A stretch of 64,000 nucleotides of DNA from Bacteroidales bacterium (GTDB lineage: Bacteria > Bacteroidota > Bacteroidia > Bacteroidales > VadinHA17). Below are positions 1-64,000 of the stretch, one piece after another. The stretch is taken from NCBI GenBank assembly GCA_030596125.1, contig JAUVKT010000003.1:108-64107 (forward strand), in the 5' to 3' direction. The notes beneath the pieces were generated by a model, which was given only the letters and a program-made list of their open reading frames with translations, had not been told where the DNA came from and did not search any database. Every line of letters begins with the position of its first letter. Position 1 is the stretch's first letter. The position numbers and the translations under genes are program-made.

Positions 1-26
1 ATAGAAAATGAAAAAATAATAAACAT

Positions 27-866
27 ATGAAAACAATATTAAAAGGTAGTGAGTCTGAAGTAGTTATAAACACCGAAGGCCCTGTAGTTATAATAGGTGA
101 AAGCATAAACCCTACAAGACGAAAAAAACTGGTTTCAACTCTGTCGGAAAGAAATTTTGAAGTAGTGTACGATCTTGCAACCAGCCAGATTGAGGCAGGT
201 GCTGATGTACTTGATGTTAATGTAGGGTTTCCAGGAGTGGATGATGCAAAACTGTTACCAGAAACAGTTATGGCGATACAGGAAAAATATGATGTTCCAT
301 TATGTATTGATTCTCCAAACCCTTATGCAATTGAGGCAGCACTGAAGGTTATTAATGGTAAATGTCTGATAAATTCTGTAAACGGGGAAGAAAAATCACT
401 GGATGCCATTTTACCTCTGGCCAAAGAGCATAATGCAGTAGTTATCGGACTTGTTATGGATGATAATGGTATCACCCATGATCCGGAGCAGAGATTAAGA
501 ATTGCCGAGAAGATACTGAACAGAGCTGTAAAAATTGGTATCTGCGAAGAGGATGTGGTTATTGATCCGCTTGCCATGGCCGTAAGTGCAGTACCTGATG
601 CAGGAGCTGTTACATTGGAGACAATCAGATTGGTATCTACCCGTTTGGGTCTTAATATTACCATGGGGGCTAGCAATATATCATTCGGATTACCTATCAG
701 GGGAGTACTCAACAGTAGCTTTATGGCTATGGCAATTATGAATGGCCTTTCATGTCCGATTACAAACCCTGTTCTGGTCACTTCTGCTATACGGGCTACA
801 GATCTGCTACTTGGAAGAGATGACTATGCTATGCGGTATATAGAGCATTACAAGAGCAGATTATGA
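27..866 (+). CDS. Pterin-binding methyltransferase (methyl-H4folate:corrinoid methyltransferase family, AcsE/MtrH/MetH pterin-binding domain)
   Basis: 279-aa ORF. Motifs IGESINPTRRK, GADVLDVNVG, PLCIDSPNP and LINSVNGE fit the pterin-binding barrel. It is followed by MetVF and a corrinoid reactivase. Confidence 0.75.
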   Translation: MKTILKGSESEVVINTEGPVVIIGESINPTRRKKLVSTLSERNFEVVYDLATSQIEAGADVLDVNVGFPGVDDAKLLPETVMAIQEKYDVPLCIDSPNPYAIEAALKVINGKCLINSVNGEEKSLDAILPLAKEHNAVVIGLVMDDNGITHDPEQRLRIAEKILNRAVKIGICEEDVVIDPLAMAVSAVPDAGAVTLETIRLVSTRLGLNITMGASNISFGLPIRGVLNSSFMAMAIMNGLSCPITNPVLVTSAIRATDLLLGRDDYAMRYIEHYKSRL

Positions 867-912
867 TATTATGTTCGCAGTCTGTTTATAATTTTCACCC
901 AAATATTTTTTA

Positions 913-2352
913 ATGGCACTGTTTACTCCCGGTAGAAGGTGGCAGCCTCCATTCTATCCATTTAAGAAGGAGAAGTTTGGAAAGCGTTTGTTACGTAAAA
1001 TTGAACGTTGGGTTAAAGGACCCCTGTTTGGATGCAGGATGTGTGGGAACTGCCTCCTGCAGGAAACTGCATTTATCTGTCCGATGGAGTGCCCGAAAGG
1101 AATGAGGAATGGCCCCTGTGGAGGATCTACTCCTGAAAAGTGTTATGTTGATGAGACCCGTCCGTGTATATGGTACAGAATATATAAAAGGGCACATAAA
1201 ATGGGCAGGGAAGAGATGCTGATGGAAGTTTTGCCTCCTCTCGACTGGGATAGGGTTGGTACAGAGACATGGGGCGATGTAATAAGATCAATAAAAAAAT
1301 ACGGTACCATAAAGCTTGTCAGAAGCAGGTTTACAAGAGATAAAGTGCAAAAGGAGATTGCATGGGAATCTGTGTTCAAACCGGTAAGACAGCCCGGCTG
1401 GTGGCAGGGCGATTCCTTGTATCATCCCCCTGCTTACGATGAACCTGTATCAGAACTGGAGAGACAATTGCGTACAGGTAAATTTGTTGTTACAACAGAG
1501 GTGTCTCCACCATTAAGTACAGCAACAGGAAAGTTAAAGCGTGATATTGAGATGGTGAAGGATCATGTTACTGCAATCAATTTCACTGACAGTTCCTCAG
1601 CCAATCCGCGAATGTCAAGTATAGCCTGTAGTAAGGTTGCTGCAGAGCTGAATGCCGATCCGGTTTTTCAGATAGCGGCAAGGGATAAAACAAGAACCGG
1701 ATTGCAATCAGAGATAGTTGGAGTAAACGAAATGGGAATTCGAAATGTTCTCTGCATTACCGGTGATAATGCCCGGATTGGTCCATCGCCCACAAGTAAT
1801 ACCAATATTCTCGATATGGATGCTGTTCAGATGCTGTGGATATTGAGAAGGATAAGAGACGAAGGGAAGTATCTCGACGGACGTGAAATGAAACATCCTC
1901 CTAAACTGTTTCTGGGTGCTGCGGCTTCACCTTTCGCTTCTGAGCCTGAATACCAGGCACTCAGGGAGCATAAAAAGGTAAATGCAGGAGCACAGTTTTT
2001 TCAGACAAACATGATATTTGAGACAGACAGGCTAAATGTATGGCTAGAGCATCTCTACAAACGGGATATTCTCGATAAGGTCTATATACTTGCCGGAGTT
2101 ACACCCATAAGAAGCCATAGAATGGCTCAATATTTACATTCAACGGTCCCGGGAATCAGACTTCCTGAAAAGATTCTTAGTGAATTTGAGAAGACAGATA
2201 AGAGTGACCAGGAAAAACTTGGGATTGATATTGCACTTGGAATAATCGAATCTTTAAAGAGTATAAAGGAGATAAACGGGATACACATCATGGCAGTAGG
2301 GTGGGAATCGGTTGTTCCCGGGATTATTGCTGATAGTGGATTAGAAACATAA
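913..2352 (+). CDS. metF: Methylenetetrahydrofolate reductase, fused MetV (Cys-rich zinc-ribbon-like) and MetF domains
   Basis: 479 aa. The N-terminus has a Cys cluster (CRMCGNC..CPMECPKGMRNGPCGG..C) typical of the MTHFR-associated MetV domain. The rest is MetF-like (VTTEVSPP, NFTDSS, LCITGD, FFQTN). Confidence 0.7.
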   Translation: MALFTPGRRWQPPFYPFKKEKFGKRLLRKIERWVKGPLFGCRMCGNCLLQETAFICPMECPKGMRNGPCGGSTPEKCYVDETRPCIWYRIYKRAHKMGREEMLMEVLPPLDWDRVGTETWGDVIRSIKKYGTIKLVRSRFTRDKVQKEIAWESVFKPVRQPGWWQGDSLYHPPAYDEPVSELERQLRTGKFVVTTEVSPPLSTATGKLKRDIEMVKDHVTAINFTDSSSANPRMSSIACSKVAAELNADPVFQIAARDKTRTGLQSEIVGVNEMGIRNVLCITGDNARIGPSPTSNTNILDMDAVQMLWILRRIRDEGKYLDGREMKHPPKLFLGAAASPFASEPEYQALREHKKVNAGAQFFQTNMIFETDRLNVWLEHLYKRDILDKVYILAGVTPIRSHRMAQYLHSTVPGIRLPEKILSEFEKTDKSDQEKLGIDIALGIIESLKSIKEINGIHIMAVGWESVVPGIIADSGLET

Positions 2353-2358
2353 TAATTA

Positions 2359-3861
2359 GTGGAGTATACTGTTAACATTATCTCATCAGATAAACGGAAA
2401 GCTGTTCGATGCCAGGCCGGAGATAACTTGCAAAAACTTATTAAGTCAAATGGTTTCTGGATTTATACCCCGTGCGGAGGTAAAGGAAAATGTGGTAAAT
2501 GCAGGGTAACACTGGCAGGAAAAGGATCGGTTACCTCCTGTCTTTACAATGTAAATGAAGATATTACTGTTATTCTGCCCGATAAAAGGGAGATGAGTAT
2601 TCTTTCAGGTCAGTATGAATCATCAATTGATGTCCCTTTATCGCCCGGAGATGATTCTCTGCTTGTTCCTGACCCGTTGGGTTTTGCCATTGATATCGGA
2701 ACAACTACGGTTGTATCACACCTTACAGACCTTACAGATGGTTCTGTTATTGCAACATGGTCGCACTTGAATCCACAATCGGTTCATGGAGCTGACGTTA
2801 TATCACGGATCAATTACTGTATGGACAAGCCCGAAGCCCTGCAGGAAATGCAGACAATGATAATTCAGTCTCTGAATGAGGTTATCAGCAAGGCAGCACT
2901 GATGCCCGGAATTGATTCAGACAGGATAACTAAATTTTCAATTGCAGGAAATCCTACTATGTTGCATCTTCTGGCAGCAGTTGACCCGAAAAGCATTGCT
3001 CTGGCACCATTTAAACCTGCTTTTACAGCATGCAGGATAATTCCGGCTGCCGATCTTAACCTGAATTGTAATAAGAAGGCAAATATTCATCTTTTGCCAT
3101 CAGTAAGCGGTTATGTGGGTGCTGATATAGTAGCTGGTATAGCCTCTGTTGATGATACTGAACTTAATTCATATCTGTATATTGATATCGGAACCAATGG
3201 TGAGATAGCTCTTGTTACAAGCGATAAGATATGGGCTTGTGCAACTGCGGCCGGACCGGCATTTGAGGGTGCTAACATCTCCTGTGGTTCAGGTGCTTTT
3301 GCCGGAGCAATAAGCAGATACAGCAGGGCAGGAGTGGGTACAATTGCAGATCAGAAACCTGTATCAATCTGTGGGTCCGGACTGGTAGATATTATCAGTT
3401 ATATGGTACAGGAATCTGTAATAACTCCCAATGGAAATTTGACTCAGCCATATATCGTATCCGGGAGCAAATCCAATGGCATTGATAGTGACATTGTAAT
3501 AACCCAACAGGATGTAAGGGAGGTGCAGCTTGCCAAGGGGGCTGTTGCTGCCGGAATATCCATTCTTTTGAAAAGATCCGGTTACTCCTTCGATTCAATA
3601 GATAAGCTTTTCCTTGCAGGTGGTTTTGGTAATTACCTGGATATTGACAATGCAATGCGTATCGGACTTCTTCCGGTTGAAATGTCCGGAAAGATTATTC
3701 AGATAGGGAATGCAGCAGGAACCGGAGCACTGCTTGCTCTTAAATCACAAAAACATGCAGATAATCTGAAAAGGGTAGTTGATAAAACAGATTATATTGA
3801 ATTATCCTACGAGGAGGATTTCGCCCTTGAGTTCGCTATGAACATGAGTTTCCACGAATAG
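2359..3861 (+). CDS. Corrinoid activation/regeneration protein (RACo/AcsV-like: 2Fe-2S ferredoxin plus ASKHA ATPase, DUF4445)
   Basis: 500 aa with a GTG start. The N-terminus has a plant-type ferredoxin motif (CGGKGKCGKCRV). DIGTTT and DIGTNGE phosphate-binding motifs mark an ASKHA fold. Confidence 0.75.
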   Translation: MEYTVNIISSDKRKAVRCQAGDNLQKLIKSNGFWIYTPCGGKGKCGKCRVTLAGKGSVTSCLYNVNEDITVILPDKREMSILSGQYESSIDVPLSPGDDSLLVPDPLGFAIDIGTTTVVSHLTDLTDGSVIATWSHLNPQSVHGADVISRINYCMDKPEALQEMQTMIIQSLNEVISKAALMPGIDSDRITKFSIAGNPTMLHLLAAVDPKSIALAPFKPAFTACRIIPAADLNLNCNKKANIHLLPSVSGYVGADIVAGIASVDDTELNSYLYIDIGTNGEIALVTSDKIWACATAAGPAFEGANISCGSGAFAGAISRYSRAGVGTIADQKPVSICGSGLVDIISYMVQESVITPNGNLTQPYIVSGSKSNGIDSDIVITQQDVREVQLAKGAVAAGISILLKRSGYSFDSIDKLFLAGGFGNYLDIDNAMRIGLLPVEMSGKIIQIGNAAGTGALLALKSQKHADNLKRVVDKTDYIELSYEEDFALEFAMNMSFHE

Positions 3862-3864
3862 TAA

Positions 3865-5181
3865 TTAAATCCTGCCAAATATCAGACCCGAAATGGTTGC
3901 CATAATTACCACTAGAATGACATAAACAAGAGTTTTTTGTGTGCCAATCACACCTCTTATAACCAGCATATTAGGTAATGATAATGATGGTCCTGCAAGT
4001 AAAAGCGCCAGTGCCGGGCCTTTACCCATTCCTGCCGACATTAATCCCTGTAGGATCGGAACCTCGGTGAGAGTTGCAAAGTACATAAAAGCACCTACTA
4101 TCGAGGCAAAAAAATTGGAAAAGATCGAGTTCCCACCTACAAGTCTGGAGACCCATTCATTTGGTATTAATCCGCCGAGGCTTGTCTCATCGTGTGTAGA
4201 CCCAAGAAGAAAGCCTGCAATAAGAACACCAATAGCCAGTAGAGGAAGAATCTGTTTCGCAAATTCCCATGAGGCAATAGTCCATTCTTTGTTGTCAGGA
4301 TCCTTTTTATCAATCAGTGTAATTATTGACAGTATAATAATACCTGTTAGCACAGGAATCATTGGGGAGTTGCTTATAAAGGCCGACAGTGTTGTTAGCA
4401 TGGTTGCAACAAGAACATATTGCCATTTAATCTTCAATATGTATATCAATGAAAATACTAACAGAAACCCAAAACCGGTGGTAATGTACCATTTGTTTAA
4501 CCACAACCAGTACCATCCTCCGCTGGTAACACCCTCGGCAGGTCTTCCCCAGTTTGCAAAAACAAGGATCAGCACAAGGGTAAAGAAATGAAACGCAGTA
4601 TGCCACATCGGTCTTTTTTCAGGAATATCAGGGAAATTCAGCTGCTCCTCTTTTTTGGCTTTCTCCTCTTTACGGTAAATAAACGACACGGCAGAACCAA
4701 TTACGATAGCAAAGACAACAGCGCCAATTATACGGGCTATCCCCATTTCAAATCCTAATATCCTGGCTGTTAATATAATAGCAAGAATATTAATAGCCGG
4801 TCCGGAATAGAGAAATGCAATTGCAGGTCCTAGCCCTGCACCTCTCTTATGTATACTTGAAAACAGGGGTAATATGGTACAGCTGCATACTGCCAGGATC
4901 GTACCTGAAACCGACGCAATGGTATAGGCAACCCACTTTTTAGCTTTTGCACCAAAGTACTTCATAACAGATCCCTGGCTAACAAATACTGCTATAACAC
5001 CAGCTATATAGAAAGCAGGAAGCAGACAGAGAATCACATGCTCCTGTGCATACCATTTTGTAAGGTCAAACATAGCCACTATGGCTTCCCGAAACCTCAT
5101 CGATTCAAGCGGCATAAAATAGGCAAACAGGAATACAACGGTTATCCATAATAATATCCTGATCTCTTTTTTCCAATTCAT
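3865..5181 (-). CDS. Polytopic permease of the ArsP/YraQ (DUF318) family
   Basis: Highly hydrophobic ORF with a conserved CSC motif (LAVCSCTILPLF). Start trimmed to the ATG at 5181, 4 nt after the thioredoxin-fold gene stop. The arsR / thioredoxin-fold gene / permease operon order is typical. Confidence 0.7.
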   Translation of the reverse strand: MNWKKEIRILLWITVVFLFAYFMPLESMRFREAIVAMFDLTKWYAQEHVILCLLPAFYIAGVIAVFVSQGSVMKYFGAKAKKWVAYTIASVSGTILAVCSCTILPLFSSIHKRGAGLGPAIAFLYSGPAINILAIILTARILGFEMGIARIIGAVVFAIVIGSAVSFIYRKEEKAKKEEQLNFPDIPEKRPMWHTAFHFFTLVLILVFANWGRPAEGVTSGGWYWLWLNKWYITTGFGFLLVFSLIYILKIKWQYVLVATMLTTLSAFISNSPMIPVLTGIIILSIITLIDKKDPDNKEWTIASWEFAKQILPLLAIGVLIAGFLLGSTHDETSLGGLIPNEWVSRLVGGNSIFSNFFASIVGAFMYFATLTEVPILQGLMSAGMGKGPALALLLAGPSLSLPNMLVIRGVIGTQKTLVYVILVVIMATISGLIFGRI

Positions 5182-5185
5182 GATA

Positions 5186-5425
5186 CTACAGATTCTGGTT
5201 GATGAGTTTTTTGATTTCATCTGTAGTAGGGAGGCGTCCGCTCATTACAACCTTCTCATTTATAACGAGACCGGGTGTATGAAGTATGCCATATTCCATG
5301 ATTTTCATAATATCTTCCACCTTGGAGATTTCAGCGTCAATATCAAGTTCGGCAACCGCCTCTCTGGTTTTACGTTCGAGGGCCTTACATTTTGGGCATC
5401 CTGTACCCAGTACTTTAATATTCAT
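5186..5425 (-). CDS. Thioredoxin-fold redox-active disulfide protein 2 family
   Basis: 79 aa with N-terminal MNIKVLGTGCPKCK (CxxC). Size and context fit the small thioredoxin-like proteins that accompany ArsP-type permeases. Confidence 0.8.
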   Translation of the reverse strand: MNIKVLGTGCPKCKALERKTREAVAELDIDAEISKVEDIMKIMEYGILHTPGLVINEKVVMSGRLPTTDEIKKLINQNL

Positions 5426-5486
5426 AATATAATTCTTTAGTTTATTTCGTTATTCGCAAAACTACGAACACTATTCATAAATTTTT

Positions 5487-5792
5487 TTAAATTTTTAAAT
5501 ATTTTTTAAACAGTATCTGAGCTCTTTCCCAGTTTTTCCTGTTTATGCAGTACCTGATTTTAGGGGCTTCAATCTCACCCTGAATTAGTCCTGCATCCTT
5601 CAACTCTTTTAAATGCTGCGAGAGGGTTGATTTTGCGATAGGAAGTACTTCTGTTAGATCACCGCTATAGCAGCATGACTGATTCGCAAGAAGATCAAGG
5701 ATATAGAGCCTGATCGGGTGTCCCATGGCCTTGGCAAACCTGGATGTAGCCTCCTGGTCGGCTCCTATTATTTTCTTAAGATCGTCTCTCAT
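5487..5792 (-). CDS. ArsR/SmtB-family metalloregulator
   Basis: Winged-HTH motifs (HPIRLYILDLL, CCYSGDL, STLSQHLKELKDAGL). Start set at MRDDLKK (ATG 5792), because the longer ORF extension runs into the promoter. Confidence 0.8.
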   Translation of the reverse strand: MRDDLKKIIGADQEATSRFAKAMGHPIRLYILDLLANQSCCYSGDLTEVLPIAKSTLSQHLKELKDAGLIQGEIEAPKIRYCINRKNWERAQILFKKYLKI

Positions 5793-5793
5793 G

Positions 5794-5817
5794 TTCGTAA
5801 TTATACGAACAAATATA
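5794..5817 (-). promoter_or_regulatory. Putative arsR operator (TTCGTA-ATTA-TACGAA inverted repeat) abutting a Bacteroidetes-type -7 box
   Basis: A 6-4-6 inverted repeat at 5794-5809 lies directly upstream of the arsR ATG. CAAATATA at 5810-5817 is the reverse complement of the TAnnTTTG consensus. Confidence 0.4.
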
Positions 5818-6012
5818 TAGTACATAATCCAATAATGGAAATAATTCAATTAAAAAGTTAAAAATTTCATTGATTCCAATTGTGCAAATCAGAGGTGTAG
5901 TTCGTTGTGTTTGCCGGAATCATATCCCAAAGGAGATAGTCTTTTTGTAAAAAATGTACTTATAGTAAACATTTTGGTATTCTGATGCGTTATAGTGATG
6001 AGTTGACTATTT

Positions 6013-6378
6013 ATGTTAAAAAAATCGGGACATATCATTTTAGTACTGTTGCTGTCTGTTTCAACAGCGGGAATTACTGTATCCAAACATTTTTGTGGTG
6101 ATACCTTAAAATCTGTTACAGTTAATACCCTGCCTGAATCATGTTGTGATATGGAGGGGTGTTGCCATGATGAGACTGTTACATTTAAAATAGATTCAGA
6201 CTATTCATTAATAGATTTTATTTTTGAGACTGAGCAGATAGCTACAACTATTCCTTTTGTAATAAAGAAGCAGTCTGATGATCAGGTCTTATTAAAGATT
6301 ACCCGTGTTTTTAGTGATATACCATCACCTCCCGGGTTAAATTCCTATCTGGCAAGTATCCAAACATTTTTATTATGA
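6013..6378 (+). CDS. Small membrane-anchored Cys-rich protein (HYC_CC_PP-like family)
   Basis: 121 aa with an N-terminal TM helix, KHFCGD, CCDMEGCCHDE and a C-terminal PSPPG. It sits directly upstream of the RND pump, as this family usually does. Confidence 0.55.
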   Translation: MLKKSGHIILVLLLSVSTAGITVSKHFCGDTLKSVTVNTLPESCCDMEGCCHDETVTFKIDSDYSLIDFIFETEQIATTIPFVIKKQSDDQVLLKITRVFSDIPSPPGLNSYLASIQTFLL

Positions 6379-6472
6379 TTTAGCACTTTTTCCCTACCGG
6401 ATATCATCATCTGTATGATTATCCGGGCTTGTCTATTTATCAATTTGAATAGAAATCATAATAAATAGTTCT

Positions 6473-9400
6473 ATGCTTAATAAAATCATCAGATTCTTTC
6501 TCGAGAACAGGCTTGTAACTTTCCTGTTGCTTATTATTTTAATTATTTGGGGAATAATAAACTCCCCATTTGATTGGAACAGAGGTTTTTTGCCTAAAGA
6601 TCCGGTACCGGTTGATGCAATTCCTGATATCGGAGAGAATCAACAAATTGTATATACAGAATGGCCGGGACGCTCGGCTCAGGATATTGAAGATCAGATC
6701 TCTTATCCGCTTACAACTTCACTTCTTGGCATACCGGGTGTGAAAACAATTCGTACCAATTCAATATTCGGATTCTCCAGTATTTACATAATATTTGAAG
6801 AGGATATTGAGTTTTACTGGAGCCGTACCCGTATCCTGGAGAAATTAAATTCACTTCCTGCAGGCACCCTCCCAAATGATGTAATACCTGCACTCGGACC
6901 TGATGCTACTGCACTGGGCCAGATATACTGGTACACATTAGAGGGAAGAGATAGGGATGGAAATCCTGCCGGAGGGTGGGACCCGCATGAACTGAGGACT
7001 ATTCAGGACTATTATGTAAAGTATGCTCTGACATCCGCCAAAGGAGTGGCCGAAGTGGCATCAATTGGAGGATTTGTTAAAGAGTACCAGATAGATATAG
7101 ATCCCAATGCAATGGTAGCACAGGGTGTGAATATAGTGCAGATAGTTGCAGCGGTAAAGAACAGCAACCTCGATATAGGAGCCCGTACAATTGAAATAAA
7201 CAGGGTGGAATATATTGTCAGGGCACTTGGTTATATAAAAAGCCTTGAAGACCTTGAACAGAGTGTTGTTGCAGTTCACGATAATGTGCCGATACGCCTT
7301 AAGGATGTTGCAAAAATTAATTATGGTCCGGCTACCAGGCGTGGAGGACTTGATAAGGGTGGCGCCGAAGCCGTTGGCGGAGTCGTGGTAGCAAGATACG
7401 GAGCAAACCCGCTGGAGACAATTAATAATGTTAAGGAGAAAATAGACGAGATTGAATCAGGATTACCCTCGAAGATATTAAAAGATGGTACGGTCTCGAA
7501 GGTTACCATAGTTCCTTTTTACGATCGTACAGGACTGATAAAGGAGACATTGGGTACCCTGGAGGAAGCACTCTCCCTTGCAATACTCATAAGTATTATA
7601 GTCATAATTGTTCTGGTGCTGAATCTAAGAGCTTCGTTCCTTATATCTGTTTTATTGCCTATTGGTGTCTTAATAACCTTTATTGCGATGCGACAGTTCG
7701 GAGTTGATGCCAACATTGTAGCACTATCAGGTATTGCAATATCTATTGGTGTAATGATTGATGTAGGTGTGGTTATCACAGAGAATATAATCAGACATAT
7801 TGATCTGCCTGATAATACCGGAATTAAAGGAAAAAGACTTCTTAATGTAATTTATGAGGCAACAGCAGAAGTTTCCGGAGCAGTACTAACCGCATTATCT
7901 ACTACGATTGTCAGCTTTCTTCCTCTGTTTACAATGCAGGCGGCAGAGGGTAAACTTTTTAAGCCGCTTGCTTTTACAAAATCATTTGCAATACTTGCTG
8001 CTCTCCTGATAGGGCTTATTATAATACCAACCCTGGCCAACCTGATATTCTCGGTAAGACATGAAAGATCCACCAGGTATAGAAAGATACTGAATATTAT
8101 CCTGCTCGTATCCGGTGTTGTATTGTCAGTCTTTTCAGGAAAATATGTTGCACTGGCGATCTCCGCTTTTGGTATTACCGGACTTCTTTCAGCTACTGCG
8201 CTGTATGAAAAGAGACGTCTGATTAAATATTTGAATATTGGTATTGCCATGGTTGTGGCACTTATCTATCTTACCAGGGCCTGGTTGCCACTGGGTGCCG
8301 GAAACAGCTTTATGACCAACTTTGTATTCGTGGTCTTAATGGTTAGTACCATCATGGGCGCCCTTATGCTGGTTATCAGGTATTATACCAGGATACTTTC
8401 CTGGTGTCTTGATAACAAGTGGAAATTCCTTTCAATTCCGATCTTCCTGGTGTTTTTTGGAATCGTGACCTTACAGGGGGTTGATAAAATATTTGGTTTT
8501 ATGCCAAAGTTTATCAAAGCAACAGGAGTATATCAAAAAATAAGTGACAATATACCTGGTCTGGGGAAAGAGTTTATGCCTTCACTTGATGAGGGTTCAT
8601 TCCTTTTGATGCCTACAACAATGCCTCATTCCGGTATCGAAGAGAATCTGGATATAATACGTATTATTGATAAGCAGATTAGCTCAATTCCGGAGGTTGA
8701 AAGTGTGATAGGTAAGTGGGGAAGGGTGAATTCTGCTCTTGACCCGGCACCGACCTCTATGTTCGAGAATGTGATAAACTATAAACCTGAATATATTCTT
8801 AATGAGGCCGGTCGCAGGCTGAGGTTCATGGTCAACAGGGAAGGGGCATACATGCTTAGGGATGGGAATACCTATAACCCTGATAAAGAGGAATTCCGCC
8901 TGATTGAAAAAGAGAACCTTATACCTGACAAAATGGGAGAGTATTTTCGCCAGTGGCGGGATGAGATTCATTCTCCTGATGATATATGGCAGGAAATTCT
9001 GAAAATGTCCTCGGTTCCCGGTTTGACATCTGCCCCTAAACTACAGCCAATACAAACCCGGCTGGTAATGCTCCAGACTGGTATGCGAGCACCAATGGGT
9101 ATAAAAGTATATGGCCCCGACCTGGAGACTATAGAGAGGGTTGGTCTGGACCTGGAGAATCACCTGAAACATGTTGAAGGGGTTAAGCCAATGTCAGTAT
9201 TTGCCGACAGGGTTGTTGGGAAGCCCTACCTTGAGATAGATATTAACAGAGAAGCGATAGCCAGGTATGGCCTGTCAATAAAGAAGCTTCAGTCTGTAAT
9301 CAGTAGTGCTGTTGGAGGAATGAAGCTTACCACAACGATTGAAGGACGTGAACGCTTCCCTGTCAGGTTACGGTATGCCAGGGATTACAGGGACAATCCT

Positions 9401-10276
9401 GAAAGTCTGAAAAAGATACTTATCCCAACATCTTCCGGAAGTCAGGTATTACTCGGTGAGCTTGTAACAATAAGATATACACGAGGCCCCCAGATGATTA
9501 AGAGTGAAGATACATTTTTGGTGGGCTATGTTATTTTTGATAAACTGGATGGCTATGCTGAAGTTGATGTGGTTGAGAATGCAAGCGATTATCTGGACAA
9601 GCAAATTGAAAACGGTGAGTTTTCTCTTCCGCCGGGAGTGAGTTACATCTTTACCGGTAATTACGAAAACCAGGTAAGAGCGTCGAAAAGGCTGATACTG
9701 GTAGTTCCGGTAGCACTGTTAATTATATTCCTGATAATTTATTTTCAGTTCAGGTCTGTTATATCGACATCCCTGATCTTTACCGGTCTGTTAGTTGCTC
9801 TTTCAGGTGGTTTTATAATGCTATGGCTGTACGGACAACCCTGGTTTATGGATATAAGCCTGGCCGGTATTAATCTGAAGGACCTTTTCCAGGTTCACAC
9901 AATTAATATGAGTGTGGCAGTGTGGGTTGGATTTATAGCACTTTTTGGAATCGCGACAGATGACGGGGTTCTTATCACTACCTATATACAGCAGTTATGG
10001 GCGAAAAATGAACCACAGAATGTTAATGAGGTGAGGTCTCTTATTATTGAGGCGGGCTCAAAAAGAGTAAGACCGGCAATAATGACTACAGCTACTACGA
10101 TTATTGCACTTCTTCCTGTACTTACCTCAACAGGAAAAGGATCTGATATCATGGTTCCTATGGCAATCCCGCTGTTTGGCGGTATGACCATTGAAGTTCT
10201 CACAATGTTTGTAGTACCTGTGCTTTACAGTATGTGGCAGGAGAGAAGGGTGAGAATATCGAATAATGAATGTTGA
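6473..10276 (+). CDS. Heavy-metal efflux RND transporter, CusA/CzcA family (long form)
   Basis: 1267 aa with the typical RND start (FFLENRLVTFLL) and a conserved TM4 region (GIAISIGVMIDVGVV). About 200 extra hydrophobic residues lie mid-protein. Confidence 0.85.
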   Translation: MLNKIIRFFLENRLVTFLLLIILIIWGIINSPFDWNRGFLPKDPVPVDAIPDIGENQQIVYTEWPGRSAQDIEDQISYPLTTSLLGIPGVKTIRTNSIFGFSSIYIIFEEDIEFYWSRTRILEKLNSLPAGTLPNDVIPALGPDATALGQIYWYTLEGRDRDGNPAGGWDPHELRTIQDYYVKYALTSAKGVAEVASIGGFVKEYQIDIDPNAMVAQGVNIVQIVAAVKNSNLDIGARTIEINRVEYIVRALGYIKSLEDLEQSVVAVHDNVPIRLKDVAKINYGPATRRGGLDKGGAEAVGGVVVARYGANPLETINNVKEKIDEIESGLPSKILKDGTVSKVTIVPFYDRTGLIKETLGTLEEALSLAILISIIVIIVLVLNLRASFLISVLLPIGVLITFIAMRQFGVDANIVALSGIAISIGVMIDVGVVITENIIRHIDLPDNTGIKGKRLLNVIYEATAEVSGAVLTALSTTIVSFLPLFTMQAAEGKLFKPLAFTKSFAILAALLIGLIIIPTLANLIFSVRHERSTRYRKILNIILLVSGVVLSVFSGKYVALAISAFGITGLLSATALYEKRRLIKYLNIGIAMVVALIYLTRAWLPLGAGNSFMTNFVFVVLMVSTIMGALMLVIRYYTRILSWCLDNKWKFLSIPIFLVFFGIVTLQGVDKIFGFMPKFIKATGVYQKISDNIPGLGKEFMPSLDEGSFLLMPTTMPHSGIEENLDIIRIIDKQISSIPEVESVIGKWGRVNSALDPAPTSMFENVINYKPEYILNEAGRRLRFMVNREGAYMLRDGNTYNPDKEEFRLIEKENLIPDKMGEYFRQWRDEIHSPDDIWQEILKMSSVPGLTSAPKLQPIQTRLVMLQTGMRAPMGIKVYGPDLETIERVGLDLENHLKHVEGVKPMSVFADRVVGKPYLEIDINREAIARYGLSIKKLQSVISSAVGGMKLTTTIEGRERFPVRLRYARDYRDNPESLKKILIPTSSGSQVLLGELVTIRYTRGPQMIKSEDTFLVGYVIFDKLDGYAEVDVVENASDYLDKQIENGEFSLPPGVSYIFTGNYENQVRASKRLILVVPVALLIIFLIIYFQFRSVISTSLIFTGLLVALSGGFIMLWLYGQPWFMDISLAGINLKDLFQVHTINMSVAVWVGFIALFGIATDDGVLITTYIQQLWAKNEPQNVNEVRSLIIEAGSKRVRPAIMTTATTIIALLPVLTSTGKGSDIMVPMAIPLFGGMTIEVLTMFVVPVLYSMWQERRVRISNNEC

Positions 10277-11528
10277 ATTACGAAAAATTTATGTAATGAA
10301 GTTATATATATACATAGCAGGAATACTGGTAATGCTGGCTGCAACATCACTGTCAGCCCAGGATGACCTGGATAGTTACCTGCGTATTGCAGCTCAGAAT
10401 AATCCAGGGCTAAAAGTAAAATTCAATGAGTATATGGCGGCACTTGAGGTTATACCTCAGGTGGCAGCACTGCCCGACCCGCAGCTGGCATTTGGATACT
10501 TTATTGAGCCGGTACAAACAAGGACCGGGCCACAACAGTTTAAACTATCTGCATCACAGATGTTTCCATGGTTTGGCACTCTGAGAACCCGTGAAAATAT
10601 TGCTTCAGAACTGGCGAAGGCCAGATTTGAATCATTTGAAGAGGCTAAATCCGATCTGTTTCACCAGGTGCGGTCTGCCTGGTACAATATCTGGTTTAAC
10701 AAAAAGGCAATAAATATTACACGAGAAAACATTGAGATACTAAATTCTATTCAACAAATGGTGCTTGTTAAAGTTGAAACAGGAGTTGTATCCCCGGTTG
10801 ACGAATACAGGATCGAAATTGAGATCGGCGATCTCCGGAATCAGATAGCTCTGTTACTTGACCAACAGTATGTTCTGGAGGTTATGTTTAATAATCTTTT
10901 AGGCAGTATTAACAATGGAGCAGTTGCAATTCCTGATTCTATAACTACTTCTGATTTTCACCTGTCAAAGCAGGTTGCACTGGATTCGATTTCAGTTAAC
11001 AACCATCTGTTGCTTGGACTTGATTTGAAGTCTGAAGCCTTACGTTATAAAGCTGAGGAGGCCGGTAAGAACTCAATGCCCGGGTTCAATATTGGATTCG
11101 ATTATTCAATAATCGGTAAAGGAGAAAACAGTCTGTCTGGTTCTGATGCCTTTGTTTTTCCAAGGGTGGGAATAACGGTTCCTCTCTATCGTAAGAAGTA
11201 TAGAGCAATGGTTCAGGAAGTAATCTACCGGCAGGAAGCAAACAGGAGTGAGAAGGAAAACAGGGCTAATATGCTTGAGACACTGTTTGAGAAAGGTTGG
11301 AAAGAGTATACTGATGCCGGGCGCAGGATAGATCTTTATAAACAACAGCTTCAGCTTGCAGACAAGACTCTCGATCTGCTGGTAACAGATTATACAACCG
11401 GTAACACCAATTTTGAGGAGATCCTCAGAATGGAAAAAAAATTGCTCAATTATAATCTTGAACTGGAAAAGGCGGGGTCTGATAAGCAGGTGGCAATTTC
11501 ATTTATCAACTACCTGATGGGTAAATAA
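10266..11528 (+). CDS. TolC-family outer-membrane efflux protein
   Basis: Signal peptide ending in SAQDDL and a two-repeat coiled-coil/beta architecture. It overlaps the pump stop. The alternative start at 10296 (MKLYIY) is equally plausible. Confidence 0.75.
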   Translation: MNVELRKIYVMKLYIYIAGILVMLAATSLSAQDDLDSYLRIAAQNNPGLKVKFNEYMAALEVIPQVAALPDPQLAFGYFIEPVQTRTGPQQFKLSASQMFPWFGTLRTRENIASELAKARFESFEEAKSDLFHQVRSAWYNIWFNKKAINITRENIEILNSIQQMVLVKVETGVVSPVDEYRIEIEIGDLRNQIALLLDQQYVLEVMFNNLLGSINNGAVAIPDSITTSDFHLSKQVALDSISVNNHLLLGLDLKSEALRYKAEEAGKNSMPGFNIGFDYSIIGKGENSLSGSDAFVFPRVGITVPLYRKKYRAMVQEVIYRQEANRSEKENRANMLETLFEKGWKEYTDAGRRIDLYKQQLQLADKTLDLLVTDYTTGNTNFEEILRMEKKLLNYNLELEKAGSDKQVAISFINYLMGK

Positions 11529-11539
11529 ATCAAAGCATT

Positions 11540-12883
11540 ATGAAAAATCTAATAAATAATATTCTGAAAAACTGGATCCTGATAATTGTAGTTATGATGA
11601 CCGGGTTGTTCCTTGGATGGATACTGTTTCATTCTGCAGGTAAAAGTCCTGCACAATTTGCCGAAATTGAAGGCCATGAGGACCATGATCATGAATCAGA
11701 CGATCCACAGCTATGGACCTGTTCAATGCACCCTCAGATCAAACAGAACGAGCCGGGTCAGTGTCTTGTTTGTGCTATGGATCTTATCCCGCTTACCACA
11801 ATGTCAACCGTTGGAGATGATGTTGGTCCTGATGAGATAGTGATGACAGAGTCTGCGGTAAAACTTGCCTCAGTGCAAACTTCAGTTGTAAAAAGTGATA
11901 TTCCTGAAAAGGAGCTTTACCTCCAGGGTAAAGTTCATGTAGATGAAAGGAATATTACAGAGATAACAGCACGGTTCGGAGGCAGGATCGAAGAACTGTT
12001 TGTCAATTTTACAGGACAGAAGGTATCCATGGGCCAGAAACTTGCAACCATATTCTCACCAGATCTTATTTCTGCCCAGCGCGAATTGATTGAAGCGATA
12101 ACACTAAAAGAATCCAGGCCATCACTGTATAATGCAGCATTGGGAAAACTTCGACTCTGGGGTCTCAGCGATGATCAGATCTCTGAGATTGAGGAAAATG
12201 GAGAGCCTAAACTATACTTTGACCTGCTCTCCCCGGCTACAGGTACTGTTACCATGAGGCATATAGCAGCAGGGGACTATGTAAAGGAAGGAGATCAGCT
12301 TTTTAAAGTGATCGATCTGTCACGTTTGTGGGTATTGTTTGATGCTTATGAAAGCGATATTCCATGGATCAGTACCGGTGATAATATTGAATTTACTGTC
12401 CAGTCAATTCCTGGCAGGAAGTTCTCTTCTAAAGTAACCTTTATCGATCCCTTTATTGATGCCACGAAAAGAGTTGCAAAAGTAAGAGTAGAAATTGAAA
12501 ATCCCAGACATATACTTAAACCTGAAATGTTTGCCAGTGGTGTTATCAGATCTGGAGTAACTGCAGGAGGTGATCAGATCATTATTCCTAAATCTGCTGT
12601 TCTGTGGACCGGCAAAAGGTCAGTTGTTTATGTAAAGGTACCCGATAGGGAAGAGCCATCTTTTCTCTACAGGGAGATTGTACTTGGGCCTGATGCAGGA
12701 GATAGCTACGTTGTAGCAAGCGGACTGGAAGAAGGGGAGGAGGTTGTCACAAACGGAGTGTTCAAGGTGGATGCTGCGGCACAGTTAATTGGATTACCAT
12801 CGATGATGAATCCGGAAGGAGAACTTGTTATGACCGGGCATAATCATGAGGAAATGGCAAACGGAGGTATAAAAGATCATTAA
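11540..12883 (+). CDS. RND periplasmic adaptor (CusB-like) with N-terminal heavy-metal-binding domain
   Basis: WTCSMHPQIKQNEPGQCLVCAMDL motif, a His/Asp-rich stretch (HEDHDHESDD) and membrane-fusion-protein lipoyl/beta-barrel segments. Confidence 0.8.
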   Translation: MKNLINNILKNWILIIVVMMTGLFLGWILFHSAGKSPAQFAEIEGHEDHDHESDDPQLWTCSMHPQIKQNEPGQCLVCAMDLIPLTTMSTVGDDVGPDEIVMTESAVKLASVQTSVVKSDIPEKELYLQGKVHVDERNITEITARFGGRIEELFVNFTGQKVSMGQKLATIFSPDLISAQRELIEAITLKESRPSLYNAALGKLRLWGLSDDQISEIEENGEPKLYFDLLSPATGTVTMRHIAAGDYVKEGDQLFKVIDLSRLWVLFDAYESDIPWISTGDNIEFTVQSIPGRKFSSKVTFIDPFIDATKRVAKVRVEIENPRHILKPEMFASGVIRSGVTAGGDQIIIPKSAVLWTGKRSVVYVKVPDREEPSFLYREIVLGPDAGDSYVVASGLEEGEEVVTNGVFKVDAAAQLIGLPSMMNPEGELVMTGHNHEEMANGGIKDH

Positions 12884-12936
12884 AATAAACAACCGATAGT
12901 TTTTTATTGTAGTATTTAACTTAAAATCAATTTATT

Positions 12937-13290
12937 ATGAAAACAAGAGTATTAAGTATTGTAGTTATTATGATTTTGGGAATTACAAGTTTAATGGCCC
13001 AGGATCAGAAGGAAAATGAGTTTTTTGTAGCAGGTGAATGTGGTATGTGTAAAACCAGGATTGAAAAGGCTGCAAATACAGTTGAGGGTGTAGCAGAAGC
13101 ATCATGGGATAAAGAGACAAAGATGCTTGAAGTTGCTTTCTGTTGCACAAAGCCTGATATTAAAGCGATTCACAAGGCAATAGCAGAAGTGGGTCATGAC
13201 ACAAAGATCGTTAAAGCAGAAGATGCAGCATACGATAAGCTTCCTGCATGTTGCAAGTATGAAAGGCTTGATTATAAGAAGGTAAAATAA
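12937..13290 (+). CDS. Secreted heavy-metal-associated (HMA) domain protein
   Basis: Signal peptide, then ECGMCKTRIEKA (GMxCxxC-type) and a C-terminal CC motif. Confidence 0.75.
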   Translation: MKTRVLSIVVIMILGITSLMAQDQKENEFFVAGECGMCKTRIEKAANTVEGVAEASWDKETKMLEVAFCCTKPDIKAIHKAIAEVGHDTKIVKAEDAAYDKLPACCKYERLDYKKVK

Positions 13291-13298
13291 TTATTCTT

Positions 13299-13454
13299 TC
13301 AATAATGAAGGATGCCGGTATTATTAAGTACCGGCATTTTTTTAATGATGACACGATTTGTTATCCCTGACTCTTTGTGCATCTCTTCTGTTTTTGTGAA
13401 CCCGCATTCAGGGCAGGTTATATCAGAAATTGTTATGTAACTTAAATTTTTCAT
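13299..13454 (-). pseudogene. Possible remnant of a GDCCVxC-family small metal-binding protein
   Basis: My own translation gives a 51-codon ORF, MKNLSYITISDITCPECGFTKTEEM.... The N-terminus resembles that family, but the Cys-rich C-terminal half is absent and the ORF runs through a terminator hairpin. Confidence 0.3.
13313..13343 (+). terminator. Rho-independent terminator after the HMA gene
   Basis: Stem TGCCGGTA/TACCGGCA followed by T7. Confidence 0.7.
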
Positions 13455-13501
13455 CGCCTATAATTTATTTCTTATTATTAGTTCATATTCATATTTCTAA
13501 A

Positions 13502-15445
13502 TCATACAAGGTTAACATCTGTAATGATTTCCAGAAGTGCTGTGCCTTTATGGTTTATCACTTTTTTCATTCCCTCTTCCAGAGCATCCCGGTTTTCAGC
13601 CTTTATTCCCAGTGCACCACAACCATTTGCGAAACCGGCAAAATCAGGATTATGCATGTCGGTTGCGAAAACCTTAAAGCCTCCCGACCGTTGTTCCTTG
13701 GATATTTTGCCAAGTTCGGAGTTATTAAGAATAACCAGTTTGATATCCATTCCATATTTAACTGAAGTGGTCAGTTCAGCCATATACTGAGCAAATCCAC
13801 CATCACCAGCTACCGCAATAATCTGGCGTTTACCTCTTGTTGCGCTCCATGCACCCAGTGCGGCAGGCAAGGCGAATCCTATTGAGCCAAGGTAACCCGA
13901 TAACAGAAAGTTATGATTACGGCACTCAAAATACCTTCCCAGAGCATATGCATTATTGCCAACATCCACGCAGATTACAGCATTATCATCTGCTGTTCGG
14001 GAGAGAGTCTCCAGTACTGCAATCGCGCTCAAACCATTACCATTATCCTCAAGCAGCCTTTTCTGTTTCTCATTTCTCCAGATTTTCCAACGTTTCGCAA
14101 TCTCCGGTCGTTGATCAACTGTTTTTGCCCTGTATTTCAATCTGTCATGCATTAACGAAATTGTAACTCCTATTTCACTCCATACCGGCACGTTCAGAGC
14201 ATGAAACTTACTCAGCGCCAAAGGATCAAAATCGACCTGTATTGTTGGTTTTTTTGACGTAATACCTGTGTGGTGGCTAAAAGATGCTCCCAGTACTATT
14301 AACAGGTCACTCTCATTCATAAACCATGATGCTACAGGTGTTCCGCTGCGTCCAAGTACTCCTGCTGCCAGGGGGTGAAGATCGGATATAATACCTTTGC
14401 CCTTAAAGGTTGTTAAAACCGGAGCATTAAGCATTTCTGCAAAACCTGTAATTACTTCCATATTAAAGCGTGCACCATGACCGGCTATTATTACGGGCCT
14501 TTTGGATCTGGCAATAAGTTTAACTGATTTATCCATACTCTCAGCTGAAGGGGCAATTTTCAGATCAGCCATACGGCCTTCTGACGACTGTGCAACAGCC
14601 TCACCAGCTGGTATTGTCTGCACTTCATCCGGGAAAGTTAGATGAGAAACATCCCTTTTAAGTAAAGCATGTTTAATGGCAAGACTCATCAATTCTGAAT
14701 GCTTACTGTCTTGCTGTACCCGATGGTTAAACTGAGCCACTGATCCAAAAGCCTGAACCAGGTCTACTTCCTGAAAGTTGCCTGTACCAACTACCTGGGT
14801 GGCAACCTGACCTGTAAGTGCCAGCAGGGGTGAGCGATCGACTTTTGCATCCCATAGTCCGGTGTACATATTTGTAGCACCCGGACCTGCAATCGAGAAA
14901 CATGCTGCCGGTCGACTGGTAAGTTTTCCGTAAGCACTGGCAGCAAAGGCACCTGCGCCTTCATGCCTGATTGTGATAAACTTGATTTTTCCCTTATCTT
15001 CAAGTCTGTGCAGGGCATCTGCAAAACCCAGGTTGGAATGGCCAACCATACCGAATACTGTGTCAATTCCCCAGTTTACCATTGTTTCGGCCATAATATC
15101 CGAGACAGTTGTTTCATGAGGCTCTTCCTCAAGTACGCCAACATATATACCATCGTTACGCTCCTCTACCGGATAATCATCAACACCATCGTCAAATCCG
15201 GGTGCCTTACCACTGCAAGGATGAAAATCCCATCCATGCCATGGGCATCGTAATATTCCGTTTTCTATACTTCCTTCACCCAGCGGTCCTCTCTGGTGGG
15301 GACAATGATTATCAATTGCACAGATCTTTCCTTCAAAATGAGACAGTGCAATCTGTTTTTCTCCTGCATTTACAGTTATTACACGACCTTCGATAAGGTC
15401 ACTCTTGCTCTGAAGAACTTTGTACCATAACAGCCTGTTATCCAT
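13502..15445 (-). CDS. Rieske [2Fe-2S] domain fused to a PoxB/acetolactate-synthase-family TPP/FAD enzyme
   Basis: 647 aa. The N-terminus carries CPHQRGPL...CPWHGW (Rieske ligands). The rest aligns by eye with pyruvate oxidase-type TPP enzymes (GxGNFQE, GDGGF TPP motif). Confidence 0.75.
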   Translation of the reverse strand: MDNRLLWYKVLQSKSDLIEGRVITVNAGEKQIALSHFEGKICAIDNHCPHQRGPLGEGSIENGILRCPWHGWDFHPCSGKAPGFDDGVDDYPVEERNDGIYVGVLEEEPHETTVSDIMAETMVNWGIDTVFGMVGHSNLGFADALHRLEDKGKIKFITIRHEGAGAFAASAYGKLTSRPAACFSIAGPGATNMYTGLWDAKVDRSPLLALTGQVATQVVGTGNFQEVDLVQAFGSVAQFNHRVQQDSKHSELMSLAIKHALLKRDVSHLTFPDEVQTIPAGEAVAQSSEGRMADLKIAPSAESMDKSVKLIARSKRPVIIAGHGARFNMEVITGFAEMLNAPVLTTFKGKGIISDLHPLAAGVLGRSGTPVASWFMNESDLLIVLGASFSHHTGITSKKPTIQVDFDPLALSKFHALNVPVWSEIGVTISLMHDRLKYRAKTVDQRPEIAKRWKIWRNEKQKRLLEDNGNGLSAIAVLETLSRTADDNAVICVDVGNNAYALGRYFECRNHNFLLSGYLGSIGFALPAALGAWSATRGKRQIIAVAGDGGFAQYMAELTTSVKYGMDIKLVILNNSELGKISKEQRSGGFKVFATDMHNPDFAGFANGCGALGIKAENRDALEEGMKKVINHKGTALLEIITDVNLV

Positions 15446-15451
15446 ATGTTT

Positions 15452-16312
15452 CTATTTAACTATTTGAGTTAATATCTCTATCCCTGAGGTAAAAAATGAC
15501 ATTACTTTATCATATTGCTTTTCCGATATCTCCGTATTAACAATATCAGAATGTTTTAGTATACCGCCATTCCATCCTGAAGTGATCCATTCGCCGGCAT
15601 CCGGTGAAGGCAGTTCACTCATATTTATACTTTCATGTTCTGCCCACCAGCTTAAATAAAAGTAGGGTTCATCTACCATGTTGTCCGGAATTGCCCAACC
15701 AATGCTGATAGATTTTGAAACACTGCCTTTATTGTCGGATTTTAATGGAAAAAAAGAACCGGTATCAAAGTGGTGAGGCCATATTCCAACAGGTTCAGAT
15801 TTAGTAAACCCGCCAGCGATCTCTTTTACAATGATATCGGCATTATGCCTGGAGAGTGCATTTTCAATGAAAAAATCTTTATCAGCCAATGAAAATGCAG
15901 CACCCCTGTTCAATGCATGATATGGCATCTCATAGTGCATCTTATTCTTGAGTTTTGTAACATCAATTCCTGTTCTTGCAAGGGCATTCTTTAATTCATC
16001 AAAAACCTGTTGTTGTGTTTTTCCTTCTATGGCAATTATATATTTGCAGCTGTTTCCATTATCGATCATACAGATAAACATATCTGATAAATGCAGGGCT
16101 ACACGCAAATCGTTTGACAGTATTTTTCCGGCGAGTATATTATACCCACTAATATACTGCATATTAGTATTACTGTCGTCATCCTGTTGTGGCAACAAAT
16201 GTCGTCCTGTGAGGGCTATATACTGTGCAGCATTATGTTGAATCTGAAGAGCTTCTCTCATATCACTATCAAAATTGAGAGCGATCTTACCCCATAAATT
16301 GTTATTTGTCAT
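15452..16312 (-). CDS. Hypothetical protein
   Basis: 286-aa ORF with good coding character, tightly spaced with the Rieske-TPP gene (6 nt). No family recognised with confidence. Confidence 0.5.
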   Translation of the reverse strand: MTNNNLWGKIALNFDSDMREALQIQHNAAQYIALTGRHLLPQQDDDSNTNMQYISGYNILAGKILSNDLRVALHLSDMFICMIDNGNSCKYIIAIEGKTQQQVFDELKNALARTGIDVTKLKNKMHYEMPYHALNRGAAFSLADKDFFIENALSRHNADIIVKEIAGGFTKSEPVGIWPHHFDTGSFFPLKSDNKGSVSKSISIGWAIPDNMVDEPYFYLSWWAEHESINMSELPSPDAGEWITSGWNGGILKHSDIVNTEISEKQYDKVMSFFTSGIEILTQIVK

Positions 16313-16336
16313 TCGTATTAAATTATTGTTTGTGTT

Positions 16337-16471
16337 CTATATTGCAATGTTAAGAGGATCACCAGTTTCTACCGGATTTTCAGGGTCATTGCTCCATTCC
16401 ATCCACCCACCGTCATAGACCGATACTCTGGGCCATCCCATCAGAAACCCTCCCTGTCTGCAGTTTTTATG
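16337..16471 (-). pseudogene. C-terminal remnant of a rhodanese-type sulfurtransferase
   Basis: My own translation gives ..NCRQGGFLMGWPRVSVYDGGWMEWSNDPENPVETG*. YDGxWxEW is the hallmark rhodanese C-terminus. There are stops just upstream and no usable start. Confidence 0.45.
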
Positions 16472-16523
16472 CTAATTTCCTGCGTAGTGAGTTCAGTTAG
16501 CCTGTTATTCATACTTCCTGATT

Positions 16524-16805
16524 TTATTTTATGATATCCACACCCTTCCAGAAAGCTATATAACCCTTTATACCATCAGCAAGAGATGAAGGGGAGGGGT
16601 AATACCATGCAGCGTCCTTATTGACATTTCCATTCACTATTATATCAAAATAGGAGGCGGTTCCTTTCCAGTGACAAACTGAATGTGTTTCAGTAGTTTT
16701 AAGATATTTCTGATTTACCGATTCAGGTGGAAAATATTGATTTCCTTCAACATTGATAGTATCATCACTTTCGGCTATAGTTATTCCGTTCCATATTGCT
16801 TTCAT
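16524..16805 (-). CDS. DUF427 domain protein
   Basis: 93 aa. The pattern WNGxxIAES...VEGNxYFP...HxxCxWKGxAxYxD is typical of DUF427. Confidence 0.7.
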   Translation of the reverse strand: MKAIWNGITIAESDDTINVEGNQYFPPESVNQKYLKTTETHSVCHWKGTASYFDIIVNGNVNKDAAWYYPSPSSLADGIKGYIAFWKGVDIIK

Positions 16806-16860
16806 TTTTTTGCATTGTTAGTGTTGATTTCAGAATACCGATAATTAATTATTTAATAAG

Positions 16861-17823
16861 TCACCTCTTTACCCAGAGGGAATCAATAAAATATCCCCGG
16901 CTGTCAGTAAAGTTCTTTTCTACTTTGAAATCATGCTCCTCAGCCAGAGTGCGTATATTTTCAGTATTAAACTTTCGTGATCTCTCCATAAAGATAGGTT
17001 CCCATTTAATAAGGCGGATTACAGTTTCAAGGTATGAAAGGTGAACCACCTGGTCTGACCTCGATACCAGATAGCTTTTAACATCCCCCGACTCCGGATC
17101 ATATTCTGAGTGGTGCTCAAATTCAGAGAGGTTAAAATCTGCTCCAAGTTCCCGATTGAGCCTTCTCAACTGGTTCAGATTAAAATCACGGGTATGTCCA
17201 TGAGGGTCATTATAGGCATTCATAATTATCTCAGGTGATTTTTTAAGGTCAAAGCCTATCATAATTCTGTCTCCGGATTCAGTAATATTACCTATTTTAC
17301 TCATAAAATGATTAGTCTCCTTATCTGAAAAATTGCCAATATTTGCACCGAGGAACAGTATCACCTTTCGGTTTAAAGTCATCTCTTTCAGTTCATCAAG
17401 TACTTCGAAATAGTCTCCAATCAGGGGATGTACATTTAAAGATGGATAAATCTCATTTAGCTCCTTTTCCAGATCATCGGTCACCTGGCTGCTTATATCA
17501 ACAGGAAAGTACCTGAAGTCTGATTTGAGTTTAGCAAGATGTTCTATCAGTACCATAGACTTTGTACCGTCTCCTGAACCAAGTTCCACCAGGTCAAACG
17601 GATCATTTTTATCTCTCAGATAAGACGAGATATCATCTCTCTCAGTCATAAGTATTTCATATTCGCAGTTGGTAAGGTAATACTCCGGCATCTGCATAAT
17701 CTTCTGGAATATCCGGCTGCCCCTGTCGTCGTAGAAATACCTTGGTAAAAGATACTTGGGCGATGATGTTAACCCTTTCAGGGTATCAGAAGCAATTGCG
17801 GACATAAGTGCTGTCTGTTCCAT
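16861..17823 (-). CDS. egtD: L-histidine N-alpha-methyltransferase (ergothioneine biosynthesis)
   Basis: 320 aa. PKYLLPRYFYDDRGSRIFQKI, ELGSGDG and the C-terminal half are typical of EgtD. It lies 2 nt downstream of egtB. Confidence 0.8.
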   Translation of the reverse strand: MEQTALMSAIASDTLKGLTSSPKYLLPRYFYDDRGSRIFQKIMQMPEYYLTNCEYEILMTERDDISSYLRDKNDPFDLVELGSGDGTKSMVLIEHLAKLKSDFRYFPVDISSQVTDDLEKELNEIYPSLNVHPLIGDYFEVLDELKEMTLNRKVILFLGANIGNFSDKETNHFMSKIGNITESGDRIMIGFDLKKSPEIIMNAYNDPHGHTRDFNLNQLRRLNRELGADFNLSEFEHHSEYDPESGDVKSYLVSRSDQVVHLSYLETVIRLIKWEPIFMERSRKFNTENIRTLAEEHDFKVEKNFTDSRGYFIDSLWVKR

Positions 17824-17825
17824 TA

Positions 17826-18998
17826 CTAAATTGATTTTACAAGTCTGATACCATTGAACTGATATCCGATATGAGGATGAAAAAAGTTACGATAAGTTTT
17901 GCGGCTATGGTTTGGCGGTGTTACAACAGAAGCACCCCTTAAAACTTTCTGATTTACCATAAATTTACCGTTATATTCACCAACTGTACCTTTAGCCATT
18001 TTGTAGCCCGGGTAGGGGAGATAAGCACTTTCAGTCCATTCCCAGCGCTTTCCCCGATTAATATTATCTGCAGCAGCTTCCCATTCAAATTCCGTAGGGA
18101 GGCGCATACCCCGCCATCTTGCGTAGGCATATGCTTCGTAGTAGCTTATGTGGGTAAGTATGTTTTCGGGTTGTAATACCCTGAGACCGGCAAGTGTAAA
18201 CTGATTCCATTTCCCATCGATCAGATGCCAGTACATGGGGTGATGAACACTGTTCTCCCTTGTCCATGCAAGAGCCTCATCGTGCCAGAATTCGAATCTT
18301 TTATAACCTCCGTCTTCAATAAACTCCAGGTATTCACCATTAGTAACCAGCCTGTTACTTATTTCATATTCACCAAGGAAAACTTTATGTCTGCTCAGCT
18401 CATTATCAAAGCGGAACCCTTTTCCGCTGTGACCAATATGGCGGATGCCTTCTTTAACCCTGATAAAAGATTCATTATCGTCATTTGTGTCTTCAACAAG
18501 GGCTCTGTCAGAGTATGCCGGGAAGATGGGATTAACACTGAAAGTATACTTAATATCAGTAAAAAATAGCTCCTGGTGCTGTTGTTCGTGGTTAATTCCA
18601 ATGGTTACTATTTCAGAAACCTCCTCTGAAATTTCTTCTGACATTTCTTCTGACATAAGCTCCTTCATATGTTTGTCAACATATTCCCTGTATTGAAATA
18701 CCTCATCAACTGTAGGTCTGCTCAGGTCACCCCTTGATTGCCGGAGCGTTCTATCTCCAACCGAATTGTAATAGCTATTAAAGAGAAATCCATACCCTTT
18801 TTTAAACTCTTTGTAACCGGGTTTGAATTTCTTGAGAACCAGCTCTTCAAAAAACCATGTAGTGTGTCCAAGTACCCACCTGGGCGGACTGACAAATGGG
18901 ACTGGTTGAGGGATATAGTCCTCAATATGAAGAGGTTTAACCATATCCCTTGATGCATTCCTGGTTACAAAATACAAGTCAATAAAATTTGTTACCAT
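17826..18998 (-). CDS. egtB: Ergothioneine sulfoxide synthase EgtB (DinB-like plus FGE-sulfatase domains)
   Basis: HTTWFFE, INHEQQHQEL and a C-terminal FGE-type domain (RGASVVTP..RNFF). Start trimmed to the ATG at 18998. Confidence 0.75.
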   Translation of the reverse strand: MVTNFIDLYFVTRNASRDMVKPLHIEDYIPQPVPFVSPPRWVLGHTTWFFEELVLKKFKPGYKEFKKGYGFLFNSYYNSVGDRTLRQSRGDLSRPTVDEVFQYREYVDKHMKELMSEEMSEEISEEVSEIVTIGINHEQQHQELFFTDIKYTFSVNPIFPAYSDRALVEDTNDDNESFIRVKEGIRHIGHSGKGFRFDNELSRHKVFLGEYEISNRLVTNGEYLEFIEDGGYKRFEFWHDEALAWTRENSVHHPMYWHLIDGKWNQFTLAGLRVLQPENILTHISYYEAYAYARWRGMRLPTEFEWEAAADNINRGKRWEWTESAYLPYPGYKMAKGTVGEYNGKFMVNQKVLRGASVVTPPNHSRKTYRNFFHPHIGYQFNGIRLVKSI

Positions 18999-19139
18999 TT
19001 TAGTATTTTTAGTACGTTTCAAGTCATTTAATTTGAATAATGGTCTCAATAGGAAAACATATATTACATTATAATGTTCGGTTGTTGGAAGATCCTGACA
19101 CAAGGAATGTAATAAATATGAAACTTATCCGGGCCAAAA

Positions 19140-19409
19140 TATTCTGATTATTTTTTATTTTAATAAGTAGTCGGATAGTTTATGAAACCTGACACTCGTA
19201 AAGTGATTTATCTTACTTTTTTATATTTTTTTAAGATCGTCTCTCATATTCGTAATTATGCGAACAAGGATGATAATAATATTATAGATGGAATACTAAA
19301 ACACTGAATAAAGTAAAAAACAGTTTTCTTCACCGAAGTTATAAGGGTAATTAATAACAAGGATATATCTTCCGGATAGTCAGATTAGCACTGAATTAAT
19401 AATATGATA
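19140..19409 (+). repeat. Composite repeat copy 1 (module A ~95 bp plus module B ~175 bp)
   Basis: Near-identical by eye to 26248-26519. Module B begins with a 37 bp copy of the arsR start codon plus operator (TTAAGATCGTCTCTCAT-TTCGTAATTATGCGAACAA). Confidence 0.9.
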
Positions 19410-19554
19410 ACCTTATGTTAACATTAAGGATTACAATATTGTATATTTTTACCCTGGCTGAGAATTTGTACTGACTTAATAAGCTTAATATAAGGTAATT
19501 AGTTTCTTTTCTGTAACTTAGATTTGTGATTTTTATTAATAATTTATCTTTATT

Positions 19555-20235
19555 ATGTCTATAAGAATCCTTGTAGTTGACGATGAAACTGATCTGCAGG
19601 AAATTCTACAATTCAATCTTCGATATGAAGGTTATGATGTTGACACTGTGAGTTCTGCAGAAGAAGCATTGGATAAAGATCTTACTAAATATGACCTCTT
19701 CCTGCTTGATGTTATGATGGGAACTATTTCAGGTTTCAAGTTTGTTGATATTTTGCGCTCGGAGTTCAAGATTAATACACCGGTCATTTTCCTTACAGCT
19801 AAAGATAAGGAGAATGATATGCTTACAGGGTTTAGTTTAGGTGCAGATGACTATATCAAAAAGCCATTCTCTATTGTTGAGTTAAAAGCAAGGATTAAAG
19901 CTGTTGTTTCACGTTCTCTGAAAATTGAAAAGGATGAATATCAGACTGTTATCGGTTCTCTCCTGATAGATACGGATCGTAAGGAGGTTAAAGTAAAAAA
20001 CAAGGTTGTTGAATTAACAAAGAAAGAGTATCAGATACTTGAAACCCTCATTAATAATTCAGGACGGTATGTGACCAGGGATCAGATACTGGATAAAATA
20101 TGGAGTGATACATTAGTGTCAGAAAGAACAGTTGATGTTCATATTACAAGACTCAGGAAGAGACTGGGTAGTTTTGGCAAGAATATTAAATCCAGAACCG
20201 GATATGGGTATTACCTGGATGTTAAGGATTACTAA
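19555..20235 (+). CDS. OmpR/PhoB-family response regulator
   Basis: Receiver domain (LVVDDE, LLDVMM, TAK) plus a winged-helix domain (LTKKEYQILE, VDVHITRLRKRL). Confidence 0.85.
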   Translation: MSIRILVVDDETDLQEILQFNLRYEGYDVDTVSSAEEALDKDLTKYDLFLLDVMMGTISGFKFVDILRSEFKINTPVIFLTAKDKENDMLTGFSLGADDYIKKPFSIVELKARIKAVVSRSLKIEKDEYQTVIGSLLIDTDRKEVKVKNKVVELTKKEYQILETLINNSGRYVTRDQILDKIWSDTLVSERTVDVHITRLRKRLGSFGKNIKSRTGYGYYLDVKDY

Positions 20236-20236
20236 T

Positions 20237-21892
20237 ATGTTTGGAAATATTTTCAGAAACAGAATATTTGCATACTATTTTTTTGTATTCATAGTATTCA
20301 CTGTTGTAATAATCCTCTTTCAATACAATAGGGAAAAAGAATTCAAACAAAGTCAATTTGAATCAATTCTTGATAACGTAACCGGTACTACGGCCAGATT
20401 TTTGGAAATTAATAAGTCTACAGAACCTGTATGTTACAAGAAACTTGATTCGCTTATTTCAATAATACCGGTTACAGATATAAGGATCTCTATATTGTCT
20501 TTCGATGGTGTTGTTCTATACGATAGCTATGTTGATAACTACCGGTCCATGGAAAACCATGCTAACCGGTCAGAAATTGCAGAAGCGTTGGAAAATAATT
20601 CCGGGTCATCAATAAGAACCTCAGCTACAACAGGAAAGGAGTATTTCTATTATGCACGAATGTATGATGATATTGTAATCAGGGCTGCCGCTGAGTATAC
20701 ACTCGAAGTCAAATCCTTCTTGCGCATTGACAAGTTATTTATTGTAGTAATTCTGATCCTGTTTATCCTTGTATTGATTGTATTTTTCTATATCAATAAC
20801 AGGTTCAGGAAAACAATTGGTCAGTTGAAGTATTTTGCATCAAAAGCAAAAGAAGACCAGGAAAAGATATTCAGACACCTGCAGGTGATGGAAGTGGGAA
20901 TAGCAATATTTTCATCTGATCGGGAAATAATTCTGTCCAATAATGCTTTTATTCAAAATGCTAATTTATTGTCCAATAAAACACTGAATTCCCCGGAGGA
21001 TGTACTCAAAATAAAGGAGGTTAAGCCCGTAATTAAATTTATCAAACGTTTTACCGGTGATTCTAATCTGAATATTACAGGTAAAAGTAACTTTAAGGAG
21101 ATAATCTGTCAGAAGAAAAACAGGTACTTTATGGTCCGGTGCAATATGTTCGGGGATTCCAGCTTCGAAATTATTCTCAAGGATGTAACAAAGACTGAGA
21201 AGAACAAGGTAATGAAACAACAGCTTACAGCTAATATTGCTCATGAACTCAGGACTCCTGTAACATCAATAGTGGGCTACCTTGAAACATTATTAAGCAC
21301 GGCCAGGATTGATGAAGAGCAAAGAATGCAGTTTCTTGACAGGACAAGGGATCAGGCTCTGCGTCTTGCAGAATTGATTGATCATATATCAGTCCTTAAC
21401 AGGTTGGAGGAGGGGACCGGATTTTATAAAATTGAAAAGGTTTGCATATATGATATTATCACTGAAGTAGCTGATAGTATGCTGGTAAAGCTTCAGGGTA
21501 AAGAGATCAAAGTTGAAATTGATATTAGTAAGAGTCTGAAGTTTTCTGGCAATATGGCTTTGATATACTCTATTTTTCAGAACCTTTTTGACAATACTTT
21601 AAACTATGCCGGAGATGATATTATTAGCCGGATAACATTGCACTACGAGGACGAGAATTATTATTATTTCAGGTACTCAAATAGTGGCAGGAGCATCCCG
21701 GACGAACATCTGCCAAGATTGTTTGAAAGATTTTACCGGATTGACGAAGGAAGATCAAGAAAGAAAGGCGGTACCGGCCTGGGACTGGCAATCGTAAAAC
21801 ATGCAGTTCAATTTCACCAGGGTCAGATCACTGTGAAAAACCTTGATGATGGTGGTGTTGAATTTCTGTTCTCAATAGGCAAACGGCTTTAA
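20237..21892 (+). CDS. Sensor histidine kinase (PhoR-like architecture)
   Basis: Two TM segments, a PAS-like region, an H-box (HELRTPVTSIVGYLETLL) and an HATPase domain (GGTGLGLAIVKH). Start trimmed to the ATG 2 nt after the regulator stop. Confidence 0.8.
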   Translation: MFGNIFRNRIFAYYFFVFIVFTVVIILFQYNREKEFKQSQFESILDNVTGTTARFLEINKSTEPVCYKKLDSLISIIPVTDIRISILSFDGVVLYDSYVDNYRSMENHANRSEIAEALENNSGSSIRTSATTGKEYFYYARMYDDIVIRAAAEYTLEVKSFLRIDKLFIVVILILFILVLIVFFYINNRFRKTIGQLKYFASKAKEDQEKIFRHLQVMEVGIAIFSSDREIILSNNAFIQNANLLSNKTLNSPEDVLKIKEVKPVIKFIKRFTGDSNLNITGKSNFKEIICQKKNRYFMVRCNMFGDSSFEIILKDVTKTEKNKVMKQQLTANIAHELRTPVTSIVGYLETLLSTARIDEEQRMQFLDRTRDQALRLAELIDHISVLNRLEEGTGFYKIEKVCIYDIITEVADSMLVKLQGKEIKVEIDISKSLKFSGNMALIYSIFQNLFDNTLNYAGDDIISRITLHYEDENYYYFRYSNSGRSIPDEHLPRLFERFYRIDEGRSRKKGGTGLGLAIVKHAVQFHQGQITVKNLDDGGVEFLFSIGKRL

Positions 21893-22046
21893 CCAAAACT
21901 ACATTACTATTTCCCTGAGTGGAGATTGTTACAACTAATGTAACATAATCTTTACCATTTCTTATCCGGATGTTAACCTCAATGACATAACATCAGGTCA
22001 TTTTTGTATTGTGAATATTTTTTGGCAAATCAATCAATTCTAGAAA

Positions 22047-24821
22047 ATGGGACGAACTTTTTTACTATTTATTCTTTTATCAATCATTTATGTTGTTGCG
22101 GCGGATGGACAGAGTAACACAGGTGTGATAAGAGGTGTGATTACTGATAAAATTTCAGGTGAATCTATGCCTGGCGCTACTATTATTGTTGCTGAGACAC
22201 AGCAGGGTGTGATGGCTGATGTTGATGGTAACTTCTCACTAAAAATGATTCCTGGTGTTTATAATCTTACCTGCTCTTTCGTAGCTTATGAGGTGTTAAG
22301 TCAACAAGTTTCGGTCAGGGCCGGTGAAACAGTAACTCTTAATTTTATTATTTCTGAATCATTAATGGGAATTGATGAAGTGGTTGTTACAGCAAAAGCG
22401 AACAGGGAGGCAGAAAATATATTGTTACTGGACAGGAAAAATGCAGTTTATTCGATTGAAAGCATTGGATCCAAAGAATTATCCCGTAAGGGTGCTTCAG
22501 ATATTAAATCAGGTGTAACCAAAATGGTCGGTATTACTGCTATGGGTCCTCAACAGATATTTGTAAGAGGTCTGGGCGACAGGTATAATAATGCTACCCT
22601 TAATCAGATGCCTGTTCCTTCAGGTAATCCAATAAGAAAGGTAATAGACCTGGCAATAATCCCTTCAAAGGTTGTTCAGAGGGTTGATATAAGCAAAATC
22701 TATAGTTCAGCGGCTTATGCTGATTTCTGCGGCGCTACTATTGATATTACAACAAAGGAGTATCTGAACGAAAGTTTCTTATCGTTAGACCTTGGAGTAA
22801 ACTATAATACATTATCTATTAACAACAGGATGAAGTTTGAGGATGGCTTTGAAGGATTTAAGTCCATGACAGGATTTAATACTTCCCATTACGCACTTCC
22901 TTCCGAGATTGGTTCTGTTGGTGATCATGACCTTAATTTGTCTTCGCTTGTTTATGATCCGTTCTTTACCGATTTTTCCTATACTACTTCAACAATGCTT
23001 CCTGCGTTGAATATTGGTCTGGCAGGTGGTAAGAACTTTGACCTTGGGGGAAGAAACCTGAATGTTCTTTTTGCAGGTGGTATAAAAAATGATTTTGATT
23101 ACTTATACGGCAGTAAAATATTTCCTGAAGCGGGTGGCTCGGTAATATTTGACTTTGGTTTTGAAAAGTGGCAATATAATGCTAATTCATCGGCGCTTGC
23201 AAGTATTAATTACGAACATAACAGCAGTAACCAAATCGATTTTAGTCTGCTATTTATTAACCATACCGCTAATTCTATCGAAGAGAATGAAGGATATCAC
23301 AGTACAAACGATGGCATAATAAAAGCAAGGCGTTATGAGTATGTTAATAACCGGGTACTAAATACTGTGTTTGGGGGTGAGCATAACTCATTTAACGGTA
23401 ATGACAGGCTGGAACTTGACTGGAAATTGTCTTATAGCTATTCAACTAACAATACACCTGACAGGCGGGATCTTACATGGAATTATGATGAAAATACTGA
23501 ACTGTACTATTTACGGCGCGAGAATATTGCCAATTATCGTACATATATGAAAATGGTTGAACACGAGGTAGCCGGAAGACTGGATTTTAAAGTAAAACTG
23601 GGTCAAACCGGTGACGGGATTGAAAAGGGATCTGTTACTTCCGGATTGCAGTGTAAGATGAAGACCAGGGATTTTCTGGCCAGGGATTTTTTTTATGAAA
23701 CCAGATATCTTCCAGGTGTTCATGATCCTGATAACCCGAGCGAATACCTGAGCGACGAAGCTTTTAGAGACGGATTACTCTCTTTAAGTGAAGGTACTGC
23801 ATTGTCAAATTACTATCTGGTTTATCAGTATGTTTATGCAGCATTTGTTGAACTTAATTATAATATCACCTCCAGGTTTTTGCTTAATGTCGGACTTCGG
23901 GGTGAGTATGACGATCAATCGCTTTATTACAGAAAATCACCTGAAAGAACAACCTTTAGCGACCCATGGATAATTCAAAACAAAACCTCCACGGGTCTCT
24001 ATCCGGCGCTAAACCTTAGGTATTCCCTGAGAGAGAATACAAATCTAAGGCTGGCAGCCAGTCGTACGGTTTCACGACCACTGTTTATTGAGTTAGGTCC
24101 TTTTGTTAACAGGGGAATGTATGGTGAGCATAATACATTTGGTAATCCTGAACTAACAAATTCATATAACTATAATCTGGATCTGAAATATGAAGTGTTT
24201 CCAAATCCGGGTGACCTCTTCAGCTTCACGGTTTACGGAAAATATATTGTAAATCCTATTGAGAAATATTATAAGGCAAGCTCTTCCCGCCTGGTATCAT
24301 GGATGAATACCAAAGATGCCAAACTATCAGGTTTTGAAGTCGAATTCAGAAAAAAGATCGCTAATTTGATGACTTCCGAAAATTTCATCTCACCTCTACA
24401 ACTGGGCATCAACTTTGCTTACCTGTATTCGCGGATTGATCTGGGTGATGAGGTTGGTATAAATACTAATGCAGTACGACCACTTCAGGGAGCTTCGCCT
24501 TATCTTTTAAATGCAGATATTACCTATCCGGTAATTTTCGAAAATGGAAATATTGTCTTTTCAGTATTATATAACCTGTTTGGTAAGCGTATCTACGCTG
24601 TTGGCACAGATGGTAAGGATGATATTTATGAATTACCGATCAATACCCTGGATGCTCTTATATCTTCTTCAATAGGTGAAAGATTAACTATTAAGGCGAA
24701 CTTCAAGAATATACTGAACCCAAATTTTGTTAAGAATCTGACAATAGGCGAAGAAGAAATGATTGTTGATGAATACAGGATTGGTATGTCTTTCGGACTT
24801 GGACTCAGCTATAAATTTTAA
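22047..24821 (+). CDS. TonB-dependent receptor with N-terminal carboxypeptidase-regulatory-like domain
   Basis: 924 aa with a signal peptide, GVIRGVITDK..PGATI, a plug region and a C-terminal beta-barrel ending in YKF. Confidence 0.8.
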   Translation: MGRTFLLFILLSIIYVVAADGQSNTGVIRGVITDKISGESMPGATIIVAETQQGVMADVDGNFSLKMIPGVYNLTCSFVAYEVLSQQVSVRAGETVTLNFIISESLMGIDEVVVTAKANREAENILLLDRKNAVYSIESIGSKELSRKGASDIKSGVTKMVGITAMGPQQIFVRGLGDRYNNATLNQMPVPSGNPIRKVIDLAIIPSKVVQRVDISKIYSSAAYADFCGATIDITTKEYLNESFLSLDLGVNYNTLSINNRMKFEDGFEGFKSMTGFNTSHYALPSEIGSVGDHDLNLSSLVYDPFFTDFSYTTSTMLPALNIGLAGGKNFDLGGRNLNVLFAGGIKNDFDYLYGSKIFPEAGGSVIFDFGFEKWQYNANSSALASINYEHNSSNQIDFSLLFINHTANSIEENEGYHSTNDGIIKARRYEYVNNRVLNTVFGGEHNSFNGNDRLELDWKLSYSYSTNNTPDRRDLTWNYDENTELYYLRRENIANYRTYMKMVEHEVAGRLDFKVKLGQTGDGIEKGSVTSGLQCKMKTRDFLARDFFYETRYLPGVHDPDNPSEYLSDEAFRDGLLSLSEGTALSNYYLVYQYVYAAFVELNYNITSRFLLNVGLRGEYDDQSLYYRKSPERTTFSDPWIIQNKTSTGLYPALNLRYSLRENTNLRLAASRTVSRPLFIELGPFVNRGMYGEHNTFGNPELTNSYNYNLDLKYEVFPNPGDLFSFTVYGKYIVNPIEKYYKASSSRLVSWMNTKDAKLSGFEVEFRKKIANLMTSENFISPLQLGINFAYLYSRIDLGDEVGINTNAVRPLQGASPYLLNADITYPVIFENGNIVFSVLYNLFGKRIYAVGTDGKDDIYELPINTLDALISSSIGERLTIKANFKNILNPNFVKNLTIGEEEMIVDEYRIGMSFGLGLSYKF

Positions 24822-24868
24822 TAATTAACAAACATTTATTAATCAAAATTGCTAATAATCTGAAACTA

Positions 24869-26140
24869 ATGAAAACAATTAAAGCTTTATCGACATTCGT
24901 AACACTAATCTTTGTGTTATCAATAATTATGAACTCCTGTAAACCTGAGGAAATAATTGATCCTGCTGACAAGGGAGTAAATGTTCGTGATGGTGGAGCA
25001 TTGCTTTTGGGAAGCTATGCAGAGAATATTACACTGACAAGTGATGTTACTTATCTGCTTTCGGGTGGTGTTCATTTTGAATCAGGAACGATCCTTACAA
25101 TCCAACCCGGAACAATTATTGAATCTGATCCAACCATTACTGCTGCTCCATATTGCTACCTTATGATTGAAAAAGGTGCAACGATTAACGCACAGGGAAC
25201 AACAAACGCACCAATAGTTTTTACTTCCGGAGTTGCAACACCGTCTCCGGGCGATTGGGGTGGTCTTATTATTAATGGTAATGCACCTGTAAATTTGGGT
25301 GTTGATGTCGATTCTGAAATCGCAGGCTATCCATATGGCGGAACGAATGCAACAGATAATTCAGGCATTATTAAATATGTGGTTGTAGAATACGGTGGAG
25401 CAAAAATTGATCCTGATACTGAGCATAACGGATTTACTTTCAATGGTGTAGGTAATGGAACAACAGTAGAGTATATCGAAGCTATTAATGGAACAGACGA
25501 TGGGATTGAGATGTTTGGAGGAACTGTTAATTTGAAATATGTTGTAAGCTGGAGTAATACTGATGATGGTTTTGACTGGACTTATGGATGGAGAGGAAAT
25601 GTTCAGCATATGGTTATTAAGACCGGAAACTTTGGTGACCGTGGAATTGAAGGTGATAATAATAGTGGTAATTATGCAGCTGAACCTTTCTCTGAGCCAA
25701 TACTTTCGAATGTTACAATAATATCATCAGGAACCCAGAACGAAGATAGTAAAGATCCCCAGGGTATTGAGATGAGAAGAGGAACCAAAGGGAAATATTA
25801 TAATATGATTATAACCGGTTTTTTGGGAAGTAGTGTCAGGGTAAGTGATGAACAGACTCATAACAATGTTGAGAACGGCTCACTTGAATTCGACTATGGT
25901 TATATGGACGGAGCCCCTGAATATAAGGTTTCAGGAATCATAACCTCAGGGAATGAGTTTGAAGCGAGCACTAATGTTATGATTAACCAGACCATAACTC
26001 TTTCAGGCACTAACGGTTATATCGGAACCTTTTCCGGTGGATTTGACGTTAGCACAATAAACAGTTGGTTTGATTCAACTGATTATATCGGAGCAGTAAA
26101 GTCTGACGCAACATGGCTTGATGGCTGGACGGATTTTTAA
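24869..26140 (+). CDS. Lipoprotein of unknown function, probably beta-helix-like, partner of the TonB receptor
   Basis: Lipobox (IIMNSC). Repetitive G/N/D-rich segments (NGTDDGIEMFGG, NTDDGFDW, GDRGIEGDNN). Confidence 0.5.
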   Translation: MKTIKALSTFVTLIFVLSIIMNSCKPEEIIDPADKGVNVRDGGALLLGSYAENITLTSDVTYLLSGGVHFESGTILTIQPGTIIESDPTITAAPYCYLMIEKGATINAQGTTNAPIVFTSGVATPSPGDWGGLIINGNAPVNLGVDVDSEIAGYPYGGTNATDNSGIIKYVVVEYGGAKIDPDTEHNGFTFNGVGNGTTVEYIEAINGTDDGIEMFGGTVNLKYVVSWSNTDDGFDWTYGWRGNVQHMVIKTGNFGDRGIEGDNNSGNYAAEPFSEPILSNVTIISSGTQNEDSKDPQGIEMRRGTKGKYYNMIITGFLGSSVRVSDEQTHNNVENGSLEFDYGYMDGAPEYKVSGIITSGNEFEASTNVMINQTITLSGTNGYIGTFSGGFDVSTINSWFDSTDYIGAVKSDATWLDGWTDF

Positions 26141-26191
26141 CTTCAAAATAAAATTGATTTGCCAAAATCAATAAAGGGTTTTCTCCATCCG

Positions 26192-26222
26192 AAACCCTGG
26201 AAAAGGCGCACTTTTATTAGCG
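26192..26222 (+). terminator. Rho-independent terminator
   Basis: Stem AAGGCGC/GCGCCTT followed by a T-run. Confidence 0.65.
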
Positions 26223-26247
26223 CCTTTTTTTTATATTATAAAACGGG

Positions 26248-26519
26248 ATATTCTTATTATTGTTTACTTGGATAAGTAGTAGGGTAGTTTATGAAACATA
26301 CCACTCGTAAAGTGATTTATTTTGCTTTTATATTTTTTTTTTAAGATCGTCTCTCATGTTCGTAATTATGCGAACAAAGATGATAATAATATTATAGATG
26401 GAATACTAAAACACTGAATAAAGTAAAAAACAGTTTTCTTCACCGAAGTTATAAGGGTAATTAATAACAAAGATATTTCTTCTGTATAGCTAGATTAGCA
26501 GTGATTTAATAATATGATA
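26248..26519 (+). repeat. Composite repeat copy 2 (modules A plus B)
   Basis: Direct repeat of 19140-19409 with scattered substitutions and small indels. Confidence 0.9.
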
Positions 26520-26524
26520 GTACG

Positions 26525-26551
26525 TGGCTTGATGGCTGGACGGATTTTTAA
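26525..26551 (+). repeat. 27 bp duplicate of the 3' end (with stop codon) of the 24869-26140 gene
   Basis: TGGCTTGATGGCTGGACGGATTTTTAA occurs at 26114-26140 and again here. Confidence 0.9.
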
Positions 26552-26555
26552 AAAT

Positions 26556-26590
26556 AAAGACGCAATAAAGTTACTCTATTGCGTCTTTAA
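26556..26590. terminator. Hairpin between convergent genes (possible bidirectional terminator)
   Basis: Stem AAGACGCAATA/TATTGCGTCTT with A/T-rich flanks. Confidence 0.55.
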
Positions 26591-26610
26591 GTATATCAAT
26601 TTTTATCTTA

Positions 26611-28032
26611 TTATTGATCTAATGTATAATAAATTGTTAATCTTGGTCTCATATAGTCAACAGTATAATCGCTTGATGCAAAACGAAAACCCGGAAACAT
26701 CTCGGTAGGGTAGAGTTTAAATAGCATACCGTAACCAGAGACTGCAGAAGTACTAACTGAAGGTACAAACAGGCGTGTTACATCTACATCGATAAAATTA
26801 ACATTTCTTATAAAGGGTGAAATATAGATCTGGTTTTCAGCAATCGATAAGGGTGAGTTATTCCATGTAACTTTCTCCTCCTCCCATGGCTCAACAACCT
26901 TTTGTAATACAGCACCATACCATATAATATTCGTACTGGAAAGAGCGGGATCGGTAATAAACAAAGTTGTATCCCATGGTACAGGAAGGTCATAAGAAAG
27001 TCTTAGAAAAACTCGTTTTATTATAGCTGACTTTGGTAATTGGTTCTTGTCAAACCATATCAGACTTCTGTTTGAACGCATAACGGTAAGTGGTGATTCA
27101 GACAGAAAAGTAGCTTCGAAATACTTATGATCTCCAAAGTTTGTATCCGGCTCCAGGTTGGAAATCATAGCATCTTTCCCGTCTTCAGGCCCAGGCTGAA
27201 GAACAAGTCTCTTATATTCGTTGCTACTCCATGGTATTTTCAAAACCAGGGGATTTTCCGGGGAGGTAGCTTTTAGTTGACGAGCAGTAAATTGCATTCT
27301 TTGAGGCAAAAATCCCTCCTTCTCCAGAACAAAGTAGTAAATATCTGATCCTCCCCTGATAACCAGATGATTTACTCTGGCTTCGAGTTTAAAGGAGTAA
27401 TGCCAGTTATTATCGGCATATACCGTTAGTTTTGCCTGTGTGAGACGGGTAGGAGTCATCAACAATGGATTATCCAGGATACAGATCGCATAAAAATGTA
27501 ACGGTTCAATAACCTGTATTCCAAAATTAACATACCCGAACTGATCGGGAGTATAGCTATTTACCGGCAAAACTTCAGGTTTGATACTGGTGACCTGATC
27601 AGCATTTATTTTGAAGTGTAATGGCAGAGGTTTGTCTACCAGGTAGGTAAGAGGAGAACCAACCAGTGGGGCGGCATAAATGACTCTGCCAGATGGATTT
27701 ATGACCATAAATTTAGTCAGTTTGAATTCACCGGTCCTTAATTCTATATTCTCGCTTACAAAACTGGTTCCAAATTGATAAATCGGTATTAATTCATCAT
27801 TTAGAACCTGATTCCCATTCATATCCTCAACAGATACTAACAGGTGATAAGAAGCTACTTCGGTACTGTCACCGATAGCTGATTTGGTCTGCCCCGGATC
27901 ATCGGGTAAATTGAGTATAAATTCGGCCTCACCGACACCTGTGTTTTCGCCATTTCTCTCCTCACATGAAGAAACACCGACTACAGCCAGTACGATCAGG
28001 GTAAATTGAATTGATCTGAATAAAGTTTTCAT
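26611..28032 (-). CDS. Lipoprotein with C-terminal DNRLRE-like domain
   Basis: Lipobox (GVSSC). The C-terminal third (DAMISNLEPDTNFG, MRSNRSLIWFD, AIIKRVFLRLSY) resembles the DNRLRE domain. Confidence 0.5.
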   Translation of the reverse strand: MKTLFRSIQFTLIVLAVVGVSSCEERNGENTGVGEAEFILNLPDDPGQTKSAIGDSTEVASYHLLVSVEDMNGNQVLNDELIPIYQFGTSFVSENIELRTGEFKLTKFMVINPSGRVIYAAPLVGSPLTYLVDKPLPLHFKINADQVTSIKPEVLPVNSYTPDQFGYVNFGIQVIEPLHFYAICILDNPLLMTPTRLTQAKLTVYADNNWHYSFKLEARVNHLVIRGGSDIYYFVLEKEGFLPQRMQFTARQLKATSPENPLVLKIPWSSNEYKRLVLQPGPEDGKDAMISNLEPDTNFGDHKYFEATFLSESPLTVMRSNRSLIWFDKNQLPKSAIIKRVFLRLSYDLPVPWDTTLFITDPALSSTNIIWYGAVLQKVVEPWEEEKVTWNNSPLSIAENQIYISPFIRNVNFIDVDVTRLFVPSVSTSAVSGYGMLFKLYPTEMFPGFRFASSDYTVDYMRPRLTIYYTLDQ

Positions 28033-28176
28033 TTTTTACTGTTTTAGTTAAACCATAAACAGACTCCTCTTTTCACAATGTCAAAGAATAGAGAGCCATA
28101 TAAAGAGAGTTACTTCAAATTAAATGCCACAATTGTCAAAACTGAAAACTCAATGATGATTTCCGGAAGTGCTGTT

Positions 28177-28270
28177 ATATTCTGATTATTGTTTATTTGA
28201 ATAAGTAGTAGGGTAGTTTATGAAACATAACACCCGTAAAGTGATTTATCTTGCTTTTTTATATTTTTTT
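28177..28270 (+). repeat. Repeat module A, third copy (no module B)
   Basis: Matches 19140-19235 and 26248-26340 by eye. It diverges exactly where module B starts in the other copies. Confidence 0.85.
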
Positions 28271-28405
28271 ATTATGTTTACTCTAGGTTCTGTTTTTTTG
28301 TTCTTATTTAACGATTCCAGCTTTGAGAACGAAAATATTTTTACAGGCAGAATTTGATATAAGAGTTCTTATTATTCTAGTGAACCAACTATATTAAGAG
28401 ATATT

Positions 28406-28948
28406 ATGCAGACCCAAAAATGTAAGCATCAATGGGAAATGGTTAATACCAACCCTGGTTTTATTCTCACAGAAGCATGTCATAAGTGTAGCCAGGTATC
28501 AACATATTTCTCCCGGGAGGATAATCCACCGTTTGAAGAATACAGAGATGGTGAACATTTCTGGAACGTGATGGCAAGTGCTCAGTCTGTCAGGTTTGAC
28601 CTGAAATGTAAATTATGCAACACTCTTGTTACATTTGACGAGCTATCCAGTTTATTGCTTTGCACAGGATGCAAAAAAGATTGCGATGTGTACAGACTGA
28701 TGGAGAAATATTCAGGTAAACGCATATGGTTTTATGTTGCTTTTGGGTTTAAACCGTATGCAGATAAATTAATGTTGAGCGATGAAAAGATAAAGATCCT
28801 GGAGGATTATTATAATCAAAGGCGGGATTCAACCAACTCCTCCATTAAAATTGTGTCATTTGAAATGATAGATGATCCTGACTCATGTGCCGGGGAGTTC
28901 ATAATAGACAGCAGTATGTTACTGCTTGCACCCCCTGAGAAAAAGTAA
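28406..28948 (+). CDS. Cys-rich hypothetical protein (putative zinc ribbons)
   Basis: 180 aa with three CxxC pairs (CHKC, CKLC, CTGC). No family recognised. Confidence 0.45.
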   Translation: MQTQKCKHQWEMVNTNPGFILTEACHKCSQVSTYFSREDNPPFEEYRDGEHFWNVMASAQSVRFDLKCKLCNTLVTFDELSSLLLCTGCKKDCDVYRLMEKYSGKRIWFYVAFGFKPYADKLMLSDEKIKILEDYYNQRRDSTNSSIKIVSFEMIDDPDSCAGEFIIDSSMLLLAPPEKK

Positions 28949-28980
28949 ACTGTTAATAAACTCTCATATAAAACGTTATT

Positions 28981-29310
28981 ATGAAATTAAATGAGATTAT
29001 TGAGAAATTATCCCTTAAGGTACTAACCAATCTGGAAGACAAGGATATAACAGGTGTGTATATATCCGATATGCTTTCGGATGTAATGAGCAAAGCCGGA
29101 GCCGGTAATATTTGGGTTACCATTCAGTCCCATAAGAATATTATAGCTGCTGCCAACCTGATAGATATTGCAGCAATAATAATATCGCAGGGAACAGATA
29201 TTCCTGAGGAGACCATTGAACTGGCTAATCGTTATAATGTTGTTCTTCTGGGTTCTGATGATTCAACCTTTGTGTTAGGAGGTAAACTTTATCAGATTGG
29301 AATAGCATAA
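28981..29310 (+). CDS. DRTGG domain protein
   Basis: 109 aa. The pattern (ITGVYISDMLSDVM, WVTIQSH, NLIDIAAIII) is typical of the small DRTGG proteins found in hydrogenase-type operons. Confidence 0.65.
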   Translation: MKLNEIIEKLSLKVLTNLEDKDITGVYISDMLSDVMSKAGAGNIWVTIQSHKNIIAAANLIDIAAIIISQGTDIPEETIELANRYNVVLLGSDDSTFVLGGKLYQIGIA

Positions 29311-30147
29311 GTGATATCCCGGTCTATGAAGGAATCAATCCCTAATATAGTCGATATAAAGCGTATTCAGGAAACTCTTAAGGCAAAGCTCTGGGTGAAG
29401 AATACCGCTGAAGGTGAATATATAACAGGTATTTATGCCTCTGACCTGATGAGCGATGTTCTTGCGTATGGTAATTCAGGATCAGTGCTTCTGACCGGAC
29501 TGAACTCAGTTCAGGCAGTAATCTCTGCTTATATGGCAGAATTTAAAGGCATCATATTTATCAGGGGTAAAGTGCCGGAAAAGGAAACTCTGAATTTTGC
29601 TAAAGAAAAGGGCTTATTCATATTCTCAACAGAGGATGATATGTTTGAAGCCTGTGTCAAAATTGCGAATATCGAAGGAAAGGCTCCTGAAATAATTGAT
29701 GAGACTAAAACAGAAAAAAAAGCCTGGAATATCATTACTCATACCTTTTATATTGATGGTCAGGATTTTGCGAGTGCAGGGATGGTGTCAACACAAGTGA
29801 AGGCTATATTGAAATCAATTGGATATGACCCGTTATTGATCAGAAGGGCAGCTATCTCCACCTACGAAGCCGAAATGAATGTAGTGATGCATGCCAGGAA
29901 AGCTGAAGTAACTCTGACAGCAAGCGATAAAGAGATATATATAATAATCATTGATGAAGGAAAAGGTATCAAAGATATCGACCAGGCGATGCAGGTAGGA
30001 TACTCGACAGCCACAGAGGAGCAAAGAGCACTGGGTTTTGGAGCTGGTATGGGTTTGCCGAATATAAAAAAGAATGCTGATGTCCTGGAAATTGATAGCG
30101 TAGTGGATACCGGGACGAGGATGGAAATAGTTTTTTATGTAAAATGA
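29311..30147 (+). CDS. DRTGG domain plus HATPase_c (anti-sigma-factor-like Ser/Thr kinase) protein
   Basis: The N-terminal half parallels the preceding ORF. The C-terminal half has EAEMNVVMHA, DEGKGI and GFGAGMGLPN (N, G1 and G2 boxes). GTG start; the alternative ATG is at 29326. Confidence 0.65.
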   Translation: MISRSMKESIPNIVDIKRIQETLKAKLWVKNTAEGEYITGIYASDLMSDVLAYGNSGSVLLTGLNSVQAVISAYMAEFKGIIFIRGKVPEKETLNFAKEKGLFIFSTEDDMFEACVKIANIEGKAPEIIDETKTEKKAWNIITHTFYIDGQDFASAGMVSTQVKAILKSIGYDPLLIRRAAISTYEAEMNVVMHARKAEVTLTASDKEIYIIIIDEGKGIKDIDQAMQVGYSTATEEQRALGFGAGMGLPNIKKNADVLEIDSVVDTGTRMEIVFYVK

Positions 30148-31403
30148 GATATTATCATTCACATGTAATAATCCAGGAAAAGTGCACTGGCAGGCTGACA
30201 TGTATAAGAACCTGTCCAACCCAGGCTCTGCGTTATCGAAACAATTCGATCATATTCCATGATGACCTCTGTGTTGACTGCGGTGCATGTATAAATGCGT
30301 GCGAGGAGGGTGTGTTTGTTCCTATTATTGACGAGATAGCCGATTTTGAGAAATTTGAATTCAAAATTGTCATCCCATCCCATACTCTTTATACTCAGTT
30401 TGGGCTGAATGTCCATCCCGGACTGATTCATCGCGCACTGTTAAACATTGGTTTTGATGCAGTGCACGAGATTTCAAAACATGCCTATGAATTGAGTTAT
30501 GTTGTTTCGGAAAGTCTTAAATCAAACATACAGCGCAAACCAATAATAAGTAACTTCTGTCCATCACTTATAAGATTGGTACAAGTCAGTTATCCGAATC
30601 TGATTGATTTGATCTCTCCGTTTGATGTTTCGCGTGAACTGGCAGCAAAAGAGGCCAAGGTAAAATATTCCCGTGAACTCGGTCTGTCACAGGATAAAAT
30701 AGGGGTCATCTTTATCAGTCCCTGTCCGGCCATGGTGGTTTCGATAAAACAACCGGCTGAAAAAGATAAATCATGGATCGATGGTGCTATCTCAATCAAT
30801 GATATTTATAACAGCATACTCCCGGAAATCCTAAGAATCCAGGAGGAATCTTCAGAAGAGGCAGAGAATGACTTTTTCTATTATGGTAAGAGCTGGGGTG
30901 TACTTGGTTCAATTCAAAAGCATCATGATCCGGAACATACTATATCAGTGGCCGGTATAGATAATATTAAGATGATATTGGATGACATTGAAGATTCCAG
31001 ACTTCAGAATGTAGATTATATTGAAGCATTTACCTGTCCTCAGGGATGTATCAGTGGGGCTTATTGTGTGGAAAATCCTTATATCTCCAGAAACACAGCT
31101 ATTATGTTTGAAAAAAGATATGGAGATCCTCCTGAAATTGATAATAAAGAAATTCATCTCAGGATGGATAAGAATTATTATAAGTTAGACAAGAAGGTAA
31201 TACCAAGGATTACACGGTCAATGAGCGGGGACATAACCATCTCGATAAAAAGAATGAATCAAAAACAAAAGATTCTGAGGAAGCTTCCTAATAAAAACTG
31301 TGGCTTATGTGGAGCTCCGACATGCGAAACTTTTGCACAGGATTGTGCCTGGGGTGATGCTGAACTGACCGATTGTATTTTTCTGAAATCAAATTCCCAT
31401 TGA
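30144..31403 (+). CDS. [FeFe]-hydrogenase-like protein (two 4Fe-4S motifs, Fe_hyd_lg_C-like core, C-terminal putative Fe-S domain)
   Basis: CxxCxxCxxxC motif, H-cluster-like motifs FCPS / SPCPAM / FTCPQGCISG and a C-terminal CGLCGAPTCETFAQDC. ATGA overlap with the upstream gene. Confidence 0.65.
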   Translation: MRYYHSHVIIQEKCTGRLTCIRTCPTQALRYRNNSIIFHDDLCVDCGACINACEEGVFVPIIDEIADFEKFEFKIVIPSHTLYTQFGLNVHPGLIHRALLNIGFDAVHEISKHAYELSYVVSESLKSNIQRKPIISNFCPSLIRLVQVSYPNLIDLISPFDVSRELAAKEAKVKYSRELGLSQDKIGVIFISPCPAMVVSIKQPAEKDKSWIDGAISINDIYNSILPEILRIQEESSEEAENDFFYYGKSWGVLGSIQKHHDPEHTISVAGIDNIKMILDDIEDSRLQNVDYIEAFTCPQGCISGAYCVENPYISRNTAIMFEKRYGDPPEIDNKEIHLRMDKNYYKLDKKVIPRITRSMSGDITISIKRMNQKQKILRKLPNKNCGLCGAPTCETFAQDCAWGDAELTDCIFLKSNSH

Positions 31404-31415
31404 AACCAGTATTTT

Positions 31416-31874
31416 ATGAACCAACTGAACTCATCATTCACTGAAACTCTGAACAACCATTTGGTTGAAGAAGGCAGCCTGATACCACTTCTGCAAAAAG
31501 CTCAGGAACAGGATGGATACATCTCACCGGAAAAAGTCGCACAAATTTCAGAGTATCTGAAAATGACCGAAAGCCAGGTCTATGGTGTAGCCTCTTTTTA
31601 TTCTCAGTTCCGGTTTACTCCACCAGGCGAACATTCAATAAGTGTTTGTCTTGGAACAGCATGCCATGTAAACGGAGGCGAAACCTTGCTTAATACCATA
31701 GGAAGAGATCTGGATGTAAGACCGGGAGAATCAACTTCTGACAAGAAGTTTGATCTGAAAAGGGTTGCCTGTCTGGGATGCTGTGCCCTGGCTCCGGTTG
31801 TAAAGATCGATGATGATATTTACAGCAAGGTGAATGTCGTTAAACTTAAAGAGATTATAAGCAATTATGAGTAA
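31416..31874 (+). CDS. NuoE/HydC-like [2Fe-2S] subunit
   Basis: 152 aa with CLGTACHV...CLGCCALAP, the thioredoxin-like ferredoxin motif. Confidence 0.85.
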   Translation: MNQLNSSFTETLNNHLVEEGSLIPLLQKAQEQDGYISPEKVAQISEYLKMTESQVYGVASFYSQFRFTPPGEHSISVCLGTACHVNGGETLLNTIGRDLDVRPGESTSDKKFDLKRVACLGCCALAPVVKIDDDIYSKVNVVKLKEIISNYE

Positions 31875-33741
31875 TATAGATACTATCCGGAAGAAAAGTG
31901 TCGCTGAATGGAAGGATCTAAACCAACCTGAAGAGCCCGTTATATTTCTCGGTATGGCCTCCTGTGGTAAAGCTGCCGGTGCTGATAAGGTTAAAAAGGC
32001 AATACAGGAAGCACTTAAGAAGCATAAGATAAAAGCCAGGTTGATCGAGGTCGGATGTATTGGGACCTGTTACCTTGAACCAATTGTCGATATTGTTGCT
32101 TACGGGCAACCACGAATCTCTTATGGTAACGTTGACGAAAAAAGAGCCGAATTTATAGTACGGAAGCATCTTGTGGAAAAAGACCTCTCCAAAACACATC
32201 CACTTGGTCATCTGGGCGTGGAATCATTTAATGGAATTCCTCACCTATTTGAGCATCCAATGCTTAAATCGCAGGTCAGGATTGTTACAAAGAATTGCGG
32301 ACTAATAGATCCGGGTAGTATTAATCATTACCTGGCCAATGATGGGTATTCCGGATTTTCAAAAGCCTTGAAGAAAAGACCTGAGGAAGTGATCGAAGAG
32401 ATCAGCCATGCAGGATTAAGGGGGAGGGGAGGTGCTGGATTTCTCACTGGTCGCAAGTGGAAGACATGTCATGATACTAAGTCAGATGTAAAATACCTGG
32501 TATGCAATGCCGATGAAGGTGATCCCGGAGCATTTATGAACCGGCTTCTAATCGAGAGCGATCCCCATGCCCTGCTTGAAGGTATGCTTATCGCTGCCTA
32601 CGCAATAGGTGCTACACTGGGATATATTTACATACGTGCTGAATATCCGCTTGCAATATTAAGATTGCAGAATGCGCTGAAACAGGTAACAGATATTGGT
32701 TTGCTTGGAAAAAAGATATTGGGATCAGAGTTTTCATTCTCAATTAAGATTAAAGAGGGTGCCGGTGCCTTTGTTTGCGGGGAAGAAACGGCATTGATAC
32801 ATTCAATTGAAGGTAAGAGGGGGATGCCAAGAACCAGGCCTCCCTTCCCGGCTCAGAAGGGATTATATCAGAAACCAACTGTGATAAATAACGTTGAAAC
32901 CCTGGGTACTGTGCCTCATATACTTAGAAATGGTTCTGAGTGGTACCGTCAGTTTGGGGTGGAAGGGAACTTTGGCACAAAAACATTCTCTCTTGTCGGG
33001 AAAATAAGAAGATCAGGATTAATTGAAGTTCCTCTTGGGACTCCATTACGAAAGATCATATTCGATATAGGAGGAGGTACACAGAAACCATTTAAAGCAG
33101 TACAGACGGGGGGACCATCCGGCGGTTGTATCCCTTTGGAATTGCTTGATACACCTGTGACTTACGAAACTCTGGCAAATATTGGGTCAATAATGGGCTC
33201 AGGCGGATTGATCGTTTTGGATGATGATACCTGTGTTGTTGATCTTGCAAGATATTTCCTCGATTTCATACAGCAGGAATCATGTGGAAAGTGTACGCCA
33301 TGTCGTGTAGGTACCCGCCACATGGTTGAAATGCTTGAGACGATCTGTCATGGTGAAGCTTCACCGGATATACTGGACAAACTGGAGTCGATGGCAAAGC
33401 TCGTGCAATCCACATCATTATGTGGTTTGGGCCAGACGGCGCCTAATTCAGTACTTACAACCTTAAAGTACTTCCGTCCTGAATATGTTAAGCATGTAAA
33501 TGAATACTATTGTCCTGCTCTTGTATGTAGCGATTTGATTGAATATTCGATTGTTGAGGAAAATTGTACCGGGTGTCAGCGCTGTGTGAGTGTTTGTCCT
33601 ACCGGAGCTATTACAGGACCAAGGTCAGAGCCTCATAATCTTGATATTTCCAAATGTATCAAATGCCGTGCTTGTTATGATGTATGTCGTTTTGATGCTA
33701 TTGCAGGTAATGCTATTGTAATTACATCGGGAAAAGAATAA
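31867..33741 (+). CDS. NuoF/HydB-like flavoprotein subunit (NADH/FMN binding, several Fe-S clusters)
   Basis: GRGGAGFLTGRKWK, ESCGKCTPCRVG, two C-terminal 4Fe-4S ferredoxin motifs and an N-terminal thioredoxin-like domain. It overlaps nuoE-like by 8 nt. Confidence 0.85.
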   Translation: MSNIDTIRKKSVAEWKDLNQPEEPVIFLGMASCGKAAGADKVKKAIQEALKKHKIKARLIEVGCIGTCYLEPIVDIVAYGQPRISYGNVDEKRAEFIVRKHLVEKDLSKTHPLGHLGVESFNGIPHLFEHPMLKSQVRIVTKNCGLIDPGSINHYLANDGYSGFSKALKKRPEEVIEEISHAGLRGRGGAGFLTGRKWKTCHDTKSDVKYLVCNADEGDPGAFMNRLLIESDPHALLEGMLIAAYAIGATLGYIYIRAEYPLAILRLQNALKQVTDIGLLGKKILGSEFSFSIKIKEGAGAFVCGEETALIHSIEGKRGMPRTRPPFPAQKGLYQKPTVINNVETLGTVPHILRNGSEWYRQFGVEGNFGTKTFSLVGKIRRSGLIEVPLGTPLRKIIFDIGGGTQKPFKAVQTGGPSGGCIPLELLDTPVTYETLANIGSIMGSGGLIVLDDDTCVVDLARYFLDFIQQESCGKCTPCRVGTRHMVEMLETICHGEASPDILDKLESMAKLVQSTSLCGLGQTAPNSVLTTLKYFRPEYVKHVNEYYCPALVCSDLIEYSIVEENCTGCQRCVSVCPTGAITGPRSEPHNLDISKCIKCRACYDVCRFDAIAGNAIVITSGKE

Positions 33742-36068
33742 TGGAGATAATAATAAACAATAAGACCATCGAGGTCAACAGAGAATTGACAGTTCTTGAG
33801 GCTGCAGAAGAAAATGGGATATACATCCCAAAAATGTGTGCCCATCCTGAACTTGTCCCATATGGAGGTTGTCGTCTCTGCATAGTGGAAATTGAAGGAA
33901 GAAAAGGATATCCAACTTCATGTACAACCCTTGTTGAGGATGGGATGATAGTTCGTACTGACTCAAATATCCTTCAGGAGATGCGTATCAATCTGGTACA
34001 GTTGATTCTAAGTGAACATCCTTCTGCATGCCTGTTATGTGAGGATATTGACGGATGCTCGCTATTCCAGGAAACAATACGTAAGGTTGGAGTTACAACA
34101 GGTTGCAGGTGGTGTCCGAAAGATAAGGATTGTGAGTTGCAGAGAGTGGTGGAGTCCTTCGGTATCAGTGAGCTTTCTCTCCCCGGATTATACAGGGATC
34201 TTCCTGTTGAAAAATATGACCCATTCTTTGATAGGGACTACAATCTGTGCATATACTGTGGACGCTGTGTGCGAATTTGCGATGAATATCGTAAAAGCTC
34301 CGTTCTTGCTCTGAGGCAGAGAGGAAAACATACTACCATAGGGCCATCCTTTGATGACAATCATACTGACGCCGGTTGTGAATATTGCGGTGCATGTGTC
34401 TCAGTATGCCCTACCGGAGCAATGTCAGAGAAGAGCAGAAAATGGTGGGGGAATCCTGATACCTATACTTCATCTGTTTGTCCGCTGTGCAGCATAAATT
34501 GCGAGATACAGGTACTTAGCCTGCACAATAAGATAGTTGGTACTATTCCACCTGGAAATCCTCATGAGACAGCTGGAGAGTTATGTGTTAAAGGACGGTT
34601 TTGCCTGAGTGAGATAGTAAACCGTACTGAGAGAATACTTGAACCACAGTTCCGCTATCCTGAAGGCTATGGAATTGTTCAATGGGATGAAGCTATTGCA
34701 AAGGGAAGTGAACTGCTTAATGCCACTCTTCCAGGGAGGTCTGCAGTTTTTCTTTCACCTGATCTTTCATTGGAGGAGTATCAGGCTGCTAAGATTTTTT
34801 CAGAAAAAGTACTGAAAACGGATGAAATTACATCATCCCGTTTAGACAGTAAACAGATCGCCTGTACAAAGCTGGCTTTTGACTCAGTTCCTCTCGAAAA
34901 GGTCAAAAAGGCTGACCTGATTATCTCCTTTTTCCTCAATGGTAATTACAATTATGGCCCCTTGACTATGGCTGTTAAAGAGGCTGCTTCATCAAATATA
35001 CCATATTATCAGATTGGTTGGATAAAAGACACAACATCAAGATTTGCCAGACATAATATCATTCCGGCGCCGGGAGATGAAGTGAAGATTCTTGACAAGA
35101 TTATTGAATGTCTTGAAAATGGGACCTGTGATAATGATGTGATCAGGGAACTGTCAGATCAATTAAGGGAAATTGGCAATACGGTGTTAATAGTTGGACC
35201 GTGGATACTCTCATTAACCAATTTTACCATAATTCTTGACAGGATCAGGAAGATAATAAGCATTACAGGGTCAAAGCTGTATATGCCTGATCCTTATGGA
35301 AATCTCAAAGGTATGCTGGCATCTGTTGCTCTGAAACCGCTTGAGTCAGTTATTGAAAAGATCAACAGGGGTGAAATAGATCTGATGTATCTTATTGGAG
35401 ATATTCCGATTTCAGCAAGAAAAAAGGTTAAACATGTTTTTTACCAGAGTGCTTTCCCTGCACCGGAAGACCTTATTCCGGATGTGATCCTCCCATCAAC
35501 TCTATGGGGCGAAAGAGGTGGTACATGGGCTGGTAAAAATGGCAGCACTGTTATGCTAAAGCAGGTCGCAAAAGCGCATGATTATGCACTTTCTCATATA
35601 GAAATATTTACCCGTTTTGCTTCTGCATCTAAGGTGAAAGGTGCCAATGCTGCTATTAAAAGTAAATCAGGAAAAGTCCCGGTAAAATTGAAACCAAAAA
35701 TGCCCGATGAGTTTGCATTAGCTTCAGTCCGGACTACCCTGGTGTCTCCCGGAAAAAAATTACCATTTGTAATAGTACAGGAAAAGTCACCGCATGTCTA
35801 TATGAATCTGGATTTAAGTATTGGGATAGATGGTTTTAGTGAACTGGTTAAGCCTGGTCATGTGCAGATAAATGTATCAGATGCAAAAGAGATGGAAATA
35901 AAAGATGGTGATTCTGTTCATATCTCGAATGCCAGAACAGAAAAGACTTACCAGGTGGTGGCAAGAAAGAACATTCACAGGGGTGTAGCCTACCTTACCA
36001 TCCTGAATGAGCGGAGTGATTTCAAATGTAATCCATGTTACGTAAATATAAGGAGAGCTGATGTTTAA
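33741..36068 (+). CDS. NuoG/FdhA-like subunit (2Fe-2S, His-ligated 4Fe-4S, 2x4Fe-4S, short molybdopterin-oxidoreductase-like domain)
   Basis: N-terminal CRLC..C ferredoxin, HPSACLLCEDIDGC, two CxxCxxCxxxCP motifs, the MopB cluster motif CPLCSINC...CVKGRF and a C-terminal beta-barrel-like tail. The start overlaps the upstream stop (TAATG). Confidence 0.7.
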   Translation: MEIIINNKTIEVNRELTVLEAAEENGIYIPKMCAHPELVPYGGCRLCIVEIEGRKGYPTSCTTLVEDGMIVRTDSNILQEMRINLVQLILSEHPSACLLCEDIDGCSLFQETIRKVGVTTGCRWCPKDKDCELQRVVESFGISELSLPGLYRDLPVEKYDPFFDRDYNLCIYCGRCVRICDEYRKSSVLALRQRGKHTTIGPSFDDNHTDAGCEYCGACVSVCPTGAMSEKSRKWWGNPDTYTSSVCPLCSINCEIQVLSLHNKIVGTIPPGNPHETAGELCVKGRFCLSEIVNRTERILEPQFRYPEGYGIVQWDEAIAKGSELLNATLPGRSAVFLSPDLSLEEYQAAKIFSEKVLKTDEITSSRLDSKQIACTKLAFDSVPLEKVKKADLIISFFLNGNYNYGPLTMAVKEAASSNIPYYQIGWIKDTTSRFARHNIIPAPGDEVKILDKIIECLENGTCDNDVIRELSDQLREIGNTVLIVGPWILSLTNFTIILDRIRKIISITGSKLYMPDPYGNLKGMLASVALKPLESVIEKINRGEIDLMYLIGDIPISARKKVKHVFYQSAFPAPEDLIPDVILPSTLWGERGGTWAGKNGSTVMLKQVAKAHDYALSHIEIFTRFASASKVKGANAAIKSKSGKVPVKLKPKMPDEFALASVRTTLVSPGKKLPFVIVQEKSPHVYMNLDLSIGIDGFSELVKPGHVQINVSDAKEMEIKDGDSVHISNARTEKTYQVVARKNIHRGVAYLTILNERSDFKCNPCYVNIRRADV

Positions 36069-36891
36069 AATAATCGAAAGAAAATCGATAGTCCCCAACC
36101 TCCATCTGCTGGTGGTTCACGCCCCCGACGTAGTTGAAACGATACAACCGGGTCAGTTTGTAATTATTCATTGCGGTGAAGGATCGGAACGGATACCACT
36201 CACAGCAGCTGACTGGGACAGGGAAGAAGGGACCCTGTCAATTGTATTCATGGAGGTAGGAACCTCAACAGGAAAGCTGGCTATGTTGCAGCCAGGTGAT
36301 GAAATCCCGACAGTTGTAGGTCCGCTTGGAGTGCCTATAGAGATTGAAAAATTTGGTGTGGTTGTTTGTATTGGTGGTTGCTTTGGACTGGGTTCAATCT
36401 TTCCGGTTGTGAGGGCTTTGAAAGAAAAGGGGAATGAAGTGATAACTATGCTGGAAGGCAGAAGTAAAAATCTTTTATACTGGGAGGAAAAACTGTCAAA
36501 GTACAGTGATAAGGTAATAAAACTTACACGGGACGGCAGTTATGGCTATAAGGGTCATGTAAAAAAAGGATCTGAGTTACTGCGGGAACTGGGAATAAAA
36601 CCCGACAGGGTGATAGCTAACGGGTGTACTACACTTTCATACCTCGCTTCAAGGGACTATGCACACTTCGATGTACCTGTGATTGTTACCCTCAATACTA
36701 TTATGATTGATGGAACAGGCATGTGCGGTGTTTGTCGTTGTACTGTTGATGGCAAGATGAAATTTGCCTGCGTCGATGGTCCAAGCTTCGATGGCAGGCT
36801 TGTCGATTGGGAAGAGCTGGCTGCAAGAAGAAAACAGTACATATCAGAAGAAGCATTTCTTGTTCACCATTCAGGATGTGGAGGATTTTAA
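36061..36891 (+). CDS. NfnA-like subunit (PyrK/sulfide dehydrogenase beta family, FAD/NAD-binding, C-terminal 2Fe-2S)
   Basis: 276 aa with a ferredoxin-reductase fold and CGVCRCTVDGKMKFACVDGP. It overlaps the upstream gene by 8 nt. Confidence 0.75.
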   Translation: MFKIIERKSIVPNLHLLVVHAPDVVETIQPGQFVIIHCGEGSERIPLTAADWDREEGTLSIVFMEVGTSTGKLAMLQPGDEIPTVVGPLGVPIEIEKFGVVVCIGGCFGLGSIFPVVRALKEKGNEVITMLEGRSKNLLYWEEKLSKYSDKVIKLTRDGSYGYKGHVKKGSELLRELGIKPDRVIANGCTTLSYLASRDYAHFDVPVIVTLNTIMIDGTGMCGVCRCTVDGKMKFACVDGPSFDGRLVDWEELAARRKQYISEEAFLVHHSGCGGF

Positions 36892-36892
36892 A

Positions 36893-38296
36893 ATGGCAGG
36901 AAAGAAAAAACTCAACCTAAACAGGGTGGATATGCCCAAGCAGGCAGATTTCATCCGTAAACGTAATTTTAAAGAGGTCGCCCTTGGATACAGTGCTGAA
37001 GATGCAATTGAGGAGGCGGGCAGGTGTCTTGACTGTAAAAAACCTTTTTGTGTTGATGGATGCCCGGTTGAAATAGATATCCCGGGTTTTATCAGAGCAA
37101 TAGCAGAAGAGGATTTTGCCCTTGCAATAAAAATATTAAAAGAAAAGAATTGTCTTCCAGCAGTCTGCGGGAGGGTTTGTCCCCAGGAAGAGCAATGTGA
37201 AATAAAATGTATTCTTGAAAAGAAAGGTGCTCCGATAGCCATTGGACGTCTCGAACGGTTTGCTGCAGAGTGGGAATCACAACAGGACAGTATTGAAATG
37301 CCTGTGATTGATGATAAAACAGGCAAAAAAGTTGCTGTTATTGGTTCTGGACCTGCCGGGATAACTGTGGCAGGGGATCTGATATTACAGGGACATGATG
37401 TAACAATGTATGAAGCCCTTCATGAGCCCGGTGGTGTACTTACTTATGGGATACCTGAATTCCGTTTACCGGCAAGTGTGGTTACACGGGAAATAGAATA
37501 CCTGCAAAAATTGGGGGTCAAACTTATATGCAATTTTGTTGTAGGTAAAACAAGATCATTAAAGAAGATACTTGATGAGTACGATGCAGTTTTTGTTGGC
37601 ACCGGAGCCGGACTCCCATGGTTTATGAATATACCGGGAGAAAACTTGAATGGAGTATATTCTGCCAATGAGTATCTGACACGTGTTAACCTTATGCGTG
37701 GTTTTCAGTATCCAAAAACCTATACCCCCGTTGTAAGACATAAAAAAGTGGCTGTAGTTGGCGGTGGTAATGTGGCAATGGATTGCGCCAGAACGGCTCT
37801 CAGGCTTGGTGCAGAAGAGGCTGTAATTGTTTATCGCAGATCAGAGACCGAACTTCCTGCTCGTGAAGAGGAGTACGAGAATGCTGATGAGGAAGGAGTT
37901 AAATTCAGTTTCTTAACACTGCCTGAAAAACTTTACGGGGATAAAAATGGTTGGCTTAAAGAGATAGAATGTTCAAAGATGGAACTGGGTGAACCTGACG
38001 CATCAGGAAGACGGAGACCAATAAGAATTGATGGTTCAGAATTCAGGATGAAGATGGATGCCTGTATTGTTGCCATTGGAAACAGTCCAAACCCGATTAT
38101 CCCTCAGACTACCCCTGAACTTGCGGTATCAAAATGGGGAACTATTGAGGTGGATGAGGAGTCCTTTAAGACGACTATCGATAGGGTATGGGCAGGTGGT
38201 GATATTGTATCGGGAGCTGCAACTGTGATCCTGGCTATGGGAGCTGGCCGGAAAGCTGCACGGTCTATGCATGAATATCTTAGCAGCCTGACTTAA
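36893..38296 (+). CDS. NfnB-like subunit (GltD/SudA family NADPH-dependent oxidoreductase)
   Basis: CLDCKKPFCVDGCP, CGRVCPQEEQCE, IGSGPAGITVAG and VVGGGNVAMDCA. Start trimmed to MAGKKK, 2 nt after the nfnA-like stop. Confidence 0.8.
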   Translation: MAGKKKLNLNRVDMPKQADFIRKRNFKEVALGYSAEDAIEEAGRCLDCKKPFCVDGCPVEIDIPGFIRAIAEEDFALAIKILKEKNCLPAVCGRVCPQEEQCEIKCILEKKGAPIAIGRLERFAAEWESQQDSIEMPVIDDKTGKKVAVIGSGPAGITVAGDLILQGHDVTMYEALHEPGGVLTYGIPEFRLPASVVTREIEYLQKLGVKLICNFVVGKTRSLKKILDEYDAVFVGTGAGLPWFMNIPGENLNGVYSANEYLTRVNLMRGFQYPKTYTPVVRHKKVAVVGGGNVAMDCARTALRLGAEEAVIVYRRSETELPAREEEYENADEEGVKFSFLTLPEKLYGDKNGWLKEIECSKMELGEPDASGRRRPIRIDGSEFRMKMDACIVAIGNSPNPIIPQTTPELAVSKWGTIEVDEESFKTTIDRVWAGGDIVSGAATVILAMGAGRKAARSMHEYLSSLT

Positions 38297-38549
38297 GCCT
38301 TTTTGCAATTTTTTGTTTAAGATCATCTAAAGAATCATCCAACTGAATCTCCTTAAATCCACGGGCTATCCCTTTATCCAGTATTACAGACTGCTTTTCA
38401 TAGCGCTGGCAGGCATCACACATTAATTTATGTACTTTTAGCTGGAGCTTCTCCTTAAATGAGAGCCTGAAATGAAGTCTCTTCTCAATCATTTCGGTAG
38501 CTTTCAGACAGGAAAGAAACAGTATATGCATTATTTTTTCCATTTGCAC
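38280..38549 (-). CDS. Small anti-sigma factor (zf-HC2 type)
   Basis: HKLMCDAC matches HxxxCxxC. It lies immediately downstream of the ECF sigma gene. Start is GTG 38549 or ATG 38543. The 3' end overlaps the convergent nfnB-like gene by 17 nt. Confidence 0.55.
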   Translation of the reverse strand: MQMEKIMHILFLSCLKATEMIEKRLHFRLSFKEKLQLKVHKLMCDACQRYEKQSVILDKGIARGFKEIQLDDSLDDLKQKIAKRLKSGC

Positions 38550-38550
38550 T

Positions 38551-39108
38551 TCAGTCTTGAAACCAATTCACCTCGACACACTCCCTTAGTTGCAACTTTG
38601 CCCTGTGAATTATCTGCCAGTAATTAGTAGGGGCAAGTTCGAGTTCCTGACAAATATCTTCACCCTTCTTATTCATCAGGTATTTCAATTTTACGCACAT
38701 GATCCACTGTTCGGGCAGGGCATCAAGGCACTCTTTTAATATCTTCTGAAACTCGTCATCATCAAGAAGATTCTTCTCTTCATGGTGCCAATCAGCAGGC
38801 TTTTTGCTATGATACCATGTCCCGTTTACATCAAAGAAGTTTGAAAGCGTTTGATCATCCTTTTCAACAGGGTTGTTAACCTTTTTTCTATAAACATCAA
38901 TGATCTTATAGTTAAGTATTGATATGAGCCACGTTTTAGGAGAGCTGTCTCCTTTGAAAGAAGTCAGCTTCTCGGCTGCGGCCAGAAATGTATCTTGCAC
39001 AAGATCTTTTGCAAGTTCAGGGTCAGTAACTTTATGGATTGCCCACGAATAGAGGTCATTTGTATATTTCCCAACCCATTCGCCGAGATTATGCTTTTTT
39101 TCAGTCAT
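38551..39108 (-). CDS. ECF-type RNA polymerase sigma-70 family factor
   Basis: 185 aa with region 2 (DLVQDTFL) and region 4 (LPEQWIMCVKLKY...CQELELAPTNYWQIIHRAKLQLRE). Confidence 0.8.
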   Translation of the reverse strand: MTEKKHNLGEWVGKYTNDLYSWAIHKVTDPELAKDLVQDTFLAAAEKLTSFKGDSSPKTWLISILNYKIIDVYRKKVNNPVEKDDQTLSNFFDVNGTWYHSKKPADWHHEEKNLLDDDEFQKILKECLDALPEQWIMCVKLKYLMNKKGEDICQELELAPTNYWQIIHRAKLQLRECVEVNWFQD

Positions 39109-39297
39109 AAAAATCGTTATGTGCCATAAATGTAAGAATATATCCCGATACTGAAAATCATAGGAGGGTTAATAGTGGGTATAAATCTGGTTGAGAAAAT
39201 GGTTGAATCGTGGAGTTTTGTAATCGTGTAATCGTTGAAATATTTTTAGGACGAGTCAATAAATGAAACAAACGATTTACCTTGCCATTTATATTTT

Positions 39298-39374
39298 GTC
39301 CCCGCCGAAGCGGGATCTTCGCTTCGCTTCGACTTTTGTCGTTTCCTGGTACCCGGCACCCGGTACCCGGTACC
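39298..39374. repeat. Short tandem repeat patch (CTTCGCT-type units, TTGTCGT, and GGTACCC/GGCACCC x4)
   Basis: Read directly: ...cttcgcttcgcttcgacttttgtcgtttcctggtacccggcacccggtacccggtacc. Confidence 0.85.
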
Positions 39375-39460
39375 TTTTCACTCCTGGTCCGTTAATTAAA
39401 CCCGATCTATCATGATTTTGAACAATAAATACTTTAACTTTATTGGAAAGTCATAAACAT

Positions 39461-40510
39461 ATGAATACAAAGATCAATCTTCTTCTGATCGAAGATTCTC
39501 CTGATGATGCAGAACTAATTCTGGATGAAATTAAGGGAGGGGGATTTGATCCGGTATGGACAAGGATCTGTACTGCTGAGGAGCTTAAGGAGATCTTGCC
39601 GGACCGTGAATGGGATATGGTTCTTTGTGATTACGTTTTGCCGGGTTTTTCAGGCCTTGAAGCCATAAAGATCATTAAGAGATCAAACCCTTTGGTTCCG
39701 GTAATTTTAGTTTCCGGACATGTGGGTGAAGATAAGGCAGTTGAAGCGATGCAATCAGGGGCATCCGATTATATACTTAAAGATAATCTTATCAGATTGG
39801 TACCTGCAATACAGAGGGAGATTTCCGAATACAAATCCCGGAAAATCGCATTTGACAGGGCTCAGAATCTGTCGAGACGCCTTGAGACGATAAGGGAGGA
39901 TGAGCGAAAAGAGATTGCAAAAAATCTTCATGATGATCTTGGACAAATTTTAACAGCCATAAAGATGGATCTTAGCTGGTTGGAGAAGAGAATTATTGTT
40001 AGTGATCCCCGGTTGAAAGATAAAATGACATCAATAAAGGAGCTTGTTGATCATTCTATTCAAACTGTTCAGAGATTGTCTTCAGACTTGCGACCCAGCA
40101 TACTGGATGACCTTGGCTTATTAGAGGCATTCAAATGGCAACTCGGTCAGTTTAGTGAACGTACAGGCCTTTCCCTGAAACTTGATCTCCCGGATAATGA
40201 TCCGGATCTGTTACCTGAACAGGCAGTTTCTGTCTTCAGAATTGTGCAGGAGGCACTGACCAATATTGCCAGGCATGCAGATGCCACTGAAGTTCAGGTA
40301 ACTATTCAAAAAAACAGAGAGGAATTTACGATCCTGATCAAAGATAATGGAAAAGGAATCTCAGACGAGCAGATCAATTCACCGGAATCATTAGGGATAA
40401 TGAGTATGAAAGAACGGGTGTTTCATTGGAACGGTAGAATCGTAATTTCAGGAAAAAAGGATAAAGGAACCAGCATTCAGATAAGATTTATGCTCCAAAA
40501 CAAAAGATAA
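39461..40510 (+). CDS. Receiver-domain-containing histidine kinase (REC plus HisKA_3 plus HATPase)
   Basis: LLIEDSPDD..LCDYVLPG receiver, H-box NLHDDLGQILTAIK and HATPase (NIARHA, DNGKGI). Confidence 0.8.
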   Translation: MNTKINLLLIEDSPDDAELILDEIKGGGFDPVWTRICTAEELKEILPDREWDMVLCDYVLPGFSGLEAIKIIKRSNPLVPVILVSGHVGEDKAVEAMQSGASDYILKDNLIRLVPAIQREISEYKSRKIAFDRAQNLSRRLETIREDERKEIAKNLHDDLGQILTAIKMDLSWLEKRIIVSDPRLKDKMTSIKELVDHSIQTVQRLSSDLRPSILDDLGLLEAFKWQLGQFSERTGLSLKLDLPDNDPDLLPEQAVSVFRIVQEALTNIARHADATEVQVTIQKNREEFTILIKDNGKGISDEQINSPESLGIMSMKERVFHWNGRIVISGKKDKGTSIQIRFMLQNKR

Positions 40511-40626
40511 AGCAAATATGTCAAAGGTCAGATGTCAAATGTCAAATGTGAAGAGCAAATATGTCAAAGGTCAGATGTCAAATGTCAAATGTGAAGAGTA
40601 AATATGTCAAATGTAGAATGTTGAGA
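40511..40626. repeat. Heptamer-based tandem array (ATGTCAA family), 43 bp super-unit x about 2.6
   Basis: The super-unit gcaaatatgtcaaaggtcagatgtcaaatgtcaaatgtgaaga recurs at 40512, 40555 and 40598. Confidence 0.9.
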
Positions 40627-40648
40627 GAAAAATTGTAGATTTAAGTGT

Positions 40649-41011
40649 ATGAAAAAACTAATAACAGAGAGATTTTTAGAGTTTGCAGCCATAATTGTTA
40701 AAATTGGAAAAAAACTTAACAAAACTTTTGAAGGCAGACATGTTTATGGTCAACTGTTTCGTTCCGGCACCTCTTCAGGTGCTAATTATGAAGAATCACA
40801 TTCTGCACAAAGTCCTCGGGATTTTATTCATAAAAGAGAAGTTGCATTAAAAGAACTTCGTGAATCTTTATTCTGGTTACGATTAATTGAGAAAGTAAAG
40901 TTTATACCTGAAAAAGACCCGGATTTAGTTTTTCTGTTAAAAGAAAATCAGGAGTTAATTAATATTATCGCAAAAGCAATTTCAACAATGAAGAAAAAAA
41001 ATAACATTTGA
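40649..41011 (+). CDS. Four-helix-bundle protein (23S rRNA intervening-sequence protein / Avd-like family)
   Basis: 120 aa. QLFRSGTSSGANYEESHSAQSPRDFIHKREVALKELRESLFWLRLI matches the family signature. Confidence 0.75.
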   Translation: MKKLITERFLEFAAIIVKIGKKLNKTFEGRHVYGQLFRSGTSSGANYEESHSAQSPRDFIHKREVALKELRESLFWLRLIEKVKFIPEKDPDLVFLLKENQELINIIAKAISTMKKKNNI

Positions 41012-41175
41012 CCTTTAACATTTGCCATCATACATTTGCCATTTGACATCATACATTTGCCATTTGCCATTTGCCATCATACATTTGACCTTTGACTTTT
41101 GACATCATACATTTGCCATTTGACCTTTGACATCATACATTTGCCATTTGCCATTTGACATCATACATTTGCCAT
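41005..41175. repeat. Heptamer tandem array (CATTTGC/CATTTGA/CCTTTGA/CATCATA), inverted relative to 40511-40626
   Basis: About 24 consecutive heptamers, read directly. The array starts inside the last codons of the four-helix-bundle ORF and ends 6 nt before the response regulator ATG. Confidence 0.9.
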
Positions 41176-41180
41176 ATATA

Positions 41181-41807
41181 ATGACTCGCTTTCTTATCAT
41201 AGACGATCATCCCATTGTGCGGAAAGGCCTTCGGCAGACACTCGAAGAACTACCCGGTGTAATTAAAATTACTGAAGCAGGTGATTCTCATGAAGGACTC
41301 AGGGTATTTCGGGATTGTGATTTTGATGTGGTATTGCTTGACATCAATCTTCCGGGAAAGAGCGGATTTGAAATACTTGCTGATATGAAATCAATGAAAC
41401 CGGACATACCGATATTGATCATCAGCATGTATCCTGAAGAGCAATATGCAATCAGGGCATTGAAGTCCGGAGCATCGGGTTACCTGACAAAAGCAATGGC
41501 AGCAGATGAGTTGCCTGTTGCAATACGAAAATTGACTTCAGGAGGCAAATATATCACCCCTTCTATTGCAGAAAAGATAGTTAATGGTTTTGATTCGCCA
41601 GGTCCAAAACATGATTTGCTTTCAAACAGGGAATTTGAGGTAATGATCTGTATTGCAAAAGGAAAGCCAATTAAGGAGATAGCATCCATGCTCTCAGTAA
41701 GTGAAAAGACAGTAAGCACTTATCGCAGCCGGATACTTGAAAAAATGGATATGCAATCAAATGCCGATATTGTTAAATATATGATCCGGGAGAATTTGAT
41801 CGATTGA
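41181..41807 (+). CDS. NarL/LuxR-family response regulator
   Basis: Receiver (LIIDDHPIVR, LLDINLPG) plus LuxR HTH (LSNREFEVMICIAKGKPIKEIASMLSVSEKTVSTYRSRI). Start trimmed out of the repeat array. Confidence 0.85.
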   Translation: MTRFLIIDDHPIVRKGLRQTLEELPGVIKITEAGDSHEGLRVFRDCDFDVVLLDINLPGKSGFEILADMKSMKPDIPILIISMYPEEQYAIRALKSGASGYLTKAMAADELPVAIRKLTSGGKYITPSIAEKIVNGFDSPGPKHDLLSNREFEVMICIAKGKPIKEIASMLSVSEKTVSTYRSRILEKMDMQSNADIVKYMIRENLID

Positions 41808-41827
41808 GTACTACCTGATTCGACCAC

Positions 41828-41896
41828 AACCTGTAAACCTGTAACCTGTAACCTGCAACTTGCAACTTGCAACTTGCAACTTGCAACTTGCAACTT
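41828..41896. repeat. Heptamer tandem array (CCTGTAA x3 then CTTGCAA x6)
   Basis: Read directly: aacctgtaaacctgtaacctgtaacctgcaacttgcaacttgcaacttgcaacttgcaacttgcaac. Confidence 0.9.
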
Positions 41897-42056
41897 TCTT
41901 CTTCTTCCTACTCCATACTTGTCAGGATTTCCCTACACCAAAATCAGGCTTCCCCGACAACCTATAGCACTCAATTCTTACATCCCGATTAAAAGGTATG
42001 GCATATCTTGCATAAGAAATTATTTCTCTGCAACAGAGTAGCGTAAACAATATTAT

Positions 42057-43991
42057 ATGAAACAGATGAAAAAACTAGTTAATATTTTAATGATTGAAGA
42101 TTTTCAGGATGATGCAGAACTGATAAGCTTTGAACTTGACAGGGGAAAAATTGATCATAAGATCACCAGGATCTGGGAAATTGATAAACTGGAAGATGAG
42201 CTTCAAAAACTGGTTTGGGACCTGGTCCTTTGTGACTATTACCTTCCGGGATTTAACGGGGCTGATGCGATAAGAATTATTCGGAAAAAAAGGCCCGATT
42301 TACCAATCATCCTTGTATCTGGAATGGTAGGGGACGAAAAGGCCGTTGAAGTTATGAAACTGGGAGCCAGGGATTATATTCTTAAAGACAATCTAAATCG
42401 TCTGATCCCTGCTGTTAAAAGAGAAGTTTATGATTTTAAACTACGGCAAACTCACTTAAATACAGAGAAAGCACTTGAGATACAGACTTCCCTTTCCCAG
42501 GTTTTCATTGATCATATTCCTGCCAGTGCCAGGCTTGTTGAGAAGAAAACTTATAGGGTATTATCAGCAAACAATTATGCACTGAAACATGGCACTATTC
42601 CGGGAAAGAAGTGCTATGAGTACAATCCTGGACAGAAAGAGCCATGCCCCAATTGTAAACTACATGATTTAGGAGAGGGGAACCGACACATTAATGCTGA
42701 GTCAAAAGAAAATGGAGATACCTATGATGAACATTGGGTAAATATAGATGAAAACCTGGCCCTTCATTACACCTTTAATATTACTGAAAGGAAACAATCT
42801 GAAAAAGAACTCATACAGGCGAAAGAGGAGGCAGAGGAGTCTGATCGCCTGAAATCAGCATTTCTTTCAAATATGTCACATGAGATCAGAACTCCAATGA
42901 ATGCTATTATTGGGTTTACCCAGATACTGAAAGATAATACGATAACAGATGATGAGCGGAATTCTTATATTGAGATTATTGAGCAGAGCGGAAACAACAT
43001 GCTGAATCTTCTTACAGATATTATAGAGTTTTCGCGTTTAGAGTCCGGAGACTATAAATTGAATAATGAAGAATTCCAGGTTGAAAAGTATATTGAGGAC
43101 CTGTTTGACCGGTTTAATAATGAATTGAAATTGAAAAACGAAAAGGATCTGCAACTCAGTCTTTCAAAACCTGAAGGCGATCAAATGGTTGTACTGAATC
43201 AGGATAAGAGTTGCCTTACCCAGATTTTGAACAGCCTGTTTCAAAACGCAAAGAAATTCACAAACCGGGGATCTATTGAGATTGGTTTCGAACTAATTGA
43301 AAAAGAGATTCGTTTTTATGTTAAGGACACCGGAATTGGTATTGAAAAGGAAAAACAGGAGATAATTTTTCAGCGATTCCGTCAGGTTGAAGAAGAAAAA
43401 ACAAGAACTTATAGTGGGGCAGGCCTTGGCCTGGCAATATCAAATAATATATTAGAGATCATGGGGAGTAAAATCTGGGTAGAATCTGAGTATGGAACCG
43501 GATCAACATTCTATTTTACACTTCCGGTTTACCGGATTGATAAAACTTCACATCCGGAGCATGCTGAATCTTCCGGAGAAGATCATGGTCAGGATACCCC
43601 TTTAATGTTAACCGGTAAAATAATCCTGATTGTTGAAGACGAAATTACAAATTACCTGGTTTTGGAAAATTTCCTGCAGAAATATAACCCCGAAATTCTT
43701 TGGGCCAAAAATGGTGAAACTGCCATAGATATTGTACATAGCAGGAAAGATATAGATCTGATTCTGATGGATATCCGGCTTCCTGGCATTGATGGAATGC
43801 AGGCCACCCGGACTATTCGCCAATTCAATACTAATATTCCTATAATTGCCCAGACAGCTTATGCATTACAGGAAGATATTGACAGAGCTTTCGAGTCTGG
43901 GTGTGATGATTTGATTACAAAGCCAATCAACTTTGAATTATTGATTGAAAAGATGCAAGTTTTTCTTTGCGTCTCTGCGTCTTTGCGGTAA
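42057..43991 (+). CDS. Hybrid sensor histidine kinase (REC, Cys-containing sensor region, HisKA, HATPase, REC)
   Basis: The N-terminal receiver is paralogous to that of 39461-40510. H-box SHEIRTPMNAIIGF, then GAGLGLAI and a C-terminal receiver (LIVEDE, LMDIRLPG). The last 9 codons lie in an octamer repeat. Confidence 0.8.
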   Translation: MKQMKKLVNILMIEDFQDDAELISFELDRGKIDHKITRIWEIDKLEDELQKLVWDLVLCDYYLPGFNGADAIRIIRKKRPDLPIILVSGMVGDEKAVEVMKLGARDYILKDNLNRLIPAVKREVYDFKLRQTHLNTEKALEIQTSLSQVFIDHIPASARLVEKKTYRVLSANNYALKHGTIPGKKCYEYNPGQKEPCPNCKLHDLGEGNRHINAESKENGDTYDEHWVNIDENLALHYTFNITERKQSEKELIQAKEEAEESDRLKSAFLSNMSHEIRTPMNAIIGFTQILKDNTITDDERNSYIEIIEQSGNNMLNLLTDIIEFSRLESGDYKLNNEEFQVEKYIEDLFDRFNNELKLKNEKDLQLSLSKPEGDQMVVLNQDKSCLTQILNSLFQNAKKFTNRGSIEIGFELIEKEIRFYVKDTGIGIEKEKQEIIFQRFRQVEEEKTRTYSGAGLGLAISNNILEIMGSKIWVESEYGTGSTFYFTLPVYRIDKTSHPEHAESSGEDHGQDTPLMLTGKIILIVEDEITNYLVLENFLQKYNPEILWAKNGETAIDIVHSRKDIDLILMDIRLPGIDGMQATRTIRQFNTNIPIIAQTAYALQEDIDRAFESGCDDLITKPINFELLIEKMQVFLCVSASLR

Positions 43992-44005
43992 AAAATTATA
44001 GACAT

Positions 44006-44683
44006 ATGAAAAATGCAGCAAAAACCAGGGAACAGCTTTTACACGAGTTAGAGAAATCAAATAATAGAATTGCTGAACTGGAAAAATCTGAAACCGGGCG
44101 CAAGCAGATGGAGAAAACGCTACAGGAAAGCGAACAAAGATTCCGAAAACTTTTAGAGAATGTGCCTACAGTTGCAGTGCAGGGATACAATTCCGATGGA
44201 GATATTCATTATTGGAATAAAGCAAATGAATCTATATATGGTTATACGGCAGATGAAGCTATCGGGAAAAATCTCATTGATCTGATCATTCCACCTGAAA
44301 TGAAGGAAGATGTGAAGAAAATAATCAGGAACGGTGCAAAAATTGGGGAAATGCCACCTGCTGCTGAAATAACCTTAATGCGCAAAGATGGAAAACCGGT
44401 CACTGTATTCACGAGTCATGCAATAGTACAACAATCCGGGAAAGAACCGGAATTGTTTTGTATTGATGTGGATTTGACCGAGCGCAAACAGGCGGAAGAA
44501 GAACTTGCACAATACCGTGAGCATCTTGAAGAACTTGTACTGGAACGAACTTCAGAACTGGAAGATAGAAATAAAAAACTTGAAAAATTCAATAAACTTT
44601 TTGTAGACAGGGAATTCAGGATTAAAGAGCTTAGGGACAGGGTTAAGGAACTGGAGAAAGCAGTAGGCAGTCCCGGAAAATAG
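44006..44683 (+). CDS. Stand-alone PAS sensor with conserved coiled-coil N- and C-caps (array member A)
   Basis: N-cap KTREQLLHELEKSNNRIAELEK, one PAS domain and C-cap ERKQAEEELAQYREHLEELVLERTSELEDRNKKLEKFNKLFVDREFRIKELRD. No output domain seen. Confidence 0.7.
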   Translation: MKNAAKTREQLLHELEKSNNRIAELEKSETGRKQMEKTLQESEQRFRKLLENVPTVAVQGYNSDGDIHYWNKANESIYGYTADEAIGKNLIDLIIPPEMKEDVKKIIRNGAKIGEMPPAAEITLMRKDGKPVTVFTSHAIVQQSGKEPELFCIDVDLTERKQAEEELAQYREHLEELVLERTSELEDRNKKLEKFNKLFVDREFRIKELRDRVKELEKAVGSPGK

Positions 44684-44753
44684 AAATCTCCGATTTCATA
44701 TTTTTCCGAGGATCCTCGAAAATTAATGCAAATCACAGATTTGCTAATTTTCG

Positions 44754-44796
44754 GGATAGGCAGTAGGCAGTAGGATAGGCATAAGCGATAAGCGCT
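44754..44796. repeat. Heptamer patch (GGCAGTA / GATAAGC units)
   Basis: Read directly: gataggcagtaggcagtaggataggcataagcgataagcgc. Confidence 0.8.
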
Positions 44797-44830
44797 TGAT
44801 TATAACATGAAAAGTATTGTTAGAAAAATA

Positions 44831-44937
44831 CATTTGCCATTTGCCATTTGCCATTTGACTTCATACATTTGACTTTTGACATCATACATTTGACATAAAA
44901 TTTGACCTTTGCCATTTGACATCATACATTTGACATA
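44831..44937. repeat. Heptamer tandem array (CATTTGC/CATTTGA/CATCATA family), third locus
   Basis: Same unit family and orientation as 41005-41175. Confidence 0.9.
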
Positions 44938-44957
44938 AAGAGCCTAAAGTTATTATA

Positions 44958-46370
44958 ATGGAAAACAGAGATAAAACCAAAACCAGGGAACAGCTTTTAA
45001 ACGATACAGTTCTTTTAAATGCTAAAATAGCCAGGCTGGAAAAAGATAAAGAGATATTTCAGGTAATTGCAGAAAACACAAGTGATAATATTGCAATTAC
45101 AAGTTTTGATCTGAAAGCTGAATATCTTTATGTTAGTCCTTCTGTAAAACATGTTCTTGACTATGATCCAAAGGATCTGGTTGGTAAATCATTTTTTGAT
45201 TTTATTCATCCTGATGATAAGAAAGTTCTGTTTCCATTATTAAAAAAGTATGTTAATCATAAAATAAAAAAGCTCCTATCCGGGAAAAATATTCCGGTTA
45301 GTAAAACAGTTGATTTTCGCTTTAGAAAGAAAAACGGAGACTGGTGTTTTATGCAAAGTGCTATAAATATAGTGGGAAATCAATTTATTTCAGTTACGAG
45401 AGACATCACCGAGCGTAAACGAGCGGAGAAAGCACTGAAGGAAAGTGAGAAACAGTTGCAAACTTTGATTGATGCTATGCCGGATTTTGTTTGTTTTAAG
45501 GATGGAGATGGATGCTGGCTCAAGGCTAATAATGCCTGCATCCGGATTTTCCAACTTGAGGATATAGACTATCGGGGAAAAACTGACTCTGAACTAGCTG
45601 AACTCAATAGCAATCTTCGGGGTACATTCCTTACGTGCAAAGAAACCGATACAAGAGCCTGGGAAGGGGAGGGTGTTTTTCACGGAGAAGAGACGGTTCC
45701 TGATCCAGATGGTTCAGTCCGGATTTACGATATGACCAAATTGGCTGTTCTTCAACCGGATGGTGAGCGTATTGGTCTTGTTGTTCTGGGACATGACATC
45801 ACCGAACGCAAACAGGCGGAGGAGATGCTGCAGGAAAGCGAGGATAGATTAAGACAAATTATTGATATTGTGCCACATATGATCTTCGCAAAAGACAGGA
45901 ACGGGCGTTTCATTATTGCAAATAAAGCCGTAGCTGACGGATGTGGAATAACTCCGGAAAAAATGGTTGGAAAGACACATCCGGAATTATTGGGAGCTAC
46001 TCCTGAACAATATGAGTCTTACCTGACAGATGACCGTGAAGTTATAGATAGTGGAAAATTGAAATTTATTCCCGAAGAAAATTATACTTTTCCTGATGGT
46101 CATAAGGTAATTATGGAAACAACCAAAATCCCGTTTACTTCCGCAGGAATACCTACTGTTCTGGGCGTATCAATCGATATCACCGACCGCAAACAGGCTG
46201 CAGAAGAACTTGCAAAACACCGTGAGAACCTGGAAGAACTTGTTCAGGAACGAACAAAAGAACTGGAAGATAAAAACATAAAACTTGAAAAATTCAATAA
46301 GCTTTTCGTTGACAGGGAATTCAGGATTAAGGAGCTTAGGGATAAGTTGAAGAAACTGGAGGGAAAGTAA
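44958..46370 (+). CDS. Stand-alone multi-PAS sensor with conserved caps (array member B)
   Basis: N-cap MENRDKTKTREQLL, three PAS-type segments each ending in DITERK, then the C-cap. No output domain. Confidence 0.7.
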   Translation: MENRDKTKTREQLLNDTVLLNAKIARLEKDKEIFQVIAENTSDNIAITSFDLKAEYLYVSPSVKHVLDYDPKDLVGKSFFDFIHPDDKKVLFPLLKKYVNHKIKKLLSGKNIPVSKTVDFRFRKKNGDWCFMQSAINIVGNQFISVTRDITERKRAEKALKESEKQLQTLIDAMPDFVCFKDGDGCWLKANNACIRIFQLEDIDYRGKTDSELAELNSNLRGTFLTCKETDTRAWEGEGVFHGEETVPDPDGSVRIYDMTKLAVLQPDGERIGLVVLGHDITERKQAEEMLQESEDRLRQIIDIVPHMIFAKDRNGRFIIANKAVADGCGITPEKMVGKTHPELLGATPEQYESYLTDDREVIDSGKLKFIPEENYTFPDGHKVIMETTKIPFTSAGIPTVLGVSIDITDRKQAAEELAKHRENLEELVQERTKELEDKNIKLEKFNKLFVDREFRIKELRDKLKKLEGK

Positions 46371-46424
46371 GAAGAAGTATGTAGTAGTAGGAAAGGCAAA
46401 AGGCATAGGGCGTAGGGGAAAAGG
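46371..46424. repeat. Degenerate heptamer patch after the C-cap
   Basis: Read directly: gaagaagtatgtagtagtaggaaaggcaaaaggcatagggcgtagggg. Confidence 0.7.
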
Positions 46425-46456
46425 AAGTGTCCCGGGTAAAATAGATAGATTAAAAA

Positions 46457-47107
46457 ATGATGGAAAACAGAGACAAGACCAAAACCAGGGAACAGCTCTT
46501 AAAAGAGTTGGAGAAAGCAGACAAAAGAATTGTCGAACTGGAAAAATTCAAAACCGAACGGCTGTTTACTGAACAGGCAGGCAAGCAGGTAGAGGAGGAA
46601 ATCCGAAAATTATCTAAAGTGGTGGAGACTACTTCGGAAGCAGTTGTGATAACAGATATGCAGGGAATGATAGAATATGTAAACCAGGGACTTCTTACGC
46701 TTGGCAGTTATGAAGATGATAGCTTAATAATTGGGAAATCGGTCTTTATGTTCAGCACTGCAGAAGGCGAAAATCAATTAAAAGAAAAAATTATTCCAAC
46801 AATATTGGCTAAAGGAAAATGGAGAGGAGAGGTTCCTGTTAAACGAAAAGATGGTTCTATCTTTCCTGCGGAGATGATTTGTTCGCATATATTGGATGAA
46901 GAAGGTAAACCAAAATCTTTATTATCTCAATATCAAGATATCACAAAGAGAAAGAAAGCAGAAGAAGAACTCCGGGAAAAAATGAATGAACTTGAAGCTT
47001 TTTATCGTGCTACTCTGGGTCGGGAGGGTCGTGTTATTGAGCTAAAACAAGAGGTAGATGGGTTGTTGGAACAACTTGGTGAAAATAAGAAATATACAAA
47101 TATTTAA
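46457..47107 (+). CDS. Stand-alone PAS sensor with N-cap and diverged C-cap (array member C)
   Basis: MENRDKTKTREQLLKELEKADKRIVELEK, one PAS domain and the tail ELEAFYRATLGREGRVIELKQEVDGLL. Confidence 0.7.
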   Translation: MMENRDKTKTREQLLKELEKADKRIVELEKFKTERLFTEQAGKQVEEEIRKLSKVVETTSEAVVITDMQGMIEYVNQGLLTLGSYEDDSLIIGKSVFMFSTAEGENQLKEKIIPTILAKGKWRGEVPVKRKDGSIFPAEMICSHILDEEGKPKSLLSQYQDITKRKKAEEELREKMNELEAFYRATLGREGRVIELKQEVDGLLEQLGENKKYTNI

Positions 47108-47120
47108 TAGAGGGGAGATC

Positions 47121-48242
47121 ATGTTTCAAAAAATAGAATTTTTTGATGGGCAGAAGCCGGAAGGATGGCAACCATTTCTGAAGGAGTTGAGTAAAGACAA
47201 TGCTAAAGGCATTCTCCTTTTTGTTGGGGAAGAGACACCGTTTGATTACAAACAGCTGCAACCTCTGCTAAAAAAGATGGATATTAAAGTAATTGGAGCC
47301 GTTTTCCCTGAAGTGATCTATAACGGTTCGTTATATAAACAGGGAGTAGTGGGTTGCGCTTTCCGGTCCCCGGTATTTTTTGAAGTGATTAAAGATCTGA
47401 GCAAATTTAAAGCCAGTTTTTCAGAAGATTTTATTTCAGAAAATACCCGCACACTTATGATCTTTACTGATGCATATACAGATAATATTCCGCTGTTTAT
47501 CGAAACTTTATATGAAAAGAATTTAAAAGAAACAGCGTTTATCGGAGGTGTTGCAGGCAGTATAAAAAGTATTAATCAACTATCTTTGTTTACTTGCGAT
47601 GACTTATTCGCAGGAGGGGCTATCATCGCTGCTGTTGAGGACTATATGTCGGTGGGAATAAATCATGGTTTGCAACCTGTTTCTGAACCGGCTATTGCCA
47701 GTAGTGTGGATAGAAATATATTAAAATCAATTAATTGGGAACCGTCTTTTGATTATTATAAAAGGATCGTTGAGAAAGATGATGGTATCAGGTTAACAAC
47801 AGATAGTTTACTTGAAGTTGCTAAATCGTATCCTCTTGGAATGCTGAAATATGATGGTGAGATCATTTTGCGTGTTCCTGTAAGTGTTGGCGAAGAAAGA
47901 AGTCTTTTATTTGCCAGTGAAATACCTGAAAACTCTGTATTGGTGGTTACAAAAGCCTACCATGACAAATTAATAGTAGCCGCAGGTATAGCCACAGACC
48001 AGGCTAGAATTGCTTTTGAGAGCAAAAAGAATATATCCCCTGGCAAAGTTTTAATCGTAGACTGTCTTGCCAGAGCAATGTTTTTAGAAGACAGATTGAA
48101 TGATGAGTTAAAGATAATTGCAGACAAAGCAGGAGGTGACGTTTTAACATTTGGATTTTTAAGTTTAGGAGAAATTGCTTCTACCGGGGATAAATATATT
48201 GAACTGTACAATAAGACCATAGTTGTTGGTATGGGGGAATAA
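47121..48242 (+). CDS. FIST-domain sensory protein (FIST_N plus FIST_C)
   Basis: 374 aa. The C-terminus FGFLSLGEIASTGDKYIELYNKTIVVG is typical of FIST_C. Start trimmed to MFQKIEFF, 13 nt after the preceding stop. Confidence 0.65.
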   Translation: MFQKIEFFDGQKPEGWQPFLKELSKDNAKGILLFVGEETPFDYKQLQPLLKKMDIKVIGAVFPEVIYNGSLYKQGVVGCAFRSPVFFEVIKDLSKFKASFSEDFISENTRTLMIFTDAYTDNIPLFIETLYEKNLKETAFIGGVAGSIKSINQLSLFTCDDLFAGGAIIAAVEDYMSVGINHGLQPVSEPAIASSVDRNILKSINWEPSFDYYKRIVEKDDGIRLTTDSLLEVAKSYPLGMLKYDGEIILRVPVSVGEERSLLFASEIPENSVLVVTKAYHDKLIVAAGIATDQARIAFESKKNISPGKVLIVDCLARAMFLEDRLNDELKIIADKAGGDVLTFGFLSLGEIASTGDKYIELYNKTIVVGMGE

Positions 48243-48281
48243 ATTATAAACCGGACTGACCATTAAAAAAATATATTGAAC

Positions 48282-49493
48282 ATGAAACAAATGAGATCTT
48301 CTCTTCAGAACCTCAGTATTTCTTACGAGATTGCGCTTGCAATTGGTAACAGTTTGAACCTGTCAGAAATGCTTCATGATGTTATTCACAAGATGGTGCA
48401 TAAAACGAATGCCTATCATGGAATTATCTGGGTCAACAATGGAGAGAAACTCCAACCGGTAGCAAGTGCGGGAATTAATATAAAAGATGTGCAGGCACAA
48501 GGTGAAAGAATTGGTTGCCGGGATGTTTTCAATCAAATAATAAAAAGAGAGCAATTTGTACTTAGATGCAAAGATGACAAAGATTTTTTGCAGTACTGTA
48601 CTGTCCTGTCAGAAAAAGAAGAATCAGTATTGATTGTGCCTGTAGCCAATGTGGCGATTATTTATCTGGTCTATTCCCGCAGGGATATCGCAGATAAACC
48701 TTTAGCAAATATGATTACCGGTCTTTCTAAGAAGTTAGGCATTGCTATAGAAGCTTGTATGGATCATAAGAACATTATTAATGAAGTGCAGGTGAGAGTG
48801 AAAGCAGAAAAGGAACTAACGAAGAAAACAGAGCAACTGATTTCCGGAGAGAAGGAACTTCAAAGGCTTTATGGAGAATCTGAACAAGCCAGAAAATCAC
48901 TGCTTAGCATCCTGGAAGATGTTGAGCAAAAAGAGGAGGCTCTGCGGGAAAAAGAGATCTATACCAGGGCGATTATTGAACAGTCTCCAATCAGTATCCA
49001 GATTTTCAATAAGAATGGTTTAACTATAGATACAAACAGTGCCTGGGGAGAATTGTGGCAGCTTCCATCTGACGAATTGATCGGGAAATATAATGTTCTC
49101 GAGGATGAATATGCACGGGAGATTGGGGCGTTAGATAATATTGAGAAAGCCTTTAAAGGCGAGACTTCTTTTCCATTCGAGATAGAATACGATCCTGTAA
49201 AAAGTAGAAATCCTGGTCGAAAGCGATATATAAAATGTGTTGTTTTTCCTATAAAAAATAAAAATGGAGAAATGAACAGAGTCGTATTAATGCATGAAGA
49301 TATCACCGAACGTAAACAGGCTGCAGAAGAACTTGCAAAACACCGTGAGAACCTGGAAGAACTTGTGCAGGAACGAACAAAAGAACTGGAAGATAAAAAC
49401 AAGAAACTTGAAAAATTTAATAAGCTTTTCGTTGACAGGGAGTTCAGGATTAAGGAGCTTAGGGATAAGCTGAAGGAGGTGGAGGGAAAGTAA
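48282..49493 (+). CDS. GAF-like plus PAS sensor with conserved C-cap, no N-cap (array member E)
   Basis: N-terminal GAF-like region, coiled coil with SLLSILEDVEQKEEAL, one PAS domain, then a C-cap nearly identical to that of member B. Confidence 0.7.
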   Translation: MKQMRSSLQNLSISYEIALAIGNSLNLSEMLHDVIHKMVHKTNAYHGIIWVNNGEKLQPVASAGINIKDVQAQGERIGCRDVFNQIIKREQFVLRCKDDKDFLQYCTVLSEKEESVLIVPVANVAIIYLVYSRRDIADKPLANMITGLSKKLGIAIEACMDHKNIINEVQVRVKAEKELTKKTEQLISGEKELQRLYGESEQARKSLLSILEDVEQKEEALREKEIYTRAIIEQSPISIQIFNKNGLTIDTNSAWGELWQLPSDELIGKYNVLEDEYAREIGALDNIEKAFKGETSFPFEIEYDPVKSRNPGRKRYIKCVVFPIKNKNGEMNRVVLMHEDITERKQAAEELAKHRENLEELVQERTKELEDKNKKLEKFNKLFVDREFRIKELRDKLKEVEGK

Positions 49494-49537
49494 GAGGAAG
49501 TATGTAGTATGTAGTATGTAGTATGTAGTAGGAAGCC
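49494..49537. repeat. Heptamer tandem array (AGTATGT x4)
   Basis: Read directly: gaggaagtatgtagtatgtagtatgtagtatgtagtaggaagcc. Confidence 0.9.
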
Positions 49538-49570
49538 AAATGTCCGGGTAAATAGTTAGACTAAAAAAAG

Positions 49571-52078
49571 ATGGAAAACAGAGACAAGACCAAAACCAGG
49601 GAACAGCTCTTAAAAGAGTTAGAGAAAGCAAATAAAAGAGTTGCTGAACTGGAAAAATTTGAAAACGAGAGTAAGCAAGCGGAGGTGGCGTTGAAGGAGA
49701 GCGAGGAGAAATACAGAACTCTCGTCGAGTATTCCTCTGATTTAATCTTTCAAATTGATAATAATGGGATTGTTTTATCAGTAAACCAGGCCGCGGCTGG
49801 AGTCCTGGGTAGAAAACCTAAGGAGATATCGGGGAAAAATATTTCTGAATTATTTCCAGAGGAAATTAACAAGAGCTATAAGCGGGACTTGAAGAAAGTT
49901 TTTGAAACAGGTGAAGAATCAATCAAAGAAGGGACCATACCTGTCGGAGAACATACAATGTGGATCAGTACATCCCTTAATCCAAAAAGAGACAGTGCCG
50001 GTAAAATAATGTGGGTATTTGGCGTAAGCAGGGACATCACTGAACGCAAGCGGGCAGAGGAAGCTTTAGAAGAAAGTAATGAAAATTTTCGACAGGTTGT
50101 GTCTAGTATTACAACTATTATTTGGAAAGCCGAGGTTGGAAAGAACGGAGCTTTTGAAAACACTTATATTTCACCCGTTGTAGATGAATTGCTGGAATTA
50201 CCACCAGGAACAATAAAAAATGACTGGGAAATATTTTTCAGCTATATAAAACCCGAATATCTGGAACAGGTAAATAATGCTTTCAGAGAAGCAATTAAAT
50301 CGCCGGGTAAAGTAATTAATTGCGAATACGAAGTATTAAAAGAAAATGGACGAACAGCCTGGTTTCATTCAAAAGGCAGAATTTTTAGAAAAAATGAGAA
50401 ATTGTATGTTTTCGGCTCTACGAATGATATCACCGAGCGAAAAGTAGCAGAGGTGGCGCTTCAGGAAAGTGAGAAAAAATATAGAGACCTGTTTGAAAAA
50501 TCAGAAGATGCTTCTTTAGTAATTCATAATGGGAAATTTATTGATTGTAATCAGGCTACAATTAATATGCTGGGTTATAATAGTAAAGATGAGCTTTTAA
50601 TGATGCACCCTTCAGAATTGTCACCGGAAAAACAGGCGGACGGAAAATTATCATTTACGAAAGCAAATGAAATGATGAAAATAGCTTTTAGAAATGGCAG
50701 TCATCGCTTCGAATGGATTCATAAGAGATTTAATGGAGATGGTTTCCCTGTGGAGGTGTTGTTAACCGCTATTTCTACTGATGAAGAAAATCAGATTATT
50801 CACGCGGTTCTGCGGGATATCACTAAACGCAATCAGACTGAGGAATTGCTTCAGAAAAGCGAAGAAAAATATAGATTATTAGCAGATAATTCAATGGATG
50901 CGATCTGGCAGATGGATAAGAAATTAGTCTTTACATATATTAGTCCGTCCGTAAATAATATTTTGGGATACACAGTTGATGAGTGGGTTGGAACCAGATT
51001 ATCTCAACATACCAGTACAAAAGAATTTTTTAAAATGTCAAGAAAAGCATTATACGCAATTAAAAATTTTAAGAAATTTAAACACCTCACCTTTGAAGCT
51101 GTGATGTTAAAAAAAGATGGAAATGAAGTTCCTATTGAAATCACCGGAAGATTGTTATTGAATAAGAAAGGGTTGCCAATTGGATTACAGGGAACTACCC
51201 GTGATATTACTGAACGCAAGAAGGCTGATAAGGAACTTAAAAAGCACCGTCAACATCTGGAAGAAACTGTAAAACAGAGAACAGGAGAGATTGAAAACAA
51301 ATCAAAAAAACTGGAAGAATCACAAAACGCACTAACTTTTTTGCTTGAGGATGTGAATGATGCAAGATTTGAACTTGAGAAAACAAATCTTCAGTTGCAA
51401 ATAGCCAATAAGGAGATGGAGTCTTTTACATACTCCGTATCCCATGACCTGAGAGCTCCTCTCAGAGCCATCCTGGGTTTTTCAAATAAATTTACAGAGA
51501 TCTATGGAGGAAAAGTGGACGAAGAGGGAACACGCCTGTTAAATGTGATAAATGCGAACACAAAAAAAATGGGTATGCTTATTGATGATCTGCTTGCTTT
51601 TTCAAGGATGGGAAGATCTGATATGCGCAAGGTAAAAGTTGACATCAAAGGATTAGCACATGAAACCTGGAACGAGCAGAAAGATCAGTATGCAGGCAGA
51701 AATATTAAACTGACTATCAAGGATATGCCTGTTGCAAAAGGTGACCGGAATATGCTCAGGCAGGTCCTGTTCAACCTGCTGTATAATGCAGCAAAATTTT
51801 CAAAATACAAGGAAGTATCAATAATTGAAGTGGGAGCCAAAACTAGAGATTCGGAAACCATTTATTATGTAAAAGATAATGGAGCAGGCTTTGATATGAG
51901 ATATAAGGATAAGTTATTCCAGGTATTTCAGCGTTTGCATAGCGACCGTGAGTTTGAGGGAACCGGTGTTGGACTGGCCATTGTAAAGAAAGTTATTGAT
52001 ATGCACGGCGGAAAGGTCCGGGCAGAATCAGAACCTGACAAAGAGACAACTATTTACTTCTCGCTTCCTATAGCCTGA
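49571..52078 (+). CDS. Multi-PAS sensor histidine kinase with the same N-cap (array member F)
   Basis: N-cap MENRDKTKTREQLLKELEKANKRVAELEK, four to five PAS segments, signalling helix (HRQHLEETVKQRTGEIE...LTFLLEDVNDA), H-box SHDLRAPLRAILGF and HATPase (GTGVGLAIVKK). Confidence 0.85.
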   Translation: MENRDKTKTREQLLKELEKANKRVAELEKFENESKQAEVALKESEEKYRTLVEYSSDLIFQIDNNGIVLSVNQAAAGVLGRKPKEISGKNISELFPEEINKSYKRDLKKVFETGEESIKEGTIPVGEHTMWISTSLNPKRDSAGKIMWVFGVSRDITERKRAEEALEESNENFRQVVSSITTIIWKAEVGKNGAFENTYISPVVDELLELPPGTIKNDWEIFFSYIKPEYLEQVNNAFREAIKSPGKVINCEYEVLKENGRTAWFHSKGRIFRKNEKLYVFGSTNDITERKVAEVALQESEKKYRDLFEKSEDASLVIHNGKFIDCNQATINMLGYNSKDELLMMHPSELSPEKQADGKLSFTKANEMMKIAFRNGSHRFEWIHKRFNGDGFPVEVLLTAISTDEENQIIHAVLRDITKRNQTEELLQKSEEKYRLLADNSMDAIWQMDKKLVFTYISPSVNNILGYTVDEWVGTRLSQHTSTKEFFKMSRKALYAIKNFKKFKHLTFEAVMLKKDGNEVPIEITGRLLLNKKGLPIGLQGTTRDITERKKADKELKKHRQHLEETVKQRTGEIENKSKKLEESQNALTFLLEDVNDARFELEKTNLQLQIANKEMESFTYSVSHDLRAPLRAILGFSNKFTEIYGGKVDEEGTRLLNVINANTKKMGMLIDDLLAFSRMGRSDMRKVKVDIKGLAHETWNEQKDQYAGRNIKLTIKDMPVAKGDRNMLRQVLFNLLYNAAKFSKYKEVSIIEVGAKTRDSETIYYVKDNGAGFDMRYKDKLFQVFQRLHSDREFEGTGVGLAIVKKVIDMHGGKVRAESEPDKETTIYFSLPIA

Positions 52079-52250
52079 TTAATTCATAAGTTTTTCGTCA
52101 TGAGAAGTCAAAGTACACAGAATAAAGGGAAGCGCAGATTTGAGACTCACAGATATAGCCATAGCTATATTGAGAATCAAAAATCGAGCATTGCCTTTAG
52201 TCACAGTAATTTGACTTCACAATAGATCAATTTGTGAATTATTCAGGCTA
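52074..52250 (+). mobile_element. MITE-like palindromic element, copy 1 (~177 bp)
   Basis: Terminal inverted repeats CCTGATTAATTCATAAGTT / AATTTGTGAATTATTCAGG match at 16 of 19 positions. The whole element is an imperfect palindrome. A near-identical copy lies at 59471-59668. Confidence 0.6.
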
Positions 52251-52263
52251 AGAATCTCACAAA

Positions 52264-53565
52264 ATGAAAAGACTTCCAGCCATAATAATTATTATTTCTC
52301 TAACATTTTCAGCAATAGCACAGGAAGAAAATATTAAAACCGGATGGAACTTCGGTGCCCTGCCTGCAGTTTCTTATAATACTGACCTTGGATTTCAATA
52401 CGGAGCCTTTATGAATCTTTATCATTACGGCGATGGAGCAAATTATCCGGCCTATAACCACTCTTTATACTTTGAGGTTTCAATGTACACAAAGGGTAGC
52501 AGCATTTACAGGTTTATGTATGATTCTGATGTGCTTATACCGGGTATCAGTCTCACAACGGATCTCAGTTATCTTACCGACCAGGCATTTGACTTCTATG
52601 GATTTAATGGCTATAAGGCAGTTTATAATAAAACCTTCGAGGATGATAGTACAAGGATGTTTTACAAACATAACCGGAAACTTTTCAGATTTAAAAATGA
52701 TATAAAAGGGAAACTTGCAGGTGAGCATTTTTTTTGGAATGCAGGACTTACTGTAAAGAGTTTCAGTATAGGTTCTGTTGATATCGACAAACTCAATAAA
52801 GGTAAAGAAGATGACCTTTTGCCAGATGCCGACGGACTGTATGACAAATATACAAACTGGGACGTAATTGACCCGGAAGAGGCAGACGGAGGATTAATAA
52901 CAACGCTTAAAGCCGGATTATCATACGATAGCAGGGACGTAAAGGCCAATGCAATGAAAGGCATCTGGTTTGAAACAGGGATTGAAGCTTCCCCATCGTT
53001 CCTTAGTGAAGAGGGATTTGCCAGATTTTATGCTATCCACAGGCAATATTTCACAATAATACCTGAAGATCTGAATTTCGCCTACCGGATCGGGTACCAG
53101 ACAACAATTGGAGGTAATGTTCCATTTTATTACCAGAATCAGATTATTACCTCTGTCCTTAAAGGAACTGTTTCTGAAGGATTAGGCGGATCCAAAACTG
53201 TAAGGGGAGTTCTCAGAAACAGGATTATAGGAGATGGTTTGCTTTACGGTAATCTTGAGTTACGATGGAAAGCTATTCGTTTCAATTTCATCAACCAGAA
53301 TTTTTATATTGGAATAATTGGATTCGGGGATTTTGGTATGGTCACAAAAGAGTACGAATTTACTTTGCCTGATGACGAAACAATGGCAGGTGAACCGGCA
53401 GATAGTTATTTTAACCCGGATAAAGATTCGATGCACCTTAGTGCAGGTGCCGGATTAAGGGTTGTTATGAACGAAAATTTTATTATTGCAATTGATTACG
53501 GTAAAGCATTCAATGATCAGGATGGCGATTCAGGATTTTACATCGGCCTAAATTACCTGTTTTAG
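52264..53565 (+). CDS. Outer-membrane beta-barrel protein (Omp85/surface-antigen-like, no POTRA recognised)
   Basis: Signal peptide (SAIAQEE), alternating beta-strand pattern and a C-terminal ...GLNYLF. Confidence 0.55.
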   Translation: MKRLPAIIIIISLTFSAIAQEENIKTGWNFGALPAVSYNTDLGFQYGAFMNLYHYGDGANYPAYNHSLYFEVSMYTKGSSIYRFMYDSDVLIPGISLTTDLSYLTDQAFDFYGFNGYKAVYNKTFEDDSTRMFYKHNRKLFRFKNDIKGKLAGEHFFWNAGLTVKSFSIGSVDIDKLNKGKEDDLLPDADGLYDKYTNWDVIDPEEADGGLITTLKAGLSYDSRDVKANAMKGIWFETGIEASPSFLSEEGFARFYAIHRQYFTIIPEDLNFAYRIGYQTTIGGNVPFYYQNQIITSVLKGTVSEGLGGSKTVRGVLRNRIIGDGLLYGNLELRWKAIRFNFINQNFYIGIIGFGDFGMVTKEYEFTLPDDETMAGEPADSYFNPDKDSMHLSAGAGLRVVMNENFIIAIDYGKAFNDQDGDSGFYIGLNYLF

Positions 53566-54383
53566 TCAAAGCTCTTGCTATATTGTTCAATTGCCCTGTT
53601 ACTCATACCCATACTACTAAAACCACCATCATGGTAAAGGTTCTGCATGGTAACCTTCCGGGTAAGATCAGAGAAGAGGAGAACGATAAAGTCGGCTGCC
53701 TCTTCGGCCGTTGCATTTCCAAGTGGAGACATACGTTCAGAGAAATCAAGCAGCGTATCTATACCTTTTACCCCGCTACCGGCCGTGGTTGGTGTAGGTG
53801 ATTGTGATACAGTATTAACCCTTACTTTTTTGTCGCGTCCGTACACATATCCAAAGCTTCGCCCGATAGATTCGAGCAGGGCTTTTGCATCACCCATATC
53901 ATTATACCCCGAGAGGGTTTTCTGGGCAGCAACATATGATAGTGCAACTATTGAGCCCCATTCTTTTAAAGCATCCATATGATAGGATGTTTGCATTATC
54001 TTATGAAAACTCAGAGCAGAAATATCCAGGGTTTTGCTGAAATTTGGATAGTTAATATCAGTATATGGAATTCCCTTTCTTACATTAGGAGACATCCCTA
54101 TAGAGTGAAGAATAAAGTCAATCTTTCCACCAAAGATTTCCATAGTCTGTTCAAAAAGATTATTAAGGTCATCAGTACTGGTTGCATCGGCAGCAATTAC
54201 AGTACTACCCGTCTTATCAGCCAGTTGGTCAATAGTTCCCATCCTGATTGATACAGGAGTATTGGAAAGCACAAAACCGGCTCGCTGTTCATGAGCCCTT
54301 TCAGCAACTTTCCATGCAATCGACTTATCATTCAGAGCTCCGAATATTATCCCGTTTTTTCCTTTTAGTAAATCTTTTACCAT
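53562..54383 (-). CDS. fabI: Enoyl-[acyl-carrier-protein] reductase (NADH), SDR family
   Basis: 273 aa with GIIFGALNDKSIAW, HSIGMSP, the YVAAQK..AKAALES catalytic Tyr/Lys spacing and HDGGF. Confidence 0.7.
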   Translation of the reverse strand: MVKDLLKGKNGIIFGALNDKSIAWKVAERAHEQRAGFVLSNTPVSIRMGTIDQLADKTGSTVIAADATSTDDLNNLFEQTMEIFGGKIDFILHSIGMSPNVRKGIPYTDINYPNFSKTLDISALSFHKIMQTSYHMDALKEWGSIVALSYVAAQKTLSGYNDMGDAKALLESIGRSFGYVYGRDKKVRVNTVSQSPTPTTAGSGVKGIDTLLDFSERMSPLGNATAEEAADFIVLLFSDLTRKVTMQNLYHDGGFSSMGMSNRAIEQYSKSFD

Positions 54384-54449
54384 TTGATTAGTTTTTTGTC
54401 ATTCAACAAATTTTGCTGATATCCTTAAAGAATAATGAATGTTATGCTA

Positions 54450-56105
54450 TCAGGCTCCTTTAATAAGCTCTTTTGCATTTTCGATTGATGCCCTTGTTAT
54501 TTCATTTCCACTGAGCAGTCTGGCGATCTCATTCAACCGTTCCTCTTCATCTAACAACTTAATATGGGTAATGGTTGAATCCGAATCATCTTCTTTATAA
54601 ACATAGTAGTGCATCTGCCCAAGTGCTGCCACCTGTGGAAGATGAGTAATATTTATTACCTGCATCTTTTCTCCCATGGAAGCCAGTATTTGTCCGACTC
54701 TTGTTGCTACCTCTCCTGATACTCCTGCATCAATCTCGTCGAAAAAAATTGTTGGAAGACTCATATTGTCTGTTAAAAGAGATTTCAGGCTAAGCATGAC
54801 CCTTGAAAGCTCACCTCCTGATGCTACCTTCCCCAGGTTCTCAGGTTCAATCTGCTTGTTTGCTGAAAAAAGAAAATCAGCATGATCCTTTCCTGTTATC
54901 CTGAAATCATTCAGCAGGCTTATCCTGACCCTGAATTTTCCATTGGGCATTCCAAGCGCTAAAAGCAGGTCACACATCCTCTCTTCAACATCAGATGCTA
55001 CCTGCCCGCGGTTTTCAGACATCTCATTAGCCAGTTCTGTCAGTCTTGAACGATGTGTGTCAAGCAATCTTTCCAGTTCCCGGAGTTTGTCATCAGCCGA
55101 AATGATCGTGTCAATTTTGTGTCTGAATTCTTCCCTTAAAGATATCAGATCCCCGGTATCCTGCTGATGATGCTTCTGCATTAATGAGAAGAGAATATCC
55201 AGTCTCGTCGTAATTTTCTCAAGCCTTAAGGGGTCAGATTCTATATTGCCAGCCTTAACTTCAAGCTCGTTTCCAAGATCATTAAGTTCTATTATTACAC
55301 TCTTAAGACGCTCAACTATTTTATCACTTTCCGGCATGAACCGTGAAATACGCTCAATGTGCCGCCTTGCCTCATATAACCTGTTCAGAACAGAATGATC
55401 ACTCCCGCTGATAATTGTTCCGGCACCTTCGAGGGACTCATGTACTTCCCCTGCATTCTCAAGAAGTTCTCTCTCCTTTTCAAGTTCTTTCTCCTCTCCT
55501 TCAACAAGGCCGGCCTCATCAAGTTGCTCAAGCTGATGGGTAAAATATTCAAAATCAGCATTGTCCTGATCAGATATTTCCCTCAAATCATTAAATTCCT
55601 TTTCGATCTCCCTAAACTGCCTGTAAGTAACAGCGTATTGTTCAATCAACTCACTATGATCAGCAAATGAATCTACTACTCCAAGCTGAAACGAATTATC
55701 TCCAAGCATCAGGGCCTGGTGTTGCGAATGAATATCGATCAGAAGTGATCCCAATTCCTTCATAAGCTCCAGGGTAACCGGTGTATCATTAATAAAAGCT
55801 CTCGACCTGCCGTTAACGGTTATCTCCCTGCGCATTTTAGTAACCGGCTGAAAATCCAAATCATTCAATTCAAAGAATTGAGTCATTTTATCCCTGACAG
55901 CAAAAGATCCTTCAACAATACATTTTTCACTTTTATTAAAAAGAGCTGCAGAGTCAGCCCTGTTTCCAAGAATAAGACCTAAAGCTCCCAGAATAATAGA
56001 TTTGCCCGCTCCGGTTTCACCGGTAATGATTGTCAGGCCCCTGTCAAAATCAAGTTTAAGTTCTTTGATCAGGGCATAATTACGGACATATAATCTGTTC
56101 AGCAT
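54450..56105 (-). CDS. recN: DNA repair protein RecN
   Basis: 551 aa with Walker A (GETGAGKSI), a long coiled-coil centre, the signature ASGGELSRVMLSLK and Walker B (IFFDEIDAGVSG). Confidence 0.9.
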   Translation of the reverse strand: MLNRLYVRNYALIKELKLDFDRGLTIITGETGAGKSIILGALGLILGNRADSAALFNKSEKCIVEGSFAVRDKMTQFFELNDLDFQPVTKMRREITVNGRSRAFINDTPVTLELMKELGSLLIDIHSQHQALMLGDNSFQLGVVDSFADHSELIEQYAVTYRQFREIEKEFNDLREISDQDNADFEYFTHQLEQLDEAGLVEGEEKELEKERELLENAGEVHESLEGAGTIISGSDHSVLNRLYEARRHIERISRFMPESDKIVERLKSVIIELNDLGNELEVKAGNIESDPLRLEKITTRLDILFSLMQKHHQQDTGDLISLREEFRHKIDTIISADDKLRELERLLDTHRSRLTELANEMSENRGQVASDVEERMCDLLLALGMPNGKFRVRISLLNDFRITGKDHADFLFSANKQIEPENLGKVASGGELSRVMLSLKSLLTDNMSLPTIFFDEIDAGVSGEVATRVGQILASMGEKMQVINITHLPQVAALGQMHYYVYKEDDSDSTITHIKLLDEEERLNEIARLLSGNEITRASIENAKELIKGA

Positions 56106-56126
56106 CGGATAAATAGACGGTTAGGA

Positions 56127-57053
56127 TCAATTATTTTGCATTATTTTTTCATAATTCGATTTGTTGGCAGGATCAATCTCAGTCATTATCTCAACTACCC
56201 TGCTTCTCTCCTCCGGAAAGGCATCTGAAAAGACATTTATTATCTCATCTGATTTAGCTTCCATCACAATTAAAAGGTAATACATAAACGGATCGGGACG
56301 ACGTCTGTGCACGCTCTGAAGTAACCTTAATGTCTCTATCATACCGGTCCTCGACTCTGTAATGTTTGACTCAAGTTTATCAAGCCCTTTTACATGATAG
56401 TCATATACAAATTGTCTGACATTTGAGTATTCCCGGTCAAGAATATTTTTAACTAACCAGTACCTGTTTCTGTTTCGTGATCCATCATAAGGTTTCCAGC
56501 CTGGGACAGGGGCATTCTGTGCATTATTTACTATCCTCTCAGCCATTTTAAAGTATTCGGTTCCTCCCATCGGCGAAAACGAGTCATAGTCAAAACCTAA
56601 AATAATATAGGCATAATAGGCAAGAACCGAAATAAGGTTTGACCTGTGTATTGATGGATCAAACTCGAGAGATACATACTCAACATATCTGAACTGGAAA
56701 CTGTTATCCACAAAGTTCAGCATTGTTGTATTATAGGTAGTATTATAAACCGGCCGGCGGGCATTGATCTGTATCGTGCCCCTGAATTCGTCAGCCGAAA
56801 GTTGTTCCGTTAAATTAATCAGGATATTACAGTCAATGCGCTCACTATAGCTGTAAACACTATTGGTCCAGACAGTGTTATTCATAAACTCGTAAAGTTC
56901 CTTCTGCATTGTCTGAAACACTTCCCTGTTAGATCCCTGAATTCTTTGTCCGGATACCTGCACGCTACAATTCAGTTCCTGTGCGTTACCAATAATGGCC
57001 GTTAAAAACAGAAAAAAAATAAATAGTATAAGATGGTTCCTGAGTAGATTCAT
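56127..57053 (-). CDS. DUF4835-family protein (PorD-like)
   Basis: Signal peptide, QELNCSVQVSGQRIQGSNREVFQTM and the conserved Bacteroidota position between coaBC and recN. Confidence 0.6.
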   Translation of the reverse strand: MNLLRNHLILFIFFLFLTAIIGNAQELNCSVQVSGQRIQGSNREVFQTMQKELYEFMNNTVWTNSVYSYSERIDCNILINLTEQLSADEFRGTIQINARRPVYNTTYNTTMLNFVDNSFQFRYVEYVSLEFDPSIHRSNLISVLAYYAYIILGFDYDSFSPMGGTEYFKMAERIVNNAQNAPVPGWKPYDGSRNRNRYWLVKNILDREYSNVRQFVYDYHVKGLDKLESNITESRTGMIETLRLLQSVHRRRPDPFMYYLLIVMEAKSDEIINVFSDAFPEERSRVVEIMTEIDPANKSNYEKIMQNN

Positions 57054-57065
57054 ATTAACTAATTA

Positions 57066-58268
57066 CTAAAGCAGCCCTTCAATCTTATTGAAAATATCAG
57101 AGGCCACTTCTCCTTTTGATTTTAACTCAAATTTATCAATATTATTGCTACTGTCAATAATTGTAATCTTATTTGTGTCAAAACCAAATCCTGCTCCACT
57201 ATCCTGTAACGAATTAAGAACTATCATATCCAGATTCTTACCGGAGATCTTGGATATCGCATTCTCCTCCTCATTATCTGTCTCAAGTGCAAATCCAACC
57301 ACCAATTGCCTTTCTGTTTTTATCTTACCAAGAGTTGCTGCTATATCGGTTGTAGGAACAAACTCAATAAACAGGTTGTTCTTACCACTTTTGATCTTGG
57401 ATTTACTACTTTTCTTTGGAGCGAAGTCGGAAACTGCTGCCGATAGTATTGTAATATCAGCTTCAGGGAAACACGATATGGTTTGCGAGGCCATTTCAGA
57501 GGCTGAAACGACATTAATAATTTTAACTTCAGCGCTTATTGGTGTACAGGAAGAGGGACCAAGAACTAGAGTAACCTTTGCCCCGCGAACAACAGCTTCA
57601 TCTGCCAGTGCAATAGCCATCTTACCGGTTGAAAAATTACCAATAAACCTAACCGGGTCAATCATCTCGTAGGTAGGACCACCATTAATGAGTATCTTTT
57701 TACCCTTCAGGTCAGATCTTTTTTTTTTTGAAAAGAACCTGTTAATCTCTTTTATGATATCTTCCGGCTCAGCCATCCTTCCCTTACCTTCCAATCCGCT
57801 TGCAAGTTCGCCTGTAGCAGAATCAATTATCCGTACCCCTCTGGTAGCCAGTATATCAATATTTGCTTTCGTTGCCGGGTGATTATACATATCAAGATCC
57901 ATTGCAGGGGCAATAAAAACCTGCGATCGTGCTGAAAGATATGTTGTTAACAGTAGATTATCGGCAATGCCGTGGGCCATTTTGGCAAGAGTGTTAGCCG
58001 TTGCAGGTGCAATAATAAAAGCATCAGCCCACAAGCCCAGGTCAATATGACTGTTCCAATCTCCATTTTCAGGATCAAAAAAGTCAATCAGTACTCTGTT
58101 TTTGGAAAGGGTCGCCAGTGTAAGAGGGGTAATAAATTCTTTAGCCAGCGGAGTCATAACCACCTTTACATCAGCCCCCCCCTTAACAAGTAACCGGATG
58201 ATAATTGCAGCTTTATAAGCGGCAATTCCCCCGGTCACACCAAGAATTATATTTTTCCCTTTAAGCAT
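57066..58268 (-). CDS. coaBC: Bifunctional phosphopantothenoylcysteine decarboxylase / phosphopantothenate-cysteine ligase
   Basis: 400 aa with GVTGGIAAYK, PAMDLDMY and GNFSTGKM. Confidence 0.9.
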   Translation of the reverse strand: MLKGKNIILGVTGGIAAYKAAIIIRLLVKGGADVKVVMTPLAKEFITPLTLATLSKNRVLIDFFDPENGDWNSHIDLGLWADAFIIAPATANTLAKMAHGIADNLLLTTYLSARSQVFIAPAMDLDMYNHPATKANIDILATRGVRIIDSATGELASGLEGKGRMAEPEDIIKEINRFFSKKKRSDLKGKKILINGGPTYEMIDPVRFIGNFSTGKMAIALADEAVVRGAKVTLVLGPSSCTPISAEVKIINVVSASEMASQTISCFPEADITILSAAVSDFAPKKSSKSKIKSGKNNLFIEFVPTTDIAATLGKIKTERQLVVGFALETDNEEENAISKISGKNLDMIVLNSLQDSGAGFGFDTNKITIIDSSNNIDKFELKSKGEVASDIFNKIEGLL

Positions 58269-58281
58269 ACAGACTATTTAC

Positions 58282-58611
58282 TCAAACATCTGTTTCCTGT
58301 TCTGGCCGACGATAATAAATATTGTCTTCCTCATACTCCTTGATTGCTATCAGGGTTGGTTTGGGAAGTCTCTCATAAAATTTGGATATCTCAATCTGTT
58401 CCCTGTTTTCGAAAACCTCCTCCAGATTATCGGAATAAGAAGCAAACTCCTCAAGTTTCTGGCTTAATTCCTGCTTAATCTCAACACTGATCTGGTTTGA
58501 CCTTCTGGCACAGATCATAACCGCCTCATAAATATTAGCTGCATCTCTCTGTAATTCCTGAGTATCACGAGTGATGGTCGTAAGGGCCGCATTTGTTTTC
58601 TTGTAATCCAT
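58282..58611 (-). CDS. rpoZ: DNA-directed RNA polymerase subunit omega (Bacteroidota long form)
   Basis: 109 aa with NIYEAVMICARRSNQI and a conserved position between bamD and coaBC. Confidence 0.65.
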   Translation of the reverse strand: MDYKKTNAALTTITRDTQELQRDAANIYEAVMICARRSNQISVEIKQELSQKLEEFASYSDNLEEVFENREQIEISKFYERLPKPTLIAIKEYEEDNIYYRRPEQETDV

Positions 58612-58635
58612 ATTATTAAAGATAAAATATTCGTG

Positions 58636-59424
58636 TTAAATATTTAAATAGTCTGCCGTGGTCTTATAAATCTTCTCTACTTCCCTGGCAAACTCTGATT
58701 CCGGAAATTCTTCTATAAATGAATAATACTCATCAAGAGTATTCTGATAACGTTCCTTTTGTTTCTGACTTATACTCTTTTCAGCATAACGATACGTTGA
58801 TTCAAGCTTCAGAAAAAGCAATTCTTCCCTGAAATTAGTTTCAGGATACTCCTTCAGACTGTTACTTAAAGCTACCATTGCAGCCTTGTACTGCTTGCTA
58901 TCATAATACAATCTTGCGCTTATATAAGACTTCTCAACAAGTTTATCTTCAAGCTCTTTGATAAGTTGTCTGCTCTCTTCAACCTTTGGGCTGTCAGGAA
59001 ACCTCCTCTGAAAGTAGACAAAACTCTCTATTGCTGCAAGTGTATGAGATTGGTCAAGTGAAGGCCGGGGTGACATCATATAGTCACAGTAAGCAGTCAT
59101 AAATGTCGCCTCCTCGGCATTTTCACTATAAGCATAGCTATCCGCAAAATTCTTAAATGAAGCGCTTGCTGTCATATAATCCCGCATGTTATAATAGCAT
59201 TTGGAACTAATCCATATAAGATTCTCTGCTTCGCCCGTTGCACGATACCTTGGCAATATCTGGATTAAAAGTTCATTTGCCCTTACATATCTTTCTTCTT
59301 CGTAATACTGAAGCGCCATTGTCTTCTTTAATTCATAATCAGAGCTTTTAAGAAGTTTTTCGTACTCCCCGCATCCGGATACTAACAGGACAATAATCAG
59401 TATTATAAATGGCTTTATTCTCAT
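58636..59424 (-). CDS. bamD: Outer membrane protein assembly factor BamD (TPR lipoprotein)
   Basis: Lipobox (LVSGCG), TPR-like repeats, synteny. Confidence 0.75.
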   Translation of the reverse strand: MRIKPFIILIIVLLVSGCGEYEKLLKSSDYELKKTMALQYYEEERYVRANELLIQILPRYRATGEAENLIWISSKCYYNMRDYMTASASFKNFADSYAYSENAEEATFMTAYCDYMMSPRPSLDQSHTLAAIESFVYFQRRFPDSPKVEESRQLIKELEDKLVEKSYISARLYYDSKQYKAAMVALSNSLKEYPETNFREELLFLKLESTYRYAEKSISQKQKERYQNTLDEYYSFIEEFPESEFAREVEKIYKTTADYLNI

Positions 59425-59470
59425 ATCTGAAAATGTTCGGCAAAAGTAGTTAATTATTTCGATTTTCTAA

Positions 59471-59668
59471 CCTGATTAATTCATAAGTTTTTCGTCATGA
59501 GAAGTCAAAGTACACAGAATAAAGGTAAGCGCAGATTTGAGACTCACAAATATAGCCGTAGTTATATTGAGAATCAAAAATCGAGCATTGCCTTTAGTCA
59601 CAGTAATTTGACTTCGTAATACCTGCCTGCCGGCGAGGCAGGGATCAATTTGTGAACTATTCAGGTTA
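59471..59668 (+). mobile_element. MITE-like palindromic element, copy 2 (~198 bp, with a 21 bp GC-rich hairpin insertion)
   Basis: Same sequence and orientation as 52074-52250. The extra CCTGCCTGCCGGCGAGGCAGG lies near the right end. Confidence 0.6.
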
Positions 59669-59825
59669 ATTGAATAAACGTATAATCTGTTTAAATATTT
59701 TTGTTTTTCATCAAATATTTTCTTCTATTATCTCTCTTTATTTTTCAGAAATAGGTATAAATAGGTATTTAATTTACCAGCTTATTGCTATTTTTGTGCA
59801 AAAATTAAACCAAATCATTACAAAA

Positions 59826-61070
59826 GTGGATATTTTTGAGAAGATCAGAACAAACAGGGGTGCATTAGGAATGTACCAGAAAGAGAGTCACGGATACTTT
59901 ACCTTTCCGAAACTGGTTGGTGATATTAGCCCCAGAATGAAATTTATGGGTCGGGAAGTCCTAACATGGAGTCTTAACAATTACCTTGGACTTGCAAGTC
60001 ATCCTGAAGTAATCAAGGCAGACAGTGAAGCAGCCAAAAAATACGGTATGGCTTATCCTATGGGTGCCAGAATGATGTCGGGCCAGACAGAAATGCATGA
60101 AAAATTTGAACGGATGGCAGCCGAATTTGTAAGCAAAGAAGATGCTTACCTGTTAAACTATGGCTATCAGGGTATGGTATCAATTATAGATGCTCTGGTT
60201 GACAGAAGAGATATTATTGTTTATGATTCAGAATCACACGCCTGCATTATGGATGGTTTGCGTCTCCATATGGGTAAACGCTATGTCTTTCCTCATAATG
60301 ATATGGAGAATTTTGAAAAACAGTTACAGAGAGCAACCAAACTGACTGAAAAGACCGGAGGAGGAATTCTGGTTATTACCGAGGGTGTATTCGGTATGGC
60401 AGGAGACCTTGGAAGCCTTGACAAGATCACAGCTCTTAAAAAGAAATATAGTTTCAGATTGCTGGTTGATGATGCTCACGGGTTTGGAACCATGGGAGTA
60501 ACAGGTGCCGGAACAGGTGAACATTTTGGAGTTCAGGATGAGATTGATGTTTACTTCGCAACCTTCGCCAAGTCAATGGCAGGTATTGGTGGATTTGTTG
60601 CCAGCACACAAGATGTGGTTAACTTCCTGCGATATAACCTGAGATCTCAGATCTATGCTAAGTCTCTGCCAATGGCTATGACAATAGGTGCCATAAAAAG
60701 GCTGGAGATGCTTAAGTCGATGCCCGAACTGAAGGAGAAACTGTGGACTATTGTAAATGCTCTTCAATCCGGATTAAGGGAAGCCGGTATTAACCTTGGA
60801 AATACCGAATCTCCGGTTACACCTGTTTTTCTTAAAGGCGGTATACCGGAAGCATCACAGGTAACTCATGACCTCAGGAAAAATTACAATATCTTCTGTT
60901 CGATAGTGGTCTACCCGGTAGTACCAAGAGATGTAATTATGCTCAGGCTTATCCCAACAACAATGCATTCACTTGAGGATGTAGAGTATACTGTTAAAGC
61001 ATTTAAGGAGATAAAAGAGAAACTCGATGCCGGATTCTATCCCAAAGAGATAGCAGATTTTACCAAATAA
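59826..61070 (+). CDS. PLP-dependent alpha-oxoamine synthase family enzyme (KBL / AONS / serine palmitoyltransferase-like)
   Basis: WSLNNYLGLASHPEV, DDAHGFG and the PLP-lysine motif TFAKSMAGIGGF. The start is uncertain (GTG 59826 or ATG 59871). The longer ORF starts with TTG inside the MITE. A TATTTTTG -7-like box lies at 59789-59796. Confidence 0.75.
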   Translation: MDIFEKIRTNRGALGMYQKESHGYFTFPKLVGDISPRMKFMGREVLTWSLNNYLGLASHPEVIKADSEAAKKYGMAYPMGARMMSGQTEMHEKFERMAAEFVSKEDAYLLNYGYQGMVSIIDALVDRRDIIVYDSESHACIMDGLRLHMGKRYVFPHNDMENFEKQLQRATKLTEKTGGGILVITEGVFGMAGDLGSLDKITALKKKYSFRLLVDDAHGFGTMGVTGAGTGEHFGVQDEIDVYFATFAKSMAGIGGFVASTQDVVNFLRYNLRSQIYAKSLPMAMTIGAIKRLEMLKSMPELKEKLWTIVNALQSGLREAGINLGNTESPVTPVFLKGGIPEASQVTHDLRKNYNIFCSIVVYPVVPRDVIMLRLIPTTMHSLEDVEYTVKAFKEIKEKLDAGFYPKEIADFTK

Positions 61071-61076
61071 TTCTCA

Positions 61077-61105
61077 GGCCGCCTCGTTAAGGCGGCTTTT
61101 TTTTT
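61077..61105 (+). terminator. Rho-independent terminator
   Basis: Stem GGCCGCC/GGCGGC followed by T9. Confidence 0.75.
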
Positions 61106-61235
61106 GCTTTTATCCCGGCTCATATCTTCATATTTTAAACATTCTTTTGTTCTCCGCTGTTATATCTATATTCCTGGGGATTCTGTCCAAACTGATTCAC
61201 AGGTTTATAATACTATCTTTTACCAATACAAGTGT

Positions 61236-61877
61236 ATGATAAAATTTGATGTGGATAATGATAACATTCTGAAAGGATACAGTATGTTGTTATATTTTGC
61301 CGGCAGCTTGATATTAAATGAGCCACAGGAGGATTGCATCAATGATCTCGCTTCATCAAATATGTTCTGGAAAATGCCTCTTAAAAGCAATAATCCTGAT
61401 TACATTATCGCCACATCGTTTTTACATCATATTAACGACACCATGGAGATTGATTATCATGAGATTAAAAATGATTATCTCACTCTTTTCGGTGAAAAAG
61501 ACAAACCTCTGGCACCACCATATAAATCGGTTTACCTCTCTGATGAACACCTGACAAACCATAAACAAGCAGCCACATTAAAACACATATATAAGACTTA
61601 TGGATGGCACTCACCTGCATGTGGCAAAATCCATGAAGACCATCTTGGAATTGAGCTGCTATTCCTTAACCTTCTTATCGAAAAGTATTTCGACATGGAT
61701 GATGGTATTTGCAAAAAGGAGATTAAAACGGATATAAAGAAATTTATCAAAAATCATCTTGCAAGCTGGGTCTCAGACTGGAACAGGGATATTCAAAAGA
61801 ATGCCTCCAGCAATCTTTACAGAGGCATCGGTTATCTGGTAACTGCATGCATTGCGGATGTGTATAACCTGTTTTAG
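61236..61877 (+). CDS. TorD/DmsD-like cytoplasmic chaperone family protein
   Basis: YLTLFGEKDKPLAPPYKSVY and EDHLGIELLFLNLL resemble the TorD-family signature. Start trimmed to MIKFDV. Confidence 0.45.
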   Translation: MIKFDVDNDNILKGYSMLLYFAGSLILNEPQEDCINDLASSNMFWKMPLKSNNPDYIIATSFLHHINDTMEIDYHEIKNDYLTLFGEKDKPLAPPYKSVYLSDEHLTNHKQAATLKHIYKTYGWHSPACGKIHEDHLGIELLFLNLLIEKYFDMDDGICKKEIKTDIKKFIKNHLASWVSDWNRDIQKNASSNLYRGIGYLVTACIADVYNLF

Positions 61878-61928
61878 AGAATAGCCCTCCTTCGCTCTCC
61901 ACTTCGTTTCAAGCTTCGGAAGGGCAAA

Positions 61929-61998
61929 GCAGTCGGCAGTCGGCAGTCGGCAGTCGGCAGTCGGCAGTCGGCAGTCGGCAGTCGGCAGTCAGCAGTCC
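61929..61998. repeat. Heptamer tandem array (GCAGTCG x8 plus 2 variant units)
   Basis: Read directly. Confidence 0.95.
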
Positions 61999-62010
61999 TC
62001 AATCTGATAA

Positions 62011-62397
62011 TCAAAAATTTGGATTAAAAAATCGCTGAATAGCTCCCATTATATACTCACGCCATCCTTCTGAAATATTCGCAAAATCCTTATCCGGGAT
62101 ATTTGAATGTTCCACAGTAACCTGGGTAGAACCGAAATCTCTTAGCAGGTATATTGTTACAACAGACTTCTCCTCCTGTTCTCCAAAATACCACTCCTGT
62201 ACCAGTTTTTTATTCTCTACTGCCTCAATTATATTACCGGTAATATCACCATCCCACATAGAAAATTCCGATCCTGCATCTGTAGTCATTACAGCCGGAG
62301 AACCCGACCAGAGTTCTATTGTAACAGGGTTTGTCAGTGCAGAATATATATCAGTTATATCAGCATTAATAATGAATGTCTTTTTAAATGTTTTCAT
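62011..62397 (-). CDS. SRPBCC-superfamily protein (AHSA1/START-like)
   Basis: About 128 aa with FIINADITDIYSALTNP..ELWSG and VTVEHSNIP..EGWREYI. Start at the ATG at 62397. Confidence 0.6.
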   Translation of the reverse strand: MKTFKKTFIINADITDIYSALTNPVTIELWSGSPAVMTTDAGSEFSMWDGDITGNIIEAVENKKLVQEWYFGEQEEKSVVTIYLLRDFGSTQVTVEHSNIPDKDFANISEGWREYIMGAIQRFFNPNF

Positions 62398-62425
62398 CTT
62401 ATAATGATTTAGCAATTATCCACCC

Positions 62426-62472
62426 TCTTTAGTGCTTAGTCTTTACCCTTAGCCTTTTGTCGTTTGTCGTTT
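62426..62472. repeat. Degenerate heptamer patch (TTAGTGC.., TTGTCGT x2)
   Basis: Read directly: ctttagtgcttagtctttacccttagccttttgtcgtttgtcgtttta. Confidence 0.75.
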
Positions 62473-62687
62473 TATTTACACAGGATATTTCATCCTAATA
62501 TATAAAAGAAAGTGATTATATTATACTCTTCCGAAATAATTTTATAAACCATTGATAGCATGAGAATAAAACTTTACGTAGGTTTGTAAGAAAGGTGGTG
62601 GTATAGAATTTTCATAGATATTTATCCGCTTACCGGCACACTGTATCTGTATTACAGACTTATAATTATAAATTATATTTTTTTGAA

Positions 62688-63689
62688 ATGAAGATATTAT
62701 TAATTCTCACATACCTGTTTATAAGTATATCATCAGCATGGTCACAATCCGGCAGAACAGAAACAGTTTCAGTGGTATTCTTAAATACAGATAATCTTTT
62801 TGATGTTACAGATGACCCTGGTATTTATGATAATGCTTATACTCCGGCAGGCGCACACTTCTGGGGACCGGAACGTTACGATGAAAAAGTTAAATTAATC
62901 TCTGAACTTATTGGTTCGGTTACTGATAAAGGCTCGCCCGACATCATTGCTCTGGCTGGAGTGGAAAACCGTTCTGTAATTAAAGATCTGTTGTTATGTA
63001 AAGGTTTGAAAAAGGGAAAGTACAATATTATAATGGAAGACAATGAAGGCCAGAGTGATGTTGCCCTGCTCTATAAAACCGGATCACTAAAAATATTGGA
63101 ACATAAATTACTTGAGGCTGAACCTGCCCTGGAAACAGCAGATAACGCTTCAATATTGTATTTAAGAGGTGAACTCTCAGATGGACAGATATACCATTTC
63201 TTCATAAACCAATGGCCATACCGTAACAGTGGTATGGCTGGCTCTGAACAAAAAAGATTTATATGTGCCGTTACTGTAAGAAAAGAAGTTGACAGGATCC
63301 TCAATTTTGAAAGGGAGGCCAGGATCATAATATTAGGCTCCTTTAATGATGAGCCAACGAATCGCAGTCTGCTCAGTATGCTTAATGCGACAAATAAAAG
63401 AAAGAACCTCAATGTACGAGACCTTTATAATCTCTTTTACGACATTCACAATTTTGATAACAGGGGATCAATTGTTATAAATGGTGTCTGGCAAATGTAC
63501 GACCAGATAATTGTTTCACCGGTTTTGCTGAAAGTGAATGAAAATTTCCATACTTCTTTCAAAGGTGGGGAGATATATAATCCCGATAGCAAGTATCCTG
63601 TTCCTACTTTTACAGGTGCCAATTATACGGCAGGACCAGGCCGCAACCATCCGGTTTACTTTCTCCTTACCAGGACCAGAAAGCGGTAA
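62688..63689 (+). CDS. Secreted endonuclease/exonuclease/phosphatase (EEP) family protein
   Basis: Signal peptide, then [22 protein letters not shown] and LGSFNDEP. Confidence 0.6.
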
Positions 63690-64000
63690 TGAAGTTTAAG
63701 CTTATATCTGACTTCAAACCGACAGGCGATCAGCCTCAGGCCATTAATCAACTTTTAGAAGGACTTCGGTCAGATATACCGTTTCAGACCCTTCTTGGTG
63801 TGACCGGATCAGGAAAAACATTTACAATAGCAAATGTAATTGAACAGATTCAGCGGCCTGTTTTAGTTCTAAGTCATAATAAAACTCTGGCGGCTCAGCT
63901 TTACGGCGAATTCAGAAATTTCTTCCCGGATAATGCAGTGGAGTATTTTGTCTCCTATTACGATTATTATCAGCCCGAAGCTTATCTTCCGGTAACTGAT
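63689..64000 (+). CDS. uvrB: Excinuclease ABC subunit B, 5' part (runs off the window)
   Basis: My own translation gives [26 protein letters not shown]...[16 protein letters not shown]...[41 protein letters not shown] overlap with the upstream stop. Confidence 0.9.

Follow-up and report, generated by a model that had tools for sequence, protein, structure and literature searches.

The closest described systems are the NfnABC/Stn (Nfn-Bfu) enzymes of Sporomusa ovata, Caldicellulosiruptor saccharolyticus, and Thermococcus sibiricus (PDB 8OH5, 9BOV, 9N5U), whose BfuA contains an inserted NfnL-like domain; only this three-subunit type of Nfn-Bfu is described by Schut 2022, and Stn is without an NfnA homolog (Kumar 2023). 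The NfnSL (NfnAB) transhydrogenases are represented by those of T. maritima (4YLF) and P. furiosus (NfnI, 5JCA), and none of the four Nfn patterns in Liang 2019 is joined to BfuA. In Bam-Bfu (class II benzoyl-CoA reductase, BamB-I), BfuABC has been proposed to feed a second bifurcating flavoprotein in series (Schut 2022). The locus described here lies in a 64,000-nucleotide stretch of DNA from a Bacteroidales bacterium, which we call the window. It places genes for BfuC, BfuB, and BfuA next to genes for both NfnS and NfnL; the original prediction had taken this five-subunit layout to be uncharacterized, and the literature searched yielded no description of it.

The genes bfuC-bfuB-bfuA-nfnS-nfnL are the last five genes of a nine-gene cluster on the forward strand (28406-38296; Table 1). 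All five predicted open reading frames are present, their family assignments hold in Pfam and NCBIfam matches, and the predicted junctions all match the sequence: an 8-nt overlap between the nuoE- and nuoF-like genes (ATGAGTAA, 31867-31874), TAATG with a 1-nt overlap at 33741 between the nuoF- and nuoG-like genes, a second 8-nt overlap between the nuoG-like gene and nfnA (ATGTTTAA, 36061-36068), and a 1-nt gap before nfnB (TAA A ATG; start at 36893). An open reading frame at 36764-38296 is a TTG-extended version of nfnB, for which homology favors the ATG at 36893. The proposed unit stood for these five genes but not in its extent, since four same-strand upstream genes (28406-31403), spaced by gaps or overlaps of 0 to 32 nt and co-conserved in most loci, had been missed. 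From the likeness of BfuB and BfuA to NfnABC/Stn, natural BfuA::NfnS fusions, and a partner-specific NfnS subtype, all of which strengthen the original proposal of a single assembly, we consider it probable (roughly 0.6) that the products of the five genes assemble into a single BfuABC-NfnSL complex working as an NADH/NADPH/ferredoxin oxidoreductase.

Table 1. Genes and sites of the cluster (positions in the window)
Feature	Position	Strand	Basis
g1, conserved 180-aa protein, function unassigned, first cluster gene	28406..28948	+	Homologs at same position
g2, DRTGG-domain protein, putative regulatory module	28981..29310	+	Pfam Hpr_kinase_N/DRTGG; co-conserved
g3, DRTGG + HATPase_c (anti-sigma/Ser-kinase-like)	29311..30147	+	Pfam; TIGR01925-like match
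g4, [FeFe]-hydrogenase-like: 2x[4Fe-4S] + H-domain + C-terminal 'FeS' domain	30144..31403	+	Fe_hyd_lg_C + PF04060
BfuC (NuoE/HydC-like), [2Fe-2S] thioredoxin-like subunit	31416..31874	+	PF01257, 163 bits; NF005722
BfuB (NuoF/HydB-like)	31867..33741	+	Pfam; PDB comparison
BfuA (NuoG/Fdh-like scaffold, 775 aa)	33741..36068	+	Pfam, AF2, Foldseek, profile match
BfuA doubled cluster motif, H93-x3-C97-x2-C100-x5-C106 ... C122-x2-C125-x5-C131-ELQ	34017..34133	+	Alignment
BfuA Ser370-Lys371, aligned with FDH Sec/Cys-His catalytic dyad	34848..34853	+	Profile A3 vs 9t1s_L
NfnS (NfnA-like)	36061..36891	+	PRK06222, 325 bits
NfnS loop C103-I-G-G-C107-F-G	36367..36387	+	In place of canonical GGG[VI]G dinucleotide loop
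NfnS Cys189 ('NGC')	36625..36627	+	In place of canonical 'xGP'
NfnL (NfnB-like)	36893..38296	+	TIGR01316 gltA/NfnB, 593 bits

The five-gene arrangement is conserved far beyond chance. When gene order was surveyed in MAGs and metagenomes, from which all loci derive, the order BfuC-BfuB-BfuA-NfnS-NfnL held in each of the 40 genome loci that carried enough downstream DNA to be informative, covering at least nine phyla (Bacteroidota, Chlorobiota, Cloacimonadota, Armatimonadota, Aminicenantes/Acidobacteriota, Desulfuromonadaceae, KSB1, Chloroflexota, and Planctomycetota), with BfuA identity down to 30% and NfnS identity of 55 to 89%. The 8-nt BfuA/NfnS overlap was preserved in 41 of 48 loci examined, and NfnL homologs of 73 to 74% identity, picked blind to context, led to the same cluster. 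Natural BfuA::NfnS fusions with long linkers were identified (P0258, of 1,079 aa, P0261, P0278, P0244, P0246, P0241, and P0409), several of them repeatedly on independent contigs, and an Asgard archaeon locus (L057) reads BfuC-BfuB-BfuA::NfnS-NfnL. In P0241, NfnS is joined right after the Fe4S4-domain cluster and the pterin-like domain is absent.

As originally predicted, the NuoEF-like pair is, by its sequence, of the bifurcating HydBC/Bfu type: it carries the motifs DEGDPGAFMNR and GAGAFVCGEE and the His+3Cys B2/Zn site (checked against Schut 2022 Suppl. Figs 9-10), and BfuB finds its best PDB matches in the B subunits of all three Nfn-Bfu enzymes with solved structures (Csac NfnB, 723 bits; Tsi NfnB, 713; Sov StnB, 693), compared with 672 bits for NiFe-BfuB, 655/615/581 for HydB, 426 for FdsB, and 383 for Nqo1. 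BfuB combines Complex1_51K, NADH_4Fe-4S, and a C-terminal 2x[4Fe-4S] domain (Pfam), with predicted FMN/NAD(H), B1 cluster, B2/Zn, and C-terminal 2x[4Fe-4S] sites. Together, BfuB and BfuC would form an FMN/[4Fe-4S]/[2Fe-2S] bifurcating core that binds NAD(H) and ferredoxin.

BfuA has Fer2_4, NADH-G_4Fe-4S_3, Fer4_Nqo3, and Molybdop_Fe4S4 domains (Pfam) and is predicted to hold a [2Fe-2S] cluster, a His-[4Fe-4S] cluster, 2x[4Fe-4S], and the Fe4S4-domain cluster, followed by a pterin-like domain without cofactor (AF2 pLDDT above 90, compared with 80.7 overall). Its weak Pfam matches to Molybdopterin and Molydop_binding and its Foldseek matches to FDH and NuoG, with W- and Mo-FDHs among the top ones in keeping with a DMSO-reductase fold, would fit an active Mo/W formate dehydrogenase and thus an NADP-linked Fdh-Bfu; we find this hardly credible, given that the catalytic dyad position is occupied by a Ser-Lys pair in a column that varies across the family ('itssvldenli' opposite 'vdhcarlXhsa' in 9t1s_L, a chain of a solved F420-dependent FDH used as the reference), that a search for an in-frame TGA in bfuA found none, that the family alignment has no conserved Cys past residue 288 except the C-terminal C766, and that in profile comparison BfuA is matched best by the Fdh-like domain of Csac NfnA, which is free of pterin (Li 2025). 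Profile alignment and Cys conservation revealed no formate dehydrogenase or hydrogenase site in BfuA, which agrees with the original reading of this NuoG-like protein. BfuA is instead predicted to be a catalytically dead NuoG/Fdh-like iron-sulfur wire, and since the dyad is lacking, BfuABC would need a partner module.

Residues 2-113 and 125-654 of BfuA align on either side of the NfnL insert of Csac NfnA, so that the NfnL-like insert of the NfnABC/Stn large subunit maps to residues 114-124, the site of the doubled cluster motif in BfuA. All seven ligands of this motif are invariant in 46 locus homologs and the window, including homologs of 30 to 34% identity, and also occur in the BfuA::NfnS fusion proteins. 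FdsA and NiFe-BfuA have a single motif each in the alignments examined. Canonical NuoG and HydA are not known to carry more than one such motif.

The coincidence of the insert site with the extra motif and the placement of BfuB and BfuA within the NfnABC similarity group could also mean that the cluster encodes a split NfnABC/Stn in which the FAD of NfnL is non-bifurcating, as the homologous Stn FAD is despite an Arg conserved in sequence, and NfnS is accessory or vestigial. Electrons would then pass from NADPH through the NfnL FAD and [4Fe-4S] clusters to BfuA and BfuBC (2 NADPH + NAD+ + Fd(ox) <-> 2 NADP+ + NADH + Fd(red)). We judge this possibility rather unlikely: NfnS is strictly kept at the identities given above and is the very subunit fused to BfuA, and NfnL has CPQEEQCE, as in Tm/Pf NfnB, in contrast to the Lys ligand of the FAD-proximal cluster in the Stn type.

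In line with the original prediction, the NfnAB-like pair closely resembles true NfnAB. NfnL scores 558 bits with Tm NfnB, 521 with Pf NfnL, and 299 to 341 with the GltD-like domains of Stn/NfnABC; its predicted cofactors are 2x[4Fe-4S] and FAD, with an NADP(H) site, and all eight Cys, CPQEEQCE, and GIPEFRLP are conserved among 44 homologs. NfnS (248 bits to P. furiosus NfnS, 216 bits to T. maritima NfnA) keeps its FAD and Asp/Cys3 [2Fe-2S] motifs, with ERIPLT and DGTGMCGVCR...FACVDGP conserved, but its NAD(H) loops are altered. The original prediction had overlooked this alteration. C107 and C189 are invariant in 44 of 44 cluster-linked NfnS proteins and strictly covary, with both present in 24 of 150 family representatives and each apparent exception being a truncated fragment; an aromatic residue stands at 108. 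All BfuA fusions are of this C/C type, whereas Pf NfnS, Tm NfnS, and NfnS-NfnL fusions are G/P. Partner-linked NfnS is a distinct subtype, in which two Cys replace canonical NAD(H)-loop residues, and in every context examined it occurs only beside or fused to partner modules. One locus (L056) has a C/C-type NfnS+NfnL pair directly downstream of NiFe-hydrogenase-like genes, which suggests that C/C-type NfnS docks onto Fe-S partner modules.

These findings bear on whether the cluster merely cotranscribes two independent enzymes, a stand-alone NfnSL and a BfuABC whose third-substrate partner is encoded elsewhere. Coregulation of redox-balancing genes is common, the Nfn subunits resemble characterized NfnAB, and nfn adjoins multimeric hydrogenase genes in C. 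autoethanogenum with no complex claimed (Liang 2019). We nevertheless regard two enzymes as improbable in view of the BfuA::NfnS fusions in several lineages, the linkage without exception in 40 loci, the restriction of the altered-loop subtype to partner contexts, and the lack of any other catalytic partner conserved in the cluster.

We read the BfuABC-NfnSL complex as an unfused (split) relative of NfnABC/Stn that has kept NfnS and holds two potential bifurcation centers, a single soluble multi-flavin iron-sulfur assembly of the Nfn transhydrogenase type. NfnL would bind NADP(H) at its FAD, and NfnS would attach physically to BfuA. In the wiring that we favor, the NAD(H) pocket is taken to be remodeled by Cys107, Cys189, and the aromatic residue, and the NfnS FAD would exchange electrons not with NAD(H) but with one of the BfuA clusters, either that of the Fe4S4 domain or the extra Cys3 site. 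BfuABC would thereby replace NADH as the high-potential-branch partner of NfnSL, placing two bifurcation centers in series, and in vivo NADH and reduced ferredoxin may drive NADP+ reduction; the stoichiometry may depart from the 1:1:2 of Nfn. This series wiring through NfnS is less certain than the complex itself and, taken alone, somewhat less likely than not. It would be energetically wasteful, the mean donor lying at about -445 mV against -380 mV for the NADP couple (our own arithmetic from physiological potentials as quoted in Schut 2022), and the NfnS loop keeps a GGxxG backbone and may thus still allow NAD(H) binding. Because NfnL resembles stand-alone bifurcating NfnB about as closely as one ortholog resembles another and retains every cofactor motif, NfnSL could still act alone. 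The altered NfnS loop lowers the odds that the system is just two known enzymes added together. If the subunits do form one complex, it would be an enzyme balancing NADH, NADPH, and ferredoxin in many uncultured anaerobes.

The upstream genes probably constitute a redox- or H2-sensing regulatory module. Pfam and NCBIfam searches with g1 gave no match, and its homologs (30 to 70% identity) lie at the equivalent position in most loci; g3 begins immediately after g2, and its last 4 nt are shared with g4. Similar accessory genes (DRTGG, HATPase, Fe-S regulator) lie upstream in the Thermotoga and Thermoanaerobacter hyd operons. PHP and HATPase variants of the upstream set were seen in two loci (L054 and L055). 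A catalytic g4 (419 aa, HydA-like), feeding BfuABC like HytA in FdhFeFe-Bfu and using NfnSL as the NADP(H) outlet, would be consistent with its Fe_hyd_lg_C domain, the H-domain Cys 139, 194, 298, and 302 (invariant in 39 homologs), its location 12 nt upstream of bfuC, and its conservation in 39 loci. Such a hydrogenase is very improbable, however, since the proton-relay Cys of TSCCP is replaced by F/Y/S in 39 of 39 homologs and Ala occupies the L2 position aligned with the Lys of MPCxxK in 36 of 39 (in 24 of 39 the next residue is Lys, where the g4 of the window has Met). Moreover, g4 keeps company with genes of a regulatory kind (DRTGG, HATPase), is missing both from the Asgard locus and from L047, an Anaerolineales locus, and is duplicated or moved in some others, while the five core genes remain together there. 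The protein probably serves in sensing and not in catalysis.

Among known systems, HydABC (FeFe-Bfu) has the same BfuBC core, but BfuA of the cluster has no H-cluster domain and g4, the sole hydrogenase-like protein, is without key residues of the H-cluster environment. In Bam-Bfu the second module is HdrA, serving tungsten-dependent ring reduction, where the cluster has NfnSL and NADP(H). The P. furiosus NfnSL paralog NfnII/Xfn (5VJ7) likewise has a noncanonical NAD loop (IGAYTG) in its small subunit and may require an unknown second acceptor in place of NAD (Kremp 2020); it keeps GP, however, is without the Cys pair, is more distant (176 bits), and has no link to a Bfu module. NfnSL/NfnAB share the cofactor motifs of the cluster pair (2x[4Fe-4S], FAD, and NADPH in NfnL; FAD and Asp/Cys3 [2Fe-2S] in NfnS) but have the loops GGG[VI]G and GP instead of GGC[FY]G and GC, and without exception the cluster pair is linked to BfuA or fused with it. 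With NfnABC/Stn the cluster has in common the BfuB/BfuC core, an NfnL/GltD-type NADP(H) module, and a BfuA with an N-terminal [2Fe-2S] domain and a cofactor-less Fdh/NuoG-like domain; it differs in a separate NfnL closer to true NfnB, in an NfnS that Stn does not have, and in the extra CxxCx5C of BfuA at the insert position.

Analysis of the ORFs, the junction sequences and the Pfam/NCBIfam matches bore out the original prediction of five translationally coupled genes: nuoE and nuoF overlap by 8 nt (ATGAGTAA), nuoF and the nuoG-like gene join at TAATG, the nuoG-like gene and nfnA share a second 8-nt overlap (ATGTTTAA), and nfnA and nfnB are separated by 1 nt (TAAAATG). While these five ORFs proved real, the unit is larger than was proposed, as four more same-strand genes (g1 to g4), spaced by gaps or overlaps of 0 to 32 nt, lie upstream of nuoE, with 12 nt between g4 and nuoE. 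Minus-strand genes border the cluster on both sides, the upstream neighbor being a 473-aa ORF without a Pfam match and the downstream one an ECF sigma factor gene. Farther out, two-component regulators and a TonB-dependent receptor are encoded, in line with the Bacteroidales affiliation to which the closest homologs point. The ECF gene is followed by a run of two-component and PAS-domain signaling genes (38551-46370), comprising hybrid kinases and LuxR- and OmpR-type regulators. A mechanically called nfnB ORF reaches back to a TTG inside nfnA (36764-36892); judged by homology, the true start is the ATG at 36893. A 151-aa antisense ORF (36871-37326) is almost certainly spurious. A scan for sigma-70 promoters and terminators was uninformative (37 found versus 27.7 expected), Bacteroidota promoters lying outside its scope.

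Features of the cluster and its downstream neighbor, with window positions and Pfam/NCBIfam annotation
Feature	Position	Strand	Annotation
g1, 180-aa protein	28406-28948	+	no Pfam or NCBIfam match
g2	28981-29310	+	DRTGG protein
g3	29311-30147	+	DRTGG + HATPase protein
g4, 419-aa protein	30144-31403	+	[FeFe]-hydrogenase-like, C-terminal PF04060 Fe-S domain
nuoE-like (BfuC)	31416-31874	+	NuoE-type 2Fe-2S_thioredx
nuoF-like (BfuB)	31867-33741	+	Complex1_51K + NADH_4Fe-4S + extra C-terminal 2x[4Fe-4S] domain
nuoG-like (BfuA)	33741-36068	+	Fer2_4, NADH-G_4Fe-4S_3, Fer4_Nqo3, Molybdop_Fe4S4
nfnA-like (NfnS)	36061-36891	+	NfnA-type PRK06222 family
nfnB-like (NfnL)	36893-38296	+	NfnB-type TIGR01316 family
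ECF sigma factor, downstream neighbor	38551-39108	-	

The gene order is widely conserved. At least 120 full-length proteins (46-83% identity; 90%-identity clusters) are related to BfuA, the NuoG-like protein, and come from MAGs wherever the source carries a name; an alignment-based genome scan with BfuA returned 47 loci, all from MAGs, spanning Bacteroidota, Chlorobiota, Cloacimonadota, Armatimonadota, Aminicenantes/Acidobacteriota, Desulfuromonadaceae, KSB1, Chloroflexota, and Planctomycetota. When the nine window proteins were used as tblastn queries against all loci, each of the 40 loci whose sequence continues far enough had nfnA and nfnB 3' of the NuoG-like gene, the remaining 7 stopping inside or just past that gene; the survey of gene order that had been suggested thus returned the same order in every informative locus. 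The linkage persists where the NuoG-like identity is only 30-34%, and in 41 of 48 loci the NuoG-like gene and nfnA still overlap by 8 nt, from the ATG of the latter to the stop of the former. Two NfnB homologs (73-74% identity), whose context was unknown when they were picked, fall in the same cluster. Most loci contain the four upstream genes as well; in some, this module is rearranged, duplicated, or missing. The g1 protein, which has no Pfam or NCBIfam match, has homologs of 30-70% identity at the same position across phyla.

The NuoEF pair is, on its motifs, a bifurcating-type BfuBC core. Bifurcating BfuB proteins carry DEGDPGAFM(D/N)R and GAGAFVCGEE, whereas nonbifurcating ones have DEGEPG/DESEPG and GAGAY (Schut 2022, Suppl. 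Fig. 10), motifs that separate bifurcating Bfu from nonbifurcating NuoF, FdsB, and HoxF; in the window, the NADH motif VCNADEGDPGAFMNR and the FMN motif KEGAGAFVCGEETALI correspond to DEGDPGAFMNR and GAGAFVCGEE. The other sequence features of Bfu (HydABC-type) enzymes are likewise present: a Cys3-His B2/Zn site, DTC...H-x5-C-x4-C (KHVNEYYCPALVC), that aligns with the NfnB proteins of Caldicellulosiruptor saccharolyticus (Csac), Thermococcus sibiricus (Tsi), and Sporomusa ovata (Sov); Fer4 domains at residues 561-611 equivalent to the B3/B4 ferredoxin domain (2x[4Fe-4S]); and an adjacent NuoE-like BfuC with a [2Fe-2S] cluster (PF01257, 163 bits), whose gene overlaps bfuB by 8 nt. Members of this family use a third substrate to reduce NAD+ and ferredoxin in tight coupling. 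Against all PDB sequences, BfuB scored highest with the B subunit of each of the three NADP-linked Bfu enzymes that have been solved: Csac NfnB (723 bits), Tsi NfnB (713), and Sov StnB (693). NiFe-BfuB (672), FeFe HydB (655/615/581), FdsB (426), and Nqo1 (383) followed, a placement by score ranking and not by a tree. That the pair belongs to the N-module of respiratory complex I was rejected, given the bifurcating type of BfuB with its extra ferredoxin domains and the absence of nuo membrane genes from the flanks examined. In some Aminicenantes, Acidobacteria, and Bacteroidales loci (L005/L006, at 4770-7865 in L005, L040, and L052), BfuB carries a fused GltD/NfnL-like domain of its own (about 35% identity to NfnL), giving a 1031-aa protein. 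These loci keep separate NfnS and NfnL too, some with an extra gene for a 127-aa thioredoxin-like [2Fe-2S] protein, and such variants would contain two NADP(H)-type modules.

Judged by its residues, BfuA is a wire and is catalytically empty. In 64 homologs, every ligand of its clusters ([2Fe-2S], His-[4Fe-4S], two of ferredoxin type, and that of the Fe4S4 domain) is invariant, and no conserved Cys occurs past residue 288 except C766. Its Molybdopterin and Molydop_binding matches are marginal only (Pfam/NCBIfam), and an AlphaFold2 model (mean pLDDT, 80.7; >90 over the pterin-like domain) has an FDH/NuoG fold. We considered whether BfuA could be a formate dehydrogenase. Mo/W formate dehydrogenases of the DMSO reductase family have a Sec or Cys ligand followed by His in a (C)ARxU/CH motif; when a sub-profile of BfuA (residues 285-470) was aligned to a solved F420-dependent formate dehydrogenase, the ...VDHCARL-X-H... 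dyad fell on the variable Ser370-Lys371. The missing dyad, consistent with the earlier remark that no formate dehydrogenase site is visible, the degenerate pterin domain, and a best match to the pterin-free Csac NfnA led us to reject this reading. The whole BfuA profile scored highest against Csac NfnA, whose pterin site is incomplete and empty (Li et al. 2025). A BfuB of the Nfn-associated clade (by score ranking) and a cofactor-less Fdh-like domain in BfuA are features shared with the Nfn-Bfu enzymes.

The alignment of BfuA with Csac NfnA is in two pieces (2-113 with 5-121; 125-654 with 568-1128), separated in Csac NfnA by an NfnL-like insert of roughly 446 residues (about 122-567) and in BfuA by residues 114-124. 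The NfnL/GltD-like NADP(H) domain found inside BfuA in Nfn-Bfu type 1 is thus absent from the 775-aa window protein, and NfnL is a separate gene. The insert site is occupied in BfuA by a doubled motif (H93-x3-C97-x2-C100-x5-C106, then C122-x2-C125-x5-C131-ELQ), whose seven ligands are all invariant in the window protein and 46 locus homologs; FdsA and NiFe-BfuA alignments contain a single copy. Model confidence is low around the extra three Cys.

NfnL resembles the NfnSL-type subunit more than the GltD-like domains of Stn/NfnABC, scoring 558 bits with Thermotoga maritima (Tm) NfnB and 521 with Pyrococcus furiosus (Pf) NfnL versus 299-341. Aligned to 4ylf_B and 5jca_L, it retains both [4Fe-4S] motifs, among them the CPxExxCE motif (CPQEEQCE) common to Tm and Pf NfnB, as well as Rossmann folds for FAD and NADPH and the GIPEFRLP Arg, which is equivalent to Pf R201; these cofactor motifs are conserved in 44 homologs. 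The cluster's non-Cys ligand is a Glu in NfnB, whereas StnC has a Lys (Kumar 2023). NfnS (248 bits versus Pf NfnS) likewise keeps its FAD motif RxPLT (ERIPLT) and Asp/Cys3 [2Fe-2S] site (IDGTGMCGVCR...FACVDGP). Its canonical NAD(H) loops, GGG[VIL]G and xGP, are altered: loop 1 reads C103-I-G-G-C107-F-G in the window versus GGGVG in Pf and Tm, and loop 2 reads N-G-C189 versus V-G-P, while the first loop of PyrK is GGG(V/I)G, like that of Pf and Tm. None of the 44 cluster-linked NfnS proteins deviates at C107 or C189, and the two residues covary strictly among 150 NfnS representatives, 24 of which have both (C/C type), the only apparent exceptions being truncated fragments. Two further residues were set aside: His166, considered as part of a new metal site, is present in PyrK too and absent from the fusions, and the C-terminal Cys273, considered as specific to the subtype, is found in many canonical NfnS proteins as well. 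The NfnS tail HHSGCGG (residues 266-276; 36856-36891) with its Cys is conserved in most cluster-linked NfnS proteins, and many canonical representatives have a similar C-terminal Cys.

When 1.84 billion representatives were searched exhaustively with NfnS (HMMER), the top matches were fusion proteins in which a full or shortened BfuA carries a C-terminal NfnS (Pfam; P0258, 1079 aa; P0261, 1080 aa; P0278, 1023 aa; P0244, 838 aa; P0246, 840 aa; P0241, 636 aa). They carry the doubled Cys motif, and their linkers, tens of residues long, show that they are not frameshift artifacts; several were found again on independent contigs as long as 255 kb. Every BfuA fusion belongs to the C/C type, and NfnS-NfnL fusions and the other members are G/P. 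P0258 derives from a Promethearchaeia (Asgard) MAG, in which the order (L057, 5676-12648) is NuoE-BfuB-BfuA::NfnS-NfnL, with an 8-nt overlap before nfnL; this four-gene version is without the upstream sensor genes, and glutamate dehydrogenase and isocitrate dehydrogenase-family genes adjoin it. The shortened fusions P0241 and P0244/P0246 are without all or most of the pterin-like domain, which indicates that this domain is dispensable for the BfuA-NfnS connection. In P0241, NfnS directly follows the Fe4S4-domain cluster, a hint that NfnS may occupy the position of the pterin module.

C/C-type NfnS occurs in other contexts as well. At L058, the ORF upstream of NfnS ends in a Molydop_binding domain and is therefore BfuA-like, and at L056 (371-6704), NfnS and NfnL lie directly downstream, with 4-nt overlaps, of NiFe-hydrogenase-like genes (Complex1_30kDa, an HdrB-like CCG protein, Complex1_49kDa/NiFeSe, and Oxidored_q6+Fer4); the latter could encode an H2-linked NfnSL complex using hydrogen in place of NADH. 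These contexts and the fusions suggest that C/C-type NfnS is a subtype for docking to Fe-S partner modules. A stand-alone NfnS chosen as a control, P0257, is on a 1.2-kb contig with no neighbors visible. NfnSL may also function as a free heterodimer, although its linkage in the genomes and the fusions speak against this.

The [FeFe]-hydrogenase-like g4 could in principle supply a hydrogenase activity. Its four H-domain Cys are invariant; the proton-relay Cys is replaced in 39 of 39 homologs, always by F, Y, or S, so that L1 reads S(S/N)(F/Y)CP versus the hydrogenase TSCCPxW, and in 36 of 39 an Ala stands at the position of the L2 Lys (Lys occurs one position later in 24 of 39, Met in the window). 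The canonical H-cluster signatures (L1 TSCCPxW, L2 MPCxxKxxE, L3 ExMxCxxGCxxGG) are thus not those of g4. With key H-cluster environment residues missing in 39 homologs and g4 dispensable in some loci, we rejected a hydrogenase via g4. The protein is always accompanied by DRTGG and DRTGG-HATPase genes and is probably part of a redox or H2 sensor module; the three together resemble the accessory genes upstream of HydABC operons. PHP and HATPase variants are present in L054 and L055. That the whole g1-g4 region is a sensor and regulator set is a low-confidence assignment.

The linkage of BfuA and NfnS is obligate in the informative loci and is reinforced by gene fusion, and the cluster product is most probably an Nfn-type transhydrogenase built from both modules. 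The five proteins probably form one complex interconverting NADH, NADPH, and ferredoxin. As NfnS is the subunit fused to BfuA, and as its changed part is the NAD(H) pocket, the face of the a-FAD, we favor a wiring that would connect, in this order, BfuBC, the BfuA clusters, the NfnS FAD, the NfnS [2Fe-2S] cluster, the NfnL FAD (NADP(H)), the NfnL [4Fe-4S] clusters, and ferredoxin. If both centers couple, the reaction would be 1 NADH + 3 Fd(red, 2e-) + 4 NADP+ -> 4 NADPH; from physiological potentials of -280 mV for NADH, -380 mV for NADPH, and -500 mV for Fd (Schut 2022), we calculate a mean donor potential of -445 mV, which would make the enzyme a strongly driven NADPH generator. If instead the NfnL clusters plug into BfuA and NfnS still uses NAD(H), the sum would be 4 NADPH + 3 NAD+ + Fd(ox), and if only a single center bifurcates, the ordinary Nfn reaction would result.

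With the favored wiring, we speculate that the complex is a tandem bifurcase. The NfnS NAD(H) pocket would have become an electron-transfer interface via the covarying Cys107/Cys189 pair, and NfnS and the additional Cys3 motif of BfuA might together form a new site for a metal or cluster; bifurcation would take place in series at two sites, a flavin-only one in NfnL and a flavobicluster one in BfuBC, with a stoichiometry unlike that of every known transhydrogenase (for example, 1 NADH + 3 Fd(red, 2e-) -> 4 NADPH); other donor modules, the NiFe-hydrogenase-like cluster of L056 among them, would make use of the same C/C-type NfnSL "plug"; and the complex would be an evolutionary link from NfnSL to NfnABC/Stn. 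For all of these elements jointly, we put the probability at roughly three in ten.

Electron bifurcation is the route by which strict anaerobes obtain low-potential ferredoxin and balance NADH and NADPH at the thermodynamic limit. For the Nfn reaction, two unrelated machines are known, NfnSL and NfnABC/Stn, described as almost mutually exclusive; the cluster appears to link these two physically. It is spread among uncultured Bacteroidota, Aminicenantes, Cloacimonadota, Chloroflexota, Planctomycetota, and Asgard archaea of sediments, peat, and digesters, where its genes are at present annotated as "NADH dehydrogenase," "glutamate synthase," and "dihydroorotate dehydrogenase-like." If the proteins form one complex, it would add a new subunit type to the Bfu family, provide a natural case of two distinct bifurcation sites acting in series, and suggest how Stn came about, either through NfnL being fused into BfuA while NfnS was lost or by the opposite route; metabolic reconstructions of the carrier MAGs would change as well. 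The altered NfnS NAD(H) loop is a concrete target for mutagenesis.

Four types of Bfu enzymes have been distinguished, with Nfn-Bfu given only as the three-subunit type 1 (Schut 2022). Stn is without an NfnA homolog (Kumar 2023), and NfnS is present here in all 40 informative loci. The structural studies of 2025 present NfnSL and NfnABC as alternatives with no relation to each other, and none of the four Nfn gene patterns described is joined to BfuA (Liang 2019). The literature searched, which covered few subscription journals, so that a prior description is possible, yielded no account of a five-subunit or BfuA::NfnS enzyme, in keeping with the original prediction, whose author could match the layout to no characterized enzyme. 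The cluster is a real, widespread, and apparently uncharacterized variant of the Bfu/Nfn systems. Unlike NfnABC/Stn, it has no NfnL insert in BfuA and possesses NfnS, and so is not a member of that group; unlike plain NfnSL, its NfnS has altered NAD loops and an obligate partner, which sets it apart from that system as well.

Follow-up and report, generated by a model that had tools for sequence, protein, structure and literature searches.

Tandem repeats of heptameric units are known from several bacterial lineages, with GGGAATC in Xanthomonas and GGGGAYT in Nostoc (PMC4692102) and heptanucleotide elements in Geobacter metallireducens (PMC2700814), and over-representation of heptamers in bacterial spacers has been published (PMC4692102, citing Mrazek 2007; PMC2700814). 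TAACTGA and accompanying heptamer arrays have been reported from Beggiatoaceae, Cyanobacteria and five Bacteroidetes (MacGregor 2015, PMC4679880), sharing with the locus described here intergenic heptamers in Bacteroidetes, several heptamers per spacer, close relatives possessing the same junction without arrays, and contigs that end within repeats. In a third setting, the intervening sequence of Coxiella, 2–3 tandem GACAGAT units of strain-variable copy number lie upstream of a PF05635-family ORF, the first of these repeats being the site of RNase III cleavage; ORF-bearing 23S rRNA intervening sequences, which RNase III excises, have been proposed to be mobile or selfish (PMC4990558).

Evaluating a 64,000-nucleotide stretch (hereafter the window) from an uncultured Bacteroidota-like cold-seep organism with Tandem Repeats Finder, we found 7 to be the sole enriched tandem period; a strict run scan of the window returned 5 runs of period 7 and none of periods 4–6 and 8–12, and shuffled spacers used as a control yielded 0–1 arrays. 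A larger survey set of 547 kb (the window plus 58 loci) contained 68 period-7 arrays and 83 different unit families, with periods 5, 10 and 11 absent from the same 547 kb and periods 6, 8, 9 and 12 represented by 1–9 arrays each. The intergenic bias noted in a preliminary description of this DNA held at both scales, as every array of the window lies within a spacer or touches a gene end and 56 of the 68 surveyed arrays are intergenic, though intergenic sequence makes up 12.5% of the bases. The reported density in the sensor-gene cluster was likewise borne out, with arrays in 7 of 7 spacers at 39.1–49.6 kb vs 2 of 22 elsewhere in the window (Fisher p = 2e-5). Arrays sit 0–20 nt past stop codons or 5–20 nt ahead of start codons; the suggested layout of arrays between terminators and starts was true for one spacer only, where a terminator-like hairpin was located at 44728–44744. 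Three metatranscriptomes from the same study contained no coverage of the locus.

With bacterial heptameric repeats, including the short tandemly repeated repetitive (STRR) type of cyanobacteria, these arrays share 7-base tandem units, about 90% intergenic placement often near the upstream gene end, some convergent inverted pairs, and length and sequence that vary among close relatives. They differ in that their units range from AT-rich to mixed composition and are nearly one per array, whereas there one or a few units dominate, as well as in their host and in a very high local density (11 arrays; 7 consecutive spacers). The label "STRR-like" fits the class (7-base tandem, intergenic, variable copy number) and not STRRs in the strict sense, given that units and host differ. 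Heptamer arrays of five Bacteroidetes being already in print (PMC4679880), the earlier claim that none had been described for Bacteroidota fails. TAACTGA itself was not found in the window, and that paper (PMC4679880) does not link its arrays to PF05635 genes, a search of its text having returned neither "four helix" nor "23S rRNA".

What had been overlooked is a PF05635 cassette, whose inverted arms are formed by two of the arrays; a third array is probably an orphan arm. This cassette separates a kinase gene from its regulator gene, starting with a left arm (40511–40626, plus strand) of ATGTCAA-type units whose first base directly follows the kinase stop codon (ATGTCAA x13.6 at 40518–40614, with a 43-bp higher-order unit x2.3; Tandem Repeats Finder). 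The gene within (40649–41011, plus strand), the only PF05635 copy in the window, encodes a 120-aa four-helix-bundle protein by profile and structure matches (Pfam PF05635, E = 1e-12; NCBIfam TIGR02436, E = 6.6e-21; PDB 2RLD, 5 chains, E = 4e-14), its family being named "23S rRNA intervening sequence protein". Its stop codon is contained in the opening unit of the right arm (41005–41175, plus strand; CATTTGA/CATTTGC/CATCATA), which stops 5 nt ahead of the regulator ATG at 41181 and comprises CATTTGN/CATCATA x22.6 at 41004–41175 with a 28-bp higher-order unit x5.1 (Tandem Repeats Finder). The arms are complementary at 73–88%, and the predicted fold pairs them at -177.8 kcal/mol (z = -6.2). The statement that each array uses its own unit was thus not entirely accurate, since the units at 40511–40626 are the reverse complement of those at 41005–41175 and 44831–44937. 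Similarity of the cassette to other genomes covers the gene and arms only, with none over the neighbouring genes. As in the 23S rRNA intervening sequences of Coxiella and Leptospira (Warrier 2016, PMC4990558), the same protein family is enclosed in an inverted-repeat stem, with tandem heptamers of strain-variable copy number upstream of the ORF; those elements, however, occupy rRNA helix 45 with a 28-bp stem and 2–3 repeats, whereas this cassette is flanked by protein-coding genes, both part of a two-component operon, and its arms are arrays of 13–24 units.

A right-arm-type array of CATTTGC/CATTTGA/CATCATA units recurs without gene or left arm at 44831–44937 (plus strand; period 7, x15.6 at 44830–44936, Tandem Repeats Finder), ending 20 nt ahead of the next ATG. 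It has exact blocks of 26–28 nt in common with the cassette right arm and is probably the orphan arm of a decayed cassette. Directly ahead of it, positions 44803–44830 (plus strand), which are kept in the syntenic relative L199, align best with the 3' end of the L003 cassette gene among cassette gene 3' ends and may be what remains of a second four-helix-bundle gene at its 3' end. The pattern used here for the Bacteroidota-type promoter is TTTG-N17-21-TAnnTTTG. It occurs 7 times in these two CATTTGN/CATCATA arrays and once elsewhere in the 64 kb, against 2.5 expected, which raises the idea that such arrays are promoter stacks driving the downstream gene and restoring expression behind an inserted cassette; both arrays face a start codon 5–20 nt away, and each ends in a sequence that matches TTGACA-N16/18-TATAAT at 12 of 12 positions. 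We consider this unlikely, since the seven matches are one higher-order unit repeated and hence not independent, and since the TATAAT boxes overlap the ATG, which would place such a start site inside the gene. The same motif also lies antisense on the left arm, and right arms of related cassettes have other units in which it was not seen by eye.

The inverted-arm layout recurs around PF05635 relatives in several phyla. Among related loci with both flanks, 45 of 49 possess complementary flanks (z > 2), with a median complementarity score of 40 for a locus's own pair vs 21.5 across loci and 18 in direct orientation. GCAGTMG, the unit of two solo arrays in the window, forms cassette arms in other bacteria. 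In 120 metagenome loci chosen by (GCAGTMG)x3 alone, 5 PF05635 ORFs were detectable, all 5 at arrays, and 7 loci carried inverted array pairs without the gene (hairpins). A partner array or four-helix-bundle gene nearby is absent at most window arrays and at ~100 of the 120 GCAGTMG loci.

The solo arrays vary in unit and setting. Upstream of the kinase gene, in a spacer between divergent genes that holds a divergent promoter region, the length-polymorphic GGTACCC x3.9 (39348–39374, no strand assigned; Tandem Repeats Finder) follows (CTTCG)x3 at 39317–39331, contains the palindrome GGTACC in its unit and self-folds. Beginning 20 nt past the regulator stop codon, the array at 41828–41896 (plus strand) passes from AACCTGT x4.4 to AACTTGC x6.7 (Tandem Repeats Finder) in a stepwise gradient, AACCTGT > AACCTGC > AACTTGC, and self-folds through the palindrome TTGCAA (z = -4.7). 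An octamer, TCTTTGCG x3 (43964–43987, plus strand; Tandem Repeats Finder), falls within the final 9 codons of hybrid kinase gene 42057–43991, encoding the tail "...FLCVSASLR*". That array units can shape C-terminal tails, as had been suggested, is seen at 44660–44673 (plus strand), where, by junction alignment, two GCAGTMG units form the tail of the PAS gene ending at 44683; GCAGTAG units encode its "...EKAVGSPGK*" and the "...EKAVGSRQ*" of the L199 orthologue, which carries (GCAGTAG)x3.4 at the matching place. Short arrays of GGCAGTA x2.6 (44757–44774, Tandem Repeats Finder) and then AAGCGAT x2 fill 44757–44794 (plus strand). A degenerate junction array (46376–46424, plus strand) begins 5 nt past a PAS gene stop codon with AGTATGT x1 followed by AAGGCAN-like units, the tract 46371–46424 being below the Tandem Repeats Finder threshold with a period-7 autocorrelation of 0.46; the array at its paralogous junction is AGTATGT x4.6 (49499–49530, plus strand; Tandem Repeats Finder). 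The AGTATGT and AACCTGT arrays carry stops in all three frames, as read from the sequence. Two arrays lie beyond the range covered previously: GCAGTCG x9.9 (61929–61997) in the gap between two convergent genes, with a predicted plus-strand RNA fold of -37.7 kcal/mol (z = -7) and a word depth of ~1067 vs ~18 in its flanks, and TTTGTCG x2.4 (62456–62472) upstream of the minus-strand gene 62011–62415 (both without assigned strand; Tandem Repeats Finder).

Contingency loci are phase-variable simple-sequence repeats of host-adapted pathogens, in which slippage changes the number of units and the period is not a multiple of 3. The arrays here share the second property and probably the first, but contingency units are of 1–5 bases, whereas these are of 7 and lie outside gene bodies, where no on/off frame switch is possible. 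Length polymorphism, which the preliminary description had proposed looking for, was found in other metagenome samples as five within-array indels, each exactly 7 or 14 bases long: +7 in X6 and -14 in X2 for GGTACCC, 14 bases fewer in X7 for 44831–44937, an additional GGCGTAA unit in X7 for 46376–46424, and one additional unit in X2 for 62456–62472. Of 12 distinct indels in ~23 kb, 7 fall in or at arrays, though arrays are ~3% of that sequence. Variant contigs carry GTTAGTC units at the 61929–61997 site, and one X7 contig has a possible (AACCCGG)x3 at 41828–41896 (a weak match, with 20 letters on one side only), so whole arrays have possibly been replaced in other samples. Contigs from other samples break within long arrays, which makes the exact copy numbers of long arrays uncertain here and could suggest that the arrays were produced by errors of short-read metagenome assembly. 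This is very improbable, as independent assemblies of several studies (L059, L060, L199 and Logan contigs) contain these arrays, flanked as in the window, and short arrays are spanned intact, limiting the doubt to long-array copy numbers.

Comparison with relatives revealed turnover at fixed places. At the orthologous locus of the cassette (L059/L060), identity to the window is 89.6% for the kinase 3' end and 94.5% for the cassette ORF; the left arm, with one 43-bp unit fewer, falls to 68.5% (48 gap columns), and the right arm, with a different higher-order unit (~49 bp in L059 by eye), to 81%. The flanking gene ends of the paralogous junctions 46371 and 49494 are ~90% identical by eye, and the heptamer tract between them is remodelled. 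In L199, orthologous spacers possess arrays that differ in units or copy numbers, with other units in the spacer orthologous to 41828–41896 and ~6 units vs 15.6 at the orthologue of 44831–44937. Its cassette, at the same site, has lost ~280 bp of the gene, codon ~27 being fused to the right arm, a direct view of cassette decay leaving arrays behind. Array persistence in these spacers at ~36% protein divergence could instead reflect selection for function. One such function would be that of cis-acting DNA or mRNA binding platforms for a protein with a 7-base register, either the four-helix-bundle pentamer or an RNA binder of the cold-shock/S1 type, such as has been proposed for TAACTGA repeats; once bound, it would govern translation, mRNA stability or coupling of neighbouring cistrons. 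The strict period of 7, the distances to stops and starts, which resemble those in Xanthomonas and Beggiatoaceae, and the retention in L199 despite other units are all consistent with this. It is nonetheless doubtful, as the unit changes with almost every array, contrary to one sequence-specific reader, copy number drifts among strains, and the closest FIST-kinase islands of relatives (L061, L064) hold no period-7 arrays at all; relatives' islands have tight gene junctions.

We interpret the arrays, with a probability of roughly 60%, as heptanucleotide long simple-sequence repeats of which three come from PF05635 cassettes, the solo arrays having arisen from that repeat activity as orphans, seeds or by-products. 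Change would proceed by gain or loss of whole units or unit blocks, through slipped-strand mispairing or unequal exchange, and in a second mode as a mutated unit spreads through neighbouring copies. The inverted cassette arms would form a long, imperfectly paired hairpin enclosing the PF05635 gene, and by analogy with intervening sequences this duplex in the operon transcript would be a likely RNase III substrate, cleavage of which might release the cassette from the kinase–regulator mRNA or insulate it from that mRNA. Effects of solo arrays, such as added C-terminal tails or altered spacing, would be incidental. Counting against this interpretation, the arms have 13–24 units vs 2–5 in published intervening sequences, most window arrays and ~100 of the 120 GCAGTMG loci lack both partner array and gene, and slippage alone fails to explain the expansion of period 7 only. 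A possible, clearly less probable alternative is that solo arrays arise neutrally by de novo slippage with an intrinsic 7-base bias, which has been proposed in the part of PMC4692102 citing Mrazek 2007, and that cassettes are unrelated and carry, or insert into, similar arrays. The 83 unit families, the stepwise gradient in one array, the majority of GCAGTMG loci lacking both partner array and gene, and the tight, array-free islands of the closest relatives all favour it. Generic slippage, for its part, does not predict that periods 6 and 8 are almost missing, and the use of a solo-array unit in cassette arms elsewhere, the arrays left by the decaying L199 cassette, and the higher-order blocks common to array 44831 and a cassette arm argue against this alternative.

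Through unit-wise change in spacers, an array keeps its place, yet its sequence and length are renewed more quickly than the genes beside it. New here are the unit-sized indels in arrays, the array turnover at a fixed place, the cassette arms, the decay of a cassette and the GCAGTMG hairpins.

Surveying the window with Tandem Repeats Finder, we recovered every array of the dense heptamer set that the preliminary description had placed at 39298-49537, except 46371-46424, a degenerate tract that the program did not report and whose period-7 autocorrelation is 0.46. The arrays recovered there were GGTACCC (3.9 copies, 39348-39374), ATGTCAA (13.6 copies, 40518-40614, overlaid by 2.3 copies of a 43-bp higher-order repeat that are 98% identical), CATTTGN/CATCATA (22.6 copies, 41004-41175, overlaid by 5.1 copies of a 28-bp higher-order repeat), AACCTGT followed by AACTTGC (4.4 and 6.7 copies, 41828-41896), an octamer (3 copies, 43964-43987), GGCAGTA (2.6 copies, 44757-44774), a 15.6-unit array at 44830-44936 and AGTATGT (4.6 copies, 49499-49530), while GCAGTCG (9.9 copies, 61929-61997) and TTTGTCG (2.4 copies, 62456-62472) lie beyond that range. 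Eight arrays carry head-to-tail 7-base units in at least 2.4 copies (maximum 22.6); a strict run scan of the window returned five runs of period 7 and none of periods 4-6 or 8-12, and shuffled spacers yielded 0-1 arrays. The arrays had been described as strictly intergenic or touching only extreme gene ends, and on a crude ORF map each window array does lie within a spacer or touch a gene end, with none inside a gene body; across the window plus 58 comparison loci (547 kb), 56 of 68 arrays are intergenic where the intergenic fraction is 12.5%. The clustering is equally real, with arrays in 7/7 spacers at 39.1-49.6 kb versus 2 of the window's 22 other spacers (Fisher p = 2e-5). A compositionally foreign island was considered and rejected, given that island G+C (0.375-0.38) sits within the window range of 0.37-0.42. 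Unit changes had also been suggested to alter C-terminal tails, and array units do encode the tails of two genes. The idea that a unit change could fuse adjacent PAS genes by read-through was dismissed because the AGTATGT and AACCTGT arrays have stops in all three frames (by eye).

Several other features of the spacers were seen along the way. Two long ‘spacers’ of the crude map (19104-20131 and 36069-36763) are apparently coding, with no called start or a frame break, rather than true spacers, and an OmpR-like receiver starts near 19.63 kb (MSIRILVVDDE...). A dispersed element of ~185 bp has two copies (52079-52263 and 59476-59669; 96% over 146 nt plus 93% over 27 nt), each upstream of a plus-strand gene; it lacks an Rfam match and is multi-copy, since its words occur at 12-14x flanking depth in metagenomes. 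A repeat of ~270 bp (~91% identity) occupies three long spacers (19139-19409, 26248-26519, 28177-28271), with a fragment at 5769-5812.

Ever since the cyanobacterial STRR were found, heptamer repeats have been a known but still unexplained component of bacterial spacers. The window arrays had been called STRR-like, which is apt for the class (7-base tandem, intergenic, variable in copy number) and fails for STRR in the strict sense, where units and host differ: none of CCCCAGT, TTGGTCA and CAACAGT, which we take to be the STRR units of heterocystous cyanobacteria, is among the window arrays. The nearest relatives of the window genes come from Bacteroidales, Rikenellaceae and Tenuifilaceae assemblies, and an exact-match protein look-up returned no identical record for the cassette protein (see below), the regulator or the PAS protein. 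Over-representation of heptamers in bacterial spacers is noted in the part of PMC4692102 that cites Mrazek 2007, and Xanthomonas GGGAATC arrays are 89-93% intergenic, ~28 nt from the upstream ORF, with 70-75 inverted pairs per genome (PMC4692102). Heptanucleotide elements are also described in Geobacter metallireducens (PMC2700814), and TAACTGA with accompanying heptamers in Beggiatoaceae, Cyanobacteria and five Bacteroidetes, in systems whose arrays are absent from close relatives and whose contigs stop inside arrays (PMC4679880). The idea that nothing of the kind had been described for Bacteroidota-like genomes is thus contradicted by those five Bacteroidetes (PMC4679880), and with heptamer arrays already in print the dense set in the window is another instance and alone no discovery. 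The TAACTGA system itself was rejected for the window, where TAACTGATAACTGA has no match with up to 2 mismatches allowed, as were CRISPR (the units are contiguous, without spacers) and REP or MITE elements, inverted partners having been found for the cassette arms only.

Two of the arrays form the arms of a cassette built around a PF05635 gene, and a third is probably what is left of another such cassette. The ORF at 40649-41011 encodes a 120-aa protein of the PF05635 / TIGR02436 family (‘23S rRNA intervening sequence protein’ or four-helix bundle), whose closest solved relative is 2RLD, a five-chain structure from Bacteroides thetaiotaomicron; the window has no other gene of this family. It lies between two arms whose units are reverse complements of each other (40511-40626 on the left, 41005-41175 on the right), the left arm beginning at the first base past the kinase stop codon and the right arm holding the cassette stop codon and ending 5 nt short of the regulator ATG. 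In a 700-nt fold the two arms pair around the ORF at -177.8 kcal/mol, against -137 +/- 6.6 for shuffles. The cassette does not sit in a 23S rRNA helix but between the genes for a kinase and a LuxR-type regulator, and Rfam found no rRNA or other family in the window. Its closest printed description is the Coxiella 23S rRNA intervening sequence, in which the same protein family lies inside a 28-bp stem, two or three tandem GACAGAT units stand upstream of the ORF in strain-variable copy number, and RNase III cleaves at the first repeat (PMC4990558). By analogy with rRNA intervening sequences, the arms would pair in the operon transcript and RNase III would cut them; coverage of 38.5-52.5 kb was zero in three metatranscriptomes of the same study or sample.

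We fetched 58 loci that each encode a relative of the cassette protein, from Bacteroidales, Ignavibacteria, Verrucomicrobia, Planctomycetes, Deltaproteobacteria and others. Period 7 was the sole enriched period among them (59 arrays versus 0-9 for other periods), and the gene usually had an A-rich array 30-90 nt upstream and the reverse complement of that array 10-80 nt downstream. Complementary flanks (z > 2) were found in 45 of the 49 loci having both flanks, with a median flank score of 40 within a locus, 21.5 when flanks of different loci were paired and 18 when flanks were compared in direct orientation. The arm unit varies by lineage, with complementarity preserved. Compared with other genomes, the cassette matches over gene and arms only, the neighbouring genes being unmatched, which fits a unit placed at different sites. 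Our literature search found PF05635/TIGR02436 linked to heptamer repeats nowhere outside rRNA intervening sequences. Contigs of only 0.5-3 kb hold many close homologues of the cassette protein, and many fetched loci stop at the gene, as would fit flanking arrays that break short-read assemblies. Two contigs carry an inverted heptamer-array pair without a four-helix-bundle gene between, one from Planctomycetes (L056, 10151-10183 / 10248-10276) and one from Deltaproteobacteria (L063, 6243-6278 / 6365-6397).

At the orthologous locus, found in two ENA assemblies that are independent of each other, identity to the window is 89.6% for the kinase 3' end and 94.5% for the cassette ORF. It is 68.5% for the left arm, which, lacking one 43-bp unit, aligns with 48 gap columns, and 81% for the right arm, whose higher-order unit is a different one (~49 bp by eye). 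A more distant syntenic relative (L198/L199; kinase 64% protein identity) has the window’s order of kinase, regulator, hybrid kinase and PAS genes, and its L199 contig has a kinase-regulator gap of 486 bp in which a left arm (ATGTCAA/ATGTCAG, x4.6) and a leader are followed by the first ~27 codons of a four-helix-bundle ORF joined directly to right-arm units, an internal deletion of ~280 bp. This remnant implies that the cassette was already at the site in the common ancestor, and in this one lineage it has decayed to a gene-less array pair. Upstream of the L199 regulator stand an AAATGTT array and a 9-base array (11773-11855, CACTTTCTT / CACTTTAGT, x8, reverse complement ACTAAAGTG), the latter just upstream of the gene. 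Downstream of it, TCTCATC and CTCAGTCGC arrays occupy the position of the window's AACCTGT/AACTTGC array, so that in this spacer the place is kept and the units are not.

A second cassette may have been lost from the spacer at 44684-44957. That spacer is kept in L199, where the PAS gene ends in (GCAGTAG)x3.4 and a tail ‘...EKAVGSRQ*’, versus ‘...EKAVGSPGK*’ in the window, followed by a conserved 30-nt segment similar to the 3' end of cassette genes and then by a CATTTGA array of ~6 units (15.6 in the window). The window array at 44831-44937 and the right arm have exact blocks of 26-28 nt in common, and we infer that this array is probably the orphan arm of a second, decayed cassette. The same CATTTGN arrays might instead be promoter stacks: a Bacteroidota-type motif, TTTG-N17-21-TAnnTTTG, occurs seven times in the two arrays and once elsewhere, and two 12/12 sigma-70 matches (TTGACA-N16/18-TATAAT) at 41155-41182 and 44930-44959 each end such an array. 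However, the seven motif matches are one repeated unit and each TATAAT -10 box overlaps the next gene’s ATG, and we regard promoter stacks as improbable.

The genes around these arrays form a signalling region that runs from a receiver-HisKA_3 kinase through the 120-aa ORF, a LuxR-type response regulator and a hybrid kinase to four PAS-only genes plus a FIST gene, and then a PAS kinase. The PAS-only genes stand in a row at 44006-52078 with near-identical coiled-coil ends, and the C-termini of 44958-46370 and 48276-49493 share ~60 identical aa. In relatives at 76-80% identity, a FIST gene is followed 3 nt on by a single PAS or hybrid kinase. Gene junctions in the FIST-kinase islands of such relatives, at 76-80% protein identity, measure 3 nt, and period-7 arrays are entirely absent from the two closest islands. 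The window lineage seems to have multiplied or split its sensor modules at heptamer-carrying junctions. Sites for the adjacent NarL/LuxR-type regulator were rejected as the role of the arrays, the units not fitting the NarL heptamer consensus, TACYYMT (by eye), and we know of no heptamer arrays elsewhere that are tied to regulators of this type. That the arrays serve more generally as a binding platform with a 7-base register we consider improbable.

Turnover of the arrays is visible within populations. Several studies of cold seeps and marine sediments have metagenomes that contain the locus, and the length variation proposed as a check was observed as five indels inside arrays on metagenome contigs from other samples, each an exact unit multiple (+7/-14): +CCTGGTA at 39344, -14 at 39348, -14 at 44913, +GGCGTAA at 46408 and +TTTGTCG at 62455. 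Away from the arrays just five further distinct indels occur in ~23 kb. The polymorphic GGTACCC array lies in a putative divergent promoter region. Two arrays may be replaced by other heptamers in some contigs: (GTTAGTC)n stands at the GCAGTCG array end, and (AACCCGG)x3 may replace AACCTGT/AACTTGC, a weak case with a 20-letter match on one side only; some joints rest on short matches. Word-depth spikes mark the arrays in metagenomes, and copy numbers of the long arrays are uncertain because public contigs break inside them. Within the window, the gene ends that border the paralogous junctions at 46371 and 49494 are ~90% identical by eye and the repeat tracts differ, with AGTATGT x1 plus AAGGCAN units at the former versus AGTATGT x4.6 at the latter. 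Heptamer arrays change by whole units and blocks of units, and an array site persists while the array sequence turns over, with slipped-strand mispairing or unequal exchange the probable mechanism.

The remaining window arrays are solo, none having an inverted partner, and a clade-specific profile found no second four-helix-bundle gene or obvious relic beside them. The gene at 62011-62415, sandwiched by arrays, was rejected as a hairpin cassette on the same ground, there being no inverted partners among its arrays. Some solo arrays fold on themselves, namely GCAGUCG (61920-62005; -37.7 kcal/mol, z = -7, plus strand only), AACUUGC (41820-41900; z = -4.7) and GGUACCC (39296-39380), owing to a 6-base palindrome or near-palindrome in their unit; the palindrome is perfect in GGTACCC and AACTTGC only, and GCAGTCG pairs through G-U. 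Palindromic units are not a rule, as 2-3 of ~8 unit families have them versus ~1 expected by a rough estimate, which is not significant.

Scanning a metagenome collection for (GCAGTMG)x3, the unit at 44660, 44757 and 61929, returned at least 120 loci (653 kb), and the median G+C of 61% among the 120 listed suggests that they come mostly from unrelated organisms. Most listed loci are solo. At least 11 have the array on both strands, at least 7 of these being gene-less inverted pairs 50-110 nt apart, and among the 120 listed loci all five detectable PF05635 ORFs (Pfam-confirmed) are at the arrays, two between inverted arms, two abutting an array and one 529 nt off. The GCAGTMG unit thus occurs as solo arrays, gene-less hairpins and gene-bearing hairpins. 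Of two other units, (AACTTGC)x3 had no match in viral contigs, and (AGTATGT)x3 had 12 loci, several in giant-virus bins and none with a four-helix-bundle gene. We think it more likely than not that the solo arrays are orphans, seeds or side products of the repeat dynamics, with no required function. Wholly independent neutral slippage could also have made them, and we hold this to be unlikely without being far-fetched.

We tentatively propose that heptamer arrays and PF05635 genes are one system, in which the arrays would be cis elements (RNA or DNA, in a 7-base register) for the proteins, and gene-bearing hairpins, gene-less hairpins and solo arrays would be successive stages of one element; we put this at roughly one chance in five. 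The reading is compatible with our data because inverted heptamer arrays flank the gene family across phyla, because the cassette decays into arrays at an orthologous site and because the window’s solo-array unit is a cassette arm in other bacteria. On the practical side, the arrays break short-read assemblies and may add real or spurious tails to gene models. What the locus adds is population evidence for whole-unit change and a compact series of intact hairpin, decaying hairpin, orphan arm and solo arrays, all within 10 kb or at orthologous sites, which opens the questions of why seven and what for to experiments on protein-arm binding and RNase III cutting. If heptamer arrays and PF05635 genes are indeed one system, this would account for the fact that many bacteria have an excess of period 7 alone in their spacers, with the cyanobacterial STRR as one case.

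Follow-up and report, generated by a model that had tools for sequence, protein, structure and literature searches.

The window (the whole 64,000-nucleotide stretch of Bacteroidales DNA that was analysed) carries a kinase-regulator operon with an unusual block in its spacer. The upstream host gene lies at 39443-40510 on the forward strand, from the open reading frame list. Pfam finds a receiver domain, HisKA_3 and HATPase_c in its product, so it is a hybrid NarL-type kinase. An alternative start is possible at the ATG at 39461. A homology search found one kinase orthologue at 89% identity (P0122) and another that is 100% identical counted from the 39461 start (P0121). The downstream host gene, at 41181-41807 on the same strand, encodes a NarL/LuxR-type response regulator with Response_reg and GerE domains in Pfam. 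The preliminary description had placed a kinase gene that stops at 40510 and a NarL-type regulator gene that starts at 41181 on either side of an insert, and the open reading frame list and Pfam agree with it. Its kinase call stands for the kinase itself, but the N-terminal receiver domain has to be added to it. The genes around the block encode redox enzymes, a sigma factor, kinases and PAS proteins.

The block consists of two repeat arrays, which we call arms, with a single ORF between them. The kinase stop codon directly adjoins the 5' arm, a purine-rich array of ATGTCAA-type heptamers at 40511-40631 on the forward strand (Tandem Repeats Finder, repeat search and fold). This arm is 121 nt long. 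Tandem Repeats Finder reports 13.6 copies of ATGTCAA at period 7 over 40518-40614, as well as a 43-nt superunit present 2.3 times at 98% identity. A spacer at 40632-40648 on the forward strand leads from the arm to the ATG of the ORF. It contains TAGATTTA, which has one mismatch to the Bacteroidetes -7 box. The 3' arm, at 41004-41175 on the same strand (Tandem Repeats Finder, inverted repeats and fold), is a pyrimidine-rich CATTTGC/CATTTGA array with CATCATA units. It is 172 nt long, with 22.6 copies of ACATTTG at period 7 and a 28-nt superunit present 5.1 times at 90% identity (Tandem Repeats Finder). The layout first proposed, a left array, the ORF and a right array of reverse-complement units, is correct in outline. 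However, the arms are not pure heptamer runs. Both are compound and include GGTCAG, GTGAAGAG and CATCATA units. The right array also overlaps the end of the ORF: it begins 8 nt within it, and the TGA stop falls in the first array unit.

The two arms can pair with each other. There are 64 inverted pairs between them. The longest spans 55 nt and is 73% complementary; another, of 33 nt, is 85% complementary. When 40495-41190 is folded as RNA the arms come together in a single long stem with interruptions, and the ORF occupies its loop. This fold has a minimum free energy of -176.9 kcal/mol, whereas dinucleotide shuffles give -134.1 +/- 5.1 (z -8.4), and 0 of 20 shuffles equal it. The suggestion that the arrays can pair into a long stem around the ORF is borne out by this fold. 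The arrangement of arrays and ORF in the window is confirmed to be far above chance. Rfam gave no match, to rRNA or to another known RNA, at the gathering threshold in the whole 64-kb window and none at E<=1 over 40300-42100. A scan for intrinsic terminators found none between the kinase gene and the ORF.

The ORF itself (40649-41011, forward strand) encodes a four-helix-bundle protein of 120 aa from the 23S rRNA IVS protein / S23p / Avd superfamily. It matches Pfam PF05635, 23S_rRNA_IVP, with an E-value of 1e-12 (48.7 bits, cut-off 33.8), and NCBIfam TIGR02436, "four helix bundle protein", with 6.6e-21 (74.6 bits, cut-off 24). The product also matches PDB 2RLD by sequence (E 3.9e-21), whose crystal structure has five chains. 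An AlphaFold monomer model has a pLDDT of 95.4 and four helices, at residues 2-23, 27-51, 56-83 and 91-119. The best Foldseek matches for this model are 2RLD (TM 0.80-0.88), 2GSC (TM 0.74-0.82) and the Avd protein of diversity-generating retroelements (DGRs). All of this agrees with the family that had been read from the sequence, a four-helix bundle like the IVS and Avd proteins. Helix 2 carries a conserved polar stripe (Q35, R38, S42, N46 and E49). The dN/dS of the ORF against its relatives is 0.08-0.14, and it is 0.05-0.14 over all comparisons, which shows that the protein is under purifying selection. The family is large, with 12,902 clusters at 50% identity matching the profile. PHROGs and PADLOC have no match for the protein, and among 2.9 million viral contigs there is a single weak one.

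The 3' arm has a second property. Five tandem matches to TTTG-N19-21-TAnnTTTG were found inside it by pattern scan (41007-41171, forward strand). They face the regulator gene, and the last -7 box is at 41164-41171. The strict Bacteroidetes promoter consensus has 8 matches in the 64 kb, counting both strands, and 7 of these fall in the 3' arm and in a solo array further downstream. TAnnTTTG alone shows no enrichment over the window, with 31 and 27 matches on the two strands where about 31-32 are expected on each. Near gene starts outside the arrays the -7 box is weakly enriched, with 5 observed and ~1.4 expected. These motif matches suggest that the 3' arm may act as a promoter for the regulator gene, a reading that is limited to TTTG-containing units in Bacteroidota. 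There is also a perfect sigma-70 match, TTGACA-16-TATAAT, at 41155-41182. It was set aside because it overlaps the regulator start codon and the host is a member of the Bacteroidales.

The solo array lies at 44830-44936 on the forward strand (Tandem Repeats Finder and sequence), 3.8 kb from the ORF-bearing block. It is of the 3'-arm type, with CATTTGA/CATTTGC and CATCATA units, and it has neither an ORF nor a partner arm. The preliminary description had listed it at 44831-44937 as a third array of the same family and a possible solo remnant; it may be a remnant or an independent array. Its end is followed after 21 nt by a PAS-protein gene (44958), and it contains two promoter-consensus matches. 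A tblastn search of the 64-kb window found no second copy or remnant of the four-helix-bundle gene.

It is worth considering what the site looks like in relatives. In L082 the kinase is 89% and the regulator 88% identical to ours, the spacer is 43 nt and the cassette of gene and arms is absent. Since the orthologous pair has this 43-nt spacer only, the cassette is an insertion/deletion polymorphism, and the first description of the block as an insert was right. A closer relative (L092/L093) has the cassette at the identical site with an ORF that is 98% identical. The left array there is one superunit shorter and the right array is reorganised, and the 40632-40648 spacer has diverged from L092 despite the 98% identity of the ORF. 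Comparing the filled with the empty site reveals no visible target-site duplication. A 72%-identical kinase (L081) was dropped from the comparison. An Rrf2 gene comes next in that case rather than the regulator gene, so it is uninformative on insertion.

Related copies of the gene are found at many other sites. The copy at 91% identity (L001) is located after rpe, the one at 87% after a VTT/DedA gene, and the one at 81% between cheW and cheR. Others are within cas operons and helicase-methylase operons. The Bacteroides copy (a BT_0352 homologue; PDB 2RLD) lies between araD and araA, and this type has (TTGACAA)4 and (TTGTCAA)4 as its flanks and a stem with a z of -4.6. Several sets of orthologous loci retain the cassette in place over a dS of 0.2-0.9, which is more what one expects of a stable resident than of an active parasite.

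We surveyed related loci from more than 15 phyla, bacterial and archaeal. An inverted match score of at least 14 between the flanks is reached at 68 of 79 loci, against 9 of 79 for a direct-orientation control. Whether other copies are also flanked by inverted arrays had been posed as a check on the original proposal; most of them are, and these 68 loci are joined by plasmid and Bacteroides copies. Inverted period-7 flanks are likewise present around cyanobacterial, Treponema and Chlorohelix plasmid copies. The best period is 7 or 14 in 81 of 87 upstream flanks and 80 of 87 downstream flanks. Within 300 nt of the gene, stringent heptamer arrays are ~24 times as dense as in the rest of the same loci.

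The unit itself is not constant; the loci hold 40 unit classes. ATGTCAA is found near the closest relatives, AAATGCA, AAATAGA and AAATGGA near others, and GTCGGAG, GTGATTA and AATCCCC near distant ones. Planktothrix and Nostoc copies are flanked by arrays of AATCCCC/AATCGTA, AATTCAA and GTCGGAG. Each locus nevertheless tends to match itself: the upstream unit is at most one base from the reverse complement of the downstream unit at 41 of 79 loci, against 20% of non-cognate pairs. The pairing energies of the arms are -52.6 kcal/mol for cognate pairs, -39.3 for non-cognate pairs and -35.1 for shuffled ones, and the cognate pair is better at 73 of 83 loci. Left and right arms cross-paired among orthologous loci show no cognate advantage because orthologues have identical units.

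The cassette also has a direction. Its 5' arm is purine-rich at 45 of 48 loci, its 3' arm is pyrimidine-rich at 40 of 43, and the upstream neighbour gene is co-oriented with the cassette gene at 66 of 72 (92%). It has no conserved partner gene. At most 7 of 80 loci share a neighbour, and all of these are syntenic sets. Among 80 related loci, and among the neighbours in the window, there is no conserved transposase, integrase or reverse transcriptase. The gene and its arms travel together into unrelated sites without a partner gene. There are exceptions to the layout. A few loci are one-armed or have direct instead of inverted flanks (L060, L086), and self-contained "empty" hairpins lie beside some copies (L011/L012/L014, L087, L067 and L074). 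About one locus in 8 has a contig end inside an array.

The archaeal carriers deserve separate mention. Loci from the Methanosarcinales and Methanophagales (L050, L052, L053, L066 and L069) have the identical architecture. Most archaea are not known to have RNase III, so this enzyme cannot explain the layout everywhere. Inspection of the archaeal stems by eye recognised no bulge-helix-bulge motif.

Two measures of selection on sense-strand RNA disagree. By RNAduplex the sense strand gives the more stable duplex at 48 loci and the antisense strand at 29 (p 0.003). In DNA-level alignments the arm mismatches are G.U-compatible in 57 cases and A.C in 60. Without a G.U excess, the mismatch test gives no indication of selection for sense-RNA pairing over DNA-level maintenance. 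The purine/pyrimidine asymmetry of the arms, the co-orientation and the sense-duplex stability all favour a role at the level of the transcript.

Several known systems resemble the cassette in part. The intervening sequences (IVSs) of 23S rRNA in Coxiella burnetii, Leptospira and others share PF05635, an ORF in the loop of a stem and a sporadic, insertion-like distribution. In Coxiella the ORF is preceded directly by 2-3 tandem GACAGAT heptamers, in a number that depends on the strain, and the first of them is where RNase III cuts (PMC4990558). The 40511-40631 array has the same position immediately 5' of our ORF, and the link to rRNA IVSs that was drawn from the geometry is upheld by these heptamers preceding an ORF of the same family. 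However, the rRNA copies sit in helix 25 or 45 of 23S rRNA and ours sits between two protein genes of an operon. The arms in the window are long compound arrays of 121 and 172 nt. The Coxiella ORF seems to be untranslated and decaying (PMC4990558), whereas ours is under purifying selection.

Avd shares the four-helix-bundle superfamily fold. It is pentameric and binds RNA stem-loops, and distal flanking segments of the RNA pair in the DGR particle (10.1101/2023.10.23.563531). Yet it belongs to a separate sequence clade, with about 14-16% identity in structural alignments, and the window copy, unlike a DGR, lacks a reverse transcriptase as well as a template and a variable repeat, and viral contigs give next to no match for it. 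Dispersed heptamer repeats are also known: GGGAATC in Xanthomonas (70-75 convergent pairs), STRR-type repeats in cyanobacteria and TAACTGA in the Beggiatoaceae. These are 7-nt tandem repeats, mostly intergenic and sometimes in convergent pairs that could form a stem-loop, but they are described without an enclosed gene and with no mention of the four-helix-bundle family (PMC4692102, PMC4679880). REP/REPIN elements with RAYT, and MITEs, are intergenic too and have a gene between short inverted repeats, with the repeat also occurring solo or in hairpin doublets. Our protein, however, is a bundle of helices, 120 aa in all, in which no nuclease or transposase fold can be recognised, and the arms are tandem arrays of lineage-specific units rather than one conserved palindrome. 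An insertion sequence or MITE would differ further: the cassette has no transposase nearby and no target-site duplication, and its arm units vary between copies.

We argue, with confidence a little better than even, that the window holds a non-ribosomal IVS-type cassette, a gene with complementary heptamer arms, that was inserted in the spacer of a kinase-regulator operon and lives in its mRNA. We infer each of co-transcription, stem formation and cleavage. The cassette would lack a dependable promoter of its own and rely for its transcription on read-through from the kinase gene. In the transcript the arms would pair into ~100 bp of double-stranded RNA, a stem drawn tight around the ORF. By analogy with the rRNA copies RNase III may act on this stem. 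The cut would free the ORF-bearing RNA and separate the messages of the kinase and the regulator. The protein, presumably a pentamer, would probably bind the structured RNA of the stem, as its relative Avd does in DGRs. In this Bacteroidales host the 3' arm could restore transcription of the regulator gene by serving as five tandem Bacteroidetes-type promoters. Slippage in the arrays would alter arm length quickly.

One could go further and suppose a class of selfish cassettes across prokaryotes in which rRNA IVSs are a minority, whose pentameric protein reads the heptamer arrays, as a duplex or as strands, in much the way that Avd reads structured RNA, and which is the source of the dispersed heptamer repeats that have lacked an explanation for decades. 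The cyanobacterial STRRs, the Xanthomonas GGGAATC pairs and the solo arrays of the window would then be its products. We consider this wider scenario unlikely.

Other scenarios have to be weighed. The arms could be terminal inverted repeats that bound a non-autonomous mobile DNA element, with the RNA stem a by-product. A host or trans-acting recombinase, or recombination between dispersed arrays, would move or copy it. The filled and empty orthologous sites, the close relatives at unrelated sites, the solo arrays and "empty" hairpins and the mismatches without a G.U excess all fit this scenario, and contigs that end inside arrays are what dispersed repeats predict. On the other hand, the loci have no conserved transposase, integrase or reverse transcriptase close by, and no target-site duplication is visible. 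Arm asymmetry and 92% co-orientation are unexpected for symmetric DNA ends. Unit sequences vary so widely that no single recombinase site is conserved. We regard this scenario as improbable. It is slightly less likely still that the encoded pentameric protein binds the heptamers as a TRAP-type ring would, each subunit taking one unit of single-stranded RNA or DNA. Complementarity would then be secondary, and the protein would regulate itself or nucleate a particle and might act on solo arrays too. This would account for a 7-nt period that is conserved while the unit sequence changes, for units that follow protein relatedness and for the solo array of the same unit 3.8 kb away. The family forms pentamers, as the five chains of 2RLD indicate, Avd binds RNA and the polar stripe on helix 2 is conserved. 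However, a strongly conserved protein surface would have to serve about 40 unit classes, and simple binding-site arrays do not need locus-specific inverted complementarity.

Two further scenarios remain. NarL-family regulators recognise heptamers, so the arrays might be host regulatory sequence independent of the ORF, either sites for the NarL-type regulator or phase-variable promoter repeats. The five promoter-consensus matches do face the regulator gene, array length varies between close relatives and the genome has further intergenic heptamer arrays. Against this, the gene lies between such inverted arrays in dozens of unrelated contexts without two-component genes, the arrays are enriched beside it, and 43 nt of spacer are enough for the orthologous kinase-regulator pair to work. 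Given the cross-locus survey, host regulation as the primary explanation is largely refuted and we hold it to be very improbable. A decayed DGR, of which the Avd-like accessory gene alone is left, would explain why the fold is like Avd (4DWL and 8UB7; TM about 0.63-0.71). We give this next to no credence. There is no reverse transcriptase or template/variable repeat near the window copy, and none recurs near its relatives. PADLOC, PHROGs and the viral contigs speak against it as well, and the closest structures, 2RLD and 2GSC, are of the stand-alone S23p type.

The IVS-type cassette that we favour would matter beyond this operon. We found no function assigned to the family outside the DGR branch, and in the non-subscription literature that we searched nothing links the family to heptamer arrays outside rRNA. 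A package of gene and inverted arrays outside rRNA, spread across many bacterial and archaeal phyla, has apparently not been described before. The layout common to most copies that we examined, with inverted period-7 arrays, a purine-rich arm first and operon co-orientation, gives the family a testable context. It links the ORF-bearing rRNA IVSs with the heptamer repeats of cyanobacteria, Xanthomonas and Bacteroidota, and with puzzling copies of the gene in operons for two-component signalling, sugar utilisation and chemotaxis and in cas operons. Where the gene has been reported as "CRISPR-associated", the reason may be that it was inserted there and not what it does. An experimental system is at hand in the Bacteroides araD-araA copy that matches the crystal structure 2RLD. 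It must be noted for annotators that gene callers run the ORF into the arrays, which creates false N-terminal repeats, and that assemblies break at the heptamer arrays.

The interval between the kinase gene (receiver, HisKA_3 and HATPase_c domains; stop at 40510) and the NarL/LuxR-type regulator gene (start at 41181) is 670 bases long and has three parts. The 5' arm is an array of ATGTCAA-type heptamers (40511-40631; 2.3 copies of a 43-nt superunit). It is followed by a four-helix-bundle ORF of 120 codons (40649-41011), whose stop codon lies within the 3' arm, an array of CATTTGC/CATTTGA heptamers (41004-41175; 5.1 copies of a 28-nt superunit). The arms are reverse complements in many registers, with 64 inverted pairs joining them. 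The RNA folds into a single long interrupted stem made of both arms with the ORF enclosed, and its minimum free energy is -176.9 kcal/mol versus -134.1 +/- 5.1 for shuffles (z -8.4). The inverted pairs and this z-score mean that the arrays around the ORF are real and not due to chance. The long stem with the ORF in its loop, proposed in the preliminary description, is what the fold gives.

That description also took the block to be an insert, and a relative without it bears this out. On the metagenomic contig L082 a kinase and a regulator, 89% and 88% identical to the window's, are separated by a spacer of only 43 nt, whose sole content is three or four degenerate ATGNNNN heptamers. The heptamers ATGTCTA, ATGAAAA and ATGAATT (L082 1232-1274) line up with the first part of the window's 5' arm. 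They may represent a proto-array or a scar left by an element since lost. Two close relatives from other samples (L092 and L093) match the window here, with the same 3' end of the kinase gene and, at this site, an ORF copy that is 98% identical. In both, the left array is shorter than the window's by one superunit and the right array is reorganised, although the ORF has hardly changed, which argues that the arrays change much more quickly than either the ORF or the host gene. Fast turnover is likewise reported for the heptamers of the 23S rRNA intervening sequence (IVS) of Coxiella (PMC4990558). The next closest ORF relatives occupy unrelated sites. The 91% identical copy is downstream of rpoD-like and rpe genes, the 87% copy is downstream of a VTT/DedA gene, and the 81% copy is in a cheW-cheR interval. 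The 91% copy, from a Rikenellaceae genome bin (L001 3001-3351), has an ORF of only 101 codons yet its protein match reaches residue 117, so it is possibly nonsense-mutated.

Both PF05635 (23S rRNA intervening sequence protein) and TIGR02436 (four helix bundle protein) match the ORF product above their curated thresholds. AlphaFold models this protein confidently (pLDDT 95.4) as four long helices, so the family assignment originally made from the sequence alone holds. The top structural matches of the model are, in order, 2RLD, 2GSC (Xanthomonas Xcc0516) and Avd, the accessory protein of diversity-generating retroelements (DGRs). A profile of the window protein and 25 relatives matches PDB 2RLD (Bacteroides thetaiotaomicron BT_0352) at E 3.9e-21. 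Among relatives 23 positions are invariant, including a polar stripe on helix 2 (Q35, R38, S42, N46, E49). The dN/dS against relatives is 0.05-0.14, which argues for a functional protein. PADLOC and PHROGs have no match to it. The N- or C-terminal extensions often present in database gene calls of this family are false; they are heptamer arrays translated in frame. Three database proteins (P0257, P0344 and P0016) have terminal extensions with a 7-residue period (SEVRTEK..., NVERRTS..., MSDVKGQMSN...). P0344 has an identical peptide at both ends, which implies that the arrays there are direct and not inverted.

As far as we have found, the window copy belongs to a widespread and apparently undescribed package. 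One scan of a species-representative genome collection gave 584 relatives, and the best 80 were kept. The bacterial hosts of these 80 are Bacteroidota, Ignavibacteria, Nitrospirota, Desulfobacterota, Chloroflexota, Planctomycetota, Acidobacteriota, Latescibacterota, Marinimicrobia, Omnitrophota, WOR-3 and Zixibacteria; the archaeal hosts are Methanosarcinales and Methanophagales. Reading the flanks gives the same order almost everywhere: upstream gene, purine-rich heptamer array, ORF, complementary pyrimidine-rich array, downstream gene. Among the best 80, the best inverted flank match scores at least 14 in 68 of 79 loci versus 9 of 79 for the direct-orientation control, so other copies of the ORF are mostly flanked by inverted arrays too. 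The best period is 7 or 14 in 81 of 87 upstream and 80 of 87 downstream flanks. Under stringent criteria, the density of heptamer arrays within 300 nt of the gene is about 24 times that in the other 369 kb of these loci. Cognate arms pair at -52.6 kcal/mol, compared with -39.3 for non-cognate and -35.1 for shuffled arms, and the cognate pairing is better in 73 of 83 loci. There are about 40 unit classes, and the reverse complement of the downstream unit is at most one base from the upstream unit in 41 of 79 loci versus 20% of non-cognate pairs.

More distant plasmid homologues (31-50% identity) have the identical arrangement with quite different units: AATTCAA and GTCGGAG in Nostoc, AATCCCC/AATCGTA in Planktothrix, GGTGAAA/GCGGAAA in Treponema, GTGATTA x17 in Bernardetia and ATGAAGG in Chlorohelix. 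A Bacteroides homologue 98% identical to 2RLD lies in the araD-araA interval of the arabinose operon (L101 2436-2932). Its arms, (TTGACAA)4 and (TTGTCAA)4, pair as a stem of about 31 bp (z -4.6), and copies of this type are a ready experimental system. There are exceptions: one locus (L060) has no left arm and another (L086) is flanked by direct repeats.

Several loci depart from the simple layout in other ways. In three orthologous Bacteroidales loci (L011, L012, L014) the gene sits between two self-contained hairpins and not in the loop of one big stem. These hairpins (in L012, at about 2850-2960 and 3390-3500) are about 100 nt long and nearly identical, and each combines a left-type with a right-type array. 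Locus L030 has nested double arms of two left and two right arrays, and "empty" array hairpins adjoin the gene in L087 (upstream flank), L067 and L074. Such loci suggest that array pairs without a gene occur as units in their own right. In an archaeal copy (L053) complementarity runs past the arrays into unique sequence, GCTCAAAAT ... ATTTTGAGC, as an outer stem. About one in eight loci has a contig end near the gene. In L001, L002, L003, L005, L014, L018, L021, L034, L042 and L046 it falls within about 250 nt of the gene, in or next to an array, which suggests that the arrays recur elsewhere in those genomes and break short-read assemblies.

It is worth considering how such a unit might act. 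No neighbouring gene recurs at more than 7 of the best 80 loci, and then only in small syntenic sets, and there is no reverse transcriptase or transposase near the window copy. This argues that the unit consists of the gene and its arms alone. Upstream neighbours are on the element's strand in 66 of 72 loci and downstream neighbours in 59 of 74, with median gaps of about 100 nt and 87 nt, respectively. The cassette occupies a spacer between genes and is oriented along the reading direction of the host operon. This fits expression by read-through, which would place both arms in one transcript. The stem closes 0-20 nt from the start of the protein match and 2-34 nt from its end. One can imagine that the arms act at the DNA level, or that they are arrays of protein-binding units; either may be true, and both are compatible with an RNA stem. 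However, symmetric DNA ends do not need a purine/pyrimidine asymmetry, and, read on the gene's strand, the 5' arm is rich in purines in 45 of 48 loci and the 3' arm in pyrimidines in 40 of 43. From co-orientation, asymmetry, stem closure and the Coxiella and Avd precedents we infer that the arms would form double-stranded RNA within a read-through transcript, that RNase III, where present, would cut this duplex, and that the four-helix-bundle protein probably binds arm RNA.

Tests for selection on the sense RNA gave two different answers. By duplex energies the sense RNA is more stable than the antisense in 48 loci versus 29 (p 0.003), but in DNA-level arm alignments G.U-compatible mismatches are not in excess (57 versus 60 A.C). 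To our knowledge RNase III is absent from most archaea, and the archaeal copies retain their arms, which weakens the RNase III step. In several orthologous sets the element has stayed where it is over dS 0.2-0.9, so it does not look like a restless parasite.

The direct published precedent for arm processing is the Coxiella IVS, where tandem GACAGAT heptamers precede an ORF of the same family and RNase III cuts at the first heptamer (PMC4990558). The window element would work like such ORF-bearing IVSs, whose layout it has, but it is not in rRNA. The suggested IVS link stands for kind and not for location, and the preliminary description was largely right overall. Avd binds an RNA stem-loop, and in the DGR particle the RNA stretches that flank the template pair with each other (10.1101/2023.10.23.563531). 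The window protein has this fold, but all DGR parts are absent from the element. The arms are of the same kind as the heptamer tandem repeats of cyanobacteria, Xanthomonas and Beggiatoaceae. Those of Xanthomonas include 70-75 convergent pairs, and the heptamer-repeat papers do not mention the four-helix-bundle gene family (PMC4692102, PMC4679880). The literature we searched, subscription literature excluded, has no description of this architecture outside rRNA. An earlier report found 18 genes of this family inside cas loci and read them as functionally linked to CRISPR-Cas. Two surveyed copies are in cas loci (a cas2-cas1 interval, on the opposite strand, and a csx2-cas1 interval) and two more are between helicase and N6-methylase genes. 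These four are from plasmids of Anabaena cylindrica (L084) and Pseudanabaena (L086) and from Chlorohelix (L089) and Planktothrix (L090). Their placements look like the same insertion habit, and the published association may reflect a landing site of the cassette rather than a common function.

The 3' arm has five tandem matches, directed toward the regulator gene, to the Bacteroidetes consensus known from Bacteroides promoters, whose use in this genome is weakly supported. A solo array of the 3'-arm type (44830-44936) has two more, and together they make up 7 of the 8 strict matches in 64 kb. Those in the 3' arm could make up for the break in the operon. The end of the 3' arm (41155-41182) also has a perfect sigma-70 consensus (TTGACA-16 nt-TATAAT, 12/12), which probably does not matter in a Bacteroidales host. 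The -10 box of this consensus shares bases with the regulator ATG, so transcription would begin inside the regulator gene.

Heptamer arrays are a general habit of spacers in this genome. Unrelated units make up (GCAGTCG)x9.9 between convergent ORFs (61929-61997), (AGTATGT)x4.6 directly past a stop codon (49499-49530), (TAGGCAG)x2.6 (44757-44774) and (GGTACCC)x3.9 (39348-39374). Another array, (AACCTGT)x4 running into (AACTTGC)x7, starts 21 nt past the regulator stop codon (41828-41896) and ends about 160 nt upstream of the next kinase gene (42057); its unit is nearly self-complementary (CAACTTG versus CAAGTTG). Four neighbouring PAS-domain proteins (ORF starts 43967, 44958, 46457 and 49571) have N-termini of the kind (M)ENRDKTKTREQLL and similar coiled-coil C-termini, and are a tandem paralogous sensor family. 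The solo array is directly upstream of the second of these genes.
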